Position numbers and translations under genes: made by a program
Part shown: positions 1 to 40,071 of the stretch, piece after piece
Position numbering within the stretch: position 1 is the first letter of the stretch
Layout: every line of letters starts with the position of its first letter
Notes under the pieces: generated by a model
Database searches by the model: none
What the model was told of the DNA's origin: nothing
Seen by the model: the letters and a program-made list of their open reading frames with translations, nothing else
Source of the DNA: a virus
UHGV virus genome: UHGV-2079066
Reading direction: 5' to 3' (one strand)
Length of the DNA: 40,071 bases

Positions 1-73
1 ACGTAGCGCAGCCTGGTAGCGCACCGTCATGGGGTGTCGGGGGTCGGAGGTTCAAATCCTCTCGTGCCGACCA
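1..73 (+). tRNA. tRNA-Pro (anticodon GGG inferred); first ~4 nt cut off by window edge
   Basis: seen: D-arm GCGC/AGCCTGGTA/GCGC, anticodon loop A-T-GGG-G-T, T-arm GGAGG/TTCAAAT/CCTCT, acceptor 3' strand CGTGCCG then A-CCA ending at 73. known: pattern matches recalled enterobacterial tRNA-Pro. Anticodon stem has one U-U mismatch, so isotype is not certain. Confidence 0.75.
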
Positions 74-77
74 AAAA
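25..77. repeat. att core direct repeat, left copy (inside intact tRNA 3' half)
   Basis: seen: 53 bp identical to 39995-40047 (cgtcatggggtgtcgggggtcggaggttcaaatcctctcgtgccgaccaaaaa); identity breaks at 24 and 78. Confidence 0.85.
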
Positions 78-89
78 CTCCTTTAAGAA

Positions 90-113
90 CCAGCCTTTAT
101 GGCTGGTTTTTTT
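90..113 (+). terminator. rho-independent terminator after tRNA
   Basis: seen: stem ccagcc / ggctgg with loop tttat, followed by T7 run (107-113). Confidence 0.7.
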
Positions 114-203
114 ATGCCTGTTTTCTGAACGGGGAAGCAACGGGGAATAATCGGGGAAAAACCCCGACACAAAACATCGACTTTACCGTAAAGTTTCAAC
201 TAT

Positions 204-593
204 TCACATCACCGGGCAGTCATCAAACTCCGCGTTCCTGGCATCATTAATGATGTACGTGATCACCCCGAATATAGCGGGTGCAGAACTGTAACCGTCA
301 TCATCTACTGGCAACGCCTCCCTTCTCCCGTTCTCCAGATTAACCAGGTGGGGTTGAGGATGAGTCCGATATCGCTTGATCCTGAATTCCCCGTCTATCG
401 CACATATCAGCAGCGAGCCATCACAGGCTGAAAGTGAGGCATCAACAACAAGCAGCGCCCCCTGAATTATCCCTTCCCTGAAATGTGAACGCGATGCACG
501 CATGAAATAAGTCGCTGCGGGCTGGCTGATTAACTGCTGATCGAGGGAGATTCGTGTTTCAACATAATCTGCAGCAGGTGAAGGAAAGCCCAT
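204..593 (-). CDS. UmuD'-like protein (peptidase S24 fold, UmuD family), begins at the post-cleavage Gly
   Basis: seen: ATG at 593-591 preceded by AAGGAG gives M-GFPSPAADYVETRISLDQQLI...ATYF...ASRSHF...LLVVD...IDGEF, collinear with recalled E. coli UmuD from residue G25 onward. The track ORF extends 6 codons further to a GTG with no SD. Confidence 0.7.
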   Translation of the reverse strand: MGFPSPAADYVETRISLDQQLISQPAATYFMRASRSHFREGIIQGALLVVDASLSACDGSLLICAIDGEFRIKRYRTHPQPHLVNLENGRREALPVDDDGYSSAPAIFGVITYIINDARNAEFDDCPVM

Positions 594-685
594 GATCTGC
601 ACTCCTTTCACTGTTTTTATATACAGTAGTTTTAAAGGGGTTGCAGATCAATGAGGCGACACCTATCAATCTACGCCACCGGGGG

Positions 686-3049
686 TTATTTGAATTTACG
701 AATCAACAACTGAGTGATCCGCACCGTCCTGGCAATGTTTCTCGTTGCGTAAACTCCGCCAATAATCCCACCGCCGCAGAACTTCCCCTGCGTCCAGTCT
801 CCCGTATAGTTCAGGACAGGGGTGTCGATAGTCTCCCACCCGTCGTAGACCTTAACGGTCTGAGTTGTAGGCGAGGTTTTTTCGCAGCGGATGAGGAACT
901 TTCTTGCCCTATCGGTGGGACTATAAACATCGTCTATCCCGGCCTGGATCTGAGGATAGGGAGCGGAACCCTGGTATGGATAGCGCAGCTGTAGCAGGTT
1001 AAATGTTTTCGACGTGGCATACAAAAGCAGGCAATTATCCTCCTGATAATTATCTGCAGCTCCCGAGTTTCGGTTGAGGGACTTCCCGCCAAAGAAAAGA
1101 AAACCCGTATCCGTGTCGAAGAAGCCCTCAACCAGGATTTCAACTTTGTCACCTACCTGTCCAATATCAGCGCAGTTTGTGCCGTCAAACATCTCAGGAT
1201 TCATGAACGCCACGCGGTTATTTGTGGCATCCGCCTCGAAGCGGAAATCGAGAGGCCCGGTTTTCTCCAGCGCATTCACCTGAATATAATTTGGCGCGCC
1301 GTAGTTGTTCACGTAGCCAAAGGTGTCCCTGGCCTTCCAGAACGGATTGAACTCAAACCAGCCGCCCCAGAATGCCCCGAGAACTGTCGCCGATGGCGCG
1401 ATCACCTGGATACGGTTAAGCCCGTATTTCAACTTGGTAAGATAGAATGGACGGTCTGTCGCGTTGATGGCTGCTTCGTTCTCTCCGGTGTCCGGAAGCT
1501 CTTTATCGTAATAGGCGGAAGAGTTACCGAGTGAAAAGACCCTCACGCGCGGCAGCTGGTCGGCTGCATATGTAGATCCAATATTGCTGTTGCCAAAATT
1601 GCGGTATATCAGGGAATCCTGATTACCCTCGCTCCACACGAAGAAGTCAAAGATAACCTCGCTCGCCACATAGTCTGCGGCCTGGATGTACCAGATCCGC
1701 GGGAACCGCGAGTATTTATATCCCTCCGACCCCGTATCAGGAACCCAGCTGGAATTGTAGTCCTTCGAATATCGCATCCGGCTGTCCATCCAGCAGATAC
1801 GCTCAATATCAGTACCGTAGCAGCGAAGAATGTCAGGCATAAACGACTGAGCGACAAAGGACGCTTTCATCGCATGGCCAACGTCCCCCCAGTGCAGGCC
1901 GTCAGGCTGGAGTTCATACTGGTTGGAGTAATCGCTGTTTTTGGACATCCATGTTTTTTGCATGAAGTCCTGATCGATAATGGACACCCCCAGCACCTCC
2001 GCCATGTATTTTTTCGCGGCATCGATCTGGGCTGCAGCTTCTTCATTGTCACGCCCGGAAGTACCAGAGTTCCAGCCGTTGTAGGAGCGCCAGTTTGCAT
2101 CGCAGGTCGTTAGTACGGGTGTGGCGCCGGCTGCGATAACCTTCTTCATGACCTCGATTGTTTGCGCGATATGCTCGGTGATTTTATTTCCTGCGTCTGT
2201 AATATCGTTCAGCCCGAAGCTGATGATCACGATATCCGGGTTAGAAGGAATATAGGGGTTTTGCAGGACGATTTTATCAAAGTAATAATTTACCCAGCCG
2301 TTCTGCATTTGCTGGCCGGAATACCCAGCGTTATAAACGCTAATGTTGTTGTTACGATGGTACTGCCGAAGGATTGTCTGCAGTCTGGCACACCATGCAT
2401 TGGGCGCTTCTGCGTTATGGTCACTGTTGGCCAGAGGTGCAGTGGCCCACGGGAAGCCAGTTACAGGCGTGGTGGGGTTTGCCGTCCACCCCGTGGAGCC
2501 ATTACCATCACCGGTCGAATCGGCTATGCTGGTAATAATAACCGTCTCTCCGGCATGCATTTTTGCTGCCCAGTAATCCAGGGTTTTAATATGTCCCTGA
2601 AATAATGGTGCCGCAGCACTGAGAATTAACTGCCGAAGAGAGGCATCGCCTACGGAGACAAAATGGGAAGAGTCAGTTGTATCCCACGAAGTTTTTGTTG
2701 TCCCGGCTGTTTTATAAGGTGGTTTGGTACCAGCAGACAGCTTATAGAATTCACCGTCATAACGAATCAGCTCATTGTATTCAGAGACAGTAATTATGCC
2801 GTCTTCATAATCTCCAATTACGTCATAGCCCGCATTTTCAATAAAGGTGCGAAATCGCGTTTCCTGATCAGCTATCTGATTATTGAAGTCATATTCCATT
2901 CCACTCCACGATTTACGTATCCGACCCAGCCTGTCGGTCCATGTTTTGTTGGTAATTCCATTTACCGCCTGATCCAGGTTCTGAGCGTTATCACGTAAAT
3001 CGCGTGGGTCAGTTGAACCCGGCGGGTTAAGAGTGTTGCATGGTGCCAT
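686..3049 (-). CDS. tailspike / tail fiber with central SGNH-hydrolase (esterase) domain
   Basis: seen: 787 aa from ATG 3049 (SD GGAGA); SGNH blocks ADSTG (Ser), NAGYSG (Gly), GLND (Asn), DGLHWGD (Asp-His). Last gene of the tail operon. inference: N-terminal ~150 aa is the virion-attachment region. Confidence 0.75.
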   Translation of the reverse strand: MAPCNTLNPPGSTDPRDLRDNAQNLDQAVNGITNKTWTDRLGRIRKSWSGMEYDFNNQIADQETRFRTFIENAGYDVIGDYEDGIITVSEYNELIRYDGEFYKLSAGTKPPYKTAGTTKTSWDTTDSSHFVSVGDASLRQLILSAAAPLFQGHIKTLDYWAAKMHAGETVIITSIADSTGDGNGSTGWTANPTTPVTGFPWATAPLANSDHNAEAPNAWCARLQTILRQYHRNNNISVYNAGYSGQQMQNGWVNYYFDKIVLQNPYIPSNPDIVIISFGLNDITDAGNKITEHIAQTIEVMKKVIAAGATPVLTTCDANWRSYNGWNSGTSGRDNEEAAAQIDAAKKYMAEVLGVSIIDQDFMQKTWMSKNSDYSNQYELQPDGLHWGDVGHAMKASFVAQSFMPDILRCYGTDIERICWMDSRMRYSKDYNSSWVPDTGSEGYKYSRFPRIWYIQAADYVASEVIFDFFVWSEGNQDSLIYRNFGNSNIGSTYAADQLPRVRVFSLGNSSAYYDKELPDTGENEAAINATDRPFYLTKLKYGLNRIQVIAPSATVLGAFWGGWFEFNPFWKARDTFGYVNNYGAPNYIQVNALEKTGPLDFRFEADATNNRVAFMNPEMFDGTNCADIGQVGDKVEILVEGFFDTDTGFLFFGGKSLNRNSGAADNYQEDNCLLLYATSKTFNLLQLRYPYQGSAPYPQIQAGIDDVYSPTDRARKFLIRCEKTSPTTQTVKVYDGWETIDTPVLNYTGDWTQGKFCGGGIIGGVYATRNIARTVRITQLLIRKFK

Positions 3050-3063
3050 TGTATTTCTCCAGC

Positions 3064-3088
3064 ATAAAAAAACCCGCCGGAGCGGGTT
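3064..3088 (-). terminator. hairpin plus U-tract between J-like gene and tailspike
   Basis: seen: minus strand reads aacccgctccggcgggttttttt immediately before the tailspike SD. Confidence 0.5.
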
Positions 3089-3106
3089 ATGCAATTAAGG
3101 GTGTTT

Positions 3107-6100
3107 TCAGGAGACATCGCCGGGGTAGCTGGCGTCATCGTACTTATATTTATCGGGATGGTACTGAATGGCTGAAATACTGCTGGTCCCATCACCTCCG
3201 GGAGAAATCTCGCCAACCAGCGCGTCATACCCGACACGGGATGACGAACAGAACAGCAGGCGCGGCGGCTCAATGTACGGACTGTCCATCTCCCATTCTT
3301 CCGGTGCCAGCGCGGCGCTGTATGGAATACGCAGGGTGTAATCATCGATGCGCGTCGGAACCTGTAGCGGCGACGCCCGTCCGTCCTGGTGGCGGATCAC
3401 CACCCGCGGATTTGGAAAACTCCAGTCCGGCGGCTCGCTGACCGACATGATGATCGCTGTGCTGTCCCAGCTCATTTCAGTGATGAGGCAGCTCAGTGTC
3501 TGGTTACCGGGAATATCATCAGTGAGGATGATGCGGTCCATAAACTGGTAGCAGAGCGCGTCCATCTCCGTACTGGTCGTATGCTGCAGGCGCTGGAGCT
3601 GGTATCCGCGCAAGCGGCGCATGCCAATACGGTACGCCCGATCCTGATCCACAACCCCTTCCAGCCTGTAGTCTTCCACCTTCACTGGCGTGGAGTTTCC
3701 GGGCTGACGGCACTGTACGGTTTCTTCTGCCCAGGTCGTGCCGTTGATATACGTCACATCCACGCCGTCATAATCGTCCTGGCTCGGTGCCTTGAACGCG
3801 GTCTGAAGCTCTTCAGTAGTCTCCTGAGGGGTGATCATTCCGGTCCAGTTTTTCACGCCCTCCCGCCCGGCGGATACCAGTCCATCTGACAGCAGGAAAT
3901 ACCCCATCCCTGCGCCGGTAATAATTTTCAGCACCTCGAGTGCCGACTTACTGTCACCGGTGGCCCAGTCGAACGTTTCCCCGCGAGGGGTCCACCAGGT
4001 CTGCTCGAGGGCGTCAATCGCTGCGCGGTCAATTTGCTCAGGGCGGAAACCCAGAGATTCCAGAACGTGATACAGCGCCCCGCTGATACTGCGCGAAGCG
4101 TGTCCGTTATATAGCCGTGTGGGAGTGACGTTAACGCGGCGATCGGACTGGGCCGCCAGGCGGTTACCGGTCCGTACCGTCATCGCAAGGGTCGTCACAC
4201 CGGCATAGCTCCCCGGGCGTCTGCTTAACCGCGAGCGCATCGCCTGCCAGTAAAGATTGTTCACCGTCCTTGCGCCGCCAATTTTTGTCGTGCGCCGCAC
4301 GCGGACTTCATACTGTGCTGCCGCCAGCCCGCTGATGCGCCGGGTATAACCGTGGCCATCTGCGGTTTTGTTGGTGAAGTTATAAACCACCTGCGACCAG
4401 GCTCCCGCAGAGGCGGCATTGCGGTACTGAACCAGAACCCGCACGGTGTGCGACTGGGGATCTCCGTTCTTTTTGTACTGGATGTGGCCATTGGGGAAAA
4501 TGAAGTTATTCTCGATGGCAGTCGTGGTTTCTCCGTCCGGACAGGCAAGGAAGGGCCCCAGCCAGGCGTAATCATCATTCACGCCGGTGACCTGGGCATC
4601 GAGCAGCGTACGCTCGGTGAACCCCGGCCAGGTCGGGTCCACGGTGACAACATCATTACCACTGGTGTCCTGGGTGACGACCACCCGCTCAACCGTGATG
4701 GTCTGATCATCAATATCGGTAATGCGGAACTGGCCGTCGGCATAGCCGATACCGATCCGCTGTACGCCATCAGGGATGCCGGTGAAAGGCTTGCCTGTCG
4801 CACTGTCATACGCCAGCGTGATATTTGCCTCAACCGCCGCGGTACCGCCCGTCGAGGCCACCCCGGTAACATCTACCGTAGCGCTGCCGAATACGGAGAC
4901 CGGAAGAGCGCTGTGACTGATGGCCCCCCCGGCAAACGGGCTGCTTTCCTCGGCAATCTGCAGCCGGCCACCAGTATCGCGCGCGATCAGGCCGGAACCG
5001 GTGAGCTGGTTTGATATGGTATTAACCAGTCCGGACATCGTGACGTAACTGGTAATGAGTGAGATAGCATACGTCGTGCCTTTCCAGCCGATCGTGAACG
5101 TAACCGGCGTTGCCGTGAAATCGTACGTGGTGGGCGCGGCGCTGGCGGTAATGCTCGCTGTCGAACCACCCACCCCGGGCACCGCCGGAACGCCTGCTGC
5201 GTAACTGGCGATATACAGATCATAAGCCGACTCATTAAACGTCACCGAGACAGGCATGCCTGCAGCTGGCCGTAGCTCAGCAACATCACCATAAATCACG
5301 CTGTACCCGCCGGCATTGGCAACCCGGTAGGAGTTTGGTGCTACTACCGTGATTACTGTGCCAACAACCCAGGCCGCCGGGATCTCCGTTTCACCGTCGC
5401 TGGCCGTGGCCGCAATCAGGGAAAGAGTGTTACCGCTCACCAGAATGGCATCAGAGATGATACTGACCGTCTGCGGGCCGGTTGAGCCGAGGTCGAGGCC
5501 TGCGGTACCCGAAGTGGTATTCCCCACCTCGCCGCTGTTGAACCAGTTCTCGGAACGACTATCGGCCGCAACGCTGGCACCCGGTGGATAGATGGTGGCG
5601 CTGACATCACTGCCGAACGCGGATGCTGGCGTGGAGCCAATGCGTATCGCCGACGCGGGCAGTGCCATGTCGCCCACCCCCACGCATAAAAACATGCTGG
5701 TCACGTATTTTTTGGGATCGGCGGAATCGAAGCGCGAAACCGGCTGGACGACGTAATCCGGCCACACCTTATAGCGACCAAATATCTCCCGGATGGGATC
5801 GCCCAGTTTTGCCATATTGGCCTTTGCAGGGTTGAGCTCGAGTTGATCCCCGTTGCCGGGCTGGCTGGCGCCGCCGGTCTGCATGGTGCTCATCATGTAG
5901 ATGGAGTAGGCGGCAGAGGCGACGGCTATTGCCACTGCCGTCCAGACCAGCCAGGCTGGCGCCGCCGGGCCAAACGGAACGGGATACAGGCGTACATCAT
6001 CATCCGGTGCGATAATCTGCGCACTCCACTCATTCGGAGGGATAGACACACCATTCAACTCCAGCGCCACCGGGTGGGTCATGTCAGGCTGCCAGCCCTG

Positions 6101-6199
6101 CACGTTTCTGGTGAACCAGTCGGCAATGGTGGTGCTGGCGTGCTGATGCGACTCCAGCGGTTCGCCTTCGATTCGGGAGGGATAAATTCGGATCGTCAC
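3107..6199 (-). CDS. central tail fiber / host specificity protein (J-like) with gpI-like N-terminal domain
   Basis: seen: 1030 aa; N-terminus has a hydrophobic segment LVWTAVAIAVASAAYSIYMM and a ...NMAKLGDPIREIFGRYKV... stretch resembling recalled lambda gpI C-terminus, then ~850 aa of tip protein. Position after K-like gene. Confidence 0.75.
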   Translation of the reverse strand: MTIRIYPSRIEGEPLESHQHASTTIADWFTRNVQGWQPDMTHPVALELNGVSIPPNEWSAQIIAPDDDVRLYPVPFGPAAPAWLVWTAVAIAVASAAYSIYMMSTMQTGGASQPGNGDQLELNPAKANMAKLGDPIREIFGRYKVWPDYVVQPVSRFDSADPKKYVTSMFLCVGVGDMALPASAIRIGSTPASAFGSDVSATIYPPGASVAADSRSENWFNSGEVGNTTSGTAGLDLGSTGPQTVSIISDAILVSGNTLSLIAATASDGETEIPAAWVVGTVITVVAPNSYRVANAGGYSVIYGDVAELRPAAGMPVSVTFNESAYDLYIASYAAGVPAVPGVGGSTASITASAAPTTYDFTATPVTFTIGWKGTTYAISLITSYVTMSGLVNTISNQLTGSGLIARDTGGRLQIAEESSPFAGGAISHSALPVSVFGSATVDVTGVASTGGTAAVEANITLAYDSATGKPFTGIPDGVQRIGIGYADGQFRITDIDDQTITVERVVVTQDTSGNDVVTVDPTWPGFTERTLLDAQVTGVNDDYAWLGPFLACPDGETTTAIENNFIFPNGHIQYKKNGDPQSHTVRVLVQYRNAASAGAWSQVVYNFTNKTADGHGYTRRISGLAAAQYEVRVRRTTKIGGARTVNNLYWQAMRSRLSRRPGSYAGVTTLAMTVRTGNRLAAQSDRRVNVTPTRLYNGHASRSISGALYHVLESLGFRPEQIDRAAIDALEQTWWTPRGETFDWATGDSKSALEVLKIITGAGMGYFLLSDGLVSAGREGVKNWTGMITPQETTEELQTAFKAPSQDDYDGVDVTYINGTTWAEETVQCRQPGNSTPVKVEDYRLEGVVDQDRAYRIGMRRLRGYQLQRLQHTTSTEMDALCYQFMDRIILTDDIPGNQTLSCLITEMSWDSTAIIMSVSEPPDWSFPNPRVVIRHQDGRASPLQVPTRIDDYTLRIPYSAALAPEEWEMDSPYIEPPRLLFCSSSRVGYDALVGEISPGGDGTSSISAIQYHPDKYKYDDASYPGDVS

Positions 6200-6750
6200 T
6201 TATAGAACTCCACTTTGACGTACTGCCGGAGAAATCGGGCCAGAGGTAATATGGTCACGTTGCGTTTAGGGTTAGCCTCGAGGACGTGCAAAGCGCCATT
6301 AACGGTGACGGCGATTCCCAGATGCGTTACTAGTCCCGCGGTATAACACGCCGCTACCGCACCCTCTTCTGGCTCGCATTTTTCGATACTGCTGAGGAAG
6401 CCGTTGCAGGTGTCATTCATCTGAGAGCCTTCGTTAATAACACCCTCAAAAACAGGCCAGTCCGGCAGACCTAGATCGCGCCTCACCTCATGAATTACGC
6501 CATAACAGTCGAGAACCGGGTAATCGCGGCCGCCCATCTGCCATGTAACCGAGAGGTATTTTTCAGGATTAAACCGACCTTCTCTGGAGGATGAATTCAT
6601 TTTTGAGGCGTTTGATAAGCTCACCATTCGGCTCCTTAATCTCTTTTCTTCCTCTGCTCGTGTGATGAGATCAGGCTGGTCGTGACATTCATGGTGGATA
6701 TTACGAGGATTCTCTGACGGCAGCGGATTTCCGGTATTGTATTTAGCCAT
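6196..6750 (-). CDS. tail assembly/tip protein with NlpC/P60-like Cys-His motifs (gpK-like)
   Basis: seen: ...DCYGVIHEV... and ...GLVTHLGIAVTVNGALHV... resemble NlpC/P60 Cys and His motifs; lies between L-like and J-like genes. Confidence 0.5.
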   Translation of the reverse strand: MAKYNTGNPLPSENPRNIHHECHDQPDLITRAEEEKRLRSRMVSLSNASKMNSSSREGRFNPEKYLSVTWQMGGRDYPVLDCYGVIHEVRRDLGLPDWPVFEGVINEGSQMNDTCNGFLSSIEKCEPEEGAVAACYTAGLVTHLGIAVTVNGALHVLEANPKRNVTILPLARFLRQYVKVEFYK

Positions 6751-6759
6751 AATGATTTC

Positions 6760-7248
6760 CTACTGCAGGTAACGAAGTCCCGGGAAGTCCGGCAGCGTGT
6801 AACGGTAGCGCGGCCATGACGTATCGAGAATGTTCATGTAGCCGGCGGTGATCTGCACCTCCGTTGCTGTCCAGGAACCCTCTTTAATCGCGAGGGTGAA
6901 CGGGGGAGCTGCGGGTGCTGACAGATCGGTGGAGACGTACCGTCGAAAGGTCAGTGATGCATTGCTCAAATTGTCGAGCGCATTACGGATCGCCGTTGAT
7001 ACAATGCCGTCGATATTGCTGATGGCGAATTTTAGATCCTGCGTGCCGTCGGCGTTGCGCGCTGGCAGCGCCACATCAATGGCAGAACCGGTGAATGTCG
7101 CCTCGCTGCCCGTTTCCAGGGTAACAGTTATGTCATCCCATCCGCGGGTCAGCCAGTAATCCTGACCACCAACGGTGATTTGTAGCGTGTCCAGGATGAC
7201 CTCATCACCACCGGATGCGTAAAGCCGGTTGAGAACCGCACTGGTCAT
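6760..7248 (-). CDS. minor tail protein, gpL-like N-terminal domain
   Basis: seen: VILDTLQITVGGQDYWLT resembles recalled lambda L motif VVLWEIDLTEVGGERYFF. ATG at 7248 overlaps upstream stop (ATGA); the track start at 7260 is a GTG. Confidence 0.5.
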   Translation of the reverse strand: MTSAVLNRLYASGGDEVILDTLQITVGGQDYWLTRGWDDITVTLETGSEATFTGSAIDVALPARNADGTQDLKFAISNIDGIVSTAIRNALDNLSNASLTFRRYVSTDLSAPAAPPFTLAIKEGSWTATEVQITAGYMNILDTSWPRYRYTLPDFPGLRYLQ

Positions 7249-7706
7249 GCTTCGGGCCACTCCTTATTCAGCGCCAGATCGATAATGTCAGAACCAGCCA
7301 CCATCTCGGGAAATAATCCCCAACCTGGCGGCAATAGTGGCCGTTCCCACAATTCCAGCGTTGCGGTAAATTGCCAGAATTTACCGCTTGCCAAAATTGG
7401 GCCCTGATAAATATCTACAAAACGACACTTATAAGGTTGAATCCCCAAAGGAGTTTTAAGGCGCATATAAAACCAGGCAACACCATCTGTAAGAGCGTCC
7501 CGAAACCATGCCTCAAATAACTGGGCTTCATTATCTCTCTTAAATGACCATTTCACGCTCGCTTGCGTAGGAACCGAGCTATAAATTCGGCGTTGCCTGG
7601 AACGGCCTGAGGTTAATTTGGTACGAAGAAAAGGACTTATGGGCTCGAGCCCAAAACCATCTTTTAATGGGATCGGTAATTCTTTAGGGTAGAAAATATC
7701 AGCCAT
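7245..7706 (-). CDS. minor tail protein (gpM-like position)
   Basis: seen: 153 aa immediately after tape measure gene, start overlaps its stop. Weak theme similarity to lambda M; assignment is mostly positional. Confidence 0.45.
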   Translation of the reverse strand: MADIFYPKELPIPLKDGFGLEPISPFLRTKLTSGRSRQRRIYSSVPTQASVKWSFKRDNEAQLFEAWFRDALTDGVAWFYMRLKTPLGIQPYKCRFVDIYQGPILASGKFWQFTATLELWERPLLPPGWGLFPEMVAGSDIIDLALNKEWPEA

Positions 7707-10399
7707 TATCTAGCCTTCCTTTTTGCGTACATAACATTAACCGCGTCATGAACTTTCCCCTGCCCTTTCGACAAGCTATTTACGACCATGTCAAAGCCCT
7801 GGGTCGCCCCGCGTTTCACAGCCGCTTCCATCATCGCAATTGTACGTGCATCAGGATCACCATTAACCTGAATGGTTGGTGAATAATTGAATTGACCCTG
7901 CATTGCGTTATTTTCACGTTGTTTTTGAATATCGGTGAGAGTCGCATCCAATTTTGCTGAGGTATTAGACTTAACGACTCGCTCTCCTTGTTGAAGCAAC
8001 CAAGTCCCCGTCGCTGGAACCTTATCAAGACCATCGTGAGCCATACCCATCAGAGAGGCGGCTGATATGGCCGCAACCATTGGCGATGTTACTGCCGCAG
8101 CCGCAGCCATCGCAGCGGGTGCGAGCGCTGGCCCCACGATAGGGATCGCCGCAGTAGAAGCGTAGGCATTTAATTGGGCCATTAATGCACTGGCTGTGGC
8201 ATTGCTGGTCATTGCGGCTGCGGCTGAAGCTTGGGTGCCTTTACCAACCATTAGCTGAACAGCCTGGTAAACGAGCCATTGAGCAGCCATTTGCGACAGG
8301 GTCTGAATAACCGTCTCGCCCATGCTGGAGAACATATTCCCGAATGCATCACCGACAGATTTCGCTTGGGTGATAATTCCGCTAAAAGCATTAGCCATTG
8401 AATTAGTTGTTTGATTAAGTAACGAAGATGCTGCGTTAGCAGCCGTCAGGTTATAGTTAGAAGCTTCATCGGCGAAATTCGCCATGGATGTTAAGGCACC
8501 AGCCTGCCAGTTCTGCCTGATCGCATCCTGCTGACCGTAGTAATTCCTGAGCGCGGTCAACTCATTCTGATAGCCTTTATCGCTTTCATTGCCGCCCGAA
8601 TTTTTCCAGCCCTGAAGGAGTTGGGCCTCTTCAAGACGGCGCTGTGCCTGACGACTGCTCATGCCAGCACTATCGGCCAGCGCGCGGGTTTTCTCACCCA
8701 TCTGGGTCACATATTTCTGAGATGAGTCCTGCAGGCGGTTGAGGCGTTCCTGAATGACGATCTGATCTCCCAATCCGGCATTGATCTCCGCCTGGGCGAG
8801 CACCTTGTCTTTGCTGGCGAGCACTGATTTTTCATCATCAGTGAGTACGCGATTTTTCGCAGCTTGCTCGAGTACAGTGAATTTGGCCTGCTCTTTCCAT
8901 AACTGCTGCCGCTGCAGGCTGATCTTGTCGTTGATTCCAGTATGCTGCCGTAAAACCTCCAGTTGAGTTTGCAATTCCAGAGTCTGAGCACTGGTACTGT
9001 CGGTAAGCTTCGTTCCACCCGGCGTCCTGACTTTCGTCGGTTTCTTCAGCGAGTCCTCATATTCCTTTCTCGCCGCGGCCAGATTGATGTTGTAATCAGC
9101 CTGAAGGATCCTACCTTCTTTCAACGCTTTGTTCAGTTCGTTCTGGCGATCGGTGTACTTCTCCAGAGCCGTCTGCGATTTGCTGTAATTCGCCTGGGCC
9201 TGTTGCGCGTACTTGAGGCGATCGGCTTCCAGTCCTGCCTCACGGGTAGCGCTTTCCTGGGCGAGTTGAGAATTGCGTGCCTGTTGCTGCGCCATATCCA
9301 GCGCCTGGCGGGCTGTCTCACGGTCATTCCAGAAGCGGGCGCGCGCTTCATCGTTGACATAACGATCGCCCTTTCGCAAATCCCAGATTTCATCCGCCCG
9401 CCTGAAGGCCGCCTCTGCCTTGCTCAGCATTTCCTGAGAGGTATCCGGCCTGCCGATATCCAGCGCCGCATCCCACATGGATTTAAAGGCATTTTTCAGA
9501 GAGTCCGCAGCGGATTCAATCGAGCCCATGTTGTCGCGGATACTGGCAGTCTGCTTGTTGAACCCGGCGGTTGCTGCTTCGTTTGCCGCCTGTAGAGCCC
9601 CTGCTTCATTTCCTGAGCGCTGCAGAGCGGCAACATATTCAACCTGTTCAGCCGTGACATTGTGAAACTGCTGCGCCATCGCCAGCAGCCCTGACGCCGG
9701 ATCGTTGACCATGCGTCCAAATGCTTCGGCCACCTTATCGACCGGCAGACCGGATGCATCTGTGAATTTCGCAACCGAGATCGCAAGCCCTTCAAAGTTA
9801 GCACCCGCGCGAACGCCAGCGTTAACTAGTGCCGTCAATGCCTGACTGGTCTGATTGAAAGTTAATCCCGCTTTTTCGCCGGCTGCTGCAATAGTTTGCA
9901 TACGGACTGCAGTGAGCCCGGCAGTGTTCCCGGTGAGCACCAACGTTTTATTGAATTCGGATAATGTACTTGATCCCTGATAGTACGAGTACATCAGCGC
10001 CGCGGTGCCAGCGGTTAACGCACCAACGCCCAGCATTACAGGTGAGATTGAACTGGCAAGACCAACCAGCATTGGTCGAATCCCGCCAAACATGTCTTTT
10101 ACCTGCCCGCCCTGCTGGAGCAGAATCAGCCAGGGGTTCTGCCCCCCTGCTAACTGTGTGGCAACATCCGTAAACTGTGCAGGCAACATGCGCATAGCAT
10201 TGCTGTACTGCCCTACGGACAAGCCCGCTCTTTTTGCTGCTACTTCATGGCGGGTAAAGGACTTTTGGACCTGAAGGGCAGCGTCATTTGCGGCCTGACC
10301 AGTGCCTTTGAGCTGCTTATTTACACGATTAACCTGCTCCGTGAATTTAGTCGAATCAACATCCAGATTTACTATCAGGTCACCCACTGACTGGGCCAT
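7706..10399 (-). CDS. tail tape measure protein (gpH-like)
   Basis: seen: 897 aa, Ala/Gln-rich coiled-coil composition with a hydrophobic Ala/Met-rich stretch near the C-terminus; follows the G/G-T chaperone pair. Confidence 0.85.
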   Translation of the reverse strand: MAQSVGDLIVNLDVDSTKFTEQVNRVNKQLKGTGQAANDAALQVQKSFTRHEVAAKRAGLSVGQYSNAMRMLPAQFTDVATQLAGGQNPWLILLQQGGQVKDMFGGIRPMLVGLASSISPVMLGVGALTAGTAALMYSYYQGSSTLSEFNKTLVLTGNTAGLTAVRMQTIAAAGEKAGLTFNQTSQALTALVNAGVRAGANFEGLAISVAKFTDASGLPVDKVAEAFGRMVNDPASGLLAMAQQFHNVTAEQVEYVAALQRSGNEAGALQAANEAATAGFNKQTASIRDNMGSIESAADSLKNAFKSMWDAALDIGRPDTSQEMLSKAEAAFRRADEIWDLRKGDRYVNDEARARFWNDRETARQALDMAQQQARNSQLAQESATREAGLEADRLKYAQQAQANYSKSQTALEKYTDRQNELNKALKEGRILQADYNINLAAARKEYEDSLKKPTKVRTPGGTKLTDSTSAQTLELQTQLEVLRQHTGINDKISLQRQQLWKEQAKFTVLEQAAKNRVLTDDEKSVLASKDKVLAQAEINAGLGDQIVIQERLNRLQDSSQKYVTQMGEKTRALADSAGMSSRQAQRRLEEAQLLQGWKNSGGNESDKGYQNELTALRNYYGQQDAIRQNWQAGALTSMANFADEASNYNLTAANAASSLLNQTTNSMANAFSGIITQAKSVGDAFGNMFSSMGETVIQTLSQMAAQWLVYQAVQLMVGKGTQASAAAAMTSNATASALMAQLNAYASTAAIPIVGPALAPAAMAAAAAVTSPMVAAISAASLMGMAHDGLDKVPATGTWLLQQGERVVKSNTSAKLDATLTDIQKQRENNAMQGQFNYSPTIQVNGDPDARTIAMMEAAVKRGATQGFDMVVNSLSKGQGKVHDAVNVMYAKRKAR

Positions 10400-10721
10400 A
10401 GCGCACTCCTCCCAGGCTTTCCGCCGCAGACATCATCACATCGTCATCCATCGGTAAGGTATCCTGCTCAGGTGGGTTAAGCAGGCTAAAATCACGGGGC
10501 GTAAATTCGGCTTTTGAACACAGCATTGAAACCATAAGATGGCTGAGACGGGAGAAATGGGTGTCCAGAAGATCGCCTTCAAAATACTGCTGCTGATAGT
10601 AACGCCCCCATTCAGCCAGCTCGGACGATGACATGCCGGCAAGCATGACGCGCCAGTCGGGGCGCCGAAACTCGCGCGCCAGCTTCATTACAAAGCTCAG
10701 CTCACCGGCTAATGCTTTTCC
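10380..10721 (-). CDS. gpT-frame segment of a G-T fusion made by programmed -1 frameshift
   Basis: seen: ORF in the -1 frame relative to G stays open across the G stop; candidate slip site G-GAA-AAG at 10715-10721 (plus strand CTTTTCC). known: G/G-T frameshifting is conserved in lambda-like tail operons. Confidence 0.6.
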   Translation of the reverse strand, partial: GKALAGELSFVMKLAREFRRPDWRVMLAGMSSSELAEWGRYYQQQYFEGDLLDTHFSRLSHLMVSMLCSKAEFTPRDFSLLNPPEQDTLPMDDDVMMSAAESLGGVRYGPVSG

Positions 10722-11119
10722 GCGCTGATGGGCTCGTCTTCCGTCACTACGTCTGTACTTTTCTCTTCGTCCGCCGGTACCGGTTCCGATACAGGGATCA
10801 TGTCAGAAAGCGTTTTCACAAAAAGTTCGCCAGCGCCAATCATTCCCGGCGGCCAGCCGGACAGCACTTCATAATGCAGAGAATCGATCTCTTTAGAGGT
10901 GTCCCCCTGCCATAGCGATAACGCGATCACCATCGCGCCGCTCCGGAGATTGCTGCTAACCCGTAACGGGAGATATCCCTCATCACCTTCGTCTTTCGGC
11001 AATGTTTTTTCTTCCTTCGCCAGGTATTGCAGATATTCAATACGTTGCAGGCCAGACAACTCAAACAACTGGATGGTGCTGCCGTTATAGGTGAACGGCT
11101 CAGATTTCAGAAAGCTCAT
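10709..11119 (-). CDS. G: tail assembly chaperone gpG-like
   Basis: seen: MSFLKSEPFTYNGSTIQLFELSGLQRIEYL... resembles recalled lambda G; position between V and tape measure. Confidence 0.8.
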   Translation of the reverse strand: MSFLKSEPFTYNGSTIQLFELSGLQRIEYLQYLAKEEKTLPKDEGDEGYLPLRVSSNLRSGAMVIALSLWQGDTSKEIDSLHYEVLSGWPPGMIGAGELFVKTLSDMIPVSEPVPADEEKSTDVVTEDEPISAEKH

Positions 11120-11130
11120 GGAGTACTCCA

Positions 11131-11154
11131 GGAAAATGACGGGGCCAGCGCCCC
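11131..11154 (-). terminator. attenuator-like hairpin after major tail gene
   Basis: seen: minus strand GGGGCGCTGGCCCC followed by GUCAUUUUCC, then SD of G. Confidence 0.4.
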
Positions 11155-11159
11155 GCCTG

Positions 11160-11897
11160 TCAGGAAACGGTGACTTTGCAGATCGCGACTTTCAGCCCGT
11201 CGTTGGACATCACGATAATTTCAGCAGCGCCTGTGGCTACGCCGGTGATGGTCAGGACATCGCCGTTAGCAGTAACTGTCGCTTTCGCCGGATCAGAGGA
11301 GGCAACACGGAAAGATTTGTCTGTAGCGCCAGCAGGGTTGACAGTAACGTTAACGGTGTCAGACGCGCCGGCGGCAACAGTCAGGGTTGCTTTATCAATC
11401 GTCACACCGGTAACCGGCACGACAGGCGCGCGCGTTTCTTCCGCCAGCGATGGCTTGCCGTTGTTGCTGATCTTCACGCTGCGGGTAATGACTTCCTTCG
11501 CCGGGATGGTTTTACCGAGGCTGCTGACCCACCCCTTAAAGACGTCGATCGTCCCGTTCGGGTATTTAATTTTGTAGGCGCGCACGGCGCCGCTATAGAA
11601 CCAGTCCACCAGAGATTGCTGCCCTGATTCACCCGGCTTCCAGGCCAGGGTGAAACTGGCTTCACCGGCTGACTTCTCCCCCTGCGCTGTGTTTGCCCAG
11701 TCTGCATTCGGATCGTCAAGGTAGGTGTCGTCATAGGACTCTGCGGTCAGTTCACCTGGCGTCAGGTCTTTGATTTTGGCCGTACGGGTCCAGTCGGTGT
11801 CACTGGTCGGATTGGCATAAGGGTCGCCTGAGCCGTTGTAAATCCAGAACGTTGTGCCTGCCCCTTTTACGGGCTCAAGCGGGTTCGGTGTTGGCAT
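11160..11897 (-). CDS. V: major tail protein gpV-like with C-terminal Ig-like domain
   Basis: seen: [30 protein letters not shown]...[13 protein letters not shown]... near-collinear with recalled lambda V; C-terminal repeats of Thr/Val are Ig-like. Confidence 0.9.
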
Positions 11898-11904
11898 GTT
11901 TACC

Positions 11905-12303
11905 TCACATTACGTATGAAATTGAGTATTTGAGATCAGCCGATCCCCATGTCGCCATTTCGTCATCGCGCTGATAGTCATAGCCCTGAGCTGACATGGT
12001 TTCGATTAAGGGGAAAAGGCCGGGGAGTGCGTTAAGCTGGGGATAGATTTTGCTTTCCATCCAGGTATCCAGCGCTGTATCCGTTTCGCTCGCTTTCAGG
12101 AACACCTCGATATGAAGCGTGGCGCGCCAGATATCTTCGTCGATGGATTCCTCCGTGGACTGCGCGTCAGTGATATAGACGGCGACAGCAGGGAGATCTT
12201 CGGACTCAAGTACAGCGGGACGGCCATCAGACCACGTTACAGGATCGGTAATGCCAGCTTTCAACGCATCCAGAACCGCCAGGCGGATCAGTGGATGTTT
12301 CAT
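11905..12303 (-). CDS. U: tail terminator gpU-like
   Basis: seen: [14 protein letters not shown]...DGRPAV...PAVAVY...LHIEVFL...WMESKIYP...GYDYQRDD matches recalled lambda U throughout. Confidence 0.9.
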
Positions 12304-12854
12304 TTGGTCAGGATTATCCTCAGTTGATTGCGTAAGGCCGCTGAGAGCTCTTTCGGAAGATCCGTTGCCGTCAGGCGGGTGCTTTCCTGCTTGAATGCCT
12401 CCGTCAGCGGTACCGCCAGAGGAATGCTCACCACCTCGAGCGGGTAGCGGCTTTTGGTGGTTCTCCGTAGGACATGCCAGCGCCCGTTTTTGAGCTGCTG
12501 AATGAATCCGCCCGGGAAGCGAAACCGCCCGATGACCAGAACGCTTCGGACACCGGCCTTGTCACGTTTTCGCCGGGAAAGACGCACGCTGGCCACGCCC
12601 AGCTTGATCGCCGGGAGGTTGCCCCGGTTGACCCGAATAGTGGCCTGCGGTTTACGTACCGTGGCTTTCTTCAGGCGTGCACGCTGATTGACGAGTTTTC
12701 GCTGCACCCGGGTTTCCTTCGCAACCTGACGGGTGCTGCGGGAGATGGCCCGGGTGGCCACACGGTTCACCGCCTGAGAGGATGCACGTGGCACAGCGGT
12801 TTTGCTGATGCTTTCCAGGTTAGCGATCGCCTGTTCGAGCCCTTTAATGGACAT
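12300..12854 (-). CDS. Z: tail completion protein gpZ-like
   Basis: seen: from ATG 12854 (SD GGAGG) MSIKGLEQAIANLESISKTAVP...FIQQLKNGRWHV matches recalled lambda Z. The track ORF has a 58-codon upstream extension. Confidence 0.85.
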   Translation of the reverse strand: MSIKGLEQAIANLESISKTAVPRASSQAVNRVATRAISRSTRQVAKETRVQRKLVNQRARLKKATVRKPQATIRVNRGNLPAIKLGVASVRLSRRKRDKAGVRSVLVIGRFRFPGGFIQQLKNGRWHVLRRTTKSRYPLEVVSIPLAVPLTEAFKQESTRLTATDLPKELSAALRNQLRIILTK

Positions 12855-12864
12855 AGAGCCTCCA

Positions 12865-13140
12865 TTACTCAATCCAGATCTGTGGCTTACCGTTGAACAA
12901 CTGTTTGCGGGTAACGGTGTAGTCCTGGCCCTTCCAGTGAATGACATCGCCTTTGCGTGGCGACACTGCCGGGGAGAACACCACCAGTGACAGGCCATCC
13001 CCCACCAGCGGCCCCATTTCTGCGACAAACTGGCTTTCTACAGCATCAAAAATGACCCCGTTGATCGTGACTTTATCCGCCATCAGATTGACGGTGGCCG
13101 CGTCCATACGGGCCACCATCGCGTCGAAGGGATTAGCCAT
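12865..13140 (-). CDS. head-tail joining protein, FII-like
   Basis: seen: 91 aa from internal ATG; FDAMVARMDA and VINGVIFDAVE...SLVVFSP...RKGDVI resemble recalled lambda FII; position between gpD-like gene and Z. Confidence 0.6.
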   Translation of the reverse strand: MANPFDAMVARMDAATVNLMADKVTINGVIFDAVESQFVAEMGPLVGDGLSLVVFSPAVSPRKGDVIHWKGQDYTVTRKQLFNGKPQIWIE

Positions 13141-13456
13141 TAAGCTTAACCAGTACGGCGGCGGCGTTCGCACCGGCAGCCTGCCAGGCTTTCCCTGCGG
13201 GGGTCGCGCCGGTGGCCTCCAGTTGCACTTTCCCGCTTTTGAAGTAAACGGTCTTGCCCTGGGCGATATCATCCGCCGCCAGCTTCGGCAACTGGACTAC
13301 GCCACTGGTGAGGCCCGTACCAGTTTCGCCGACGGCAATATCAGCGATAGCGATCGCCAGAACATCCCCAACGGCAACCGGCGTGCCACTGGCAATCACC
13401 GCCGACCCCGAGTTGGTCAAATCGATAGTGTGACCATCCTGTACGAAATTCTTCAT
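13133..13456 (-). CDS. head decoration protein, gpD-like family
   Basis: seen: 107 aa from ATG 13456; GDVLAIAIADIA and TVYFKSGKV resemble recalled lambda D motifs GILAVAAD and TFYKSGTF. Sits after the capsid gene, not before as in lambda. Confidence 0.5.
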   Translation of the reverse strand: MKNFVQDGHTIDLTNSGSAVIASGTPVAVGDVLAIAIADIAVGETGTGLTSGVVQLPKLAADDIAQGKTVYFKSGKVQLEATGATPAGKAWQAAGANAAAVLVKLNG

Positions 13457-13498
13457 GAGCTCTCCGTATGGCCCCTGCCGGGGCCATGTTGCAGATAT

Positions 13499-13519
13499 AA
13501 AAAAAGCCCTTACGGGCCG
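13499..13519 (-). terminator. hairpin plus U-tract after capsid gene
   Basis: seen: minus strand ccggcccgtaagggcttttttat. A second GC hairpin (13470-13485) sits just upstream of the gpD-like SD. Confidence 0.5.
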
Positions 13520-13536
13520 GTTCAATGTCGGGGTGA

Positions 13537-15567
13537 TTACTTACCGGATGATTTCGCCAGGCCGCGATAATCCAGCGGCGCCACACCAGCATCGATGCGG
13601 ACTTTCGTCGCAACACCATCAGTGGTGAAACCTTCCTGCTGGTCGATGTACGGGGCATCAATGCCATTGAGGTACGCCACTTCGATGGTATCGGTGCCCT
13701 GTGCGGCAGCCAGATACCAGGCCGCCGGGTCGGCGTCATCCAGACGCGCTTCTGCGATCACTTCGGCAAAGTTCTGCAGCGGGTTCACCACGCCGGCATT
13801 GATATCAGCCCCTTTCACGCTTGCTGACTTAATGGTCTGGCTGGCTAATGTTTCCAGACCCACCGGAACCAGCATGTAGGCCGGACGAATGTTCAGGGCG
13901 CGCTCGCCCTCTTTCTGCTTGCGCATGTTCTGGCGGGCCTTATCCAGGCTGTCAACGCTGATGGCGCCAGCTGAAAGGTTGGCATGGTCAGCATGGAAGA
14001 GCGCCTTGCCATCTGAAAGTTTCCCGTTACCGGTCAGCACGGCGTAGACCAGGTCACCGATAGTGGCTTTTGCAGCGCGGCCCATCTTCATCGGAACGTC
14101 AGTCAGCTGGTTCAGGTCATCGTTGATAATGGCCTGGCGGGTGATGGAGAAGATCTCACCGTAAGTAGCCAGCGCGATGGTTTCACCCTTATCCTGCGTG
14201 GTGATGTACTTATACTCCGCGCCCTCTCGCACCTGACGCAGGGACGGGAAGCCCCCCATGCCGACGCGATGCGCCGTTTTGAAGTCAGAGAGCTGGCCTT
14301 TTTTGGTCCAGAGTTCAAAGGTCTCTGCCGCTTCATCCCAGCCCTGCAACAGCGCTTTGTTGGCGACATCGAGCAGGATATTGCCAAAATCGGAGGTGCT
14401 GTGCGTCAGCGCAAAACCGACCATCTGCATCGGGTTGTAACTGGAGACCCCGATGCCGCGCTCGGTCAAGGACATGCGGGCGTATTCGCGCAGCGTCATA
14501 CCGTTATAGACGTTGTCACGCTCAACATTTTCATAACCGGCACGCGCCATCAGCGCCTGGCGGATCCCGTCGCCAACAAAGTTACCGTTCCCGGCATACA
14601 CATGGGCCTGCCCCTGCGTAGTGGTGTTGGACGGCGTGGCATTTTTACCGAGCTCTGCCAGAAGAACATCTTTCGCCTGGCTGACCGAGCACTCTGGATC
14701 GGCAATACATTTAGCCTGCAGCTCCTGATGCTTTCCGCCGAACATGGCGAAGAGATCCTGAATACCGTTCACGCGTGCCTTTTGCTCCGCAATAACCTGC
14801 GCACGGATATCAGTTTCGCTGGCACCTGCCGCCGGAGCCGGCTGGGTGACAGTTGGCTGCTGTGTTTCGCGCGTAGCGGTATTGCGCGGCGGGGTGACCA
14901 TGTTGCGAATGCTGTTTGGCATCTTTTCAAATTCCTCAATACGTTTCGAATGGATGCAGGCCATTGCCTGCAAGGATGGTGTGACCTGGTCAGCGAAGCC
15001 CAGCTCCAGACATTCAGTGCTGGAGAGCCAGGTCTCTTCCTCCAGCATTGCCGCAATTTCTTCGGTGCTTTTTCCCGTCTTCTGCGCGTATGCCGGGATC
15101 AACACCGACTCCACTTTGTCGAGCAGGTCGGCGTAGTCGCGCATGTCATCAGCATCACCACCCGCAAAACCCCACGGCTTGTGGATCATCATCATGGTGT
15201 TTTCCGGCATGATGACCGGGTTTCCTACCATGGCGATGACTGATGCCATTGAGGCAGCCAGACCGTCGATATAAACGGTGATCGCCGCGCCGTGGAATTT
15301 CAGGGCATTAAAAATGGCGATACCGTCAAAGACATCGCCACCAGGGGAGTTGATATGCAGTTTGATGTGGGTGACATCGCCCAGCGCCTTAAGGTTTGCG
15401 ACGAACTGCTTCGCCGTTACCCCCCAGTAGCCGATCTCGTCGTAGATGTAGATTTCGGCTTCGTTTTCCGAACTGGCCTGCATACGGAACCAGCTATTTT
15501 TTGCCTGGGCTTTCGGGCGGTTCTTTACCCGGTTTTGCTTCCTGGACACGAGTGTCTCCTTTGTCAT
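13537..15567 (-). CDS. fused prohead protease (ClpP-like) - scaffold-like linker - HK97-fold major capsid protein
   Basis: seen: single 763-codon ORF; N-terminal ...NSWFRMQASSENEAEIYIYDEIGYWG...HINSPGGDVFDG... is ClpP/S14-like; C-terminal ~400 aa is capsid-like. Start taken at ATG 15567, which overlaps the portal 3' end by ~74 nt; an alternative ATG at 15483 cannot be excluded. Confidence 0.8.
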   Translation of the reverse strand: MTKETLVSRKQNRVKNRPKAQAKNSWFRMQASSENEAEIYIYDEIGYWGVTAKQFVANLKALGDVTHIKLHINSPGGDVFDGIAIFNALKFHGAAITVYIDGLAASMASVIAMVGNPVIMPENTMMMIHKPWGFAGGDADDMRDYADLLDKVESVLIPAYAQKTGKSTEEIAAMLEEETWLSSTECLELGFADQVTPSLQAMACIHSKRIEEFEKMPNSIRNMVTPPRNTATRETQQPTVTQPAPAAGASETDIRAQVIAEQKARVNGIQDLFAMFGGKHQELQAKCIADPECSVSQAKDVLLAELGKNATPSNTTTQGQAHVYAGNGNFVGDGIRQALMARAGYENVERDNVYNGMTLREYARMSLTERGIGVSSYNPMQMVGFALTHSTSDFGNILLDVANKALLQGWDEAAETFELWTKKGQLSDFKTAHRVGMGGFPSLRQVREGAEYKYITTQDKGETIALATYGEIFSITRQAIINDDLNQLTDVPMKMGRAAKATIGDLVYAVLTGNGKLSDGKALFHADHANLSAGAISVDSLDKARQNMRKQKEGERALNIRPAYMLVPVGLETLASQTIKSASVKGADINAGVVNPLQNFAEVIAEARLDDADPAAWYLAAAQGTDTIEVAYLNGIDAPYIDQQEGFTTDGVATKVRIDAGVAPLDYRGLAKSSGK

Positions 15568-16996
15568 TTGCCGGGTCGGTATCAAACACCAGCCCCTGTT
15601 TACGGTTCTCGTCAACCTCCGCCTTACGGCGGCGCTTAACATCATCAGGATTTGCGCCGCGGGCGCGCACCCATTCACTCTCTGTCGCAGCACCGCCACG
15701 CAGCAGAATTTTCCAGGCGTTCGCCTCTTTGACCGGGTCAATCCAGGGCATAACGGGCCCGGAGAACACGGCGCTAAAGAGCGTGGCTTTATCGACATTT
15801 TTCGGGACCGTGATCTCGCCTGAAGCAATCGCCATCCTGAGCCAGGCCCGGTACATAGGTCGTGTGATCGCCGCGATGAATGCGTCCTGAAGAATGAAAT
15901 AGCCTTCGGTTGACTCCACCAGCTCCTGGCGCTGCGCGCTGTATGTTCCGTCGTAGTTACGGGCGATACTTGAAAAGCTACCGCGCGAACCAGCGGCTAC
16001 AGCACGTAGCTGGCTATTACGGAAAGTTTCGAGGTTGGGATTTGGTCGGTCTGACTTGATCATGCCGATGTCTTCACCCGGGCGGAGATCGTCAAACAGC
16101 ATGCCGGGCTCGATGTTTAGCTCCCTTTGACCGCTGCTGCCTTCGTCATAAGTCTGGCCATCACCTTTTTTAATGAACATGCCCAGTGCCGCAGCAATGC
16201 GGGCAGCGGTCAGTTCGGCGTCCTCGTACTCCTTCAGCGCCGAAAGACGCATCAGCACCCCGGCAAGCAGTGAGTTACCCCGGATTTGATGCAGGCGGCG
16301 CATGAACTTCAGGTGAAGCATATTCTCCGCCTGAATATCCTTGGTATCTCCCTGGCGCATGCCTTCCGCCGGAAGGTTTTTGTAGACCATGTATCGGGTC
16401 GGGCGGCCCCAGTCATTCAGGTAAATGCCCTGGCATAACTTCTGACCCGGCTCTGTCCGCTCCATCGGCACAAAATCCGGTTCCAGAGCCTCAATCCAGA
16501 AAGGAATGTCTGCCACCGGCGACAGACCGTTCCCGGTGCCACTGACCAGCTGCGCGAACACCTCGCCGTCACGTAACCAGGTCCGGCACATCAGGCGCTC
16601 AAGCACTGGTCGGGTAAACTGCCCGGTAACATCGGGAGAAACGGACCACTCCGCCCATTTGGCGCGGATCTGTGTAGCAAGGTCAGTAGCGATGCCCCCG
16701 TTACTCATCAGGGGCTGCGGCTCCACGATGATGCCTTTTGCCCCCACAATGCGCTCTTCGAGTTTATCAAGGAGGCCGATCACCAGATCGTGGTTACAGT
16801 CAAGCCACCGGGCTTGTTCGCGCAGCGATCGCCCGCCGAATTGCGTCAACTGATTCGCGGAGCGGTTTTCGCGTTTTGCCCGGTGCGTCCGGGTAGGAAT
16901 GACAGCCTCATATGCCTGGATCATCAGGCGCGACTTCAGGCGCTCCGCTTTCCAGCCCGGGGAAAACATGCCTATCAGATTATCCAGGGCGCTCAT
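15494..16996 (-). CDS. portal protein (lambda B-like)
   Basis: seen: 500 aa between W-like gene and protease-capsid gene; motif recall of lambda-family portal. Confidence 0.85.
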   Translation of the reverse strand: MSALDNLIGMFSPGWKAERLKSRLMIQAYEAVIPTRTHRAKRENRSANQLTQFGGRSLREQARWLDCNHDLVIGLLDKLEERIVGAKGIIVEPQPLMSNGGIATDLATQIRAKWAEWSVSPDVTGQFTRPVLERLMCRTWLRDGEVFAQLVSGTGNGLSPVADIPFWIEALEPDFVPMERTEPGQKLCQGIYLNDWGRPTRYMVYKNLPAEGMRQGDTKDIQAENMLHLKFMRRLHQIRGNSLLAGVLMRLSALKEYEDAELTAARIAAALGMFIKKGDGQTYDEGSSGQRELNIEPGMLFDDLRPGEDIGMIKSDRPNPNLETFRNSQLRAVAAGSRGSFSSIARNYDGTYSAQRQELVESTEGYFILQDAFIAAITRPMYRAWLRMAIASGEITVPKNVDKATLFSAVFSGPVMPWIDPVKEANAWKILLRGGAATESEWVRARGANPDDVKRRRKAEVDENRKQGLVFDTDPANDKGDTRVQEAKPGKEPPESPGKK

Positions 16997-17214
16997 CGCG
17001 GGAACCTCGCCAGTTTAAAGGGGCCACCCCTGCCCGCTGCGGCAGCCACGGCAGCAGCCTGCTTTCGCTCCCACTCCTGGCGGCCCTTCCGGATCTCGCT
17101 CAGGTTCTCCATGGTCATCTGCTGACCGTTAAACGTAATGGACTTACCCTGCAGGATCGCCATTTCCGCTTCGGTATAGCGGCGAACCATGTCCTGAATA
17201 TCATTGAGATTCAC
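16993..17214 (-). CDS. head-tail joining protein gpW-like
   Basis: seen: GTG start preceded by AGGAGG and overlapping terL stop (GTGA); ~73 aa; position between terL and portal as in lambda. Confidence 0.6.
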   Translation of the reverse strand: MNLNDIQDMVRRYTEAEMAILQGKSITFNGQQMTMENLSEIRKGRQEWERKQAAAVAAAAGRGGPFKLARFPR

Positions 17215-19313
17215 ACCCAGCCTCCTGATGATGATGACCATGCCGATTCACGGGCTGGTTTCTTAGCCTTAGGCTCTGATACTGACGGTTTTGCAACCGG
17301 CTCCGGTGCCACTGCAGGCGCGTCTGGCGATGGCTCAACCACCAGATAACTCTCCCGGCGCGCCCACTCAGGGGCATCAGGCCACTTAATCTTTTCGTAA
17401 CCATGAAGAATGACCAGGGCATGTGCGTAAACCATAAGGTCAAACGCTTCGTTAGCCCCCTTACCAGGCTTCGTCCATTTCCCATCAGCTGATCGCTCCT
17501 CATAGGTCAGTTCGTCGTAAAACCACCCTCCCAGCCAGTCAGGGAAATGCACGAAGTTCGGCCCCGGCACATCGCGCCAAAGCGCGTTGTTGATCCGGTC
17601 TTTCAGTGCGTTGGTCTGGAGAAGGTAGAGAGGGACATCACCGGCGGCCTTCGCGCGCCGGGTAGAACGCCCGGTGTTATCCGGGTAGGTTTTGGTAATC
17701 AGCTTCGCCCTGGTCTGGCTGTCACCCTTGAACAGCCAGACTTTGCGCTGCAGACCGTCACGGCGACAGCGCCGCCAGAACTCATAGGCATTGTCGGTAA
17801 CGCCATCTTCACCACCGGAGTCGACGGCCATGGCCAGCAGACCCATTCGCTTGCCCGGTTCGCCATCAAGCGCCCAGGTTTTCTCCAGCACATCGGTGCG
17901 CAGCAGATCCCAGTCCTCCGGATAGCTGGCAGGATCGATGTGGTAGCTTTCGCCGTCAGGCGTGGTGCGCATCGACTGCATGATGTTGTACCGGTCAACC
18001 ACCCAACGCTCGCCGTGGGCGCCGTAGCCAACAACCTGCACCACAAATCGCCGGTTTTTACCGCCCTGAACATCGACGGTCGCCACCAGGAAGTTGACGC
18101 CAGCAGGCACGCGCCGGCGCTCAACAGGTTCGGCGCGCTGCTGCAGCTCCTCACCTTTACGTTGTTCAATGCTGGAGCGCGGGAGATACGGGAGTCCCCA
18201 GTCGGTGTTAATGACCGTCTTCAGCGTTTCTTCGCTGCCGGTCGCCTCGTACTCCTGTTCAGCGGTCAGCAGTTTGTAAACCAGTTGTGCCCAGGTCTGA
18301 TATGCAGCTGCCGGGCCTTCCATCCAGAACGACGCTATTCGCGACCGCCGTCCGGTGCCCGTTATTGTTCCGCTGCTGTCGATCTGCTGATCCTCACGCA
18401 GCCAGACACCTTTCATATTCAGGGAACGTTTCAGGTCGGCGGTGATCACCCCGGAGCAGGAAGGGCAATGGATACAGGCCGCTTCGCTGGCCTTTACCGG
18501 ATCGCTGATTTCCCGGTAACCGGTCATCGCCGTCATCTCTGGCTGGAAAAACTCACCACAATGCGGACATGGCCAGTACCAGCGGCGGCGGTCGCCGCGG
18601 TTGTACAGTGACAGAATGCCGGTTGTGGGTGGGGCTTCGTGCGCCGAGCTCCGGCGCCACTTCGTATCGCGAATGTCCCGGCCTGGCGAACTCTCAACCA
18701 GCGTCATGCCGGACGACATAAACGTGGTGGTACGCTTGGAGGCCAGGGAAAATGCATCACCTTCCCCGTCGATATCCTCCGGGAAGCGGTCATAATCTGT
18801 CAGGGCGACGCACTTGTAATCCGACGAGGACATGATATTGACCGACGGCCAGCCTATCTTGAGGTAGTTACCCGCCCTGAATGTCCTGTCGTAAACGTTG
18901 TTATCGTTCCTGCGGGGACTCAGGCGGGTTGCCACTTCCGGACTGCAACGGAATGTGCGATCCAGTCGTTTCTTCGAGTGCTCGCGGGCCTTTTCCTCTG
19001 TCATCTGAATAATCAGCATGTCAGACGGGTCGCAGACCACGTTATAAACCACCCACCCGTCAATCAGGCCGATTGTCTTCCCCGTTCGCGCCGGGCCGAC
19101 AAACACCACCGCGTCATACTCACGCGACGCCAGGCAGTTCATTGGCTCGAGTACATACGGAGCCAGGTTCGGATCCCAGGGAACGGAGTTACCGGCACCC
19201 ATTGGCACGCGCATAAATTTACTGACTGCATCGGCCACCAGCATGCGGCGTGGGGCACGAAGTATTCCAGGGACATCCTTTCGGATCCCCCGGGCAGATG
19301 CCCGCTTCGCCAT
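17211..19313 (-). CDS. terL: terminase large subunit (lambda gpA-like)
   Basis: seen: 700 aa with Walker-A-like VFVGPARTGKT; start overlaps terS stop. Confidence 0.9.
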   Translation of the reverse strand: MAKRASARGIRKDVPGILRAPRRMLVADAVSKFMRVPMGAGNSVPWDPNLAPYVLEPMNCLASREYDAVVFVGPARTGKTIGLIDGWVVYNVVCDPSDMLIIQMTEEKAREHSKKRLDRTFRCSPEVATRLSPRRNDNNVYDRTFRAGNYLKIGWPSVNIMSSSDYKCVALTDYDRFPEDIDGEGDAFSLASKRTTTFMSSGMTLVESSPGRDIRDTKWRRSSAHEAPPTTGILSLYNRGDRRRWYWPCPHCGEFFQPEMTAMTGYREISDPVKASEAACIHCPSCSGVITADLKRSLNMKGVWLREDQQIDSSGTITGTGRRSRIASFWMEGPAAAYQTWAQLVYKLLTAEQEYEATGSEETLKTVINTDWGLPYLPRSSIEQRKGEELQQRAEPVERRRVPAGVNFLVATVDVQGGKNRRFVVQVVGYGAHGERWVVDRYNIMQSMRTTPDGESYHIDPASYPEDWDLLRTDVLEKTWALDGEPGKRMGLLAMAVDSGGEDGVTDNAYEFWRRCRRDGLQRKVWLFKGDSQTRAKLITKTYPDNTGRSTRRAKAAGDVPLYLLQTNALKDRINNALWRDVPGPNFVHFPDWLGGWFYDELTYEERSADGKWTKPGKGANEAFDLMVYAHALVILHGYEKIKWPDAPEWARRESYLVVEPSPDAPAVAPEPVAKPSVSEPKAKKPARESAWSSSSGGWV

Positions 19314-19801
19314 CAGTCCTCCTCTGGCTCATCCTCCTCCGGTTCTGCGTCCAGCACGCGCTGCGCAATCTGGTCGCGAAGATCGTCAATCACACTCTGC
19401 ACGCGGCTGACAGCTGCGGGGTTCAGCGCGCAGTCACGCTCCAGAATGTCCGGTAACGTTTCCAGCACCTGCACCACAGCTTTTGCCATGACAGAAAATT
19501 CACGGGCCACCTCATCTGCCGGGATTAACTGGCCGGTATCCTGCTCAAATTTGAGCCGCTCGTTTTCCGCTTTCCAGTGGGCGAGCCTGTCCGAGGGCGT
19601 CATATCTTCGGCGCTGGACGCGACGACGGGCGCCATCAGTTCGGTGAGCACATCAGTGATGAGGTAGAGTTTGAGTTTGTTGTTGCTGCCCAGCGCAGGC
19701 TCGAGTTGCTTAAGCCTGGCGGCAACGGTCTGGCGATGAACGCCGGTGATCCCTGCCAGCTGATTGATGTTCAGCTTCAGGGTGGAAAGCTCCTGGTCCA
19801 T
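19313..19801 (-). CDS. terS: terminase small subunit (Nu1-like, N-terminal HTH)
   Basis: seen: LKLNINQLAGITGVHRQTVAARLKQ resembles recalled Nu1 HTH; acidic C-terminus. Start is ATG 19801 or GTG 19813; neither has a clear SD. Confidence 0.75.
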   Translation of the reverse strand: MDQELSTLKLNINQLAGITGVHRQTVAARLKQLEPALGSNNKLKLYLITDVLTELMAPVVASSAEDMTPSDRLAHWKAENERLKFEQDTGQLIPADEVAREFSVMAKAVVQVLETLPDILERDCALNPAAVSRVQSVIDDLRDQIAQRVLDAEPEEDEPEED

Positions 19802-19904
19802 GATGGTGAACACTTTTTGAACGATTCGACATCATTGCAAAACGTCACTGATAAAAATCATACAGTTATGCACATGATGATGATGACCCTGGATCACGAA
19901 AACT

Positions 19905-19940
19905 AGCCGTTTTCCGCGTGCCCGCCGCCTCGTGGCAGGC
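19905..19940 (-). other. candidate cos site (cosN-like)
   Basis: seen: minus strand GAGGCGGCGGGCACGCGGAAAACGGC ~115 bp upstream of terS resembles recalled lambda left end GGGCGGCGACCTCGCGGGTTTTCGC. Exact nick positions unknown. Confidence 0.4.
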
Positions 19941-20043
19941 CACCCCTCCGGGAGGACCCGTCCATATGAGAATGGTTATCAGTTGAGGTGGGGATCTGGC
20001 GGGGTTGCCCGGCTAGTCTGGGCGCTGGATGGGGCTGATGGTT

Positions 20044-20383
20044 AGAAGCCGAGGCGAACGCGACCCTCAGGGTCGTTTGCATTGGTGGTAATCCACGCAG
20101 TGCCTGCAACGGCGTTGTCATCAGTGCCATCCTTCGAGCTACTGGTCAACTTGCCATCTTTCGTCAGCCAGAGTCGGACCCCGCGCTGCTAGGTCTCAGC
20201 TGCAACCTTCGGCAAGACGAATACTCCGGTCATCATCAGAACACCATCACCGCTGGCGGCGATATCGTGCTGAGCGATACCGATGATCGCACCAACAATC
20301 ACCGGTTGACCTGACACCACATCTTTTGTGGTCCCGTTATGCCAGTCCATTGTATTGCCGTCCTGGTAGTAGTTTTTAGCCAT
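20044..20383 (-). pseudogene. second gpD-like paralog interrupted by in-frame TAG (stop at 20189-20191)
   Basis: seen: ATG 20383 with GAGG SD gives MAKNYYQDGNTMDWHNGTTKDVVSGQPVIVGAIIGIAQHDIA...LPKVAAET-TAG-QRGSDLWLTKDGKLTSS...; homology to the 13133-13456 paralog continues through the stop. Confidence 0.5.
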
Positions 20384-20536
20384 ATTGGGCCTCTGGTTAT
20401 GCCTGATAAGCAGGTTAAAAGAATAGGTATTACGTTCGTTGCGCCGGGTGCGCTGAGGGGTAATTGACATGAGCATGTGTCTTCACATGATGATGTTAAC
20501 TATCAGCCCCGCGAGAGCGAGGCTGCAAATAGCATG

Positions 20537-20836
20537 CTACGGTCTTGAAGTGCTCACGATGTATGAATCCACCACGCCGTCCTTATTTACTTTGACGACG
20601 AGCGATTTGCCCTGCCCCACGCTGAACGCTGTTGCATGAGCGTAGGTCCAACCATAAATCTTATTGCCCTCGGAATCGGCAGTTACTGAGGTTGGCTTAC
20701 CGAACTTCTGCAAAACAGCCTGCTCAGTCGTAACCCCCTTTTGGATTGAGGTGACATCTGCTTCCGAAAAGTCTTTACCCACCGTCGCGCAACCGACCAG
20801 ACCCAAAGCAATGACACCCAGAATTGTCTTTTTCAT
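20537..20836 (-). CDS. outer-membrane lipoprotein, SmpA/OmlA (BamE-like) family; moron
   Basis: seen: signal peptide plus lipobox LVGC; DVTSIQKGVTTEQAVLQKFGKP resembles recalled BamE motif; AAGGGA SD. Confidence 0.6.
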   Translation of the reverse strand: MKKTILGVIALGLVGCATVGKDFSEADVTSIQKGVTTEQAVLQKFGKPTSVTADSEGNKIYGWTYAHATAFSVGQGKSLVVKVNKDGVVDSYIVSTSRP

Positions 20837-20993
20837 TGATATATCCCTTATTTAAAAAGAGGATAATCCTACCACCGAGCCATCTGAAGCGCGAAGACTA
20901 CATGGCCTGCGGTAAAGTCTTTGTGATCAGCGCAGTAGCCTGAACGGTCCGTAGTCGTACCGGGACAACCTCTCTTGCGACATGCGCGAGGGA

Positions 20994-21227
20994 TTAACGC
21001 TGGCATGGTTCAATCCTCACAGAGCCGTGAAGCGTATGCCGCTTCACTTCACCGTTCTCTGTCGTCATATAACCACGCTCATCAGGAACGGCTGCGATTA
21101 CTTCGCCCTTCTCATCGTCAGCAGTGAAGACATGCTTAACCTCTATACCATCGAGAAAAACAGCGTATCGCTCTACACCGAGATTAATCTTCCTGCCGGG
21201 ATCGTCATCTAATACAGTTAGACGCAT
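20994..21227 (-). CDS. hypothetical small protein (77 aa)
   Basis: seen: ATG 21227 with AAGAGG SD; MRLTVLDDDPGRKINLGVERYAVFLDGIEVKHVF.... Track ORF starts 18 codons upstream without SD. Confidence 0.5.
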   Translation of the reverse strand: MRLTVLDDDPGRKINLGVERYAVFLDGIEVKHVFTADDEKGEVIAAVPDERGYMTTENGEVKRHTLHGSVRIEPCQR

Positions 21228-21372
21228 ATGACCTCTTGTTAGGTTCATTTTTGTGTTCGAAGTGGCATCAAATTGAGACATAACTCTAATAACTTAAACT
21301 TTCTCATTCTTTAGTATTGATATTGGCCTTAATGGCTCAATGTTTATTAACTCATCAATAAGAGGTTTAATT

Positions 21373-21813
21373 ATGAGCATCGACTATTTAGACGTCCGTA
21401 AGGTTATTAAGTGTGCAGAACACAAAAAGGCTTTAGATGAAAAAGCAATCAAACTTAAGAAAAACGTTATTGACTCATGCAAAGAAAGTTCTTTAACTTC
21501 TAACACCTTGATTTTCAATCAAGATGCAGAAAACAGACTAACCCTAGAACTTTCAACATATGGGTTAGAACTCGTTTTCAATGAGAAACTGGTAGTCATC
21601 AATGAAGCCCCTCTTTTGAAGTTCGTTGCAACTGACTCAACTGATGAAAATAACAAGGAAGTAATTAGCTTCTTTTTAGGTAAAAATGGGTTGGTTTACA
21701 TTGGGGAGTACAAACCTAATCCATCTTATGATTATGAAGATGTTGATCTATTTCTCGATATACTTGAAGCTACATTAAAAGCGCTCAAGTCTTCCGATAA
21801 AATATCCTATTAA
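21373..21813 (+). CDS. hypothetical acidic protein, AT-rich moron on the opposite strand
   Basis: seen: ATG 21373 with AGAGG SD; markedly AT-rich codon usage versus neighbours; convergent with 21859-22089; hairpin 21820-21845 downstream. Confidence 0.55.
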   Translation: MSIDYLDVRKVIKCAEHKKALDEKAIKLKKNVIDSCKESSLTSNTLIFNQDAENRLTLELSTYGLELVFNEKLVVINEAPLLKFVATDSTDENNKEVISFFLGKNGLVYIGEYKPNPSYDYEDVDLFLDILEATLKALKSSDKISY

Positions 21814-21858
21814 CTGATGGCAGGCACCTGATACGTGCCTGCTGTAATGCATGATAGT

Positions 21859-22089
21859 TTAAGAGAAGGAGAGGCCCAAATTAACCAGTACATCTTTTTT
21901 CTCCTCTATACGCCGATCAAGTTCATCCACTGCATGCGGGCGTATGGCATCAAGAAAGGCATTATCCTGATAGGTCGACTGGATTGTCACCCCAAGTCCG
22001 GCACCGCTTTCCAGTATGCCTTTCTGTCGCTGTAGCTCTTTCATCTCGTTATAGATGTAATGCGCGTCACTTAGGTTCTCTACGTTCAC
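21859..22089 (-). CDS. hypothetical small protein (76 aa)
   Basis: seen: GTG start preceded by GAAGGAG at 7 nt; overlaps 3' end of upstream lipoprotein ORF. Confidence 0.45.
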   Translation of the reverse strand: MNVENLSDAHYIYNEMKELQRQKGILESGAGLGVTIQSTYQDNAFLDAIRPHAVDELDRRIEEKKDVLVNLGLSFS

Positions 22090-22309
22090 GACCTGGCTCC
22101 TTCATGCAGTTAGCCTGCACTGATTTGTTGTGCGCCAATATGTCCCGCTTCGTCTGTTTATCCAGCACGGCAATATCGTGCTCAGTGAGGTAGATGATGC
22201 TCACCCAGTCACAGGCCGTGTCCGTTACTTCAGGTTTTGCGGGTAAATTTTTCGCGCAACTCGCGGTCAACATCGTCATCAGGAAGATGATTAACAGTCT
22301 GCTGTACAT
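22067..22309 (-). CDS. lipoprotein, candidate o-spanin (Rz1-like)
   Basis: seen: signal peptide plus lipobox LTASC; start lies inside the 3' part of the i-spanin-like ORF in another frame. inference: spanin pair from architecture. Confidence 0.5.
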   Translation of the reverse strand: MYSRLLIIFLMTMLTASCAKNLPAKPEVTDTACDWVSIIYLTEHDIAVLDKQTKRDILAHNKSVQANCMKEPGRERREPK

Positions 22310-22499
22310 CCCTGGCTCCTTTTGTTGTTTCTACCCGGCGTTCGGCTACCGCTTCTGTAGCTGCTGCACGCTCTTCAGTGCGTTGCTGGTCCGCTTTTGT
22401 TTCTGCGATACTGGTACCGCGAGATTTACCCAGACCAAAGGCACCTGCAATTGCTGCCAGCGCGGCAACAATCAGGCCGATAATCATTTCAAGTCCCAT
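22230..22499 (-). CDS. candidate i-spanin (Rz-like), N-terminal TM plus charged helix
   Basis: seen: MGLEMIIGLIVAALAAIAGAFGL then Glu/Arg/Ala-rich region; immediately downstream of endolysin. Shorter (89 aa) than typical Rz. Confidence 0.5.
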   Translation of the reverse strand: MGLEMIIGLIVAALAAIAGAFGLGKSRGTSIAETKADQQRTEERAAATEAVAERRVETTKGARDVQQTVNHLPDDDVDRELREKFTRKT

Positions 22500-22506
22500 A
22501 GTGACC

Positions 22507-23121
22507 TCACACCAGTGCGGCTTTAGCTTTGGCGTAACGTTCACGGCGGTCTTTAATGCCGTTCTGCCCGCCGTTAATAATCTGCGTGACGCGTTCCACA
22601 TCCCCCGAATAGAGGAGACAACCGCGTAACGTGAAGTACCATGCCGCCGAACGGGCCGCGTGTCGCTCTTGCGTCAATAGTTCCGGAGTGCTCACAAGGT
22701 CAAGCTTTAGCGCCGTACCGCATTTGGTGTAGTTCTCACGACCAGTGATTTGCAGCAGGCCACGACCGCGATATTTCCAGCCGTCACCCTGGCTGTTATT
22801 CCCCATGCGGTCACCGTAAACCAGATTGGCTATTTGTGGCTGGTGAGCGACCTGTTTACCATCAACACGCCCCAGCATTTCACACTGATACGATGTCAGG
22901 CGATTACCGAAGGTTTTCTTCAGCCCTTCAACCGAGTAGTTAAAACTCTCGGCCAACGAAGTAAAGCCAGCAGACTCATGCCCGACTTGTGCAATGAACA
23001 TAGCCTGATCATTAACCGCTGTAATTCCAAACTCTTTCATTGCCGCGTCAATGTGCGGAAACCAGCGTGCAGAAAGCCCGGCGCTGATACCAGCCGCCTG
23101 CTGAAATTGTGATTGGTTCAT
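22507..23121 (-). CDS. endolysin, glycoside hydrolase family 19 (chitinase-like lysozyme)
   Basis: seen: ...FIAQVGHESAGFTSL...GRGLLQITGRENY...; no N-terminal signal-anchor segment. Confidence 0.85.
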   Translation of the reverse strand: MNQSQFQQAAGISAGLSARWFPHIDAAMKEFGITAVNDQAMFIAQVGHESAGFTSLAESFNYSVEGLKKTFGNRLTSYQCEMLGRVDGKQVAHQPQIANLVYGDRMGNNSQGDGWKYRGRGLLQITGRENYTKCGTALKLDLVSTPELLTQERHAARSAAWYFTLRGCLLYSGDVERVTQIINGGQNGIKDRRERYAKAKAALV

Positions 23122-23402
23122 TATTGCCTCAGATGATCAACCAGGCGTGCCACGTTGCCTCTGACGGCGACCAGCACGGACAGGAAAATAATGTTGGCCC
23201 CGATAGTGGCCCACGATGAATAAGGGTAGATACCGCACAGATACGCCAGCGGTACGGCGCTATAAATGACCGTAAGCAGCCAGGCTAAGCGAGATATCCA
23301 CGGTCGATGTCTGGAGTCACCGCGACGGTAAAACATCAGGGTCAGCACTACCCCAGCGCAAAGAAGCGCATTGATTGTTGCCGATGGGTCATTTAGTACC
23401 AC
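23121..23402 (-). CDS. holin-like membrane protein (second holin or antiholin)
   Basis: seen: 93 aa with 2-3 hydrophobic segments, directly upstream of and overlapping the endolysin start. Confidence 0.55.
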   Translation of the reverse strand: MVLNDPSATINALLCAGVVLTLMFYRRGDSRHRPWISRLAWLLTVIYSAVPLAYLCGIYPYSSWATIGANIIFLSVLVAVRGNVARLVDHLRQ

Positions 23403-23775
23403 CTGAACCTCCCCGGCGCGTTATCAGCGCCACCAGCGAGCCGACATCCTGGTTGTTCAGGAACGTCAGGATTTTGACAGCTAAAGCCGAAACGATTACG
23501 GCACCGATGGCATCCAGAGGCTTATCACTGTAACCAGTCCAGTCAGCCAGCTTTGAACCCACCAGCCCTGAGCAGATGATCCCGGCGATGTAGGACACGA
23601 CAAAATACGCCAGCCGACGCGTTGCACTAAGGTCCGCAGCTGTTGCAATGTAAAATACAGCTCCGGCAAATGCGCCAAACACCACGCCGTAATCGGTTCC
23701 GGACAGAAATCCATAGACGCTAGCTCCCGTCAGGACACCACCAGCCAGCCCAGTACCGGAAATCGGATCGGACAT
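23389..23775 (-). CDS. holin
   Basis: seen: 128 aa, Gly/Ala-rich TM helices, first gene of lysis cassette downstream of a terminator. Confidence 0.6.
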   Translation of the reverse strand: MSDPISGTGLAGGVLTGASVYGFLSGTDYGVVFGAFAGAVFYIATAADLSATRRLAYFVVSYIAGIICSGLVGSKLADWTGYSDKPLDAIGAVIVSALAVKILTFLNNQDVGSLVALITRRGGSGGTK

Positions 23776-23820
23776 TTAGCCCCCTCTTTATTGCTGTGAG
23801 TCCTCTCAGAACGAGGGGAA

Positions 23821-23846
23821 TAAAAAAGGCCACCATCTGGTGACCT
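23821..23846. terminator. bidirectional hairpin terminator between moron and holin
   Basis: seen: ggccaccatctggtgacc flanked by A6 on one side and ttcgttaatttt on the other. Confidence 0.55.
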
Positions 23847-23863
23847 TCGTTAATTTTGAGTTG

Positions 23864-24400
23864 TTACAACGATCTAATCTCTTTCGATAAACAGTCCAAC
23901 ATTTTATTAGCCTCCTTATCAAAATTATGACCAGCGTTTAGAATTATATTCTTCGCCAATTTCTTATCGTCAACTTCACCTGACTGTATTTTGAAGAAAA
24001 CAGAATTGGCTGGTTTCAGCAATTTTCTAGATTCATCAAACATAACGCTAATCTCAGGAAAATAAACACCAGAGATTAAAATAATTCTATCACCAACTCC
24101 TTTATACTCAGGGTTTTTACTGAGAATTTCGTCTGATTTATCGCCAATGTCCTCAGATTTAAAACACCCATCAATACAATTTATCCAGCTCATATGATTG
24201 GCAAAAAGCAATTTTTTATAAAGTATTAATGCCTCATAAAGCTGTTCACCCTTTTCAATTTTCCTTCTATTTCTTTCTGAGCGCCACTCATGCGACTGCC
24301 TACTACTGTTCTGGAGGTAACTTGTAAGAGAAGTTATCAATGTACCCACAAAAATCCCCAAAGCAGCAATTAATGCAACATTTTCTTTAGTCAGTTCCAT
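23864..24400 (-). CDS. hypothetical single-pass membrane protein, AT-rich moron between Q and holin
   Basis: seen: ATG 24400 preceded by GGTGA; MELTKENVALIAALGIFVGTLITSLTSYL (TM) then ~150 aa soluble domain; low GC. Track ORF extends 38 codons upstream across a terminator hairpin. Confidence 0.55.
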   Translation of the reverse strand: MELTKENVALIAALGIFVGTLITSLTSYLQNSSRQSHEWRSERNRRKIEKGEQLYEALILYKKLLFANHMSWINCIDGCFKSEDIGDKSDEILSKNPEYKGVGDRIILISGVYFPEISVMFDESRKLLKPANSVFFKIQSGEVDDKKLAKNIILNAGHNFDKEANKMLDCLSKEIRSL

Positions 24401-24411
24401 ACTATCACCAT

Positions 24412-24434
24412 AAAAAAACCCCACCGAGGTGAGG
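24412..24434 (-). terminator. tR'-like intrinsic terminator downstream of candidate late promoter
   Basis: seen: minus strand CCUCACCUCGGUGGGG followed by U7. Confidence 0.5.
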
Positions 24435-24452
24435 TTATCATAGTGATCGATA

Positions 24453-24480
24453 GTTATACAAAGCCCATCATTGATGTCAA
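24453..24480 (-). promoter_or_regulatory. candidate late promoter (pR'-like): -35 TTGACA, 16-nt spacer, -10 TATAAC
   Basis: seen: TTGACA at 24480-24475 and TATAAC at 24458-24453 on minus strand, immediately downstream of Q. inference: Q-modified readthrough. Confidence 0.4.
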
Positions 24481-24523
24481 ATATACACAAATACGGCAAC
24501 ATTGCAAACATCATGACGCTAAA

Positions 24524-25354
24524 TTACGCGATATTTATCACATCTTCACTTTTAGTCACCCGATTCAGTTGAGAGCTTGAATAACTCTCCTCCTGGAAAC
24601 ATTTGGTCACCAGGCTTTCATAGAATGGTTTCCAGCTATAACGCCACGTTCGGTCAGGCAGACTCGGCAACTCAGAAAAAACACCTCGATAGGCAACCGA
24701 TGATTTTGGCCTGCTGTATCCCCGCCCTTCGCAGCGCTTACATTCTTTGTAAACTGGTACGCCCTGCAGTTCTGTCGCTTTACGGTCAACCGTCTTGCCA
24801 GTTCCGCCACACTGGCATCGCTTACTTAACTTTCCGGTACCATGGCATCGCGAACATAAACTTTGCTCGGAGTCAGTTACTTCTCGCTTTACCTCAAAGT
24901 CAGATGGTGACTGTCTCAGGTCTTTTGCCCATTGTGGCAATCGCATTGTGTAATGGCTTTTAGTCACGGTTTTAGTGGTTGTAAGCAACCCTTTACCACT
25001 ACATTTTGGGCATGCCACACAATCAGCTGCTGATGAGGAATAATCGTTATAGGCAAACCGGGCAAGGATACGCATGCAGAGGGGAAACTTTTTCCCTGAT
25101 GCTTTGCGAATGGCCATGGGCGCATGCTCTTTCGCGTACTCAGTTAGCCAGGTTATTGACGCCTCTCTGTCCTGGCTGCTGATACCAGCTTTACCTAAAA
25201 ACATTGCCAGCCCGATCCCCGCATCGGCCTGAGTCATCCCCAATGCAGCCATTACATCAGTAACCGTCAGTTGTTCACTGGCTGTCGCTCTACTGGTATC
25301 TGATATGTGCATGCCTTTAGGCGCAAAAAACTTTAAAACATTGTCCAGATTCAT
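24524..25354 (-). CDS. late antiterminator Q-like protein with four CxxCxGxG zinc-finger repeats
   Basis: seen: ATG 25354 with GGAG SD; CPKCSGKG, CSRCHGTGK, CQCGGTGK, CKRCEGRG; located just upstream of the late promoter and lysis genes. Confidence 0.55.
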   Translation of the reverse strand: MNLDNVLKFFAPKGMHISDTSRATASEQLTVTDVMAALGMTQADAGIGLAMFLGKAGISSQDREASITWLTEYAKEHAPMAIRKASGKKFPLCMRILARFAYNDYSSSAADCVACPKCSGKGLLTTTKTVTKSHYTMRLPQWAKDLRQSPSDFEVKREVTDSEQSLCSRCHGTGKLSKRCQCGGTGKTVDRKATELQGVPVYKECKRCEGRGYSRPKSSVAYRGVFSELPSLPDRTWRYSWKPFYESLVTKCFQEESYSSSQLNRVTKSEDVINIA

Positions 25355-25370
25355 ACGGTCTCCATACTTC

Positions 25371-26399
25371 TTAAGCTTTCGCAATTACGCCGATCGCCAG
25401 CGCCCGATCCATAAAACGCAGTAGCAGCTCAAGCTGCGTACCATGCTTCTGCTCGAATGCTGGTACATCGGCGTGTAACTCGTCGTGGCACTCTCTGCAC
25501 AGAGGGATCACGAAGAGGTCATGGGCTTTTGTTGCTGTACCACCCATACCGTGCCCTACGATATGGTGCGGATCATCTGCTGGCCGTCGGCAACACTCAC
25601 AGGGTTGTGTTTTAACCCAGCGGGTGTACGTCTCATTTATCCAGCGGCGACGTTTTGGCCTGAGCATAAAAGACTCTGGCGACTCCGGATCAACAGAGAG
25701 CGTGAGGATCTTCTTCGCCTTCTCCTGCACAAGTCTGGTTGCTGACGAGGAAGGCACTATGTCGCTTTCCCTCATGACAGAACGGATCTTCTCATCCGGA
25801 AGGCGCAACCCTTTGTGCGCAACGCTTTCCGGAATAACATCAGCCAGGTCGTTTCTGACCATCCACCAGCACAGTTCAGGAAGCGTCAGGATATGCGACT
25901 CGGGAAAACCAGAATCACGCCGAATGACTTCCAGAATCCAGGATACCAGGTTTCCGGCCGCTATACCTGCAAGCTGTTCGGTATGCTGCCCCGACAAAGT
26001 GTGATCGCAATGCCAGCACAGGCGAATACTTCCTGGTGGGTGCCGCATTGTTGTGAAGTTCTTGTCGTGCCACGTTGAATGTGGCCACTGGCATTCAAAC
26101 CGATTACTCAACCATTGCTCAAGGGAAGGAAGCCCACCGGCACGCTGAATAACCCTCTCATTCTCGAAGACCTGACGCATTACCGGATCATCAGCTAGCG
26201 GCTGAATGGCTGCCGGAACAGCCCCGGTACTGAATGACGCCATTTCTTCTGGTTCAGGCTCGAGCAGAACGCGACCACGCATGAAGAGGTGCATCAGTTC
26301 CGTACCGGGACGGAACAGCACAATCCCCATACGATGGGCGATCTCGGGGGTAAGCAGAGCTCTCACGCGACCTGCCCCCTGGCAATGTGTTCTGCCCAC
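25371..26399 (-). CDS. DUF968-like protein with C-terminal HNH-like Cys/His motif
   Basis: seen: ...CECCRRPADDPHHIVGHGMGG...CRECHDELH; 342-codon ORF. Start is uncertain (overlaps upstream gene). Confidence 0.55.
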   Translation of the reverse strand: MGRTHCQGAGRVRALLTPEIAHRMGIVLFRPGTELMHLFMRGRVLLEPEPEEMASFSTGAVPAAIQPLADDPVMRQVFENERVIQRAGGLPSLEQWLSNRFECQWPHSTWHDKNFTTMRHPPGSIRLCWHCDHTLSGQHTEQLAGIAAGNLVSWILEVIRRDSGFPESHILTLPELCWWMVRNDLADVIPESVAHKGLRLPDEKIRSVMRESDIVPSSSATRLVQEKAKKILTLSVDPESPESFMLRPKRRRWINETYTRWVKTQPCECCRRPADDPHHIVGHGMGGTATKAHDLFVIPLCRECHDELHADVPAFEQKHGTQLELLLRFMDRALAIGVIAKA

Positions 26400-27046
26400 A
26401 GTCCACCAATCCAGCGCACGCCTTTCGCCGTGAAACGTGCCTGGCTGAATGCATGATTTGAGGTTACGGATGTGCCGGTTTTCATTTCAAAACGGCCCGC
26501 ATCAATATGCTGATGCCGTGGGGTCATCGTTCCGCCAAGGCGATACATGATGTCGTTCTCAAGGAGGAATAACCGCAGATCTGGCTCTTTGGCCTTAAGC
26601 AGTTTTGCCACCTGGCGGAATGACATTGACCCACTGGCTGTACAGTACCGATCAACAAACGCTACCTTCGGCGCAGCGGCAGCCAGTTCGTTAGTCAACT
26701 GTTGTTTTTGTTCTGCAAGGTCAGCTGCAAGACGTAGGGCTTCAGAGAATGATTGAGGAATCGTCTGCTGCTGTGCCTGCTCAAGCTCCTGCCAGCGATC
26801 AACCAGACGCGCGGTAAACTCCGGCGACAGCTGCGCGACAACGATATAACTGTCCCGCTTCCCTATCAGATAAACCGATACCGACTGATTGAGGTGATTT
26901 TTAACTTCCCCCATTGGGGGGAGTTCAATAACACCGCGCTCTGCCAGGCGTTCAATGGACCGTTTAACATGGTCATGTCGTGATTCCACCAGCTCAGCAA
27001 TATCGCTGCTGGACATGGTTAATGCTGTTGTTGCTAATTGGCTCAT
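26363..27046 (-). CDS. phage antirepressor (Rha-like N-terminal, KilA-C-like C-terminal)
   Basis: seen: ATG 27046 with GGAG SD; SSSDIAELVESRHDHVKRSIERL is Rha-like; C-terminal ...VAFVDRYCTASGSMSFRQVAKLL... is KilAC-like. Confidence 0.65.
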   Translation of the reverse strand: MSQLATTALTMSSSDIAELVESRHDHVKRSIERLAERGVIELPPMGEVKNHLNQSVSVYLIGKRDSYIVVAQLSPEFTARLVDRWQELEQAQQQTIPQSFSEALRLAADLAEQKQQLTNELAAAAPKVAFVDRYCTASGSMSFRQVAKLLKAKEPDLRLFLLENDIMYRLGGTMTPRHQHIDAGRFEMKTGTSVTSNHAFSQARFTAKGVRWIGGLWAEHIARGQVA

Positions 27047-27059
27047 ACTTTTCTCCATA

Positions 27060-27446
27060 TCAGGCGGCTGCACCCGCCGGTTCATATCTGCTGATCGTTA
27101 TCTCTACCCGACCTTTCGGCACTACGGGTCCCCATTCCACCAGCATGCGCTTAATCTGGCTGTCGTCTTCCCAGACACCCGCATGCGTCAGCGCGTCAAA
27201 CAGGGCTTTGTTGTAATTATCGATATCCCGGCGGCGCGCATCTGGCGGGTACAGAGTGATTTCTACCGCAGCCAGTTCAGTCGATGGCTTCGGGAGACGT
27301 CGTAATTGCTCAATGATCGCCACGCAGGCAGCGCTCTGGTATTTACGGCCATCAGCGCTAATGAGGTGACGACCGGCCAGCGGCCCCTTGTTAGGGGCGC
27401 GCCAGTAAGTGTTCACGCTCGGAGGAAAAGGCAGGATCAGTTTCAC
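27060..27446 (-). CDS. rusA: Holliday-junction resolvase RusA
   Basis: seen: MKLILPFPPSVNTYWR...RRRDIDNYNKALFDALTHAGVWEDDSQI matches recalled RusA motifs. Confidence 0.85.
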   Translation of the reverse strand: MKLILPFPPSVNTYWRAPNKGPLAGRHLISADGRKYQSAACVAIIEQLRRLPKPSTELAAVEITLYPPDARRRDIDNYNKALFDALTHAGVWEDDSQIKRMLVEWGPVVPKGRVEITISRYEPAGAAA

Positions 27447-28762
27447 GCGGCCTCTCCCCGCATATTGCGAACAAGTTCAGAAGCGGCAGTAATGATTTCG
27501 CTGGTGGCCGTTCGTTCCAGCCAGAGTTGATTGATGTTGGCTTTCAGCTTGTTCTGCTGTGATTCATCCAACATGTCAGCGCCATCTACCTGGTTGAACA
27601 CAATCCCAACCTCCAGTGGCCAGATACGGGACTCGGGAAGCGGATCCGCTACTGGTTTAGCTTTCTCACGGATGTGCATGCGGATCTGGCGAATATTGGA
27701 CCATCTGGAAACATCCAGGCTTCCCATGGCTGCAATGAAATCAGTGCTGTTCATGCCATATTCACCGGATGCTTCAAGGGCAACAGTGCGAATACGTTCC
27801 GACATATCCAGGCGCACTGCAGCGTCATCGAATTCAATCGACAACAACCACTCATCCACACCGAACAAAATACTCTCACGAATAAGCAGCTTCGCTTTGT
27901 CGATCGTTAATGGTGATACCTGAGTGAATTCCGGTGCTTCAACAGAATCCGCCGCCCAGGTATGCCCAAACTTCGATTCACTGAATGTGTATTCTTCTTT
28001 ATCGCCAAACGCAGCTCTAACGCATGCCCACGCCTCGACGCCGCTGACATCAAAAATATCTTTCTGAGTGAGTGGCAACTCAGCTTCTGGCTTATCAGCT
28101 GCAGGAGGTGTGGCAGTTGCAGGTTGAGACTTGCTGGCAGCAAATTGCGCCAAAGTCATAAACGCCCGCCCTTTTGCCTCCAGTTCTGTGCGGTTGATAT
28201 AGCTGAACCGCTCACCACGCCACGACTTATCGAATACAGCTATGGCACCGGCAAAAAACGCGCTGGTGGGTTTCTGTTTTTCGTCAGCAGGTACAAACCA
28301 CACAGGCAGATCGAACCCAATACGACCACGAATGAATACAATGTGATCGGCATCTTCTGGCCACCACGTTTCACTCGGCGCGGCTTTTATCAGGAATACA
28401 TAGCGACCGCCCTTCTCGCGCTGGGCTGCTGCGTAGTTCATGATATGCGTCATGCCGGTGATCGCCTGCTTCTCGTGGTACTGCGAACGGCTATACGGAG
28501 GGTTGCCATAACCAGCGCCGCCCAGTTCTGCCAGACGTTCAGACCAGTGCTGTGTCAGCGCGTTATCTTCGGCGGTGTACCATGCTGGGCACTTCGCGTT
28601 GTCGTCGTCAGCAAACAAGTCCAGAACTAATGGACCAAATAGCGCGTTGATCCCCCAAAAAAGCAGATCCGGTGTCCGCCACTGATCGCCAACTTCTTTC
28701 AATTCGTGAGCTGGTTTGCTACGCAGTGCCGCCAGCACCTGGCAATATTTATTGGTCATCAT
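27443..28762 (-). CDS. phage-type DNA N6-adenine methyltransferase (Dam) fused to ~225-aa uncharacterised C-terminal domain
   Basis: seen: DQWRTPDLLF...LDLFAD...GYGNPPYS in the first ~215 aa; the remainder has no motif I recognise. Start overlaps stop of replication gene (ATGA). Confidence 0.75.
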   Translation of the reverse strand: MMTNKYCQVLAALRSKPAHELKEVGDQWRTPDLLFWGINALFGPLVLDLFADDDNAKCPAWYTAEDNALTQHWSERLAELGGAGYGNPPYSRSQYHEKQAITGMTHIMNYAAAQREKGGRYVFLIKAAPSETWWPEDADHIVFIRGRIGFDLPVWFVPADEKQKPTSAFFAGAIAVFDKSWRGERFSYINRTELEAKGRAFMTLAQFAASKSQPATATPPAADKPEAELPLTQKDIFDVSGVEAWACVRAAFGDKEEYTFSESKFGHTWAADSVEAPEFTQVSPLTIDKAKLLIRESILFGVDEWLLSIEFDDAAVRLDMSERIRTVALEASGEYGMNSTDFIAAMGSLDVSRWSNIRQIRMHIREKAKPVADPLPESRIWPLEVGIVFNQVDGADMLDESQQNKLKANINQLWLERTATSEIITAASELVRNMRGEAA

Positions 28763-29625
28763 GAACGGAACCCCGAATTTTCTGGCAGTGAGTAATCAAC
28801 ACTCTGGAAGTTTGCGCGGCTGGCTGAGTTAGTCTCCCATTTGCCGTTAACGCGTTCAGGCCGGCCAGCACTGGACCATTTGGTCGCGCTTTGCAGGTAA
28901 CCAGGGAAGTTTTTTGGAATGAACAGAGTTGCCGGGCGGAGGTATTGCGCCTGCTCGCTATCACGCCAATCGGCATTTTTGTAATCCACTACCAGGCACA
29001 GGTCATCAACCGTGAATTGTTCCCGAAGACGGGCGCGAATATTCTCCAGCGACGTACTGCATACCTGGTAGCGTGAGCCAGTTGTCTGGTTCAGGTAAGA
29101 CAAGACCTGTCTGGCCTGATCAGTAATCACAACCTCAGGGTCGGGTTGCGCCGCAACCGGACAAGAGGGTTTTGAAGTTACTTGTGGATCTTGTTTTGAT
29201 TTTACTGACGGATCCCCGCCAGATTCTGACGGGTCAAAACCATCGTTTTTGCCAGATTTCGACGGGTCAGTTTTTGAGGCGTCAAATTTTGATGCGTCAG
29301 ATTTTGACGTGTCAGAATCTGACAGTTGAGAAAATGCGGCAGTCTGAAGTTTCGCCACATTCAGCCGATACACGTTCGAAGCATTACGGTTACCATTACG
29401 GCGCTGTGTACGTGTGAGCCAGCCATCTTTTTCAAGCTTTGCGATTGCCGTTCTGATAGTGCTCGGGCCTGCGCCAAGCTGGCGAGCAATAGTTTCAATT
29501 GACGGCCAGCACACACCTTCATCGCTGCTGAAGTCAGCAAGGCGAGCCATGATCGCAACACTGGACAACTTCATGCCCGACGCTGCGCAACCATCCCATA
29601 CGTAGCCGGTTAATTTAGTGCTCAT
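28759..29625 (-). CDS. replication initiation protein (N-terminal HTH, repeat linker, conserved phage C-terminal domain)
   Basis: seen: N-terminal ...WPSIETIARQLGAGPSTIRTAIAKLEKDGWL...; Ser/Asp/Lys repeat linker encoded by the iteron DNA; position after cro/CII as for lambda O. Confidence 0.7.
   Translation of the reverse strand: MSTKLTGYVWDGCAASGMKLSSVAIMARLADFSSDEGVCWPSIETIARQLGAGPSTIRTAIAKLEKDGWLTRTQRRNGNRNASNVYRLNVAKLQTAAFSQLSDSDTSKSDASKFDASKTDPSKSGKNDGFDPSESGGDPSVKSKQDPQVTSKPSCPVAAQPDPEVVITDQARQVLSYLNQTTGSRYQVCSTSLENIRARLREQFTVDDLCLVVDYKNADWRDSEQAQYLRPATLFIPKNFPGYLQSATKWSSAGRPERVNGKWETNSASRANFQSVDYSLPENSGFRS
29201..29328. repeat. iteron array (candidate origin of replication) inside the replication gene
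   Basis: seen: 6-7 copies of tGAcG-N-GTCA-like units, e.g. ctgacgggtca, tcgacgggtca, ttttgaggcgtcaaat / ttttgatgcgtcagat / ttttgacgtgtcagaa at 16-nt spacing. Confidence 0.55.
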
Positions 29626-29634
29626 GATCGTCCG

Positions 29635-29961
29635 TTATCTCCCTGAACTTTTGCCTGAAATGCTCAAGTGGGCTGAAGCATTCGTGTGGATAGCCATCTC
29701 GCAGGTAGATAACGCGCTGTGTTTCTGGCTCCCAGCGGATAACACGGACTGGCACTCCGCGGTGATCTTTGAACCTTCGGTTAAGTTCGCGCACAGGCGT
29801 TTTGCCCTCCGATAGTAGACCCCCACAATTACGGCAGCCTGGCTGTGGTTACATGACACCCAGCGATTTGATACTTTGCATTCATACCGAAACAGCGGAA
29901 GACCCGGCACCGGGATCATTCGTAGTTGCGGTAAGTGAGGATTTACGATTAAATTGCTCAT
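29635..29961 (-). CDS. hypothetical protein (low-confidence ORF between CII-like gene and replication gene)
   Basis: seen: 108 codons from ATG 29961; Cys-rich, odd composition. An antisense 65-codon ORF (29618-29815) is an alternative; neither is convincing. Confidence 0.3.
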   Translation of the reverse strand: MSNLIVNPHLPQLRMIPVPGLPLFRYECKVSNRWVSCNHSQAAVIVGVYYRRAKRLCANLTEGSKITAECQSVLSAGSQKHSALSTCEMAIHTNASAHLSISGKSSGR

Positions 29962-29966
29962 GCGGA

Positions 29967-30518
29967 TTATTTCTCCATACTCGAAGAGTTGTTCGCCAAG
30001 GCGCCCGGAGCTGCACACTCGCGGGCGTCACTCTTTTCAGCGACACAAAAAACTCGGTAAAGCAGCGTGACGTGCTCCTGAAACTTCGCGATCACCTGGT
30101 AGCTGTTCTCCTCTATCTGAGCACGCTCATCTGCGTCAATCACCCCATCAGCAGTAGCCTTTCGCACAAAGGTAGAATGACGACCAATCCATTCAATGGA
30201 CTCCATCAGGCGCTGGTTAATATCGGCGTTATCCAAATCATCAACATCTGCCAGCGGTACGAATACGCCTTGAGAATGGCGCGCAACGGCATCAGCAATA
30301 TGAGTCGAACCACCAGCACGCTGTAGAACCATCGCCCAACCCAACGGGAATATCTGATCGCCCTCAGTGCGGAGACGGTTGAACAACCCGTTCTCTGAAG
30401 TTCCTAACCATTCCGCGGCCTCGGCATACCCACCAGGAAGGTCGGTAATGGTTTTTTTTATTGCGACCACCAGCCAGGCTGGCTGACGTTCGACTTTCCA
30501 ACTAGGTTCATTACCCAC
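29967..30518 (-). CDS. CII-like lysogeny-establishment regulator (large ~180-aa type)
   Basis: seen: GTG start with AAGGGGG SD 23 nt after the cro stop; ...YAEAAEWLGTSENGLFNRLR... is HTH-like. Family name is recalled, not verified. Confidence 0.45.
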   Translation of the reverse strand: MGNEPSWKVERQPAWLVVAIKKTITDLPGGYAEAAEWLGTSENGLFNRLRTEGDQIFPLGWAMVLQRAGGSTHIADAVARHSQGVFVPLADVDDLDNADINQRLMESIEWIGRHSTFVRKATADGVIDADERAQIEENSYQVIAKFQEHVTLLYRVFCVAEKSDARECAAPGALANNSSSMEK

Positions 30519-30541
30519 GGCTAACCCCCTTGTCTCTGTGG

Positions 30542-30745
30542 TTACTGCTTGTGTTGAGAATTGTTAAGTTTGCTGTAGAGAGAAGCGTCGTATTTCAACT
30601 TCCCGTTCGTAATTCTTTCAATGTAAAGAGCCTGTTTTTCTGGGATTACTTCACCCCATTGACATACGGCACTGTGAGTTACCCCTAAGGCAACTGCGGT
30701 TTTAGAAATGCCGCCGTAGTAGTCGACGACTGTCCCTTTATGCAT
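30542..30745 (-). CDS. cro: Cro-like repressor (YdaS/Cro-type HTH)
   Basis: seen: 67 aa, GGISKTAVALGVTHSAVCQWGEVIP HTH; divergent from cI across an operator region. Confidence 0.75.
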   Translation of the reverse strand: MHKGTVVDYYGGISKTAVALGVTHSAVCQWGEVIPEKQALYIERITNGKLKYDASLYSKLNNSQHKQ

Positions 30746-30845
30746 GGTTTGAATCCTCTTTAGTTAGCATTCTTACATCGTATATGGACAGCATACTTAC
30801 GTCAATAAAATGTAAGATTGCTAACGTACATTCCGAGGAGATTTT
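30746..30845. promoter_or_regulatory. OR region: divergent pR/pRM promoters with dyad operators GT(A/T)AG-N4-CT(A/T)AC
   Basis: seen: gttagcattcttac (30763-30776) and gtaagattgctaac (30812-30825); TTGACG and TATA-like hexamers on the cro strand; GAGGAG SD for cI. Confidence 0.6.
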
Positions 30846-31478
30846 ATGGATACCGTTGGCAGCAGACTGAGATTTAGAAGAAAGCAGAAAAAACTTACCC
30901 AGCGCGATGTGGCTGAGTGGGCAGGAGTAAGCGCGTCTGCTGTGACCCAGTGGGAAAGTGATTTAACAAAACTTTCTGGTGAGAACTTGATATTGGTGTG
31001 TAAATGCCTTCAGTGCTCGCCAGAATGGTTGGTTTTTGGTTCAGGCGATATCGAAAATGGCATTAACATCAACTTGATGTCTGCCAGAGAGGTCCCTCTC
31101 ATATCATGGGTGCAAGCTGGTAATTGGACGGAAGTAATTGGAAATCCTAATAATGAACAAGTGAAAACCACTCGAAAACTTTCTGATTCCGCCTTTGCTT
31201 TGAGGGTTAAGGGAGATTCAATGACTTCTAGCCAGGAGTTGAGTATTCCTGAAGGTTCTATTGTTATTGTTGAACCAGAGTTCGGCTTCGTGGATGAGGC
31301 AAACGGTAAAATTGTCGTTGCTCAAACGGTATCTGGTGGTGAGGCAACTTTAAAAAAGCTGGCGATAGACCCACCGTTTTCGTACCTAATCCCACTGAAT
31401 CCTGCGTTTAAACCCATTGAGGTGAATCAAGAGACCAATCTAATTGGGATAGTTAAACAAATTATCATTGACCTTTAG
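30846..31478 (+). CDS. cI: CI-like repressor (HTH_XRE plus LexA-type S24 autopeptidase domain)
   Basis: seen: N-terminal LTQRDVAEWAGVSASAVTQWE; Ala-Gly in VQAGNW; Ser in KGDSM and downstream Lys. Confidence 0.9.
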   Translation: MDTVGSRLRFRRKQKKLTQRDVAEWAGVSASAVTQWESDLTKLSGENLILVCKCLQCSPEWLVFGSGDIENGININLMSAREVPLISWVQAGNWTEVIGNPNNEQVKTTRKLSDSAFALRVKGDSMTSSQELSIPEGSIVIVEPEFGFVDEANGKIVVAQTVSGGEATLKKLAIDPPFSYLIPLNPAFKPIEVNQETNLIGIVKQIIIDL

Positions 31479-31495
31479 CCCCTCTGGTTCCTACA

Positions 31496-31522
31496 AGCCC
31501 GCTGATCATGCGGGCTTTTTTA
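31496..31522 (+). terminator. rho-independent terminator after cI
   Basis: seen: agcccgc-tgatcat-gcgggct followed by T6. Confidence 0.7.
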
Positions 31523-31538
31523 TGCCTGTGAAAATATA

Positions 31539-31589
31539 GTAAGCAAACTTACAAAATAGACTTGACTGTAAATGTAAGATGTCTAATAT
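31539..31589 (+). promoter_or_regulatory. pL-like promoter with OL operator: -35 TTGACT (31562-31567), -10 TAATAT (31584-31589)
   Basis: seen: 16-nt spacer; perfect 14-bp palindrome GTAAGcaaaCTTAC (31539-31552) matches the OR operator motif; further gtaag half-sites in the spacer. Confidence 0.5.
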
Positions 31590-31625
31590 TAAATCCATCA
31601 GCAACGAACATTGTGGGCATCAGGA

Positions 31626-31829
31626 ATGAAGATAGAGTTGGTTGTTAACGGGAAAATTACTGCTGAGTGCAGTGATGAATCGGAGTTTCTGGCATTCAAT
31701 GCTGCCGTTTTTAGCGCTCTATCGGACATGCAACTTACCCTTCATTCCGAACGAAGGGCTCGTTCAAAATCTAAAATGGCGGCCTTCAATGAGAAGTTTT
31801 TTAAAACGGATCCCACGGGTCGCAATTAA
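31626..31829 (+). CDS. hypothetical small protein, first ORF after pL (not N-like)
   Basis: seen: 67 aa from ATG 31626; weak SD; no arginine-rich N-terminus. Confidence 0.4.
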   Translation: MKIELVVNGKITAECSDESEFLAFNAAVFSALSDMQLTLHSERRARSKSKMAAFNEKFFKTDPTGRN

Positions 31830-32034
31830 GAGAATCAAGAAGCTTAATGGTTTGATAGGTGATGGCTTCCTGTTTAACAGTGTTTTCTGGGCTTGACAGT
31901 TGATCGCGCAATAATTGTATTTGGTTATGCAGGTCATCTGATAGTGGGCCCTCATTAGCACATATTGCAGCTGAAATGGTCTTAATCGCAGCTTCAATAG
32001 CAGTGAGTCTTAACTCAATAATATCGTTATTCAT
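31801..32034 (-). CDS. hypothetical small acidic helical protein, antisense to the early-left operon
   Basis: seen: 77 aa MNNDIIELRLTAIEAAIKTISAAICANEGPLSDDLHNQIQLLRDQL...; 3' end overlaps 31626-31829 by 29 nt; weak SD. Confidence 0.35.
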   Translation of the reverse strand: MNNDIIELRLTAIEAAIKTISAAICANEGPLSDDLHNQIQLLRDQLSSPENTVKQEAITYQTIKLLDSLNCDPWDPF

Positions 32035-32645
32035 AGGTTTATCTTCTTGGCTGTGTGAGAACTCCAAGAATACCACTGAGCCTGATGTGGTGAAAAGACA
32101 GGCAGCAGTTGCAGTACGGCATATGGCACATGTGCCGCAGCAGTCCGGGGATTCCTTGCAAGACATATCCAGATCCAGCGGGTAGCCGGAATATGCAAGC
32201 CAGGCGTGTACGGCAGCCAGAGACGTTTCACCAGCGTGGCGATCAGGTGTGACACCTCGGAAGAGACGAGTCCATAACCAAAAGAGCGCTGGCATGCAAA
32301 AAACATCTCGCAGCCGTTGCAGTACCAAAAGCCAGGATGGGGCGGCAGAACGCGGTAGTGCTCTTTTTGATGTGGTAAACCCGTAGTAGCTGTACCAGAT
32401 GCTGTGTGTAGTCTTGGCGGTACCAGGGTCTTCAACCTTATGCAAGGGGGACGAAGATAATGTTCTACCTCGGTACCGCCCTTTTTACACAACAGACAAG
32501 GGCATCACCGGGCGACGGGCTCATAACCCAATCCACCCGGGCAAAAAGAAAGCGGTCTCTCAAGCCGCCAACCAATGCAGGTGCCCTTCTCTGTTGTGTA
32601 TGGAGAAAGTTCGGCGGTGGCAGCCGCCTTAACGAGGGTAAAACC

Positions 32646-33017
32646 ATGAGTAATGACCGCATGACCGTAGTGCCAGATTTTCTTGGCGAACTGGATGCCG
32701 GCGTGTTCATGAACAAAATCGCGGCAGCACTTAATACCACCGCGCTTGGCGTTCTGAACAACGGCAACAAAGGCAAAGTAGTCCTCACCTTTGATTTTGA
32801 GCGCATGGGTAATTCCGTTGAAGAGAAGCGCGTGAAGATCAAGCACAAGCTGAACTACAGCACCCCGACACCTCGTGGTAAAGCCTCCGAAGAGGACACA
32901 ACCGAAACCCCTATGTGGGTCAACAAAGGCGGGAAGCTCACCATACTGCAGGAAGATCAGGGGCAACTATTCGGGATCACCGGCGCGGTGGATGGAAAGC
33001 TTAAAGCGGCTCAGTGA
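32646..33017 (+). CDS. hypothetical early protein (124 aa)
   Basis: seen: ATG 32646 with GAGGG SD; the track ORF has a 62-codon upstream extension of poor composition. Confidence 0.6.
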   Translation: MSNDRMTVVPDFLGELDAGVFMNKIAAALNTTALGVLNNGNKGKVVLTFDFERMGNSVEEKRVKIKHKLNYSTPTPRGKASEEDTTETPMWVNKGGKLTILQEDQGQLFGITGAVDGKLKAAQ

Positions 33018-33073
33018 TCCGCAGCAACAAACTCACTGATACCACTTCGAACATCAGCAATTAAGGAATTTTT

Positions 33074-33901
33074 ATGTCTCAGTTAGACAGCGGCACCTTC
33101 AAGCAGGTCAAAGACCTGGTTCTTTCCGGTTATCACCTGGATGATATTCAGGACCTGGCTTGCCCGACCGCATTACTGCCAGAGGGTACTGGCGTTGAAA
33201 GCCTCGAGCGTTTTTCTCTGGAGCGTTTCCGCTTTCGTGGCGCAATGACCACAACCAGTATTGACGACTTCGCCCGTTATTCTAAAGGTTATGCCAGCGC
33301 CAGCGAGCCAGCTCGTTGCTTCATTGACGCTGACAACATGACCGCCCGTTCAGTGTTCAACATCGGCACCCTGGATAATCCAGGTCACGCCGATAACGTT
33401 GCTTCAATCACCCTGAAGAAAACCGCCCCGTTCCGAGCGTTACTGCAGATCGATGGTCAACGCCTGAAGCAAAAGCAAATCGCGGAATGGCTGGAAGACT
33501 GGAGCGATTACCTGCTGGCGTTTGATGCTGATGGCAATACGATGCAGATTTCACAGGCGGCTCAGGCTGTGCGTCGTATCACTATTCAGCAAGCAACACA
33601 GCAGGACCATGAAACTGGTGATTTCGCTGGTAAAAAATCTCTGATGCAAAGCGTTGAAGCAAGCAGCAAAGACGTAATGCCTGTGGCGTTCGAGTTCAAA
33701 TGTGTGCCGTATGAAGGTCTGGGTGAACGCCGCTTTAGCTTGCGTAACAGCCTGCTGACCAGCGATGAACCCTGCTTTGTTCTGCGCATCGTCCAACTTG
33801 AAGCCCAGGAAGAAGAGATCGCCAACGAATTCCGCGATTTGCTGATCAGCAAGTTCGAAGGTGAATCAGTGGAAACTTTCATCGGTAACTTTAAAGCCTA
33901 A
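33074..33901 (+). CDS. DUF2303 (YfdQ-like) protein
   Basis: seen: 275 aa, AAGGA SD. The family assignment is recalled from memory of CPS-53-type early regions and is unverified. Confidence 0.6.
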   Translation: MSQLDSGTFKQVKDLVLSGYHLDDIQDLACPTALLPEGTGVESLERFSLERFRFRGAMTTTSIDDFARYSKGYASASEPARCFIDADNMTARSVFNIGTLDNPGHADNVASITLKKTAPFRALLQIDGQRLKQKQIAEWLEDWSDYLLAFDADGNTMQISQAAQAVRRITIQQATQQDHETGDFAGKKSLMQSVEASSKDVMPVAFEFKCVPYEGLGERRFSLRNSLLTSDEPCFVLRIVQLEAQEEEIANEFRDLLISKFEGESVETFIGNFKA

Positions 33902-33913
33902 TTGCTCTGCATT

Positions 33914-33937
33914 AAATCCCCGGCGCCGCGGGGATTT
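33914..33937 (+). terminator. GC-rich hairpin (attenuator-like) after DUF2303 gene
   Basis: seen: aaatccccggcgccgcggggattt then TATT; weak U-tract. Confidence 0.4.
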
Positions 33938-34029
33938 ATTGAAGCGTAATTCCATTAATTATCGCCAACCGGCGAGGGATTCGTACAACCAAAATCTGCG
34001 CGGTGCAGCGCGCCAATATGGGGAAAACC

Positions 34030-34569
34030 ATGAGCTACATTCAGACATTATCCGGCAAACATTTTAATTACCTCGATATCCAACAGGACGATATCGTGAT
34101 CGAGGATATTGCTACCGCTTTGTCTCATATCTGCCGTTTTGCAGGGCATCTTCCTGAGTTTTATAGCGTCGGCCAGCATAGCGTTTTAACCAGCCACCTC
34201 GTTCCGCAGGAGTTTGCATTAGAAGCACTGCTTCATGATGCCGCCGAAGCCTACCTGCAGGATATCCCCTCGCCTCTTAAGCGCCTGCTACCGGATTACC
34301 AGGCGATCGAAGCTCGCGTAGACGCTGCTATTCGCCAGAAATTTGGCCTACCGACGGAACAACACCCAACTGTGAAATATGCCGACCTGGTGATGCTTGC
34401 CAGCGAACGCCGAGATTTTGAGATTGACGAAGGTTCCATTTGGCCATGCCTCGAGGGAGTTGTCCCAACGGATTTATTCATTATCAACCCAGTTCGTCCT
34501 GGCCAGTCATACGGCATGTTCATCAATCGCTTTAACGAGTTGATGGAGCAGCGCCAATGCGCCGCATGA
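34030..34569 (+). CDS. HD-domain phosphohydrolase (YfdR-like)
   Basis: seen: ...ALSHICRFAGH...LLHDAAEAY...; ATG 34030 with GGGGA SD. Track start 34003 is a GTG. Confidence 0.75.
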   Translation: MSYIQTLSGKHFNYLDIQQDDIVIEDIATALSHICRFAGHLPEFYSVGQHSVLTSHLVPQEFALEALLHDAAEAYLQDIPSPLKRLLPDYQAIEARVDAAIRQKFGLPTEQHPTVKYADLVMLASERRDFEIDEGSIWPCLEGVVPTDLFIINPVRPGQSYGMFINRFNELMEQRQCAA

Positions 34570-34733
34570 AGGTAAAAGAACTCGTAGCGGAGGCGTTTGC
34601 CTCCGTTGCTGAATTGCCACCAAAACATGCGCCGCTTATGCGCGAAGTCGCCACCAGACTGGACGCTACGTTCGCAGCATTAAAAGAGTCTCTGGTGCAA
34701 CTGGAACAGGAACGTAAAGGTAAAACGCCATGA
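34557..34733 (+). CDS. small ORF (58 aa) translationally coupled on both sides
   Basis: seen: ATG 34557 overlaps the HD gene end; stop overlaps next ATG (ATGA at 34730-34733); GGAG at -9. Below the track cutoff. Confidence 0.35.
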   Translation: MRRMKVKELVAEAFASVAELPPKHAPLMREVATRLDATFAALKESLVQLEQERKGKTP

Positions 34734-34984
34734 CCGTATTTGAATATCTCCAGGCTCATCCGAATACCACCAGCGGTGAAATCGCCAAAGGTATGAACAA
34801 AAAGACACCCGCGGTCGCCGGAGCATTATCTCAGCTCTATGGCACCGGCCGGATCGTGAAGTCTGGTGTTCGCAAGGGCATTCCAACATACCGCATTAAC
34901 GATATGCCGTTTGGTTGCAGTAACAGCCTAACCATGATGTTTAACCAGCTATTGAATAGGGCCAGACAGGGAGCAGCCCAATGA
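34730..34984 (+). CDS. small DNA-binding-like protein (winged-helix type)
   Basis: seen: 84 aa; ...TSGEIAKGMNKKTPAVAGALSQLYGTGRIVK... is HTH-like. Confidence 0.55.
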   Translation: MTVFEYLQAHPNTTSGEIAKGMNKKTPAVAGALSQLYGTGRIVKSGVRKGIPTYRINDMPFGCSNSLTMMFNQLLNRARQGAAQ

Positions 34985-35457
34985 CAGCACTCAACAAACA
35001 GGCGCTGCGTGAAGCGGCGCAGGAAGAAATAATGCTCCGCTCTGTCAGTGATACCTCTGACGCCTGGCAGGATGAAGCAAGCCCGGAAGCTGTGCTGGCG
35101 CTGCTGGATGAGTTGGAAACCGCAGAGAAGCGAAACGCTGAATTACAAAGTGAGAATGCATACATCCGCAACCGGAACAAAGAACTGGACCTGTTAATTG
35201 GGAAAAACATTCTGGTCATGCAGGCTGCAATTATCGAATGGCAGGCAACTGGCGACGCTAAGAATGGGCTGGCATGGATTTATAACACGCTGTTTGGACC
35301 TGGCGAATTGCCTGACGAATCTGAGAAAGATGCTCAGGCCTACTTTGACCGCAAATATGCACCGATTGACGAAGAGCTTATGGCGCTTCACAAGTGGTTT
35401 TGGGAACAAAGTGAGGCCGAACGTGCCGCCGCTGGCATTGGCGTAAAGGGGGAATGA
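34981..35457 (+). CDS. Ead/Ea22-like protein
   Basis: seen: MTALNKQALREAAQEE..., coiled-coil acidic; ATGA overlap with upstream gene; GGGAG SD. Confidence 0.65.
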   Translation: MTALNKQALREAAQEEIMLRSVSDTSDAWQDEASPEAVLALLDELETAEKRNAELQSENAYIRNRNKELDLLIGKNILVMQAAIIEWQATGDAKNGLAWIYNTLFGPGELPDESEKDAQAYFDRKYAPIDEELMALHKWFWEQSEAERAAAGIGVKGE

Positions 35458-35458
35458 G

Positions 35459-36163
35459 ATGGATAAATTTACGAAAGAGCAACAGGTGCAAGCAGTTTAC
35501 GATTTAAAGGTTGGTTACACCCTGGGGCATGCTGATATTGCAATGCTGAAATCAATGGCCCGCCAACTACTCGCCAGCATGGAGCAGGAGCCTATGGCTT
35601 GGGTGACTATGCAGAAGGAATTTTGCGATGATGAACGCACGGCAATAACCAATCGGGTTGACGCAGATCGCTACAGCATTAGTTGCTATGATCTGACGCC
35701 ACTCTACGCAGCACCACAGTTACCGCATCCAGCGGTACCGGATGAAATTGACGTTAATGACCCTGCACTCGACACGCATAGAAAATGGATGGCAGAGGGC
35801 TGGAATCGTTGCCGCGCCGCCATGCTTCAGGGTAGCCAACCTGTAAGTAAGCGCGAACAGGTTCGCCGTGAACACGCTGAATGGTCAGATAAGACTTTCG
35901 GCGATGTTGGTCCCGTTGGCCCGTTTAAACACCTGTCGAAAGAGGCGCTGGAAGCTGCCGCAGAACCTGACGACCTCAGCGAGTGGGCTGACATGCAGTT
36001 CCTGTTATGGGACGCCCAGCGGCGCGCCGGTATCAGTGACGGTGAAATCACAGCTGCGATGGAAGAAAAGCTGAAAGTGAACATGGCGCGCCAGTGGCCT
36101 GAGCCGAAAGACGGGGAACCTCGATTGCATATCAAAGAACAGTCAGAGCAGGAGAAAAAATAA
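35459..36163 (+). CDS. protein with C-terminal dATP/dGTP pyrophosphohydrolase-like (DUF550, MazG-like) domain
   Basis: seen: ...EHAEWSDKTFGDVGPVGPFKHLSKEALEAAAEPDDLSEWADMQFLLWDAQRRAGISDGEI.... Confidence 0.7.
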   Translation: MDKFTKEQQVQAVYDLKVGYTLGHADIAMLKSMARQLLASMEQEPMAWVTMQKEFCDDERTAITNRVDADRYSISCYDLTPLYAAPQLPHPAVPDEIDVNDPALDTHRKWMAEGWNRCRAAMLQGSQPVSKREQVRREHAEWSDKTFGDVGPVGPFKHLSKEALEAAAEPDDLSEWADMQFLLWDAQRRAGISDGEITAAMEEKLKVNMARQWPEPKDGEPRLHIKEQSEQEKK

Positions 36164-36165
36164 GA

Positions 36166-36420
36166 ATGTTTAGCCTGATTCGGCGCGGTCAAATCTACAC
36201 GGACAGTAGCAACTGGCCCGTAATTATCCATAGCTGTAGCGATCACTCGGTCCGAATCAAACGCAATGATGGCGGGCTGAGAACGATTAGCATCAAACGC
36301 TTTAACGAAGATTTTGAACGAGTGGAACATGATGAGTATCGCAAAATATGTGCCGAAATAGAGCAGGAAACAAACCTGAAAAACCTACGTGCGATGCGTC
36401 GCGGCAAGATTACTGAATAG
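36166..36420 (+). CDS. hypothetical small protein
   Basis: seen: 84 aa, AGGAG SD, tightly packed in operon. Confidence 0.6.
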   Translation: MFSLIRRGQIYTDSSNWPVIIHSCSDHSVRIKRNDGGLRTISIKRFNEDFERVEHDEYRKICAEIEQETNLKNLRAMRRGKITE

Positions 36421-36441
36421 CCAAACAGGAGAATATTTAAC

Positions 36442-37005
36442 GTGAACAACTTAATGATCGACCTTGAAACTATGGGCAAAAAGTCGAATGCCCCTATTGT
36501 CTCCATTGGTGCCGTGTTCTTCGATCCGCAAAGCGGTGAACTGGGTCAGGAGTTTTACACCGCCGTTAACCTTGAAAGCGCTATGGAGCAGGGAGCGGTG
36601 CCAGATGGTGACACTATTCTGTGGTGGTTAAGACAAAGCTCAGAAGCACGATCAGCAATCTGTGTTGATGATGCGATGCCGATATCGTCTGCCCTATCTG
36701 AACTGAGCCATTTCATTAACCGACATTCTGATAACCCGAAATATTTAAAAGTTTGGGGCAATGGAGCTACTTTCGACAACGTTATATTGCGCGGCGCATA
36801 TGAGCGCGCCGGCCAGGTTTGCCCGTGGCAATTTTGGAACGATCACGACGTCAGAACCATCGTCACATTAGGCAGAGTTGTGGGTTTCGATCCTAAGCGA
36901 GATATGCCATTCGATGGGGTTGCACATAACGCACTGGCCGATGCCCGCCACCAGGCCAAATACGTTTCAGCAATTTGGCAACGTCTACTGCCCCACCAGC
37001 AATAA
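36442..37005 (+). CDS. DnaQ-like 3'-5' exonuclease (DEDDh type)
   Basis: seen: MIDLETMG (Asp-x-Glu), ...VWGNGATFDN..., ...HNALADA...; GTG start with AGGAG SD. Confidence 0.75.
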   Translation: MNNLMIDLETMGKKSNAPIVSIGAVFFDPQSGELGQEFYTAVNLESAMEQGAVPDGDTILWWLRQSSEARSAICVDDAMPISSALSELSHFINRHSDNPKYLKVWGNGATFDNVILRGAYERAGQVCPWQFWNDHDVRTIVTLGRVVGFDPKRDMPFDGVAHNALADARHQAKYVSAIWQRLLPHQQ

Positions 37006-37055
37006 TTTATAAATATGAAAGCCCGGGTGCAGCCGGGCTGTATGGAGAATCTGTC

Positions 37056-37265
37056 ATGGCAAAACTAATGAAGGCGAGTCAGTGGGGTAAACGCGAATTT
37101 ACCAAAGACTCGATCCCGGATAATCGAACCATTAAACGTTGGGTTGAAAACGGACTTCTCACAGGCAAAATCGTAGACGGATCTGTTTGGGTCTGCGAGT
37201 CTGAAAAATGGGGGGTCGACTCAATGGTTAATCATACGGTTCGCCAGCTTATCAGTGAGGGTTAA
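37056..37265 (+). CDS. xis: excisionase-like protein
   Basis: seen: 69 aa from ATG 37056 (GGAGA SD); stop 2 nt before int ATG. inference from position and size; motif recall is weak. Confidence 0.55.
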   Translation: MAKLMKASQWGKREFTKDSIPDNRTIKRWVENGLLTGKIVDGSVWVCESEKWGVDSMVNHTVRQLISEG

Positions 37266-37267
37266 CC

Positions 37268-38446
37268 ATGGCAGCCAGGCCAAGAAAAAGAGAATACCGC
37301 CATCTACCCGAATATCTAATATTCGATAAAGATCGCGGCGTTTATAAATTTACGCTTATAACTGGGAAAAAAAAGAATATCGGTAAAGACAGGGCTGTAG
37401 CGATCGCTATAGCCCGTGAATACAACCTCAGAATGAGGCCTACAAATGTACCATCAGTAGAAATACTTGTCCGTGAATCTGGCGGTGTAACGGGGGAGGC
37501 AAAACCATTTGCTGAACACGTAGATCATATTATGGAGCGGGCGATTGAGAATGAGCGCCCTTCACAGAATACACTCGACGATTGGAACAACGATGCTCTG
37601 AGGGTAAAAGAATTCTTCATCAGCATACCAGCTTGCGATATTGAGCTGGAGCATGTGAACGCCTATATAAACCACTACCATGCCGAAGCATCAGCAAACG
37701 TACAAAACAGGAAAGTCAGCTTTCTTAAAAAATTATTCTCCTATGCGGTCGATGAATCGCTAATGTTCGATAACCCGGCAACCCGTAAAAAAATGCGTAG
37801 GATAGAAGAGAAGAAACGCCAGCGCCTCTCACTTGATAACTTTAAAGCTATCAGGCGCGCAGCTGAACCATGGTTACGGACCGCGATGGATTTGGCATTG
37901 CAGACAACACACGCACGATTGGAGGTTTCACGGATCCGTTACTCCATAAGAGAGCCTAAAGACGGCATCTGCGGGTGTCTATGGTTAGCACAACCAGAAA
38001 ACGGTATTTATGGGACGCTATACATCCACAGGCAGAAAGTGCAAAAAAAAGAGGCATCTCACGTTGCAATCCCGATTGGGGAAGAGTTGAAGCGGATAAT
38101 TGACGATAGTCGAGATAATGTTGCCAGTCCGTTTGTCGTTCACAGAATCCCAGAACGGCAGGTTAAACGCAGCAAAGAGGTTTCACACCCTACTCAAGTT
38201 GCACCGGATTATTTAAGTCGGTCGTTTTCAGCTACGCGTGACATGCTAGGTTTATGCGACCATCTACCGATGGACGAAAGACCAACCTTTCACGAAATCA
38301 GAGCGCTGGCTGCGCATCTTTTCGATCAGCAGGGTATCGATCCACAAGGGCGAATGGCACATAGCGATGCGAAATCAACAAAGATCTACACGCAAAACCA
38401 TATCGACTGGGTAGTAGTTCCTCATGGCGAGATTCAGACAGCATAA
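37268..38446 (+). CDS. int: tyrosine integrase
   Basis: seen: 392 aa; C-terminal HEIRALAAHLF...KIYTQNH carries the His-x-x-Arg and catalytic Tyr of the R-H-R-Y family; adjacent to att. Confidence 0.9.
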   Translation: MAARPRKREYRHLPEYLIFDKDRGVYKFTLITGKKKNIGKDRAVAIAIAREYNLRMRPTNVPSVEILVRESGGVTGEAKPFAEHVDHIMERAIENERPSQNTLDDWNNDALRVKEFFISIPACDIELEHVNAYINHYHAEASANVQNRKVSFLKKLFSYAVDESLMFDNPATRKKMRRIEEKKRQRLSLDNFKAIRRAAEPWLRTAMDLALQTTHARLEVSRIRYSIREPKDGICGCLWLAQPENGIYGTLYIHRQKVQKKEASHVAIPIGEELKRIIDDSRDNVASPFVVHRIPERQVKRSKEVSHPTQVAPDYLSRSFSATRDMLGLCDHLPMDERPTFHEIRALAAHLFDQQGIDPQGRMAHSDAKSTKIYTQNHIDWVVVPHGEIQTA

Positions 38447-38451
38447 AAAAG

Positions 38452-38479
38452 GCACCAGTAGGTGCCTTTGTGATTTGCT
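38452..38479 (+). terminator. rho-independent terminator after int
   Basis: seen: aggcacc-agta-ggtgcct followed by ttgtgattt. Confidence 0.65.
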
Positions 38480-38531
38480 CTCTTAGCAACGAACTAAGAA
38501 AGCCCAAGCCTCGTAGCCATATTCATGTGCA

Positions 38532-38636
38532 TCAAGGACTTTTTGAGAGTTTCCACGAACCTTGCGGTAACGACAGAAGACCCAGCGAAACCCTTTCGGA
38601 GCCGCTTTTGAAACAATTGACTTCAAACCCATTCAT
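38532..38636 (-). CDS. candidate micro-ORF (34 aa) with near-consensus SD
   Basis: seen: TAAGGAGGTG 5 nt upstream of ATG; MNGFEVNCFKSGSERVSLGLLSLPQGSWKLSKSP; not hydrophobic. Confidence 0.3.
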   Translation of the reverse strand: MNGFEVNCFKSGSERVSLGLLSLPQGSWKLSKSP

Positions 38637-38753
38637 AAACACCTCCTTACCGAGAGAGATTTTTTCCTTGAACCAACTCTCCCGAAGTGTTATTTTCGGG
38701 CTGCGTATTGAGAAGTTCACGGTGACGATGCCTCTTGGTTTCATCGCCTAGTT

Positions 38754-38792
38754 AAACCCTGATGGTTGGCGCCGTCAGGGTTTTTACTTTTT
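38754..38792. terminator. hairpin terminator (stronger on plus strand) just past the ImmA-like stop
   Basis: seen: aaaccctgatggttggcgccgtcagggttt followed by ttactttttt on plus strand. Confidence 0.45.
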
Positions 38793-39311
38793 TAACAACT
38801 GCTTTTGATAATCAGCTGCATGTGCGGATACCCCGCATGCTTCAGCAATTTCTTCTACCGACATGTTCCGCAACAATGCTGAATGGCTATATGGCACGAG
38901 CAATTCCCCACTAAAACACTTTGCTTGCCACTCGCTACTTTCAAAAGCTCTAATTTCAACTCCTGGAGCAGCGCGAGCAAAAGCAATATTCTTATGCATC
39001 AGAAGATGCCCTATTTCATGGGCAACCGTCATACGGTCACGGCCATTTCCAGCATGGGCACCTTCATATACATCTTCGCGTAGAATAATTAGTGATTCCT
39101 GAGGCATAGTTAGCCCATGAGTGCCACCCATCTCCTTTTCAGAAGCTGTTTCAAACGAAAAGTTGGGTAAGATCTGCGGTAACGCGAACTCAAGCATTTC
39201 AATCACAGGAAAATACAAATCATGTATCTTCAGCATCGAGCGTAAATTATTAGTTAAACCGCGAACCGCGCTGCGGCTTAAAGGTGGCACTCGATAATCT
39301 TGTCCGCTCAA
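38784..39311 (-). CDS. ImmA/IrrE-family zinc metallopeptidase
   Basis: seen: HEXXH as AHEIGHLLMH; 175 aa; directly downstream of an XRE HTH gene. Confidence 0.8.
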   Translation of the reverse strand: MSGQDYRVPPLSRSAVRGLTNNLRSMLKIHDLYFPVIEMLEFALPQILPNFSFETASEKEMGGTHGLTMPQESLIILREDVYEGAHAGNGRDRMTVAHEIGHLLMHKNIAFARAAPGVEIRAFESSEWQAKCFSGELLVPYSHSALLRNMSVEEIAEACGVSAHAADYQKQLLKK

Positions 39312-39325
39312 ACAGAGCCTCCTAC

Positions 39326-39685
39326 TTATTGTTTTTTAGTTAACAATTCACGTAGACGTTTAAACTCATCATCACTTAGCTCATCAAAGTTGCGTGCAAA
39401 TGCCATCGCTACTTCACGAGCATTTTGATTCTTACCCGAAAGATTAATCTCAACAGATTGTTGAGAATCACGAGCTGCTTTCGCTAACTCATCCCCAGCA
39501 TGAACGCCTTCATTAGTGAAATAATTAATGATGCTTTTCAATACAGGGTCAGTAACAGCCCGCTTTCCTGTTTCAATTGCTGAGAGGTAAGACGAGGTCA
39601 CGCCCATAGCATCAGCCATGCTTTTCAGCGTGACACCGACGTCTATTCGTAATTTCCTAACTTTCTTACCAAACGGCGTTAACAT
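39326..39685 (-). CDS. XRE-family HTH transcriptional regulator
   Basis: seen: KKVRKLRIDVGVTLKSMADAMGVTSSYLSAIETGKR; GAGAGG SD. Confidence 0.8.
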   Translation of the reverse strand: MLTPFGKKVRKLRIDVGVTLKSMADAMGVTSSYLSAIETGKRAVTDPVLKSIINYFTNEGVHAGDELAKAARDSQQSVEINLSGKNQNAREVAMAFARNFDELSDDEFKRLRELLTKKQ

Positions 39686-39752
39686 ATTTTTGCCTCTCTA
39701 ATGTGCGTGAGAGCCGGATGTACTCGACTCTGGGAGCAAGATAACAAACCAC

Positions 39753-39790
39753 AGACGATAAATCAACTAAATTTTGTTGATTTATCGTCT
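39753..39790. promoter_or_regulatory. perfect 15-bp inverted repeat (operator- or terminator-like) upstream of the XRE gene
   Basis: seen: AGACGATAAATCAAC-taaatttt-GTTGATTTATCGTCT, ~70 bp upstream of the XRE start codon. Confidence 0.5.
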
Positions 39791-39994
39791 TTTAAAAGTT
39801 CATGCCTTTATACTTATAGTAGTTCATTTTCTTCTTACAAGATTGCCAGTTTATGCTGAAATGAATGGGGAGAAACCACCACCTAAGCCATTGAAGTATA
39901 TAGAGCAGATTATGTCGAAAAAGCACTGTTTGTTTATACATGCAAATGGTACTTTGAACCAGCAATAGCGCGGCTCTCAGCGTTTTACAAGCGG

Positions 39995-40047
39995 CGTCAT
40001 GGGGTGTCGGGGGTCGGAGGTTCAAATCCTCTCGTGCCGACCAAAAA
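39995..40047. repeat. att core direct repeat, right copy (displaced tRNA 3' fragment)
   Basis: seen: identical to 25-77; upstream flank is not tRNA-like, so this copy is partial. Confidence 0.85.
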
Positions 40048-40071
40048 TCCCAAGAAAAAACCAACCCTTAC

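Follow-up and report, generated by a model that had tools for sequence, protein, structure and literature searches.

Background

The exo-xis genes of phage lambda are accessory modulators of the choice between lysis and lysogeny (PMC10834534). In E. coli K-12, YfdR, a protein of the cryptic prophage CPS-53 (KpLE1), binds domain I of DnaA, and multicopy yfdQRST inhibits initiation at oriC (PMC4776307). The YfdR-DnaA result was obtained by overexpression, needed YfdS or YfdT as well, and may be an artefact according to its authors (PMC4776307). In a passage citing Zimmerman 2008, the same authors, Noguchi and Katayama, describe the nucleotide affinity of YfdR as much lower than that of YfbR and its function as elusive (PMC4776307). 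A K-12 ΔyfdQ mutant is sensitive to MMS and H2O2 (PMC4776307). Enzymes of the DUF550/MazZ type convert dGTP and dATP to monophosphates (PMC12884076; PMC8342488). Homologues of the T4 exonuclease DexA are most common in Escherichia, Citrobacter and Klebsiella, and one of them, E. coli EcD, in which the D90 needed to form tetramers is missing (A78 in EcD), is reported to confer protection from T4 (PMC12153337).

Relatives of these proteins are encoded together in the 40,071-nucleotide virus genome UHGV-2079066 (the window), a complete lambda-like siphovirus prophage, most likely of Citrobacter. We consider it reasonably probable that the interval 32646-37005 is a pL-driven early-left accessory operon, pieced together from four modules that exchange independently of one another, rather than one system. 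The region is an ordinary lambdoid accessory set of largely known families and not a dedicated nucleotide-manipulating system; the one part of the cluster without an existing explanation is the widespread yfdP-yfdQ pair.

Layout of the early-left region

Nine tightly packed plus-strand genes fill the interval, flanked by predicted pL/oL (31562-31589) and xis-int. The features are as follows.

31495-31517: cI terminator
31562-31589, plus strand: predicted pL promoter, TTGACT-16-TAATAT (promoter scan)
31570-31586: operator-like 17-mer AAATGTAAGATGTCTAA, overlapping predicted pL
32646-33017, plus strand: YfdP-like protein, 123 aa (PF27127 'YfdP'; phrog_204)
33074-33901, plus strand: YfdQ/DUF2303 protein, 275 aa (Pfam PF10065, E 5e-66)
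33914-33937, plus strand: stable hairpin with a 9-bp stem, AAATCCCCG/CGGGGATTT, just 3' of yfdQ
33998-34011, plus strand: invariant 14-mer GCGCGGTGCAGCGC, ahead of the yfdR ribosome-binding site and marking the left boundary of the HD module
34030-34569, plus strand: YfdR orthologue, HD-domain phosphohydrolase, 179 aa (phrog_318 'dNMP phosphatase', E 3e-98)
34557-34733, plus strand: 58-aa ORF (phrog_12248, E 1e-34)
34730-34984, plus strand: putative winged-helix (MarR-like) protein, 84 aa (PHROG MarR-family phrog_1687, E 5.5e-25)
34981-35457, plus strand: 158-aa protein with an Ead/Ea22-like N-terminus and a separate C-terminal domain (Pfam Ead_Ea22; phrog_18739)
35459-36163, plus strand: DUF550/MazZ-type NTP pyrophosphohydrolase protein, 234 aa (PF04447, residues 136-230, E 4.5e-44)
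36166-36420, plus strand: DUF4222 protein, 84 aa (PF13973, E 4e-10; phrog_285, E 2e-30)
36442-37005, plus strand: Rv2179c-like/T4 DexA-like DEDDh 3'-5' exonuclease, 187 aa (PF16473, E 1.5e-75)
37056-37265, plus strand: excisionase, 69 aa (weak PHROG excisionase match), directly 5' of int
37268-38446, plus strand: tyrosine integrase, 392 aa (Pfam and PHROG integrase matches), last gene of the transcription unit
38754-38783: terminator with a 13-bp stem, 3' of int, closing the transcription unit

ORF calls and Pfam/PHROG matches confirm the genes listed by the initial annotation, their plus-strand positions and their families, including the DUF2303-like, HD, DUF550 and DnaQ-like proteins (the last being more exactly Rv2179c-like); hydrolase activities on nucleotides or DNA have been measured for the enzyme families concerned. 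Two genes of the interval, the YfdP-like and DUF4222 genes, had been left unnamed. Gene lengths called independently on public contigs agree with these, among them 179 aa for the HD protein and 69 aa for the excisionase. The supposed enrichment in such enzymes, three of nine genes, is the usual content of a lambdoid region and no statistical anomaly.

A second copy of the 17-mer overlapping predicted pL stands at 30808-30824 and an inverted one at 30763-30783, both within the cI-cro intergenic region, so that pL would have an operator copy in common with that region. From yfdR to int, intergenic gaps range from -13 to +50 nt, and no strong plus-strand terminator was found between 31600 and 38446; a single operon, as initially proposed, is plausible. 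Co-transcription and translational coupling would make the products appear together, leaving room for cooperation. The remaining window consists of lambda-type modules (terminase gpA, portal, tail tube, tape measure, gpJ, Q, RusA, CII and an S24 repressor). Pfam detected neither an SSAP nor Gam or PurZ in the ORFs scanned across the window (early-right ORFs of at least 127 aa in 23389-30518, ORFs near pL and the ten structural ORFs of greatest length), in agreement with the earlier remark that Red, RecT and Gam are missing.

The yfdPQR module

Because YfdP, YfdQ and YfdR are all orthologous to K-12 proteins (59%, 57% and, over the full length, 64% identity, respectively), the left half of the interval can be identified as the yfdPQR module known from CPS-53. 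The emphasis of the initial annotation bypassed the YfdP-YfdQ pair, which is the region's conserved core. The YfdQ family spans 1394 clusters at 50% identity, and the two genes lie side by side in phages of Vibrio, Halomonas and Xanthomonas as well as in metagenomic loci: yfdP-yfdQ is an obligate, deeply conserved gene pair. Among 78 ORFs flanking it in 13 diverse loci, we counted ERF 6 times, YqaJ 5, SSB 3, RNase_T 3, RecT once and Rad52 once. Of 80 loci that encode close relatives of YfdR, 58 have YfdP and YfdQ in the slot 5' of the HD gene, 19 have RdgC there and 3 leave it empty. RdgC is a recombination-associated, RecA-modulating DNA-binding protein. The associations of YfdP-YfdQ thus point to DNA recombination, not to nucleotides, and gene neighbourhood together with slot replacement forms the whole basis of the role that we propose. 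Window YfdQ matches PDB 9o7m, 'YfdQ Protein', at E 1.8e-40. A search with the predicted structures of YfdP and YfdQ found no fold relatives, and neither resembles RdgC, Gam/Ku, Rad52 or RecT.

The hairpin that follows yfdQ (MFE -18.1 kcal/mol, z -2.9) has a counterpart at the equivalent place in K-12, where the stem sequence differs; it is possibly an attenuator or a stabiliser of the RNA 3' end. The 14-mer downstream is shared without any change by the window, K-12, EC2001 and Nissle, the last of which has rdgC in place of yfdPQ.

The HD protein keeps the YfdR motifs QH, HDAAEAYLQD and YAD. It matches PDB 2gz4 (E 3.6e-13) and, below Pfam's cut-off, the YfbR-like family (E 1.8e-4); RefSeq names the K-12 protein 5'-deoxynucleotidase. 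YfdS (DUF551) and YfdT are absent from the window phage. The HD gene overlaps the 58-aa ORF by 13 nt, and this ORF in turn overlaps the next gene by 4 nt, so it is probably translationally coupled to both, as had been noticed. It is present in 77 of the 80 loci with close YfdR relatives and has no similarity to K-12 YfdS. The winged-helix call for the 84-aa protein, whose gene occurs in 38 of 80 related loci, is founded on the PHROG match, Pfam giving none.

Variable cassette and exonuclease

The 158-aa protein was initially called Ead/Ea22-like. This holds for residues 5-65 (Pfam E 9.5e-7, scoring 29.9 bits where the cut-off is 27), but the C-terminal domain is different, matching phrog_18739 (E 2.7e-60) and the PADLOC 'DpdH' model (E 6e-36), a name that is uninformative on function here. 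Its gene occurs in only 3-4 of 80 related loci. In the neighbouring 234-aa protein, an uncharacterised N-terminal domain precedes the DUF550 domain, which matches MazZ (PDB 7ody) at E 0.0075; equivalents of MazZ E35, E38, E50 and D53 are kept, and E34 is replaced by Lys, a change in one of five metal ligands (listed in PMC8342488). DUF550 was counted in 11/80 and 16/80 related loci.

The exonuclease matches PDB 8kel/8ken, T4 DexA (PMC12153337), at E 5e-11. Residues D7, E9, D112, H162 and D167 are present; Ala stands at position 78, the D90-equivalent is not Asp, the W152-equivalent Trp is kept, and the D169-equivalent aligns to Val. At least 46-51 of 80 related loci carry it, a lower bound since some loci are truncated.

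A mosaic of exchangeable modules

Of 5426 complete E. coli genomes, 671 have matches to parts of the region, none of them covering 80% or more of it. In 80 loci with close YfdQ relatives, we found YfdP in 79, YfdR in 76, the 58-aa ORF in 53, the exonuclease in 51, the winged-helix gene in 38, DUF550 in 11, and Ead and DUF4222 in 3 each; the loci are close relatives (83-100% identity), so these counts are phylogenetically non-independent. YfdR identity falls in these loci into classes of about 70% and about 98%, independently of YfdQ identity. Three cassettes alternate between the winged-helix and exonuclease genes in contigs with identical YfdQ, the Ead-DUF550-DUF4222 segment being exchanged for unrelated genes. 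Judged from these comparisons, the cluster is a mosaic, not a co-inherited unit.

The interval would then be the counterpart of the lambda recombination and exo-xis region, made up of (a) yfdP-yfdQ, (b) yfdR with its coupled 58-aa ORF and the winged-helix protein, (c) a hypervariable cassette, which in the window comprises the Ead/Ea22-like, DUF550 and DUF4222 genes, and (d) the DexA-like exonuclease adjoining xis-int. Each protein may modulate host DNA metabolism upon infection or induction: YfdR would bind DnaA and weakly dephosphorylate dNMPs, DUF550 would turn dGTP and dATP into monophosphates, the exonuclease would trim 3' ends of DNA, and YfdP-YfdQ may act on DNA or on intermediates of recombination, at the position that RdgC has in sister prophages. 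As a counterpoint to the mosaic view, the HD, DUF550 and exonuclease proteins all converge on dNMPs.

Alternative explanations

The same enzymes might together drain deoxynucleotides, with dNMPs at the centre: the exonuclease would degrade DNA to dNMPs, DUF550 would convert dATP/dGTP to dAMP/dGMP and YfdR would convert dNMPs to deoxynucleosides. Such a drain would lower host dNTP pools or destroy defence nucleotide signals. Hydrolase activities are published for these families, all three enzymes keep their alignable catalytic residues bar one DUF550 ligand, the genes are presumably co-transcribed given their packing and the terminator search, and HD plus DUF550 recalls the DatZ-MazZ pairing of Z-genome phages. 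We nevertheless find such a drain unlikely: DUF550 is limited to 11-16 of 80 related loci, is exchanged in prophages with identical YfdQ and, in the prophage of E. coli Nissle, is reduced to a truncated pseudogene; PurZ and other Z-pathway genes were not found in the window, none of the enzymes matches PADLOC, and cleavage of cyclic-nucleotide signals is not known for any of these families. The low nucleotide affinity of YfdR in the passage citing Zimmerman 2008 also argues against it. The nucleotide-manipulating role first suggested agrees with family activities and residues but not with the inheritance of the genes, and K-12 YfdR has a different published role, at DnaA (PMC4776307). Nothing supports the accompanying idea of counter-defence: HD, DUF550, YfdP and YfdQ have no PADLOC match, which is weak negative evidence because PADLOC holds defence, not anti-defence, families.

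A benefit of part of the cluster to the lysogen rather than to the phage appears quite unlikely. The exonuclease would then be an HREX-type defence degrading 5hmC-modified T-even DNA that enters the cell, and its cassette neighbours would be further exclusion morons, consistent with the anti-T4 protection by EcD and the prevalence of homologues in Escherichia, Citrobacter and Klebsiella (PMC12153337), with the EcD-like short form (Ala78, no D90-equivalent Asp, W152-equivalent Trp) and with the 'DpdH' match. However, that model name is no guide to function here, the EcD likeness comes from a published residue description rather than a sequence comparison, the D169-equivalent is Val, and the defence was described in a single study with the gene expressed from a plasmid; moreover, the gene lies within the repressor-controlled pL operon, and the promoter scan found no promoter of its own. 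Very unlikely, in our opinion, is that YfdP-YfdQ and the 3'-5' exonuclease replace Red, RecET or Erf as the phage's own non-canonical recombination system. The scanned phage ORFs contain no SSAP, YfdPQ lies in recombination neighbourhoods elsewhere, and PDB 9o7m contains 36 YfdQ chains, so that a high-order, SSAP-like assembly is possible. Yet a bona fide SSAP (ERF, RecT or Rad52) adjoins YfdPQ in 8 of the 13 diverse loci, JC1 also has RecT and YqaJ, and YfdPQ thus accompanies recombinases rather than substituting for them. The predicted structures gave no Rad52/RecT/Erf-like fold, an SSAP is normally partnered by a 5'-3' exonuclease instead of a DEDDh 3'-5' enzyme, and the exonuclease is missing in about a third of the 80 YfdQ loci.

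Comparison with known systems

The accessory operon that we favour resembles CPS-53, with the same yfdP-yfdQ-yfdR order, the block 5' of the excisionase gene (torI in K-12) and an equally long yfdQ-yfdR spacer of about 128 nt with hairpin and 14-mer; in contrast to that remnant, the window prophage is intact, its structural module being complete, and has genes unrelated to yfdS and yfdT 3' of yfdR. With the lambda early-left region it shares its place (pL to xis-int), orientation, early timing and an Ead/Ea22-type N-terminal module (residues 5-65), the only exo-xis family member in the scanned ORFs, where Exo, Bet and Gam were not found. The strong PF04447 match near an HD phosphohydrolase gene recalls Z-genome (2-aminoadenine) phages, but the window has an ordinary genome lacking PurZ and DpoZ, its HD protein is of YfdR rather than DatZ type, and DUF550, unlike MazZ, is fused to an unrelated N-terminal domain and has Lys at E34. 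The exonuclease resembles T4 DexA and Rv2179c-like enzymes in its full-length PF16473 match and DEDDh residues; it differs from DexA as a short form without extra loops, the D90 and D169 equivalents not being kept. By published description it is like EcD in its short form, its lack of a D90-equivalent Asp and its W152-equivalent Trp, but, unlike reported EcD, its gene lies within a repressed early operon. Finally, sister prophages (19 of the 80 loci, and that of E. coli Nissle) encode RdgC in exactly the yfdP-yfdQ slot, immediately 5' of the 14-mer and HD gene.

Organization of the prophage and its early-left region

The virus genome UHGV-2079066 is a complete lambda-like prophage. Its gene content and the features bracketing the early-left accessory genes are as follows:

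Minus strand: tail fiber, gpJ, tape measure, tail tube, ClpP-capsid fusion, lambda-type portal, gpA terminase
Minus strand: holin and lysis genes, Q, DUF968/HNH, Rha/ANT, RusA, Dam-domain protein, Phg_2220_C replication protein, CII
30846-31478, plus strand: S24/HTH repressor
31626-31829, plus strand: 67-aa ORF without family match, in the pL-yfdP leader
31801-32031, minus strand: convergent 76-aa gene (phrog_28250, E 2e-38), predicted on public contigs too
37056-37265, plus strand: xis
37268-38446, plus strand: int

The plus strand runs from the S24/HTH repressor through the accessory interval (32646-37005) to xis and int. The same gene string is found identical on a public metagenome contig (L190). 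YfdQ homologs sharing 95-98% identity with that of the window are named Citrobacter freundii proteins, so judging from sequence the host is probably Citrobacter.

A TTGACT-16-TAATAT promoter at 31562-31589 is the likely pL. An operator-like 17-mer, AAATGTAAGATGTCTAA, overlaps it and recurs as direct and inverted copies in the cI-cro intergenic region (30763-30825), which puts oL/pL some 1.06 kb ahead of yfdP. The intervening leader (31590-32645) has an odd arrangement: after the minus-strand 76-aa gene come some 600 nt devoid of family-matching ORFs, within which lies a 19-nt inverted repeat (32486-32504 and 32582-32600, 95% complementary). A ClpX-type zinc-finger gene replaces the content of this leader in E. 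coli relatives.

Several observations concern other parts of the prophage. Rfam and tRNA scans revealed no known RNA element in the accessory interval; their sole match is a partial tRNA gene at positions 1-70 (Rfam 41 bits, 5' end cut), at the prophage end opposite int, probably the tRNA that serves as attachment site. Past int and the terminator that follows it, the minus strand at 38784-39685 encodes an ImmA/IrrE-type M78 peptidase (175 aa; PADLOC capP, E 6e-12) beside an XRE-family HTH protein (119 aa). These form a CapP/CapH-like regulator pair, any controlled cargo of which would lie beyond the window end. The 439-aa protein at 27443-28762 (minus strand) has its Dam methyltransferase domain in residues 19-199 only, its C-terminal 240 or so residues having no Pfam match. 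The largest ORF (763 aa, 13537-15828, minus strand) combines ClpP-protease and major-capsid matches, and the 802-aa distal tail protein (686-3094, minus strand) carries a GDSL esterase domain.

The accessory interval contains nine plus-strand genes:

YfdP-like protein, 123 aa, plus strand: phrog_204, PF27127
YfdQ, 275 aa, plus strand: DUF2303
YfdR-type HD hydrolase, 179 aa, plus strand: start at 34030 in independent gene calls
Coupled ORF, 58 aa, plus strand: phrog_12248
Winged-helix (wHTH) protein, 84 aa, plus strand: PHROG MarR-like match only
Ead/Ea22-like protein, 158 aa, plus strand: N-terminus only
DUF550 protein, 234 aa, plus strand: DUF550 domain C-terminal
DUF4222 protein, 84 aa, plus strand: PF13973
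Exonuclease, 187 aa, plus strand: Rv2179c-like DEDDh

The initial annotation listed these genes correctly, leaving only the YfdP-like first gene and the DUF4222 gene unnamed. It also assigned them to one operon, which is plausible: from yfdR onwards some genes overlap and no gap between neighbors exceeds 50 nt, and the sole strong plus-strand terminator downstream of pL follows int. Transcription as a single unit is a prediction. Furthermore, when the ORFs of the early-left and early-right regions were scanned with Pfam and PHROG, none matched single-strand annealing protein or Gam families (Red-beta/RecT, Erf, Rad52/Sak, Gam), which agrees with the reported absence of Red/RecT-type recombinases and Gam.

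A mosaic of independent cassettes

The interval is an early-left accessory operon of the kind commonly found in lambdoid phages, and its genes form a mosaic of independently shuffled cassettes rather than one system. Of the 5426 complete E. coli genomes compared, 671 share parts of its DNA, and none covers 80% of it. Among 80 IMG/VR loci with a close YfdQ relative, we found YfdP in 79, YfdR in 76, the 58-aa ORF in 53, the exonuclease in 51 and the wHTH protein in 38, against 11 for DUF550 and 3 each for the Ead-like and DUF4222 proteins, and among 80 loci chosen through YfdR the slot upstream of the HD gene is occupied by YfdP and YfdQ in 58 cases and by RdgC in 19, and is empty in 3; both counts are drawn from close relatives and are not independent samples, but the gene swaps themselves are direct observations. 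One such swap is seen in an E. coli Nissle prophage (L002, 4165-5082), where an annotated RdgC form sits exactly in the yfdP-yfdQ slot before the same HD gene.

Several boundaries between cassettes can be located. In the 80 loci with a close YfdQ, YfdR identity falls into two classes, about 70% or about 98%, whatever the identity of YfdQ, which places a recombination joint in the yfdQ-yfdR spacer. A 14-mer, GCGCGGTGCAGCGC (33998-34011), lies 5' of the yfdR ribosome-binding site and is invariant in the window, K-12, EC2001 and Nissle, even with rdgC in place of yfdPQ. In every form the HD module starts with it, and it may act as a regulatory site or delimit the module. Directly 3' of yfdQ, a hairpin at 33914-33937 (-18 kcal/mol, z -2.9) has a counterpart at the equivalent site in K-12 (L003, 10870-10891). 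Since position is shared while the stem sequence differs, this suggests a conserved attenuator or transcript-stabilizing element. Finally, the segment from the wHTH gene to the exonuclease gene is a hypervariable cassette: four public contigs (L190-L193), otherwise matching prophages with identical YfdQ, carry three unrelated gene sets there, only one of which includes DUF550.

YfdR and the nucleotide-enzyme hypothesis

The HD protein is of the YfdR type and not a YfbR equivalog. It is a full-length ortholog of K-12 YfdR, from the cryptic prophage CPS-53 (64% identity over 178 aa, E 1e-90; phrog_318, E 3e-98), and scores 17.8 bits with the NCBIfam YfbR equivalog model, for a cut-off of 122. 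With PF12917 it reaches 21.7 bits, below the Pfam gathering cut-off of 25.9. The metal-binding H...HD...D residues and the E and D of HDxxExxxxD are all kept, the segments QH, HDAAEAYLQD and YAD aligning with K-12 YfdR, Atu1052 (2gz4) and YfbR. YfdP and YfdQ are likewise orthologs of their CPS-53 namesakes (59 and 57% identity), and the three genes keep their K-12 order ahead of the excisionase gene. The genes that follow yfdR in the window bear no similarity to K-12 YfdS and YfdT. A role like that of T5 Dmp, considered as a possible parallel, was dropped: YfdR-like proteins occur in 298 phage records, and T5 is absent among the 40 matches listed.

In RefSeq, K-12 YfdR is annotated as a 5'-deoxynucleotidase. 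Noguchi and Katayama, citing Zimmerman 2008, describe its nucleotide affinity as far below that of YfbR and its function as elusive (PMC4776307). Their article reports that K-12 YfdR binds DnaA domain I via Phe46, in competition with DiaA and DnaB, and that multicopy yfdQRS or yfdQRT inhibits initiation at oriC, an effect that, as the authors themselves warn, is perhaps an overexpression artifact. Both dNMP phosphatase activity and DnaA domain I binding have been reported for K-12 YfdR alone.

The DUF550 domain matches PF04447 almost throughout (149.1 bits, cut-off 23; profile positions 2-96 of 97) and belongs to the same family as S-2L MazZ and the SH-Ab 15497 dATP/dGTP pyrophosphohydrolase. 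Four of the five acidic metal ligands listed for S-2L MazZ (E34, E35, E38, E50 and D53; PMC8342488) are kept and E34 aligns to Lys, although the pairwise alignment is weak (E 0.0075). PurZ, the adenylosuccinate-synthetase homolog that accompanies DatZ and MazZ, was found neither in the ten largest structural ORFs nor in early-right ORFs of at least 127 aa, so the window does not represent a Z-genome cluster.

The exonuclease aligns with the whole of PF16473 (253 bits, cut-off 27; positions 1-177 of 177) and finds T4 DexA in the PDB. Its DEDDh residues D7, E9, D112, H162 and D167 can be recognized both by inspection of the sequence and when it is aligned with DexA. According to a 2025 paper, DexA functions in host DNA scavenging and in intron homing, and EcD, a short E. 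coli homolog lacking the tetramer-forming Asp, defends against T4 (PMC12153337). The window protein resembles EcD, as described there, in its short architecture. The HREX (EcD-like) signature combines loss of the tetramer-forming D90 with retention of W152 and D169, which recognize 5hmC. In the window protein the D90 equivalent is not Asp and the W152 equivalent is Trp, but the D169 equivalent aligns to Val.

The Ead-like protein matches PF13935 at residues 5-65 only (29.9 bits, cut-off 27; profile positions 4-98 of 139), and its C-terminal domain falls in other PHROGs. Residues 46-145 (35116-35415) match the PADLOC 'DpdH' model PDLC02890 (E 6e-36), and the C-terminal domain also matches the C-termini of the longer PHROG families 18739 and 250.

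The initial annotation had suggested that the HD and MazG-like enzymes act on nucleotides, perhaps countering host defenses. Overall, this interpretation is partly supported. Judged by family membership, action on nucleotides is a reasonable idea, and the HD, DUF550 and exonuclease activities could even be drawn as a single drain through dNMPs. However, the genes concerned are not co-inherited, the affinity of YfdR for nucleotides is reportedly low, and other roles have been published for relatives of YfdR and DexA; we consider a three-enzyme pathway improbable. The HD, DUF550, YfdP and YfdQ proteins have no match in PADLOC, which, as it covers defense families, is weak evidence against counter-defense. 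The assembly of independent cassettes remains our preferred reading. Co-located HD, MazG-like and exonuclease genes should not be taken as one nucleotide-targeting or counter-defense system.

The YfdP-YfdQ pair

YfdP-YfdQ is the conserved core of the interval and its only truly obscure part. YfdQ matches PF10065 (DUF2303) at 223 bits, for a cut-off of 26.6. Clustering at 50% identity divides its relatives into at least 1394 groups. Most of the 150 best-scoring representatives consist of a single domain and measure 264-288 aa; those that are shorter match only in part. The family is present in 180 phage records, among them phages of Vibrio, Xanthomonas, Halomonas and Pseudomonas, and in temperate and virulent phages alike. 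The YfdP gene lies 56 nt upstream of YfdQ, and this pairing holds in 79 of 80 close and 13 of 13 distant loci. All 13 of these diverse loci have an ORF of 119-152 aa abutting YfdQ upstream, and in four annotated distant phages a YfdP homolog lies immediately upstream (E 1e-18 to 1e-25).

A Pfam search of 78 ORFs flanking the 13 diverse loci identified ERF (6), YqaJ (5), SSB (3), RNase_T (3), RecT (1) and Rad52 (1). As YfdPQ usually adjoins a real recombinase, it appears to accompany recombinases, not to replace them. The Burkholderia podovirus JC1 encodes RecT and YqaJ, and its DUF2303 protein is found in virions. A solved PDB entry, 9o7m ('YfdQ Protein'), holds 36 YfdQ chains in one entry and is 97% identical to the YfdQ encoded by Xanthomonas phage Usaquen, a virulent podovirus (L085, 4839-5663); we found no publication describing it, and no YfdP in the PDB. 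Based on the JC1 virion protein and on this near-identity, YfdQ may be packaged in virions of some phages. Structure predictions, of moderate quality for YfdQ and good quality for YfdP, retrieved no informative PDB relative, the Foldseek copy of the PDB ending on 2026-04-08 and lacking 9o7m, and BLASTP detects no direct similarity between YfdQ and RdgC.

Tentatively, we may hypothesize that YfdP and YfdQ form a high-order assembly whose targets are DNA ends or intermediates of recombination; it would serve as an alternative to RdgC alongside SSAP/exonuclease/SSB modules, perhaps modulate host RecA or RecBCD, and perhaps be virion-carried in some podoviruses. Through such action on DNA or recombination intermediates, the pair would fill the role that RdgC has in sister prophages. 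The sensitivity of a K-12 ΔyfdQ strain to MMS and H2O2, mentioned in PMC4776307, fits a role of this kind.

As a whole, the region illustrates the usual mosaicism of lambdoid early regions, and yfdQ-yfdR, the part studied most, has been the subject of earlier publications. What could be new lies in YfdP-YfdQ and not in the nucleotide enzymes: a large, uniform and structurally orphan phage family, consistently associated with recombination genes and occupying a slot equivalent to that of RdgC.

Follow-up and report, generated by a model that had tools for sequence, protein, structure and literature searches.

What does a paired XRE-family regulator and ImmA-like metallopeptidase regulate when the two genes are carried between the integrase gene and the attachment site of a prophage? 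Thousands of prophages have annotated pairs of this kind, commonly dismissed as 'regulator plus peptidase', and for most of them the regulated target is missing, a gap that Makarova et al. (2009) described as a missing third component. The question is raised here by UHGV virus genome UHGV-2079066, the whole of which (40,071 nucleotides) is referred to as the window. The reading that we consider probable, if not by a wide measure, is that the pair forms part of a three-gene prophage cargo cassette, in which a small payload behind three locks is under the control of a switch resembling CapH/CapP or ImmR/ImmA.

The cargo site

The features that define the end of the prophage and its immunity region are as follows.

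37268-38446, plus strand: tyrosine integrase gene, with a terminator hairpin at 38443-38474, convergent with the cassette
39859-39994, plus strand: conserved arm-like stretch preceding the attR core
39995-40043, plus strand: attR core, the 3' 49 nt of tRNA-Pro, by identity to E. coli tRNA-Pro
30846-31478: CI (HTH_3 and Peptidase_S24), in a canonical immunity region 8 kb from the cassette
30542-30745 and 29967-30518: P22_Cro and CII, respectively, of the same immunity region

Positions 39995-40050 are 100% identical to an E. coli sequence annotated as tRNA-Pro, and 39995-40043 can be read as the last 49 nt of a tRNA-Pro gene with its CCA end at 40043, followed by a 7-nt flank. ARAGORN found no intact tRNA at this fragment, which is therefore taken to be an attR remnant. 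The arm and att region shares ~90% identity with the ends of other E. coli prophages integrated at proL/yejO, and its identity with the attP regions of phages Eeyore and Flotzy is 78%. A 90-aa ORF at 39792-40064 overlaps the tRNA fragment and was rejected as a chance ORF. The slot between int and attR is variable, since a related E. coli prophage at proL/yejO carries a gene for a 283-aa hypothetical protein there and in phage Eeyore it is empty. The first-pass annotation had placed the pair in an att-proximal cargo site, separate from cI/cro, and both statements agree with the variable content of this slot in sister prophages and with the distinct CI(S24)/Cro/CII region. Upstream of the putative operator of the cassette there are only the att arm and the tRNA fragment, and the only gene linked to the pair is a co-directional, downstream gene for a 49-aa protein.

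The regulator and the peptidase

39326-39685, minus strand: XRE-family HTH repressor gene, 119 aa (Pfam HTH_3, PADLOC capH, PDB 9sf2)
38784-39311, minus strand: gene for a single-domain M78 (ImmA/IrrE/CapP-like) zinc metallopeptidase, 175 aa (Pfam, PADLOC, PDB profile, AF2)

The first gene of the pair encodes a protein that matches Pfam HTH_3 (E 1.4e-9) and aligns at full length with the PADLOC capH profile, residues 2-115 lying on positions 4-95 of 103 (E 8.3e-10). The closest full-length HTH structure is PDB 9sf2, for which no paper was found in the literature searched. Within its C-terminal domain the protein has a conserved A-x-A-F-A-R-x-F at residues 92-99, and AFAR is the most conserved C-terminal motif among 92 homologues. 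In CapH, cleavage takes place between F82 and R83, within helix 1 of the C-terminal domain (bioRxiv 10.1101/2022.04.27.489752), and by analogy AFAR is probably a candidate cleavage site, lying roughly where CapH is cut.

The peptidase ORF begins 14 nt after the HTH stop with a TTG start codon, preceded by GGAGG 7 nt upstream. Its product matches Peptidase_M78 (PF06114; E 8.6e-10, 38.9 bits against a cut-off of 22) and contains the motif HEIGH at residues 98-102 together with E127; H98, E99, H102 and E127 are invariant in 44 homologues. Evidence on fold came from the PDB profile search, in which CapP (E 4.5e-14; 7T5T, the best solved structure) and IrrE (1.8e-4) were recovered, a search of the PDB with the single sequence giving no match. 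The AF2 model of the peptidase has a pLDDT of 94.3, and its top Foldseek matches are CapP, an Mtb PrpR-type regulator and IrrE. With its zinc site, Glu ligand and fold, the protein is a member of M78/COG2856, the ImmA/IrrE superfamily. An HTH regulator of 119 aa and an HEXXH peptidase of 175 aa had been reported at first pass, and the domain search proposed there finds HTH_3 and Peptidase_M78, so that both domain assignments were correct. The analogy with protease-controlled switches that was drawn at the same time also fits, in so far as capH (8e-10) and capP (6e-12) are the best PADLOC matches of the pair, CapP 7T5T is the nearest structure and an AFAR motif is present.

The likeness to CapP is confined to one domain. 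The peptidase covers only positions 14-146 of 242 in the capP profile and aligns to residues 81-181 of the 291 residues of CapP, and no GAF or other sensor domain is recognisable within its 175 aa. All 44 members of the peptidase family are similarly short (~165-200 aa).

A putative operator and its promoter

39753-39790, no strand assigned: operator palindrome AGACGATAAATCAAC-N8-GTTGATTTATCGTCT, 38 bp (family-wide enrichment of its core)
39738-39766, minus strand: predicted sigma-70 operon promoter (read from the sequence and from relatives)

The perfect 15-bp inverted repeat noted at first pass some 70 bp upstream of the pair lies at 39753-39790 and ends 67 nt before the HTH ATG. It can be read either as unspaced 19-nt arms with 18/19 complementary positions, or as 15-nt arms of perfect complementarity (39753-39767 and 39776-39790) separated by 8 nt; in 1.7 kb, chance would not be expected to produce a 15-bp repeat without mismatches. 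The arms contain ATCAAC (39762-39767) and GTTGAT (39776-39781), and the corresponding core, TCAAC-N6-8-GTTGA, occurs upstream of homologous HTH genes in 21/29 non-redundant loci compared with 7.7% of background 220-nt windows. Exact core matches are present in 12/29 loci and in 26/2994 background windows. To judge from this enrichment, the palindrome represents the local version of an operator that the family shares across phyla, and its behaviour as a putative operator of the cassette is supported. A search aimed at a wider regulon found no further copies beyond chance in the 40-kb window, which holds a single zero-mismatch copy.

The predicted promoter consists of a -35 element TTGATT (39766-39761), a 17-nt spacer and a -10 element TATCTT (39743-39738), and the -35 element sits within the right operator arm. 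Its position, the 17-nt spacing and a TAxxTT-type -10 are kept in Enterobacterales (E. coli, Klebsiella, Morganella) and in Aeromonas; Vibrio loci keep the operator, and no -10 was read there. The promoter is missing from the consensus-scan list because it matches the consensus at only 8/12 positions. The conservation of the operator and its overlap with the -35 element suggest that the repressor may bind the palindrome and repress its own operon.

An overlooked third gene

38483-38632, minus strand: gene for a 49-aa basic protein, MGLKSIVSKAAPKGFRWVFCRYRKVRGNSQKVLDAHEYGYEAWAFLVRC (conserved ORF, dN/dS, AF2, phrog_33859)

The first-pass annotation described a two-gene operon and offered several alternative functions for it. 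The HTH/peptidase pair is real, but that description omitted a conserved 49-aa gene and a predicted antisense unit, probably the purpose of the module, in the seemingly empty 330 bp between the peptidase gene and int. The ORF lies 151 nt downstream of the peptidase gene in the same direction, and an ORF of this type is conserved at constant distance in 105/125 related loci from Proteobacteria to Firmicutes (20/125 are without it). Its reading frame evolves with a dN/dS of 0.03-0.10, it is preceded by a strong SD, and the AF2 model of its product is confident (pLDDT 88.9, all-beta, four predicted strands); because of these three properties it is regarded as a real, previously overlooked gene. 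It is absent from two RefSeq records examined and is called in only some assembly gene sets. Two further ORFs in the same region, of 93 aa (38470-38751, plus strand) and 70 aa (38532-38744, minus strand), are read in frames other than that of the conserved 49-aa gene and were rejected as chance ORFs.

The protein is basic, with a net charge of about +7 (10 K/R against 3 D/E), and no hydrophobic helix is predicted in it, unlike the hydrophobic membrane peptides of most type I toxins. A PHROGs search matched phrog_33859 only, a family without assigned function, and NCBIfam and PADLOC gave no match. Pfam gave no match up to E 10 for the 49-aa protein of the window and none up to E 1 for eight diverse relatives; the window protein has no Pfam match to DUF2188 or DUF3892, the small proteins of HTH-metallopeptidase operons. 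No structural neighbours of the AF2 model and no homologue with an assigned function were found. An exhaustive HMMER search of 1.84 billion representatives returned 83 clusters with the small protein, 42-128 aa in length and containing no credible domain fusions; a 985-aa repeat-like match was discounted. Two homologues looked up independently are each also encoded behind an HTH-peptidase pair. In the literature libraries that were searched, nothing was found on a third gene or an antisense RNA downstream of ImmA-like genes.

The leader and its antisense RNA

38633-38783, minus strand: 151-nt intercistronic leader (conservation of length and sequence, folding)
38668-38696, plus strand: predicted antisense-RNA promoter (conserved in gamma-proteobacterial relatives)
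38703-38793, plus strand, with inferred ends: predicted ~90-nt cis-antisense RNA (terminator scan, folding, strand asymmetry)

Across loci the leader is mostly 120-200 nt long and partly conserved in sequence. In the window it has a hairpin right after the peptidase stop, an anti-SD element AACACTTC at 38691-38684 and the SD with its flank, AAGGAGGTG, at 38648-38640. It folds with an MFE z of -3.0 and the SD in a paired state; pairing between anti-SD and SD reaches z <= -2 in 25/79 spacers and covaries. The absence of a sense terminator and of a sense promoter suggests that the small gene is co-transcribed with the pair by read-through.

On the opposite strand, the predicted promoter comprises a -35 element TTGAAC (38668-38673), a 17-nt spacer with TGT and a -10 element TATTTT (38691-38696), and the exact 17-nt spacer is kept among gamma-proteobacterial relatives. 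Promoter-like sites (>= 9/12) occur at a fixed position on the antisense strand of 47/79 spacers, compared with 8/79 for the sense strand and an average of 14 in shuffled sequences. Similarly, an A-run before a hairpin, as expected of an antisense terminator, is present in 42/79 spacers against a sense T-run in 7/79. The predicted RNA comprises stem-loop 1 (38721-38747) and a terminator hairpin (38754-38783) followed by a T-run; its fold has a z of -4.8 and its stems covary between loci. RNAalifold, applied to the antisense alignment, recovered stem-loop 1 and missed the terminator, because stem lengths differ and the alignment is gappy there, and per-sequence hairpin statistics were used in its place for the terminator. 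In a 231-nt search against Rfam the region matched sar (RF00262) at 29.9 bits (E 2e-4), below the gathering threshold of 43, in an alignment that spans the full length (1-68) and is carried mostly by two hairpins; sub-threshold matches to IS128 and STnc130 were judged uninformative. The predicted RNA is complementary to the first ~85 nt past the peptidase stop codon and does not overlap the ribosome-binding site of the small ORF. Taken together, a conserved cis-antisense RNA unit with its own promoter and terminator is predicted.

It could be argued that the 49-aa ORF and the antisense features are incidental, being nothing more than a terminator and spacer between convergent genes beside an ordinary XRE/ImmA pair. 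Most annotation pipelines do omit the ORF, and the antisense promoter of the window is weak by consensus, with a match of just 8/12 plus the TGT. Nevertheless, this explanation is already contradicted by the strong strand asymmetry of promoters and terminators, by the dN/dS of the frame and by its constant distance across phyla, and it is considered extremely improbable.

A further explanation is that the pair is a classical type II TA of the Xre-COG2856 kind, in which the peptidase is the toxin, the HTH protein is a labile antitoxin and autorepressor, and the prophage is stabilised. Such systems were predicted by comparative genomics (PMC2701414); the antitoxin-like HTH gene is first in the gene order with predicted autoregulation through the palindrome, and PD-lambda-2B, in which Xre and peptidase are fused, shows toxicity in E. 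coli (PMC9519451). However, the pneumococcal COG2856 proteins that were tested were non-toxic in either host (PMC4257102), in every characterised relative it is the peptidase that cuts the repressor and not the reverse, and a model of the pair leaves the third gene, the antisense RNA and the anti-SD hairpin unexplained. Moreover, the authors of PMC2701414 favoured a protease-plus-repressor circuit controlling a third component. The toxin-antitoxin-like module suggested at first pass is thus disfavoured in its peptidase-toxin form, which we regard as decidedly improbable, by the non-toxic COG2856 proteins and the conserved third gene; a payload of defence or addiction type is possible.

Carriage of the cassette by other prophages

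HTH and peptidase genes are neighbours in 114/120 evaluable loci; the complete set of three is found in 96. Homologous cassettes, with ~35-67% peptidase identity, occur in unrelated prophages with different repressors, including lambdoid prophages, a prophage of Vibrio whose replication gene is Phage_GPA (P2 gpA-type), and prophages of Firmicutes, where they lie downstream of endolysin genes. At prophage ends the cassette is positioned beside endolysins or integrases. Among named phages it was found in only 6 of 50,697 records, none of them well studied. In relatives that lack the small ORF, its slot is taken by DUF4417 or by different small ORFs. Because the calling of nearest-neighbour ORFs was noisy at the 106 loci covered, Pfam searches were limited to those of 120 aa or more. 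The cassette is a widespread prophage cargo in a variable slot, found from Enterobacterales to Clostridia. The variation in the payload slot mirrors the way in which CapH/CapP adjoins varied operons.

This distribution bears on whether the cassette is a second induction or anti-repressor circuit, as was proposed at first pass. In such a circuit the peptidase would cleave CI or another phage repressor, or the small protein would be an antirepressor like that of P22 immI (Mnt/Arc, sar RNA, Ant). The cassette adjoins int, ImmR/ImmA and the phi105 repressor do control element induction, and the layout of repressor, antisense RNA and downstream gene resembles P22 arc-sar-ant, for which there is the full-length, sub-threshold sar match. 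On the other hand, CI has its own S24 autoprotease within a canonical CI/Cro/CII region, no copy of the operator lies near any other promoter in the window, and the cassette is convergent with int with terminators between them. Sister prophages with the same int and att are without the cassette, whereas unrelated prophages with different repressors carry it, and in at least one locus with the cassette (L181) no phage genes are present in the flanks shown. The cassette is not the main induction switch of the prophage, and a second circuit of this kind is distinctly unlikely.

Another possibility is that the small protein is a detached sensor or co-factor that replaces the GAF domain of the peptidase, perhaps as a binder of ssDNA or of some other cue that then activates cleavage. 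The output would be an action of the peptidase on other substrates, or of the repressor on unlinked genes. CapP depends for the sensing of ssDNA on the groove that its peptidase domain forms with its GAF domain (bioRxiv 10.64898/2026.05.16.725639); a cysteine switch is present in most members. The peptidase described here aligns just to the peptidase domains of CapP and IrrE. The small protein is basic, is co-inherited with the pair from Proteobacteria to Firmicutes and is never fused, all of which would be consistent with a target within the module. However, three layers of repression would be superfluous for a co-factor, the slot is filled in relatives by the unrelated DUF4417 or by other ORFs, the single operator copy leaves no output gene visible in the window, and, to follow the literature cited, ImmA of B. 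subtilis functions with no partner gene of this sort. A role as co-factor is accordingly judged unlikely.

Proposed model and implications

In the favoured reading, that of a switch over a locked payload, a single promoter would drive the XRE repressor, the M78 peptidase and, via read-through, the 49-aa protein, and the repressor would bind the palindrome and silence its own operon. Subsequent to a stress signal, the peptidase would cleave the C-terminal oligomerisation domain of the repressor, probably at AFAR, and transcription would rise. The trigger would most likely be DNA damage or phage infection, although the peptidase lacks the GAF domain with which CapP and IrrE sense ssDNA. Expression of the small protein would be held by two more locks, the anti-SD hairpin in the leader and the ~90-nt cis-antisense RNA. 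Stacked locks of this kind on its expression suggest that the small protein is therefore a regulated payload. Its role would, by inference, most likely be that of a potent growth-arresting or defensive effector (abortive-infection/addiction-like), a role that is favoured because of the triple lock, the strong SD, the basic charge and the variable cargo slots at prophage ends. A bolder proposal, which can be put forward only tentatively and which we would not yet back, is that the ~45-aa beta-protein is a previously unrecognised cross-phyla effector, be it a soluble type I-like toxin, an abortive-infection factor or a universal host-takeover factor, and that with its three stacked locks it represents a new class of portable module triggered by stress or infection and carried at prophage ends.

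For this subfamily of XRE/ImmA-like pairs, a concrete candidate for the third component is available from Enterobacterales to Clostridia, and it is usually missed by annotation. If the small protein is an effector, the damage-sensing logic of CapH/CapP would extend from chromosomal immune operons to prophage cargo, a new small-protein family would be added to defence or toxin biology, and the cassette would offer a compact model, open to testing, in which proteolytic, transcriptional, antisense and translational control are combined. Should it prove to be a detached sensor, light would be shed on the activation of GAF-less peptidases of this kind.

Comparison with known systems

CapH/CapP (CBASS-associated; Lau et al. 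2022; PDB 7T5T, 7T5U) shares with the cassette an XRE HTH protein with a C-terminal oligomerisation domain (a predicted one in the cassette), an M78 peptidase with HExxH…E, an F-x-R-type motif at the place of CapH cleavage (cleavage is predicted here) and a position of the pair beside a variable payload. It differs in that the peptidase described here has no GAF domain and hence no ssDNA-binding groove between domains. Furthermore, the CapP pair is upstream of, and divergent from, an immune operon, whereas the putative payload here is co-directional and downstream, and consists of one ~45-aa protein in place of an immune operon of known kind. A predicted antisense RNA and anti-SD lock are added, and the whole belongs to the cargo of prophages.

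ImmR/ImmA of ICEBs1 and the phi105 repressor/ImmA of B. subtilis have the same order of a repressor followed by a single-domain ~170-aa metalloprotease, on a mobile element and adjoining int, with inactivation of the repressor by the protease (predicted here). Those pairs are the master switch of their element, divergent from its excision or lytic operon, whereas the cassette is optional cargo; with a separate CI/Cro/CII region, a single operator in 40 kb and sister prophages that lack the cassette, it is not a master switch of the ImmR/ImmA type. DdrO/IrrE (PprI) of Deinococcus has a homologous peptidase domain and an XRE repressor that is cut in its C-terminal dimerisation domain, but IrrE also has HTH-like and GAF domains, and the system controls a chromosomal DNA-repair regulon via the RDRM motif and is not a mobile cassette.

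The control proposed for the small gene is reminiscent of tisB/istR-1, an SOS-regulated type I TA, and of P22 immI (arc-sar-ant), in which a small gene is placed under a stress-responsive repressor, with a structured 5' leader, an occluded RBS and a short antisense RNA, encoded in cis or divergently, that pairs upstream of the RBS. The two-hairpin antisense RNA resembles P22 sar in particular, with a match below threshold. Here, however, a dedicated peptidase is predicted to remove the repressor, rather than LexA/RecA, and the small protein is basic, beta-rich and soluble-looking and not a membrane peptide. Finally, the same domain pair is found in the Xre-COG2856 systems that Makarova et al. 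[quoted passage not shown]

A conserved third gene in the cassette

The cassette between int and attR was described in the first-pass annotation as a two-gene operon of a 119-aa HTH regulator and a 175-aa HEXXH peptidase. Domain searches identified both proteins as such and their genes lie 14 nt apart, but a third gene, encoding 49 aa, had been missed:

39326-39685, minus strand: HTH gene, 119 aa, HTH_3 match (E 1.4e-9)
38784-39311, minus strand: peptidase gene, 175 aa, Peptidase_M78 (IrrE N-terminal-like domain) match (E 8.6e-10)
38483-38632, minus strand: small ORF, 49 aa, 151 nt past the peptidase stop, sequence MGLKSIVSKAAPKGFRWVFCRYRKVRGNSQKVLDAHEYGYEAWAFLVRC

The small ORF is preceded by AAGGAGGTG and occupies part of the 330 bp separating the peptidase and the int terminator. 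It is found at equal distance in relatives from E. coli, Klebsiella, Morganella, Aeromonas, Vibrio and Wohlfahrtiimonas, and in an Enterobacterales cluster whose sole named member is from Yersinia enterocolitica. Lachnospiraceae, Ruminococcaceae, Paenibacillus, Veillonella, Sphingomonas and Aliidiomarina carry divergent small ORFs (32-56 aa), with the rough consensus ΦIFRAxxxxxDGxxIYARDYGKKAFxIxV and then a basic tail. An HMM trained on 14 of the sequences detected the ORF in 105 of 125 loci encoding a near full-length peptidase homologue, on the same strand and ending 270-350 nt past the peptidase; the spacers between the two are mostly 120-200 nt. HTH and peptidase genes are neighbours in 114 of 120 evaluable loci, and the complete set, with its conserved three-gene order, is present in 96. 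Since pairwise dN/dS against the window copy is 0.03-0.10, the small ORF is assigned on sequence grounds as a protein-coding gene under strong purifying selection. That it is merely incidental is hardly credible, being contradicted by these ratios and by conservation across phyla.

Searches of Pfam, NCBIfam and PADLOC gave no match to the small-protein family, whose only PHROGs match is phrog_33859, a family of unknown function. An exhaustive profile search of 1.84 billion representatives returned 83 clusters, all of 42-128 aa except one discounted 985-aa repeat-like match, with no credible domain fusion among them. Two homologues looked up independently both lie behind an HTH-peptidase pair, and one of these loci has RHS-repeat and hydrolase genes, with no phage genes in the flanks shown. 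Natural frameshifted or truncated variants (homologues P0143 and P0144) are present in public assemblies, and may point to selection against a harmful product or just to decay.

Repressor, peptidase and predicted operator

The peptidase gene starts with TTG, with GGAGG 7 nt upstream. The protein has 167 relatives among 5.8 billion proteins searched, nearly all single-domain and of 165-200 aa, from Enterobacterales, Vibrio, Aeromonas, Pseudoalteromonas, Stenotrophomonas, Paenibacillus and many metagenomes. Invariance of H98, E99, H102, E127, W128 and Q129 in an alignment of 44 relatives indicates that the active site is intact and that the protein is under selection as an active zinc peptidase. 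Against solved structures, the profile of this alignment matched CapP (PDB 7T5T, E 4.5e-14) and then IrrE (1.8e-4), covering the peptidase domains only. The AlphaFold model is confident (pLDDT 94.3), and its Foldseek neighbours are CapP, an M. tuberculosis Xre-peptidase regulator and IrrE/PprI. In PADLOC the peptidase scores best against capP (5.9e-12, profile positions 14-146 of 242) and the HTH protein scores best against capH (8.3e-10, full length), in keeping with the likeness to protease-controlled switches suggested at first pass. [quoted passage not shown]

Beyond the HTH, the most conserved segment of the HTH protein (92 homologues) is A-x-A-F-A-R-x-F at residues 92-99. The CapH cut falls between F82 and R83, on the first helix of the C-terminal dimerisation domain (bioRxiv 10.1101/2022.04.27.489752), and so the AFAR motif is, by analogy, a plausible candidate cleavage site. 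The suggestion that the pair is toxin-antitoxin-like, with the peptidase as toxin, has fared less well: COG2856 proteins that were tested are non-toxic (PMC4257102) and the third gene is left unexplained, making a two-gene system of this kind improbable.

The perfect 15-bp inverted repeat reported about 70 bp upstream is also present, its end lying 67 nt from the HTH start codon:

39753-39790: inverted repeat, 19-nt arms (18/19 complementary), or perfect 15-nt arms with an 8-nt gap
39766-39761 and 39743-39738, minus strand: predicted cassette promoter, -35 TTGATT and -10 TATCTT, exactly 17 nt apart

The 220 nt upstream of homologous HTH genes were surveyed at 29 non-redundant loci from several phyla, with windows from the same loci as background. 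A TCAAC-N2-12-GTTGA core (at most one mismatch) occurs in 21 of the 29 regions vs 7.7% of background windows, and exact matches in 12/29 vs 26/2994. In almost every case the gap is 6-8 nt and the core lies 70-110 nt before the start codon, as in AAATCAACAAAATTCTGTTGATTT (E. coli), AAATCAACAAAATTTGTTGATTT (Tissierellaceae MAG) and TTATCAACCTAAAGGTTGATAA (Ruminococcus). In gamma-proteobacterial relatives the right half-site supplies the -35, and a -10 of TAxxTT type is conserved. The palindrome is therefore predicted to be an operator overlapping the operon promoter; with the -35 inside its right half, bound repressor would occlude its own promoter. No second operator was found in the 40-kb window, where the sole zero-mismatch match is the 39753-39790 copy and two 2-mismatch matches are at chance level.

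A hairpin also lies in the HTH gene 5' UTR (39690-39731, minus strand), between the predicted transcription start and the ribosome-binding site. Its structure is kept while the sequence differs among the window and the related loci L011, L106, L006, L092 and L109, with stems such as AGACCTG…CAGGGTCT, GCAAGC…GCTTGC and AAGCTG…GCAGCTT. Such a 5' stem-loop may stabilise the mRNA or have a regulatory role.

Predicted antisense RNA and translational control of the small gene

Several signals lie in the spacer between the peptidase stop and the small ORF:

38754-38783: hairpin just past the peptidase stop, predicted antisense terminator
38668-38673 and 38691-38696, plus strand: predicted sigma-70-like antisense promoter, TTGAAC and TATTTT, separated by 17 nt including TGT
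about 38703-38793, plus strand: predicted antisense RNA, two hairpins, fold z = -4.8

The hairpin is predicted to terminate a transcript antisense to the cassette, because a T-run follows it on the plus strand only. In 42 of 79 non-redundant spacers an A-run, equivalent to an antisense terminator, lies ahead of the hairpin closest to the peptidase stop; a sense T-run follows that hairpin in only 7. The stems are entirely different among loci with pairing kept (CCCTGA/TCAGGG, CCCCTTGCA/TGCAGGGGG, GCCCTTGT/ACAAGGGC, GGTTCTTATGA/TCATAAGAACC). Promoter-like sites (at least 9 of 12 consensus positions) are present on the antisense strand of 47/79 spacers vs 8/79 on the sense strand and a mean of 14 (maximum 22) in shuffled spacers, and the 17-nt spacing is exact in gamma-proteobacterial relatives. 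These putative promoter and terminator signals are conserved, the promoter at a fixed place. Measured back from the ATG of the small ORF, the predicted antisense start has a median distance of 67 nt upstream, with 71 nt for the window copy. The predicted RNA matches Rfam sar, the P22 immI antisense RNA, over its full length but below threshold (29.9 bits vs a cut-off of 43).

The predicted antisense RNA leaves the small ORF's ribosome-binding site uncovered. In the sense leader, AACACTTC (38691-38684) is able to pair with the Shine-Dalgarno (SD) sequence and flank, GGAGGTGTT (38648-38640). Most relatives have a similar anti-SD segment 40-65 nt ahead of the start, and the pairing reaches z <= -2 in 25/79 spacers. 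The putative pairing covaries: AACAC/GTGTT in the window, TAGTCAT/GTGACTA in L112 and L118, CAAGTCC/GGGCTTG in L023. As no convincing sense-strand promoter or terminator was found in the spacer, the simplest account would be that transcripts started at the operator-controlled promoter read through into the small gene.

In the hairpin adjoining the peptidase stop, the loop (38763-38774) shows a recurring TTGGCG, or its complement CGCCAA, in either orientation, as do the equivalent hairpin loops of L006, L010, L021, L111, L135 and L168. The YUNR U-turn motif is typical of loops that start antisense-target pairing, and we take the UUGG of this loop to fit it.

Genomic setting and mobility

The window is a lambdoid prophage whose integration site is tRNA-Pro:

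37268-38446, plus strand: integrase, with its own terminator hairpin at 38443-38474
30846-31478: CI, HTH_3 and Peptidase_S24
30542-30745: Cro, P22-type
29967-30518: CII

Positions 39995-40050 match, at 100% identity, E. coli sequence that bears a tRNA-Pro annotation, and 39995-40043 are read as the gene's last 49 nt, with CCA ending at 40043. ARAGORN finds no complete tRNA here, and the stretch is thus assigned as a displaced 3' fragment marking attR. The cassette accordingly sits between int and attR and apart from the immunity region, as originally described; that canonical region (CI, Cro, CII) lies 8 kb away.

An orthologous cassette occupies the same place in E. coli prophages at proL/yejO. 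Among prophages sharing the integrase and tRNA-Pro att, the int-attP/attR slot (window 38447-39994) is a variable cargo site: a 283-aa hypothetical gene fills it in the E. coli EC20-4B-2 prophage, whose int and att arm are the same (L178 2587-3438), and phage Eeyore has nothing between int and attP (L179 3001-3186). Elsewhere the cassette takes other positions: Aeromonas prophages have it in their nin region, a Vibrio prophage with a Phage_GPA (P2 gpA-type) replication gene has it at the boundary, in Klebsiella it lies next to P4-like elements, and in Paenibacillus it follows holin and lysin genes. Among 36 upstream and 40 downstream neighbours scored, the commonest are endolysin domains upstream (Amidase_3, Amidase_2, GH25, Phage_lysozyme, M15) and integrases or recombinases and DUF4417 downstream. 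Many IMG/VR matches lie at contig ends, and only 6 of 50,697 sequenced phage isolate records contain the cassette. These varied positions, neighbours, contig-end matches and rarity identify it as portable cargo (a 'moron') at prophage termini, outside any one phage's core regulation. A second induction or antirepressor circuit, as proposed at first pass, is consequently unlikely: CI(S24) is autonomous, there is only one operator, and the cassette is portable and missing from sister prophages.

Loci without the ~45-aa ORF often carry a DUF4417 protein (about 150-230 aa) in the same slot, its gene about 190-220 nt past the peptidase in L015, L016, L017, L019, L020, L024, L027, L033 and L035. DUF4417 is fused to ParB-CTPase domains in phages elsewhere. 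Its presence would fit a conserved regulator with exchangeable payloads, and CapH/CapP are described next to diverse operons (Lau et al. 2022, bioRxiv 10.1101/2022.04.27.489752). Small basic ORFs of two further recurrent types, neither assigned to a family, lie 300-400 nt downstream of the peptidase in some loci: '…KKIVPVKPYKRSDGTxVKGHRRSTPN' (L014, L022, L030, L038) and '…SGRFVTKxxAxxxPxTT…' (L025, L031, L036).

A 90-aa ORF (39792-40064, minus strand) overlaps the tRNA-Pro fragment and att arm, and is probably a gene-calling artefact; its E. coli counterpart (L001 6442-6819, RefSeq 'hypothetical protein' WP_001515623.1) overlaps the cassette operator and promoter. Sub-threshold Rfam matches are to IS128 (39743-39937, minus strand, 29.7 bits vs a cut-off of 80), spanning operator, promoter and att arm, and to STnc130 (38360-38477, plus strand, 29.5 bits vs 55), covering the int 3' end and terminator; IS128 itself is doubted in the literature (PMC3175480). 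Directly upstream of int (36442-37265) are an Rv2179c-like 3'-5' exoribonuclease gene (187 aa, E 1.5e-75) and a 96-aa excisionase-like ORF, and this exonuclease-xis-int order is common to the window and E. coli sister prophages.

Proposed mechanism and comparison with known systems

[quoted passage not shown] The architecture suggests that read-through transcripts would carry the small ORF, with translation limited by the anti-SD hairpin and the antisense RNA. Release of the small protein might occur only on strong or sustained derepression, or when a short-lived antisense RNA is lost after host transcription shut-off. A growth-inhibitory or defensive payload is speculative. Tight co-inheritance with the pair would also suit a small protein acting as a detached sensor or co-factor of the GAF-less peptidase, a minor possibility weakened by the triple lock and by DUF4417 replacing the small ORF in the slot.

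The HTH/peptidase pair by itself is of a known, ordinary kind, likened here to CapH/CapP and ImmR/ImmA. However, the cassette lacks the GAF domain and divergent immune operon of CapH/CapP and, unlike ImmR/ImmA, is not its element's master switch. According to a prediction by Makarova et al. (2009), Xre-COG2856 would control 'a still unknown third component' (PMC2701414), and Lau et al. (2022) found CapH/CapP-like genes beside small DUF2188 and DUF3892 proteins (bioRxiv 10.1101/2022.04.27.489752); the small-protein family matched neither of these in Pfam. No description of the ~45-aa family, the antisense unit or the anti-SD lock was found in the searchable literature, coverage of which is incomplete. 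The interest lies in a conserved, usually unannotated micro-gene with predicted antisense and translational locks at prophage ends across bacterial phyla. With it, what had been an anonymous 'regulator plus peptidase' annotation becomes a concrete regulatory module that is open to test. In its predicted design of repressor, antisense RNA and occluded small gene, the cassette parallels tisB/istR-1 and P22 arc-sar-ant.
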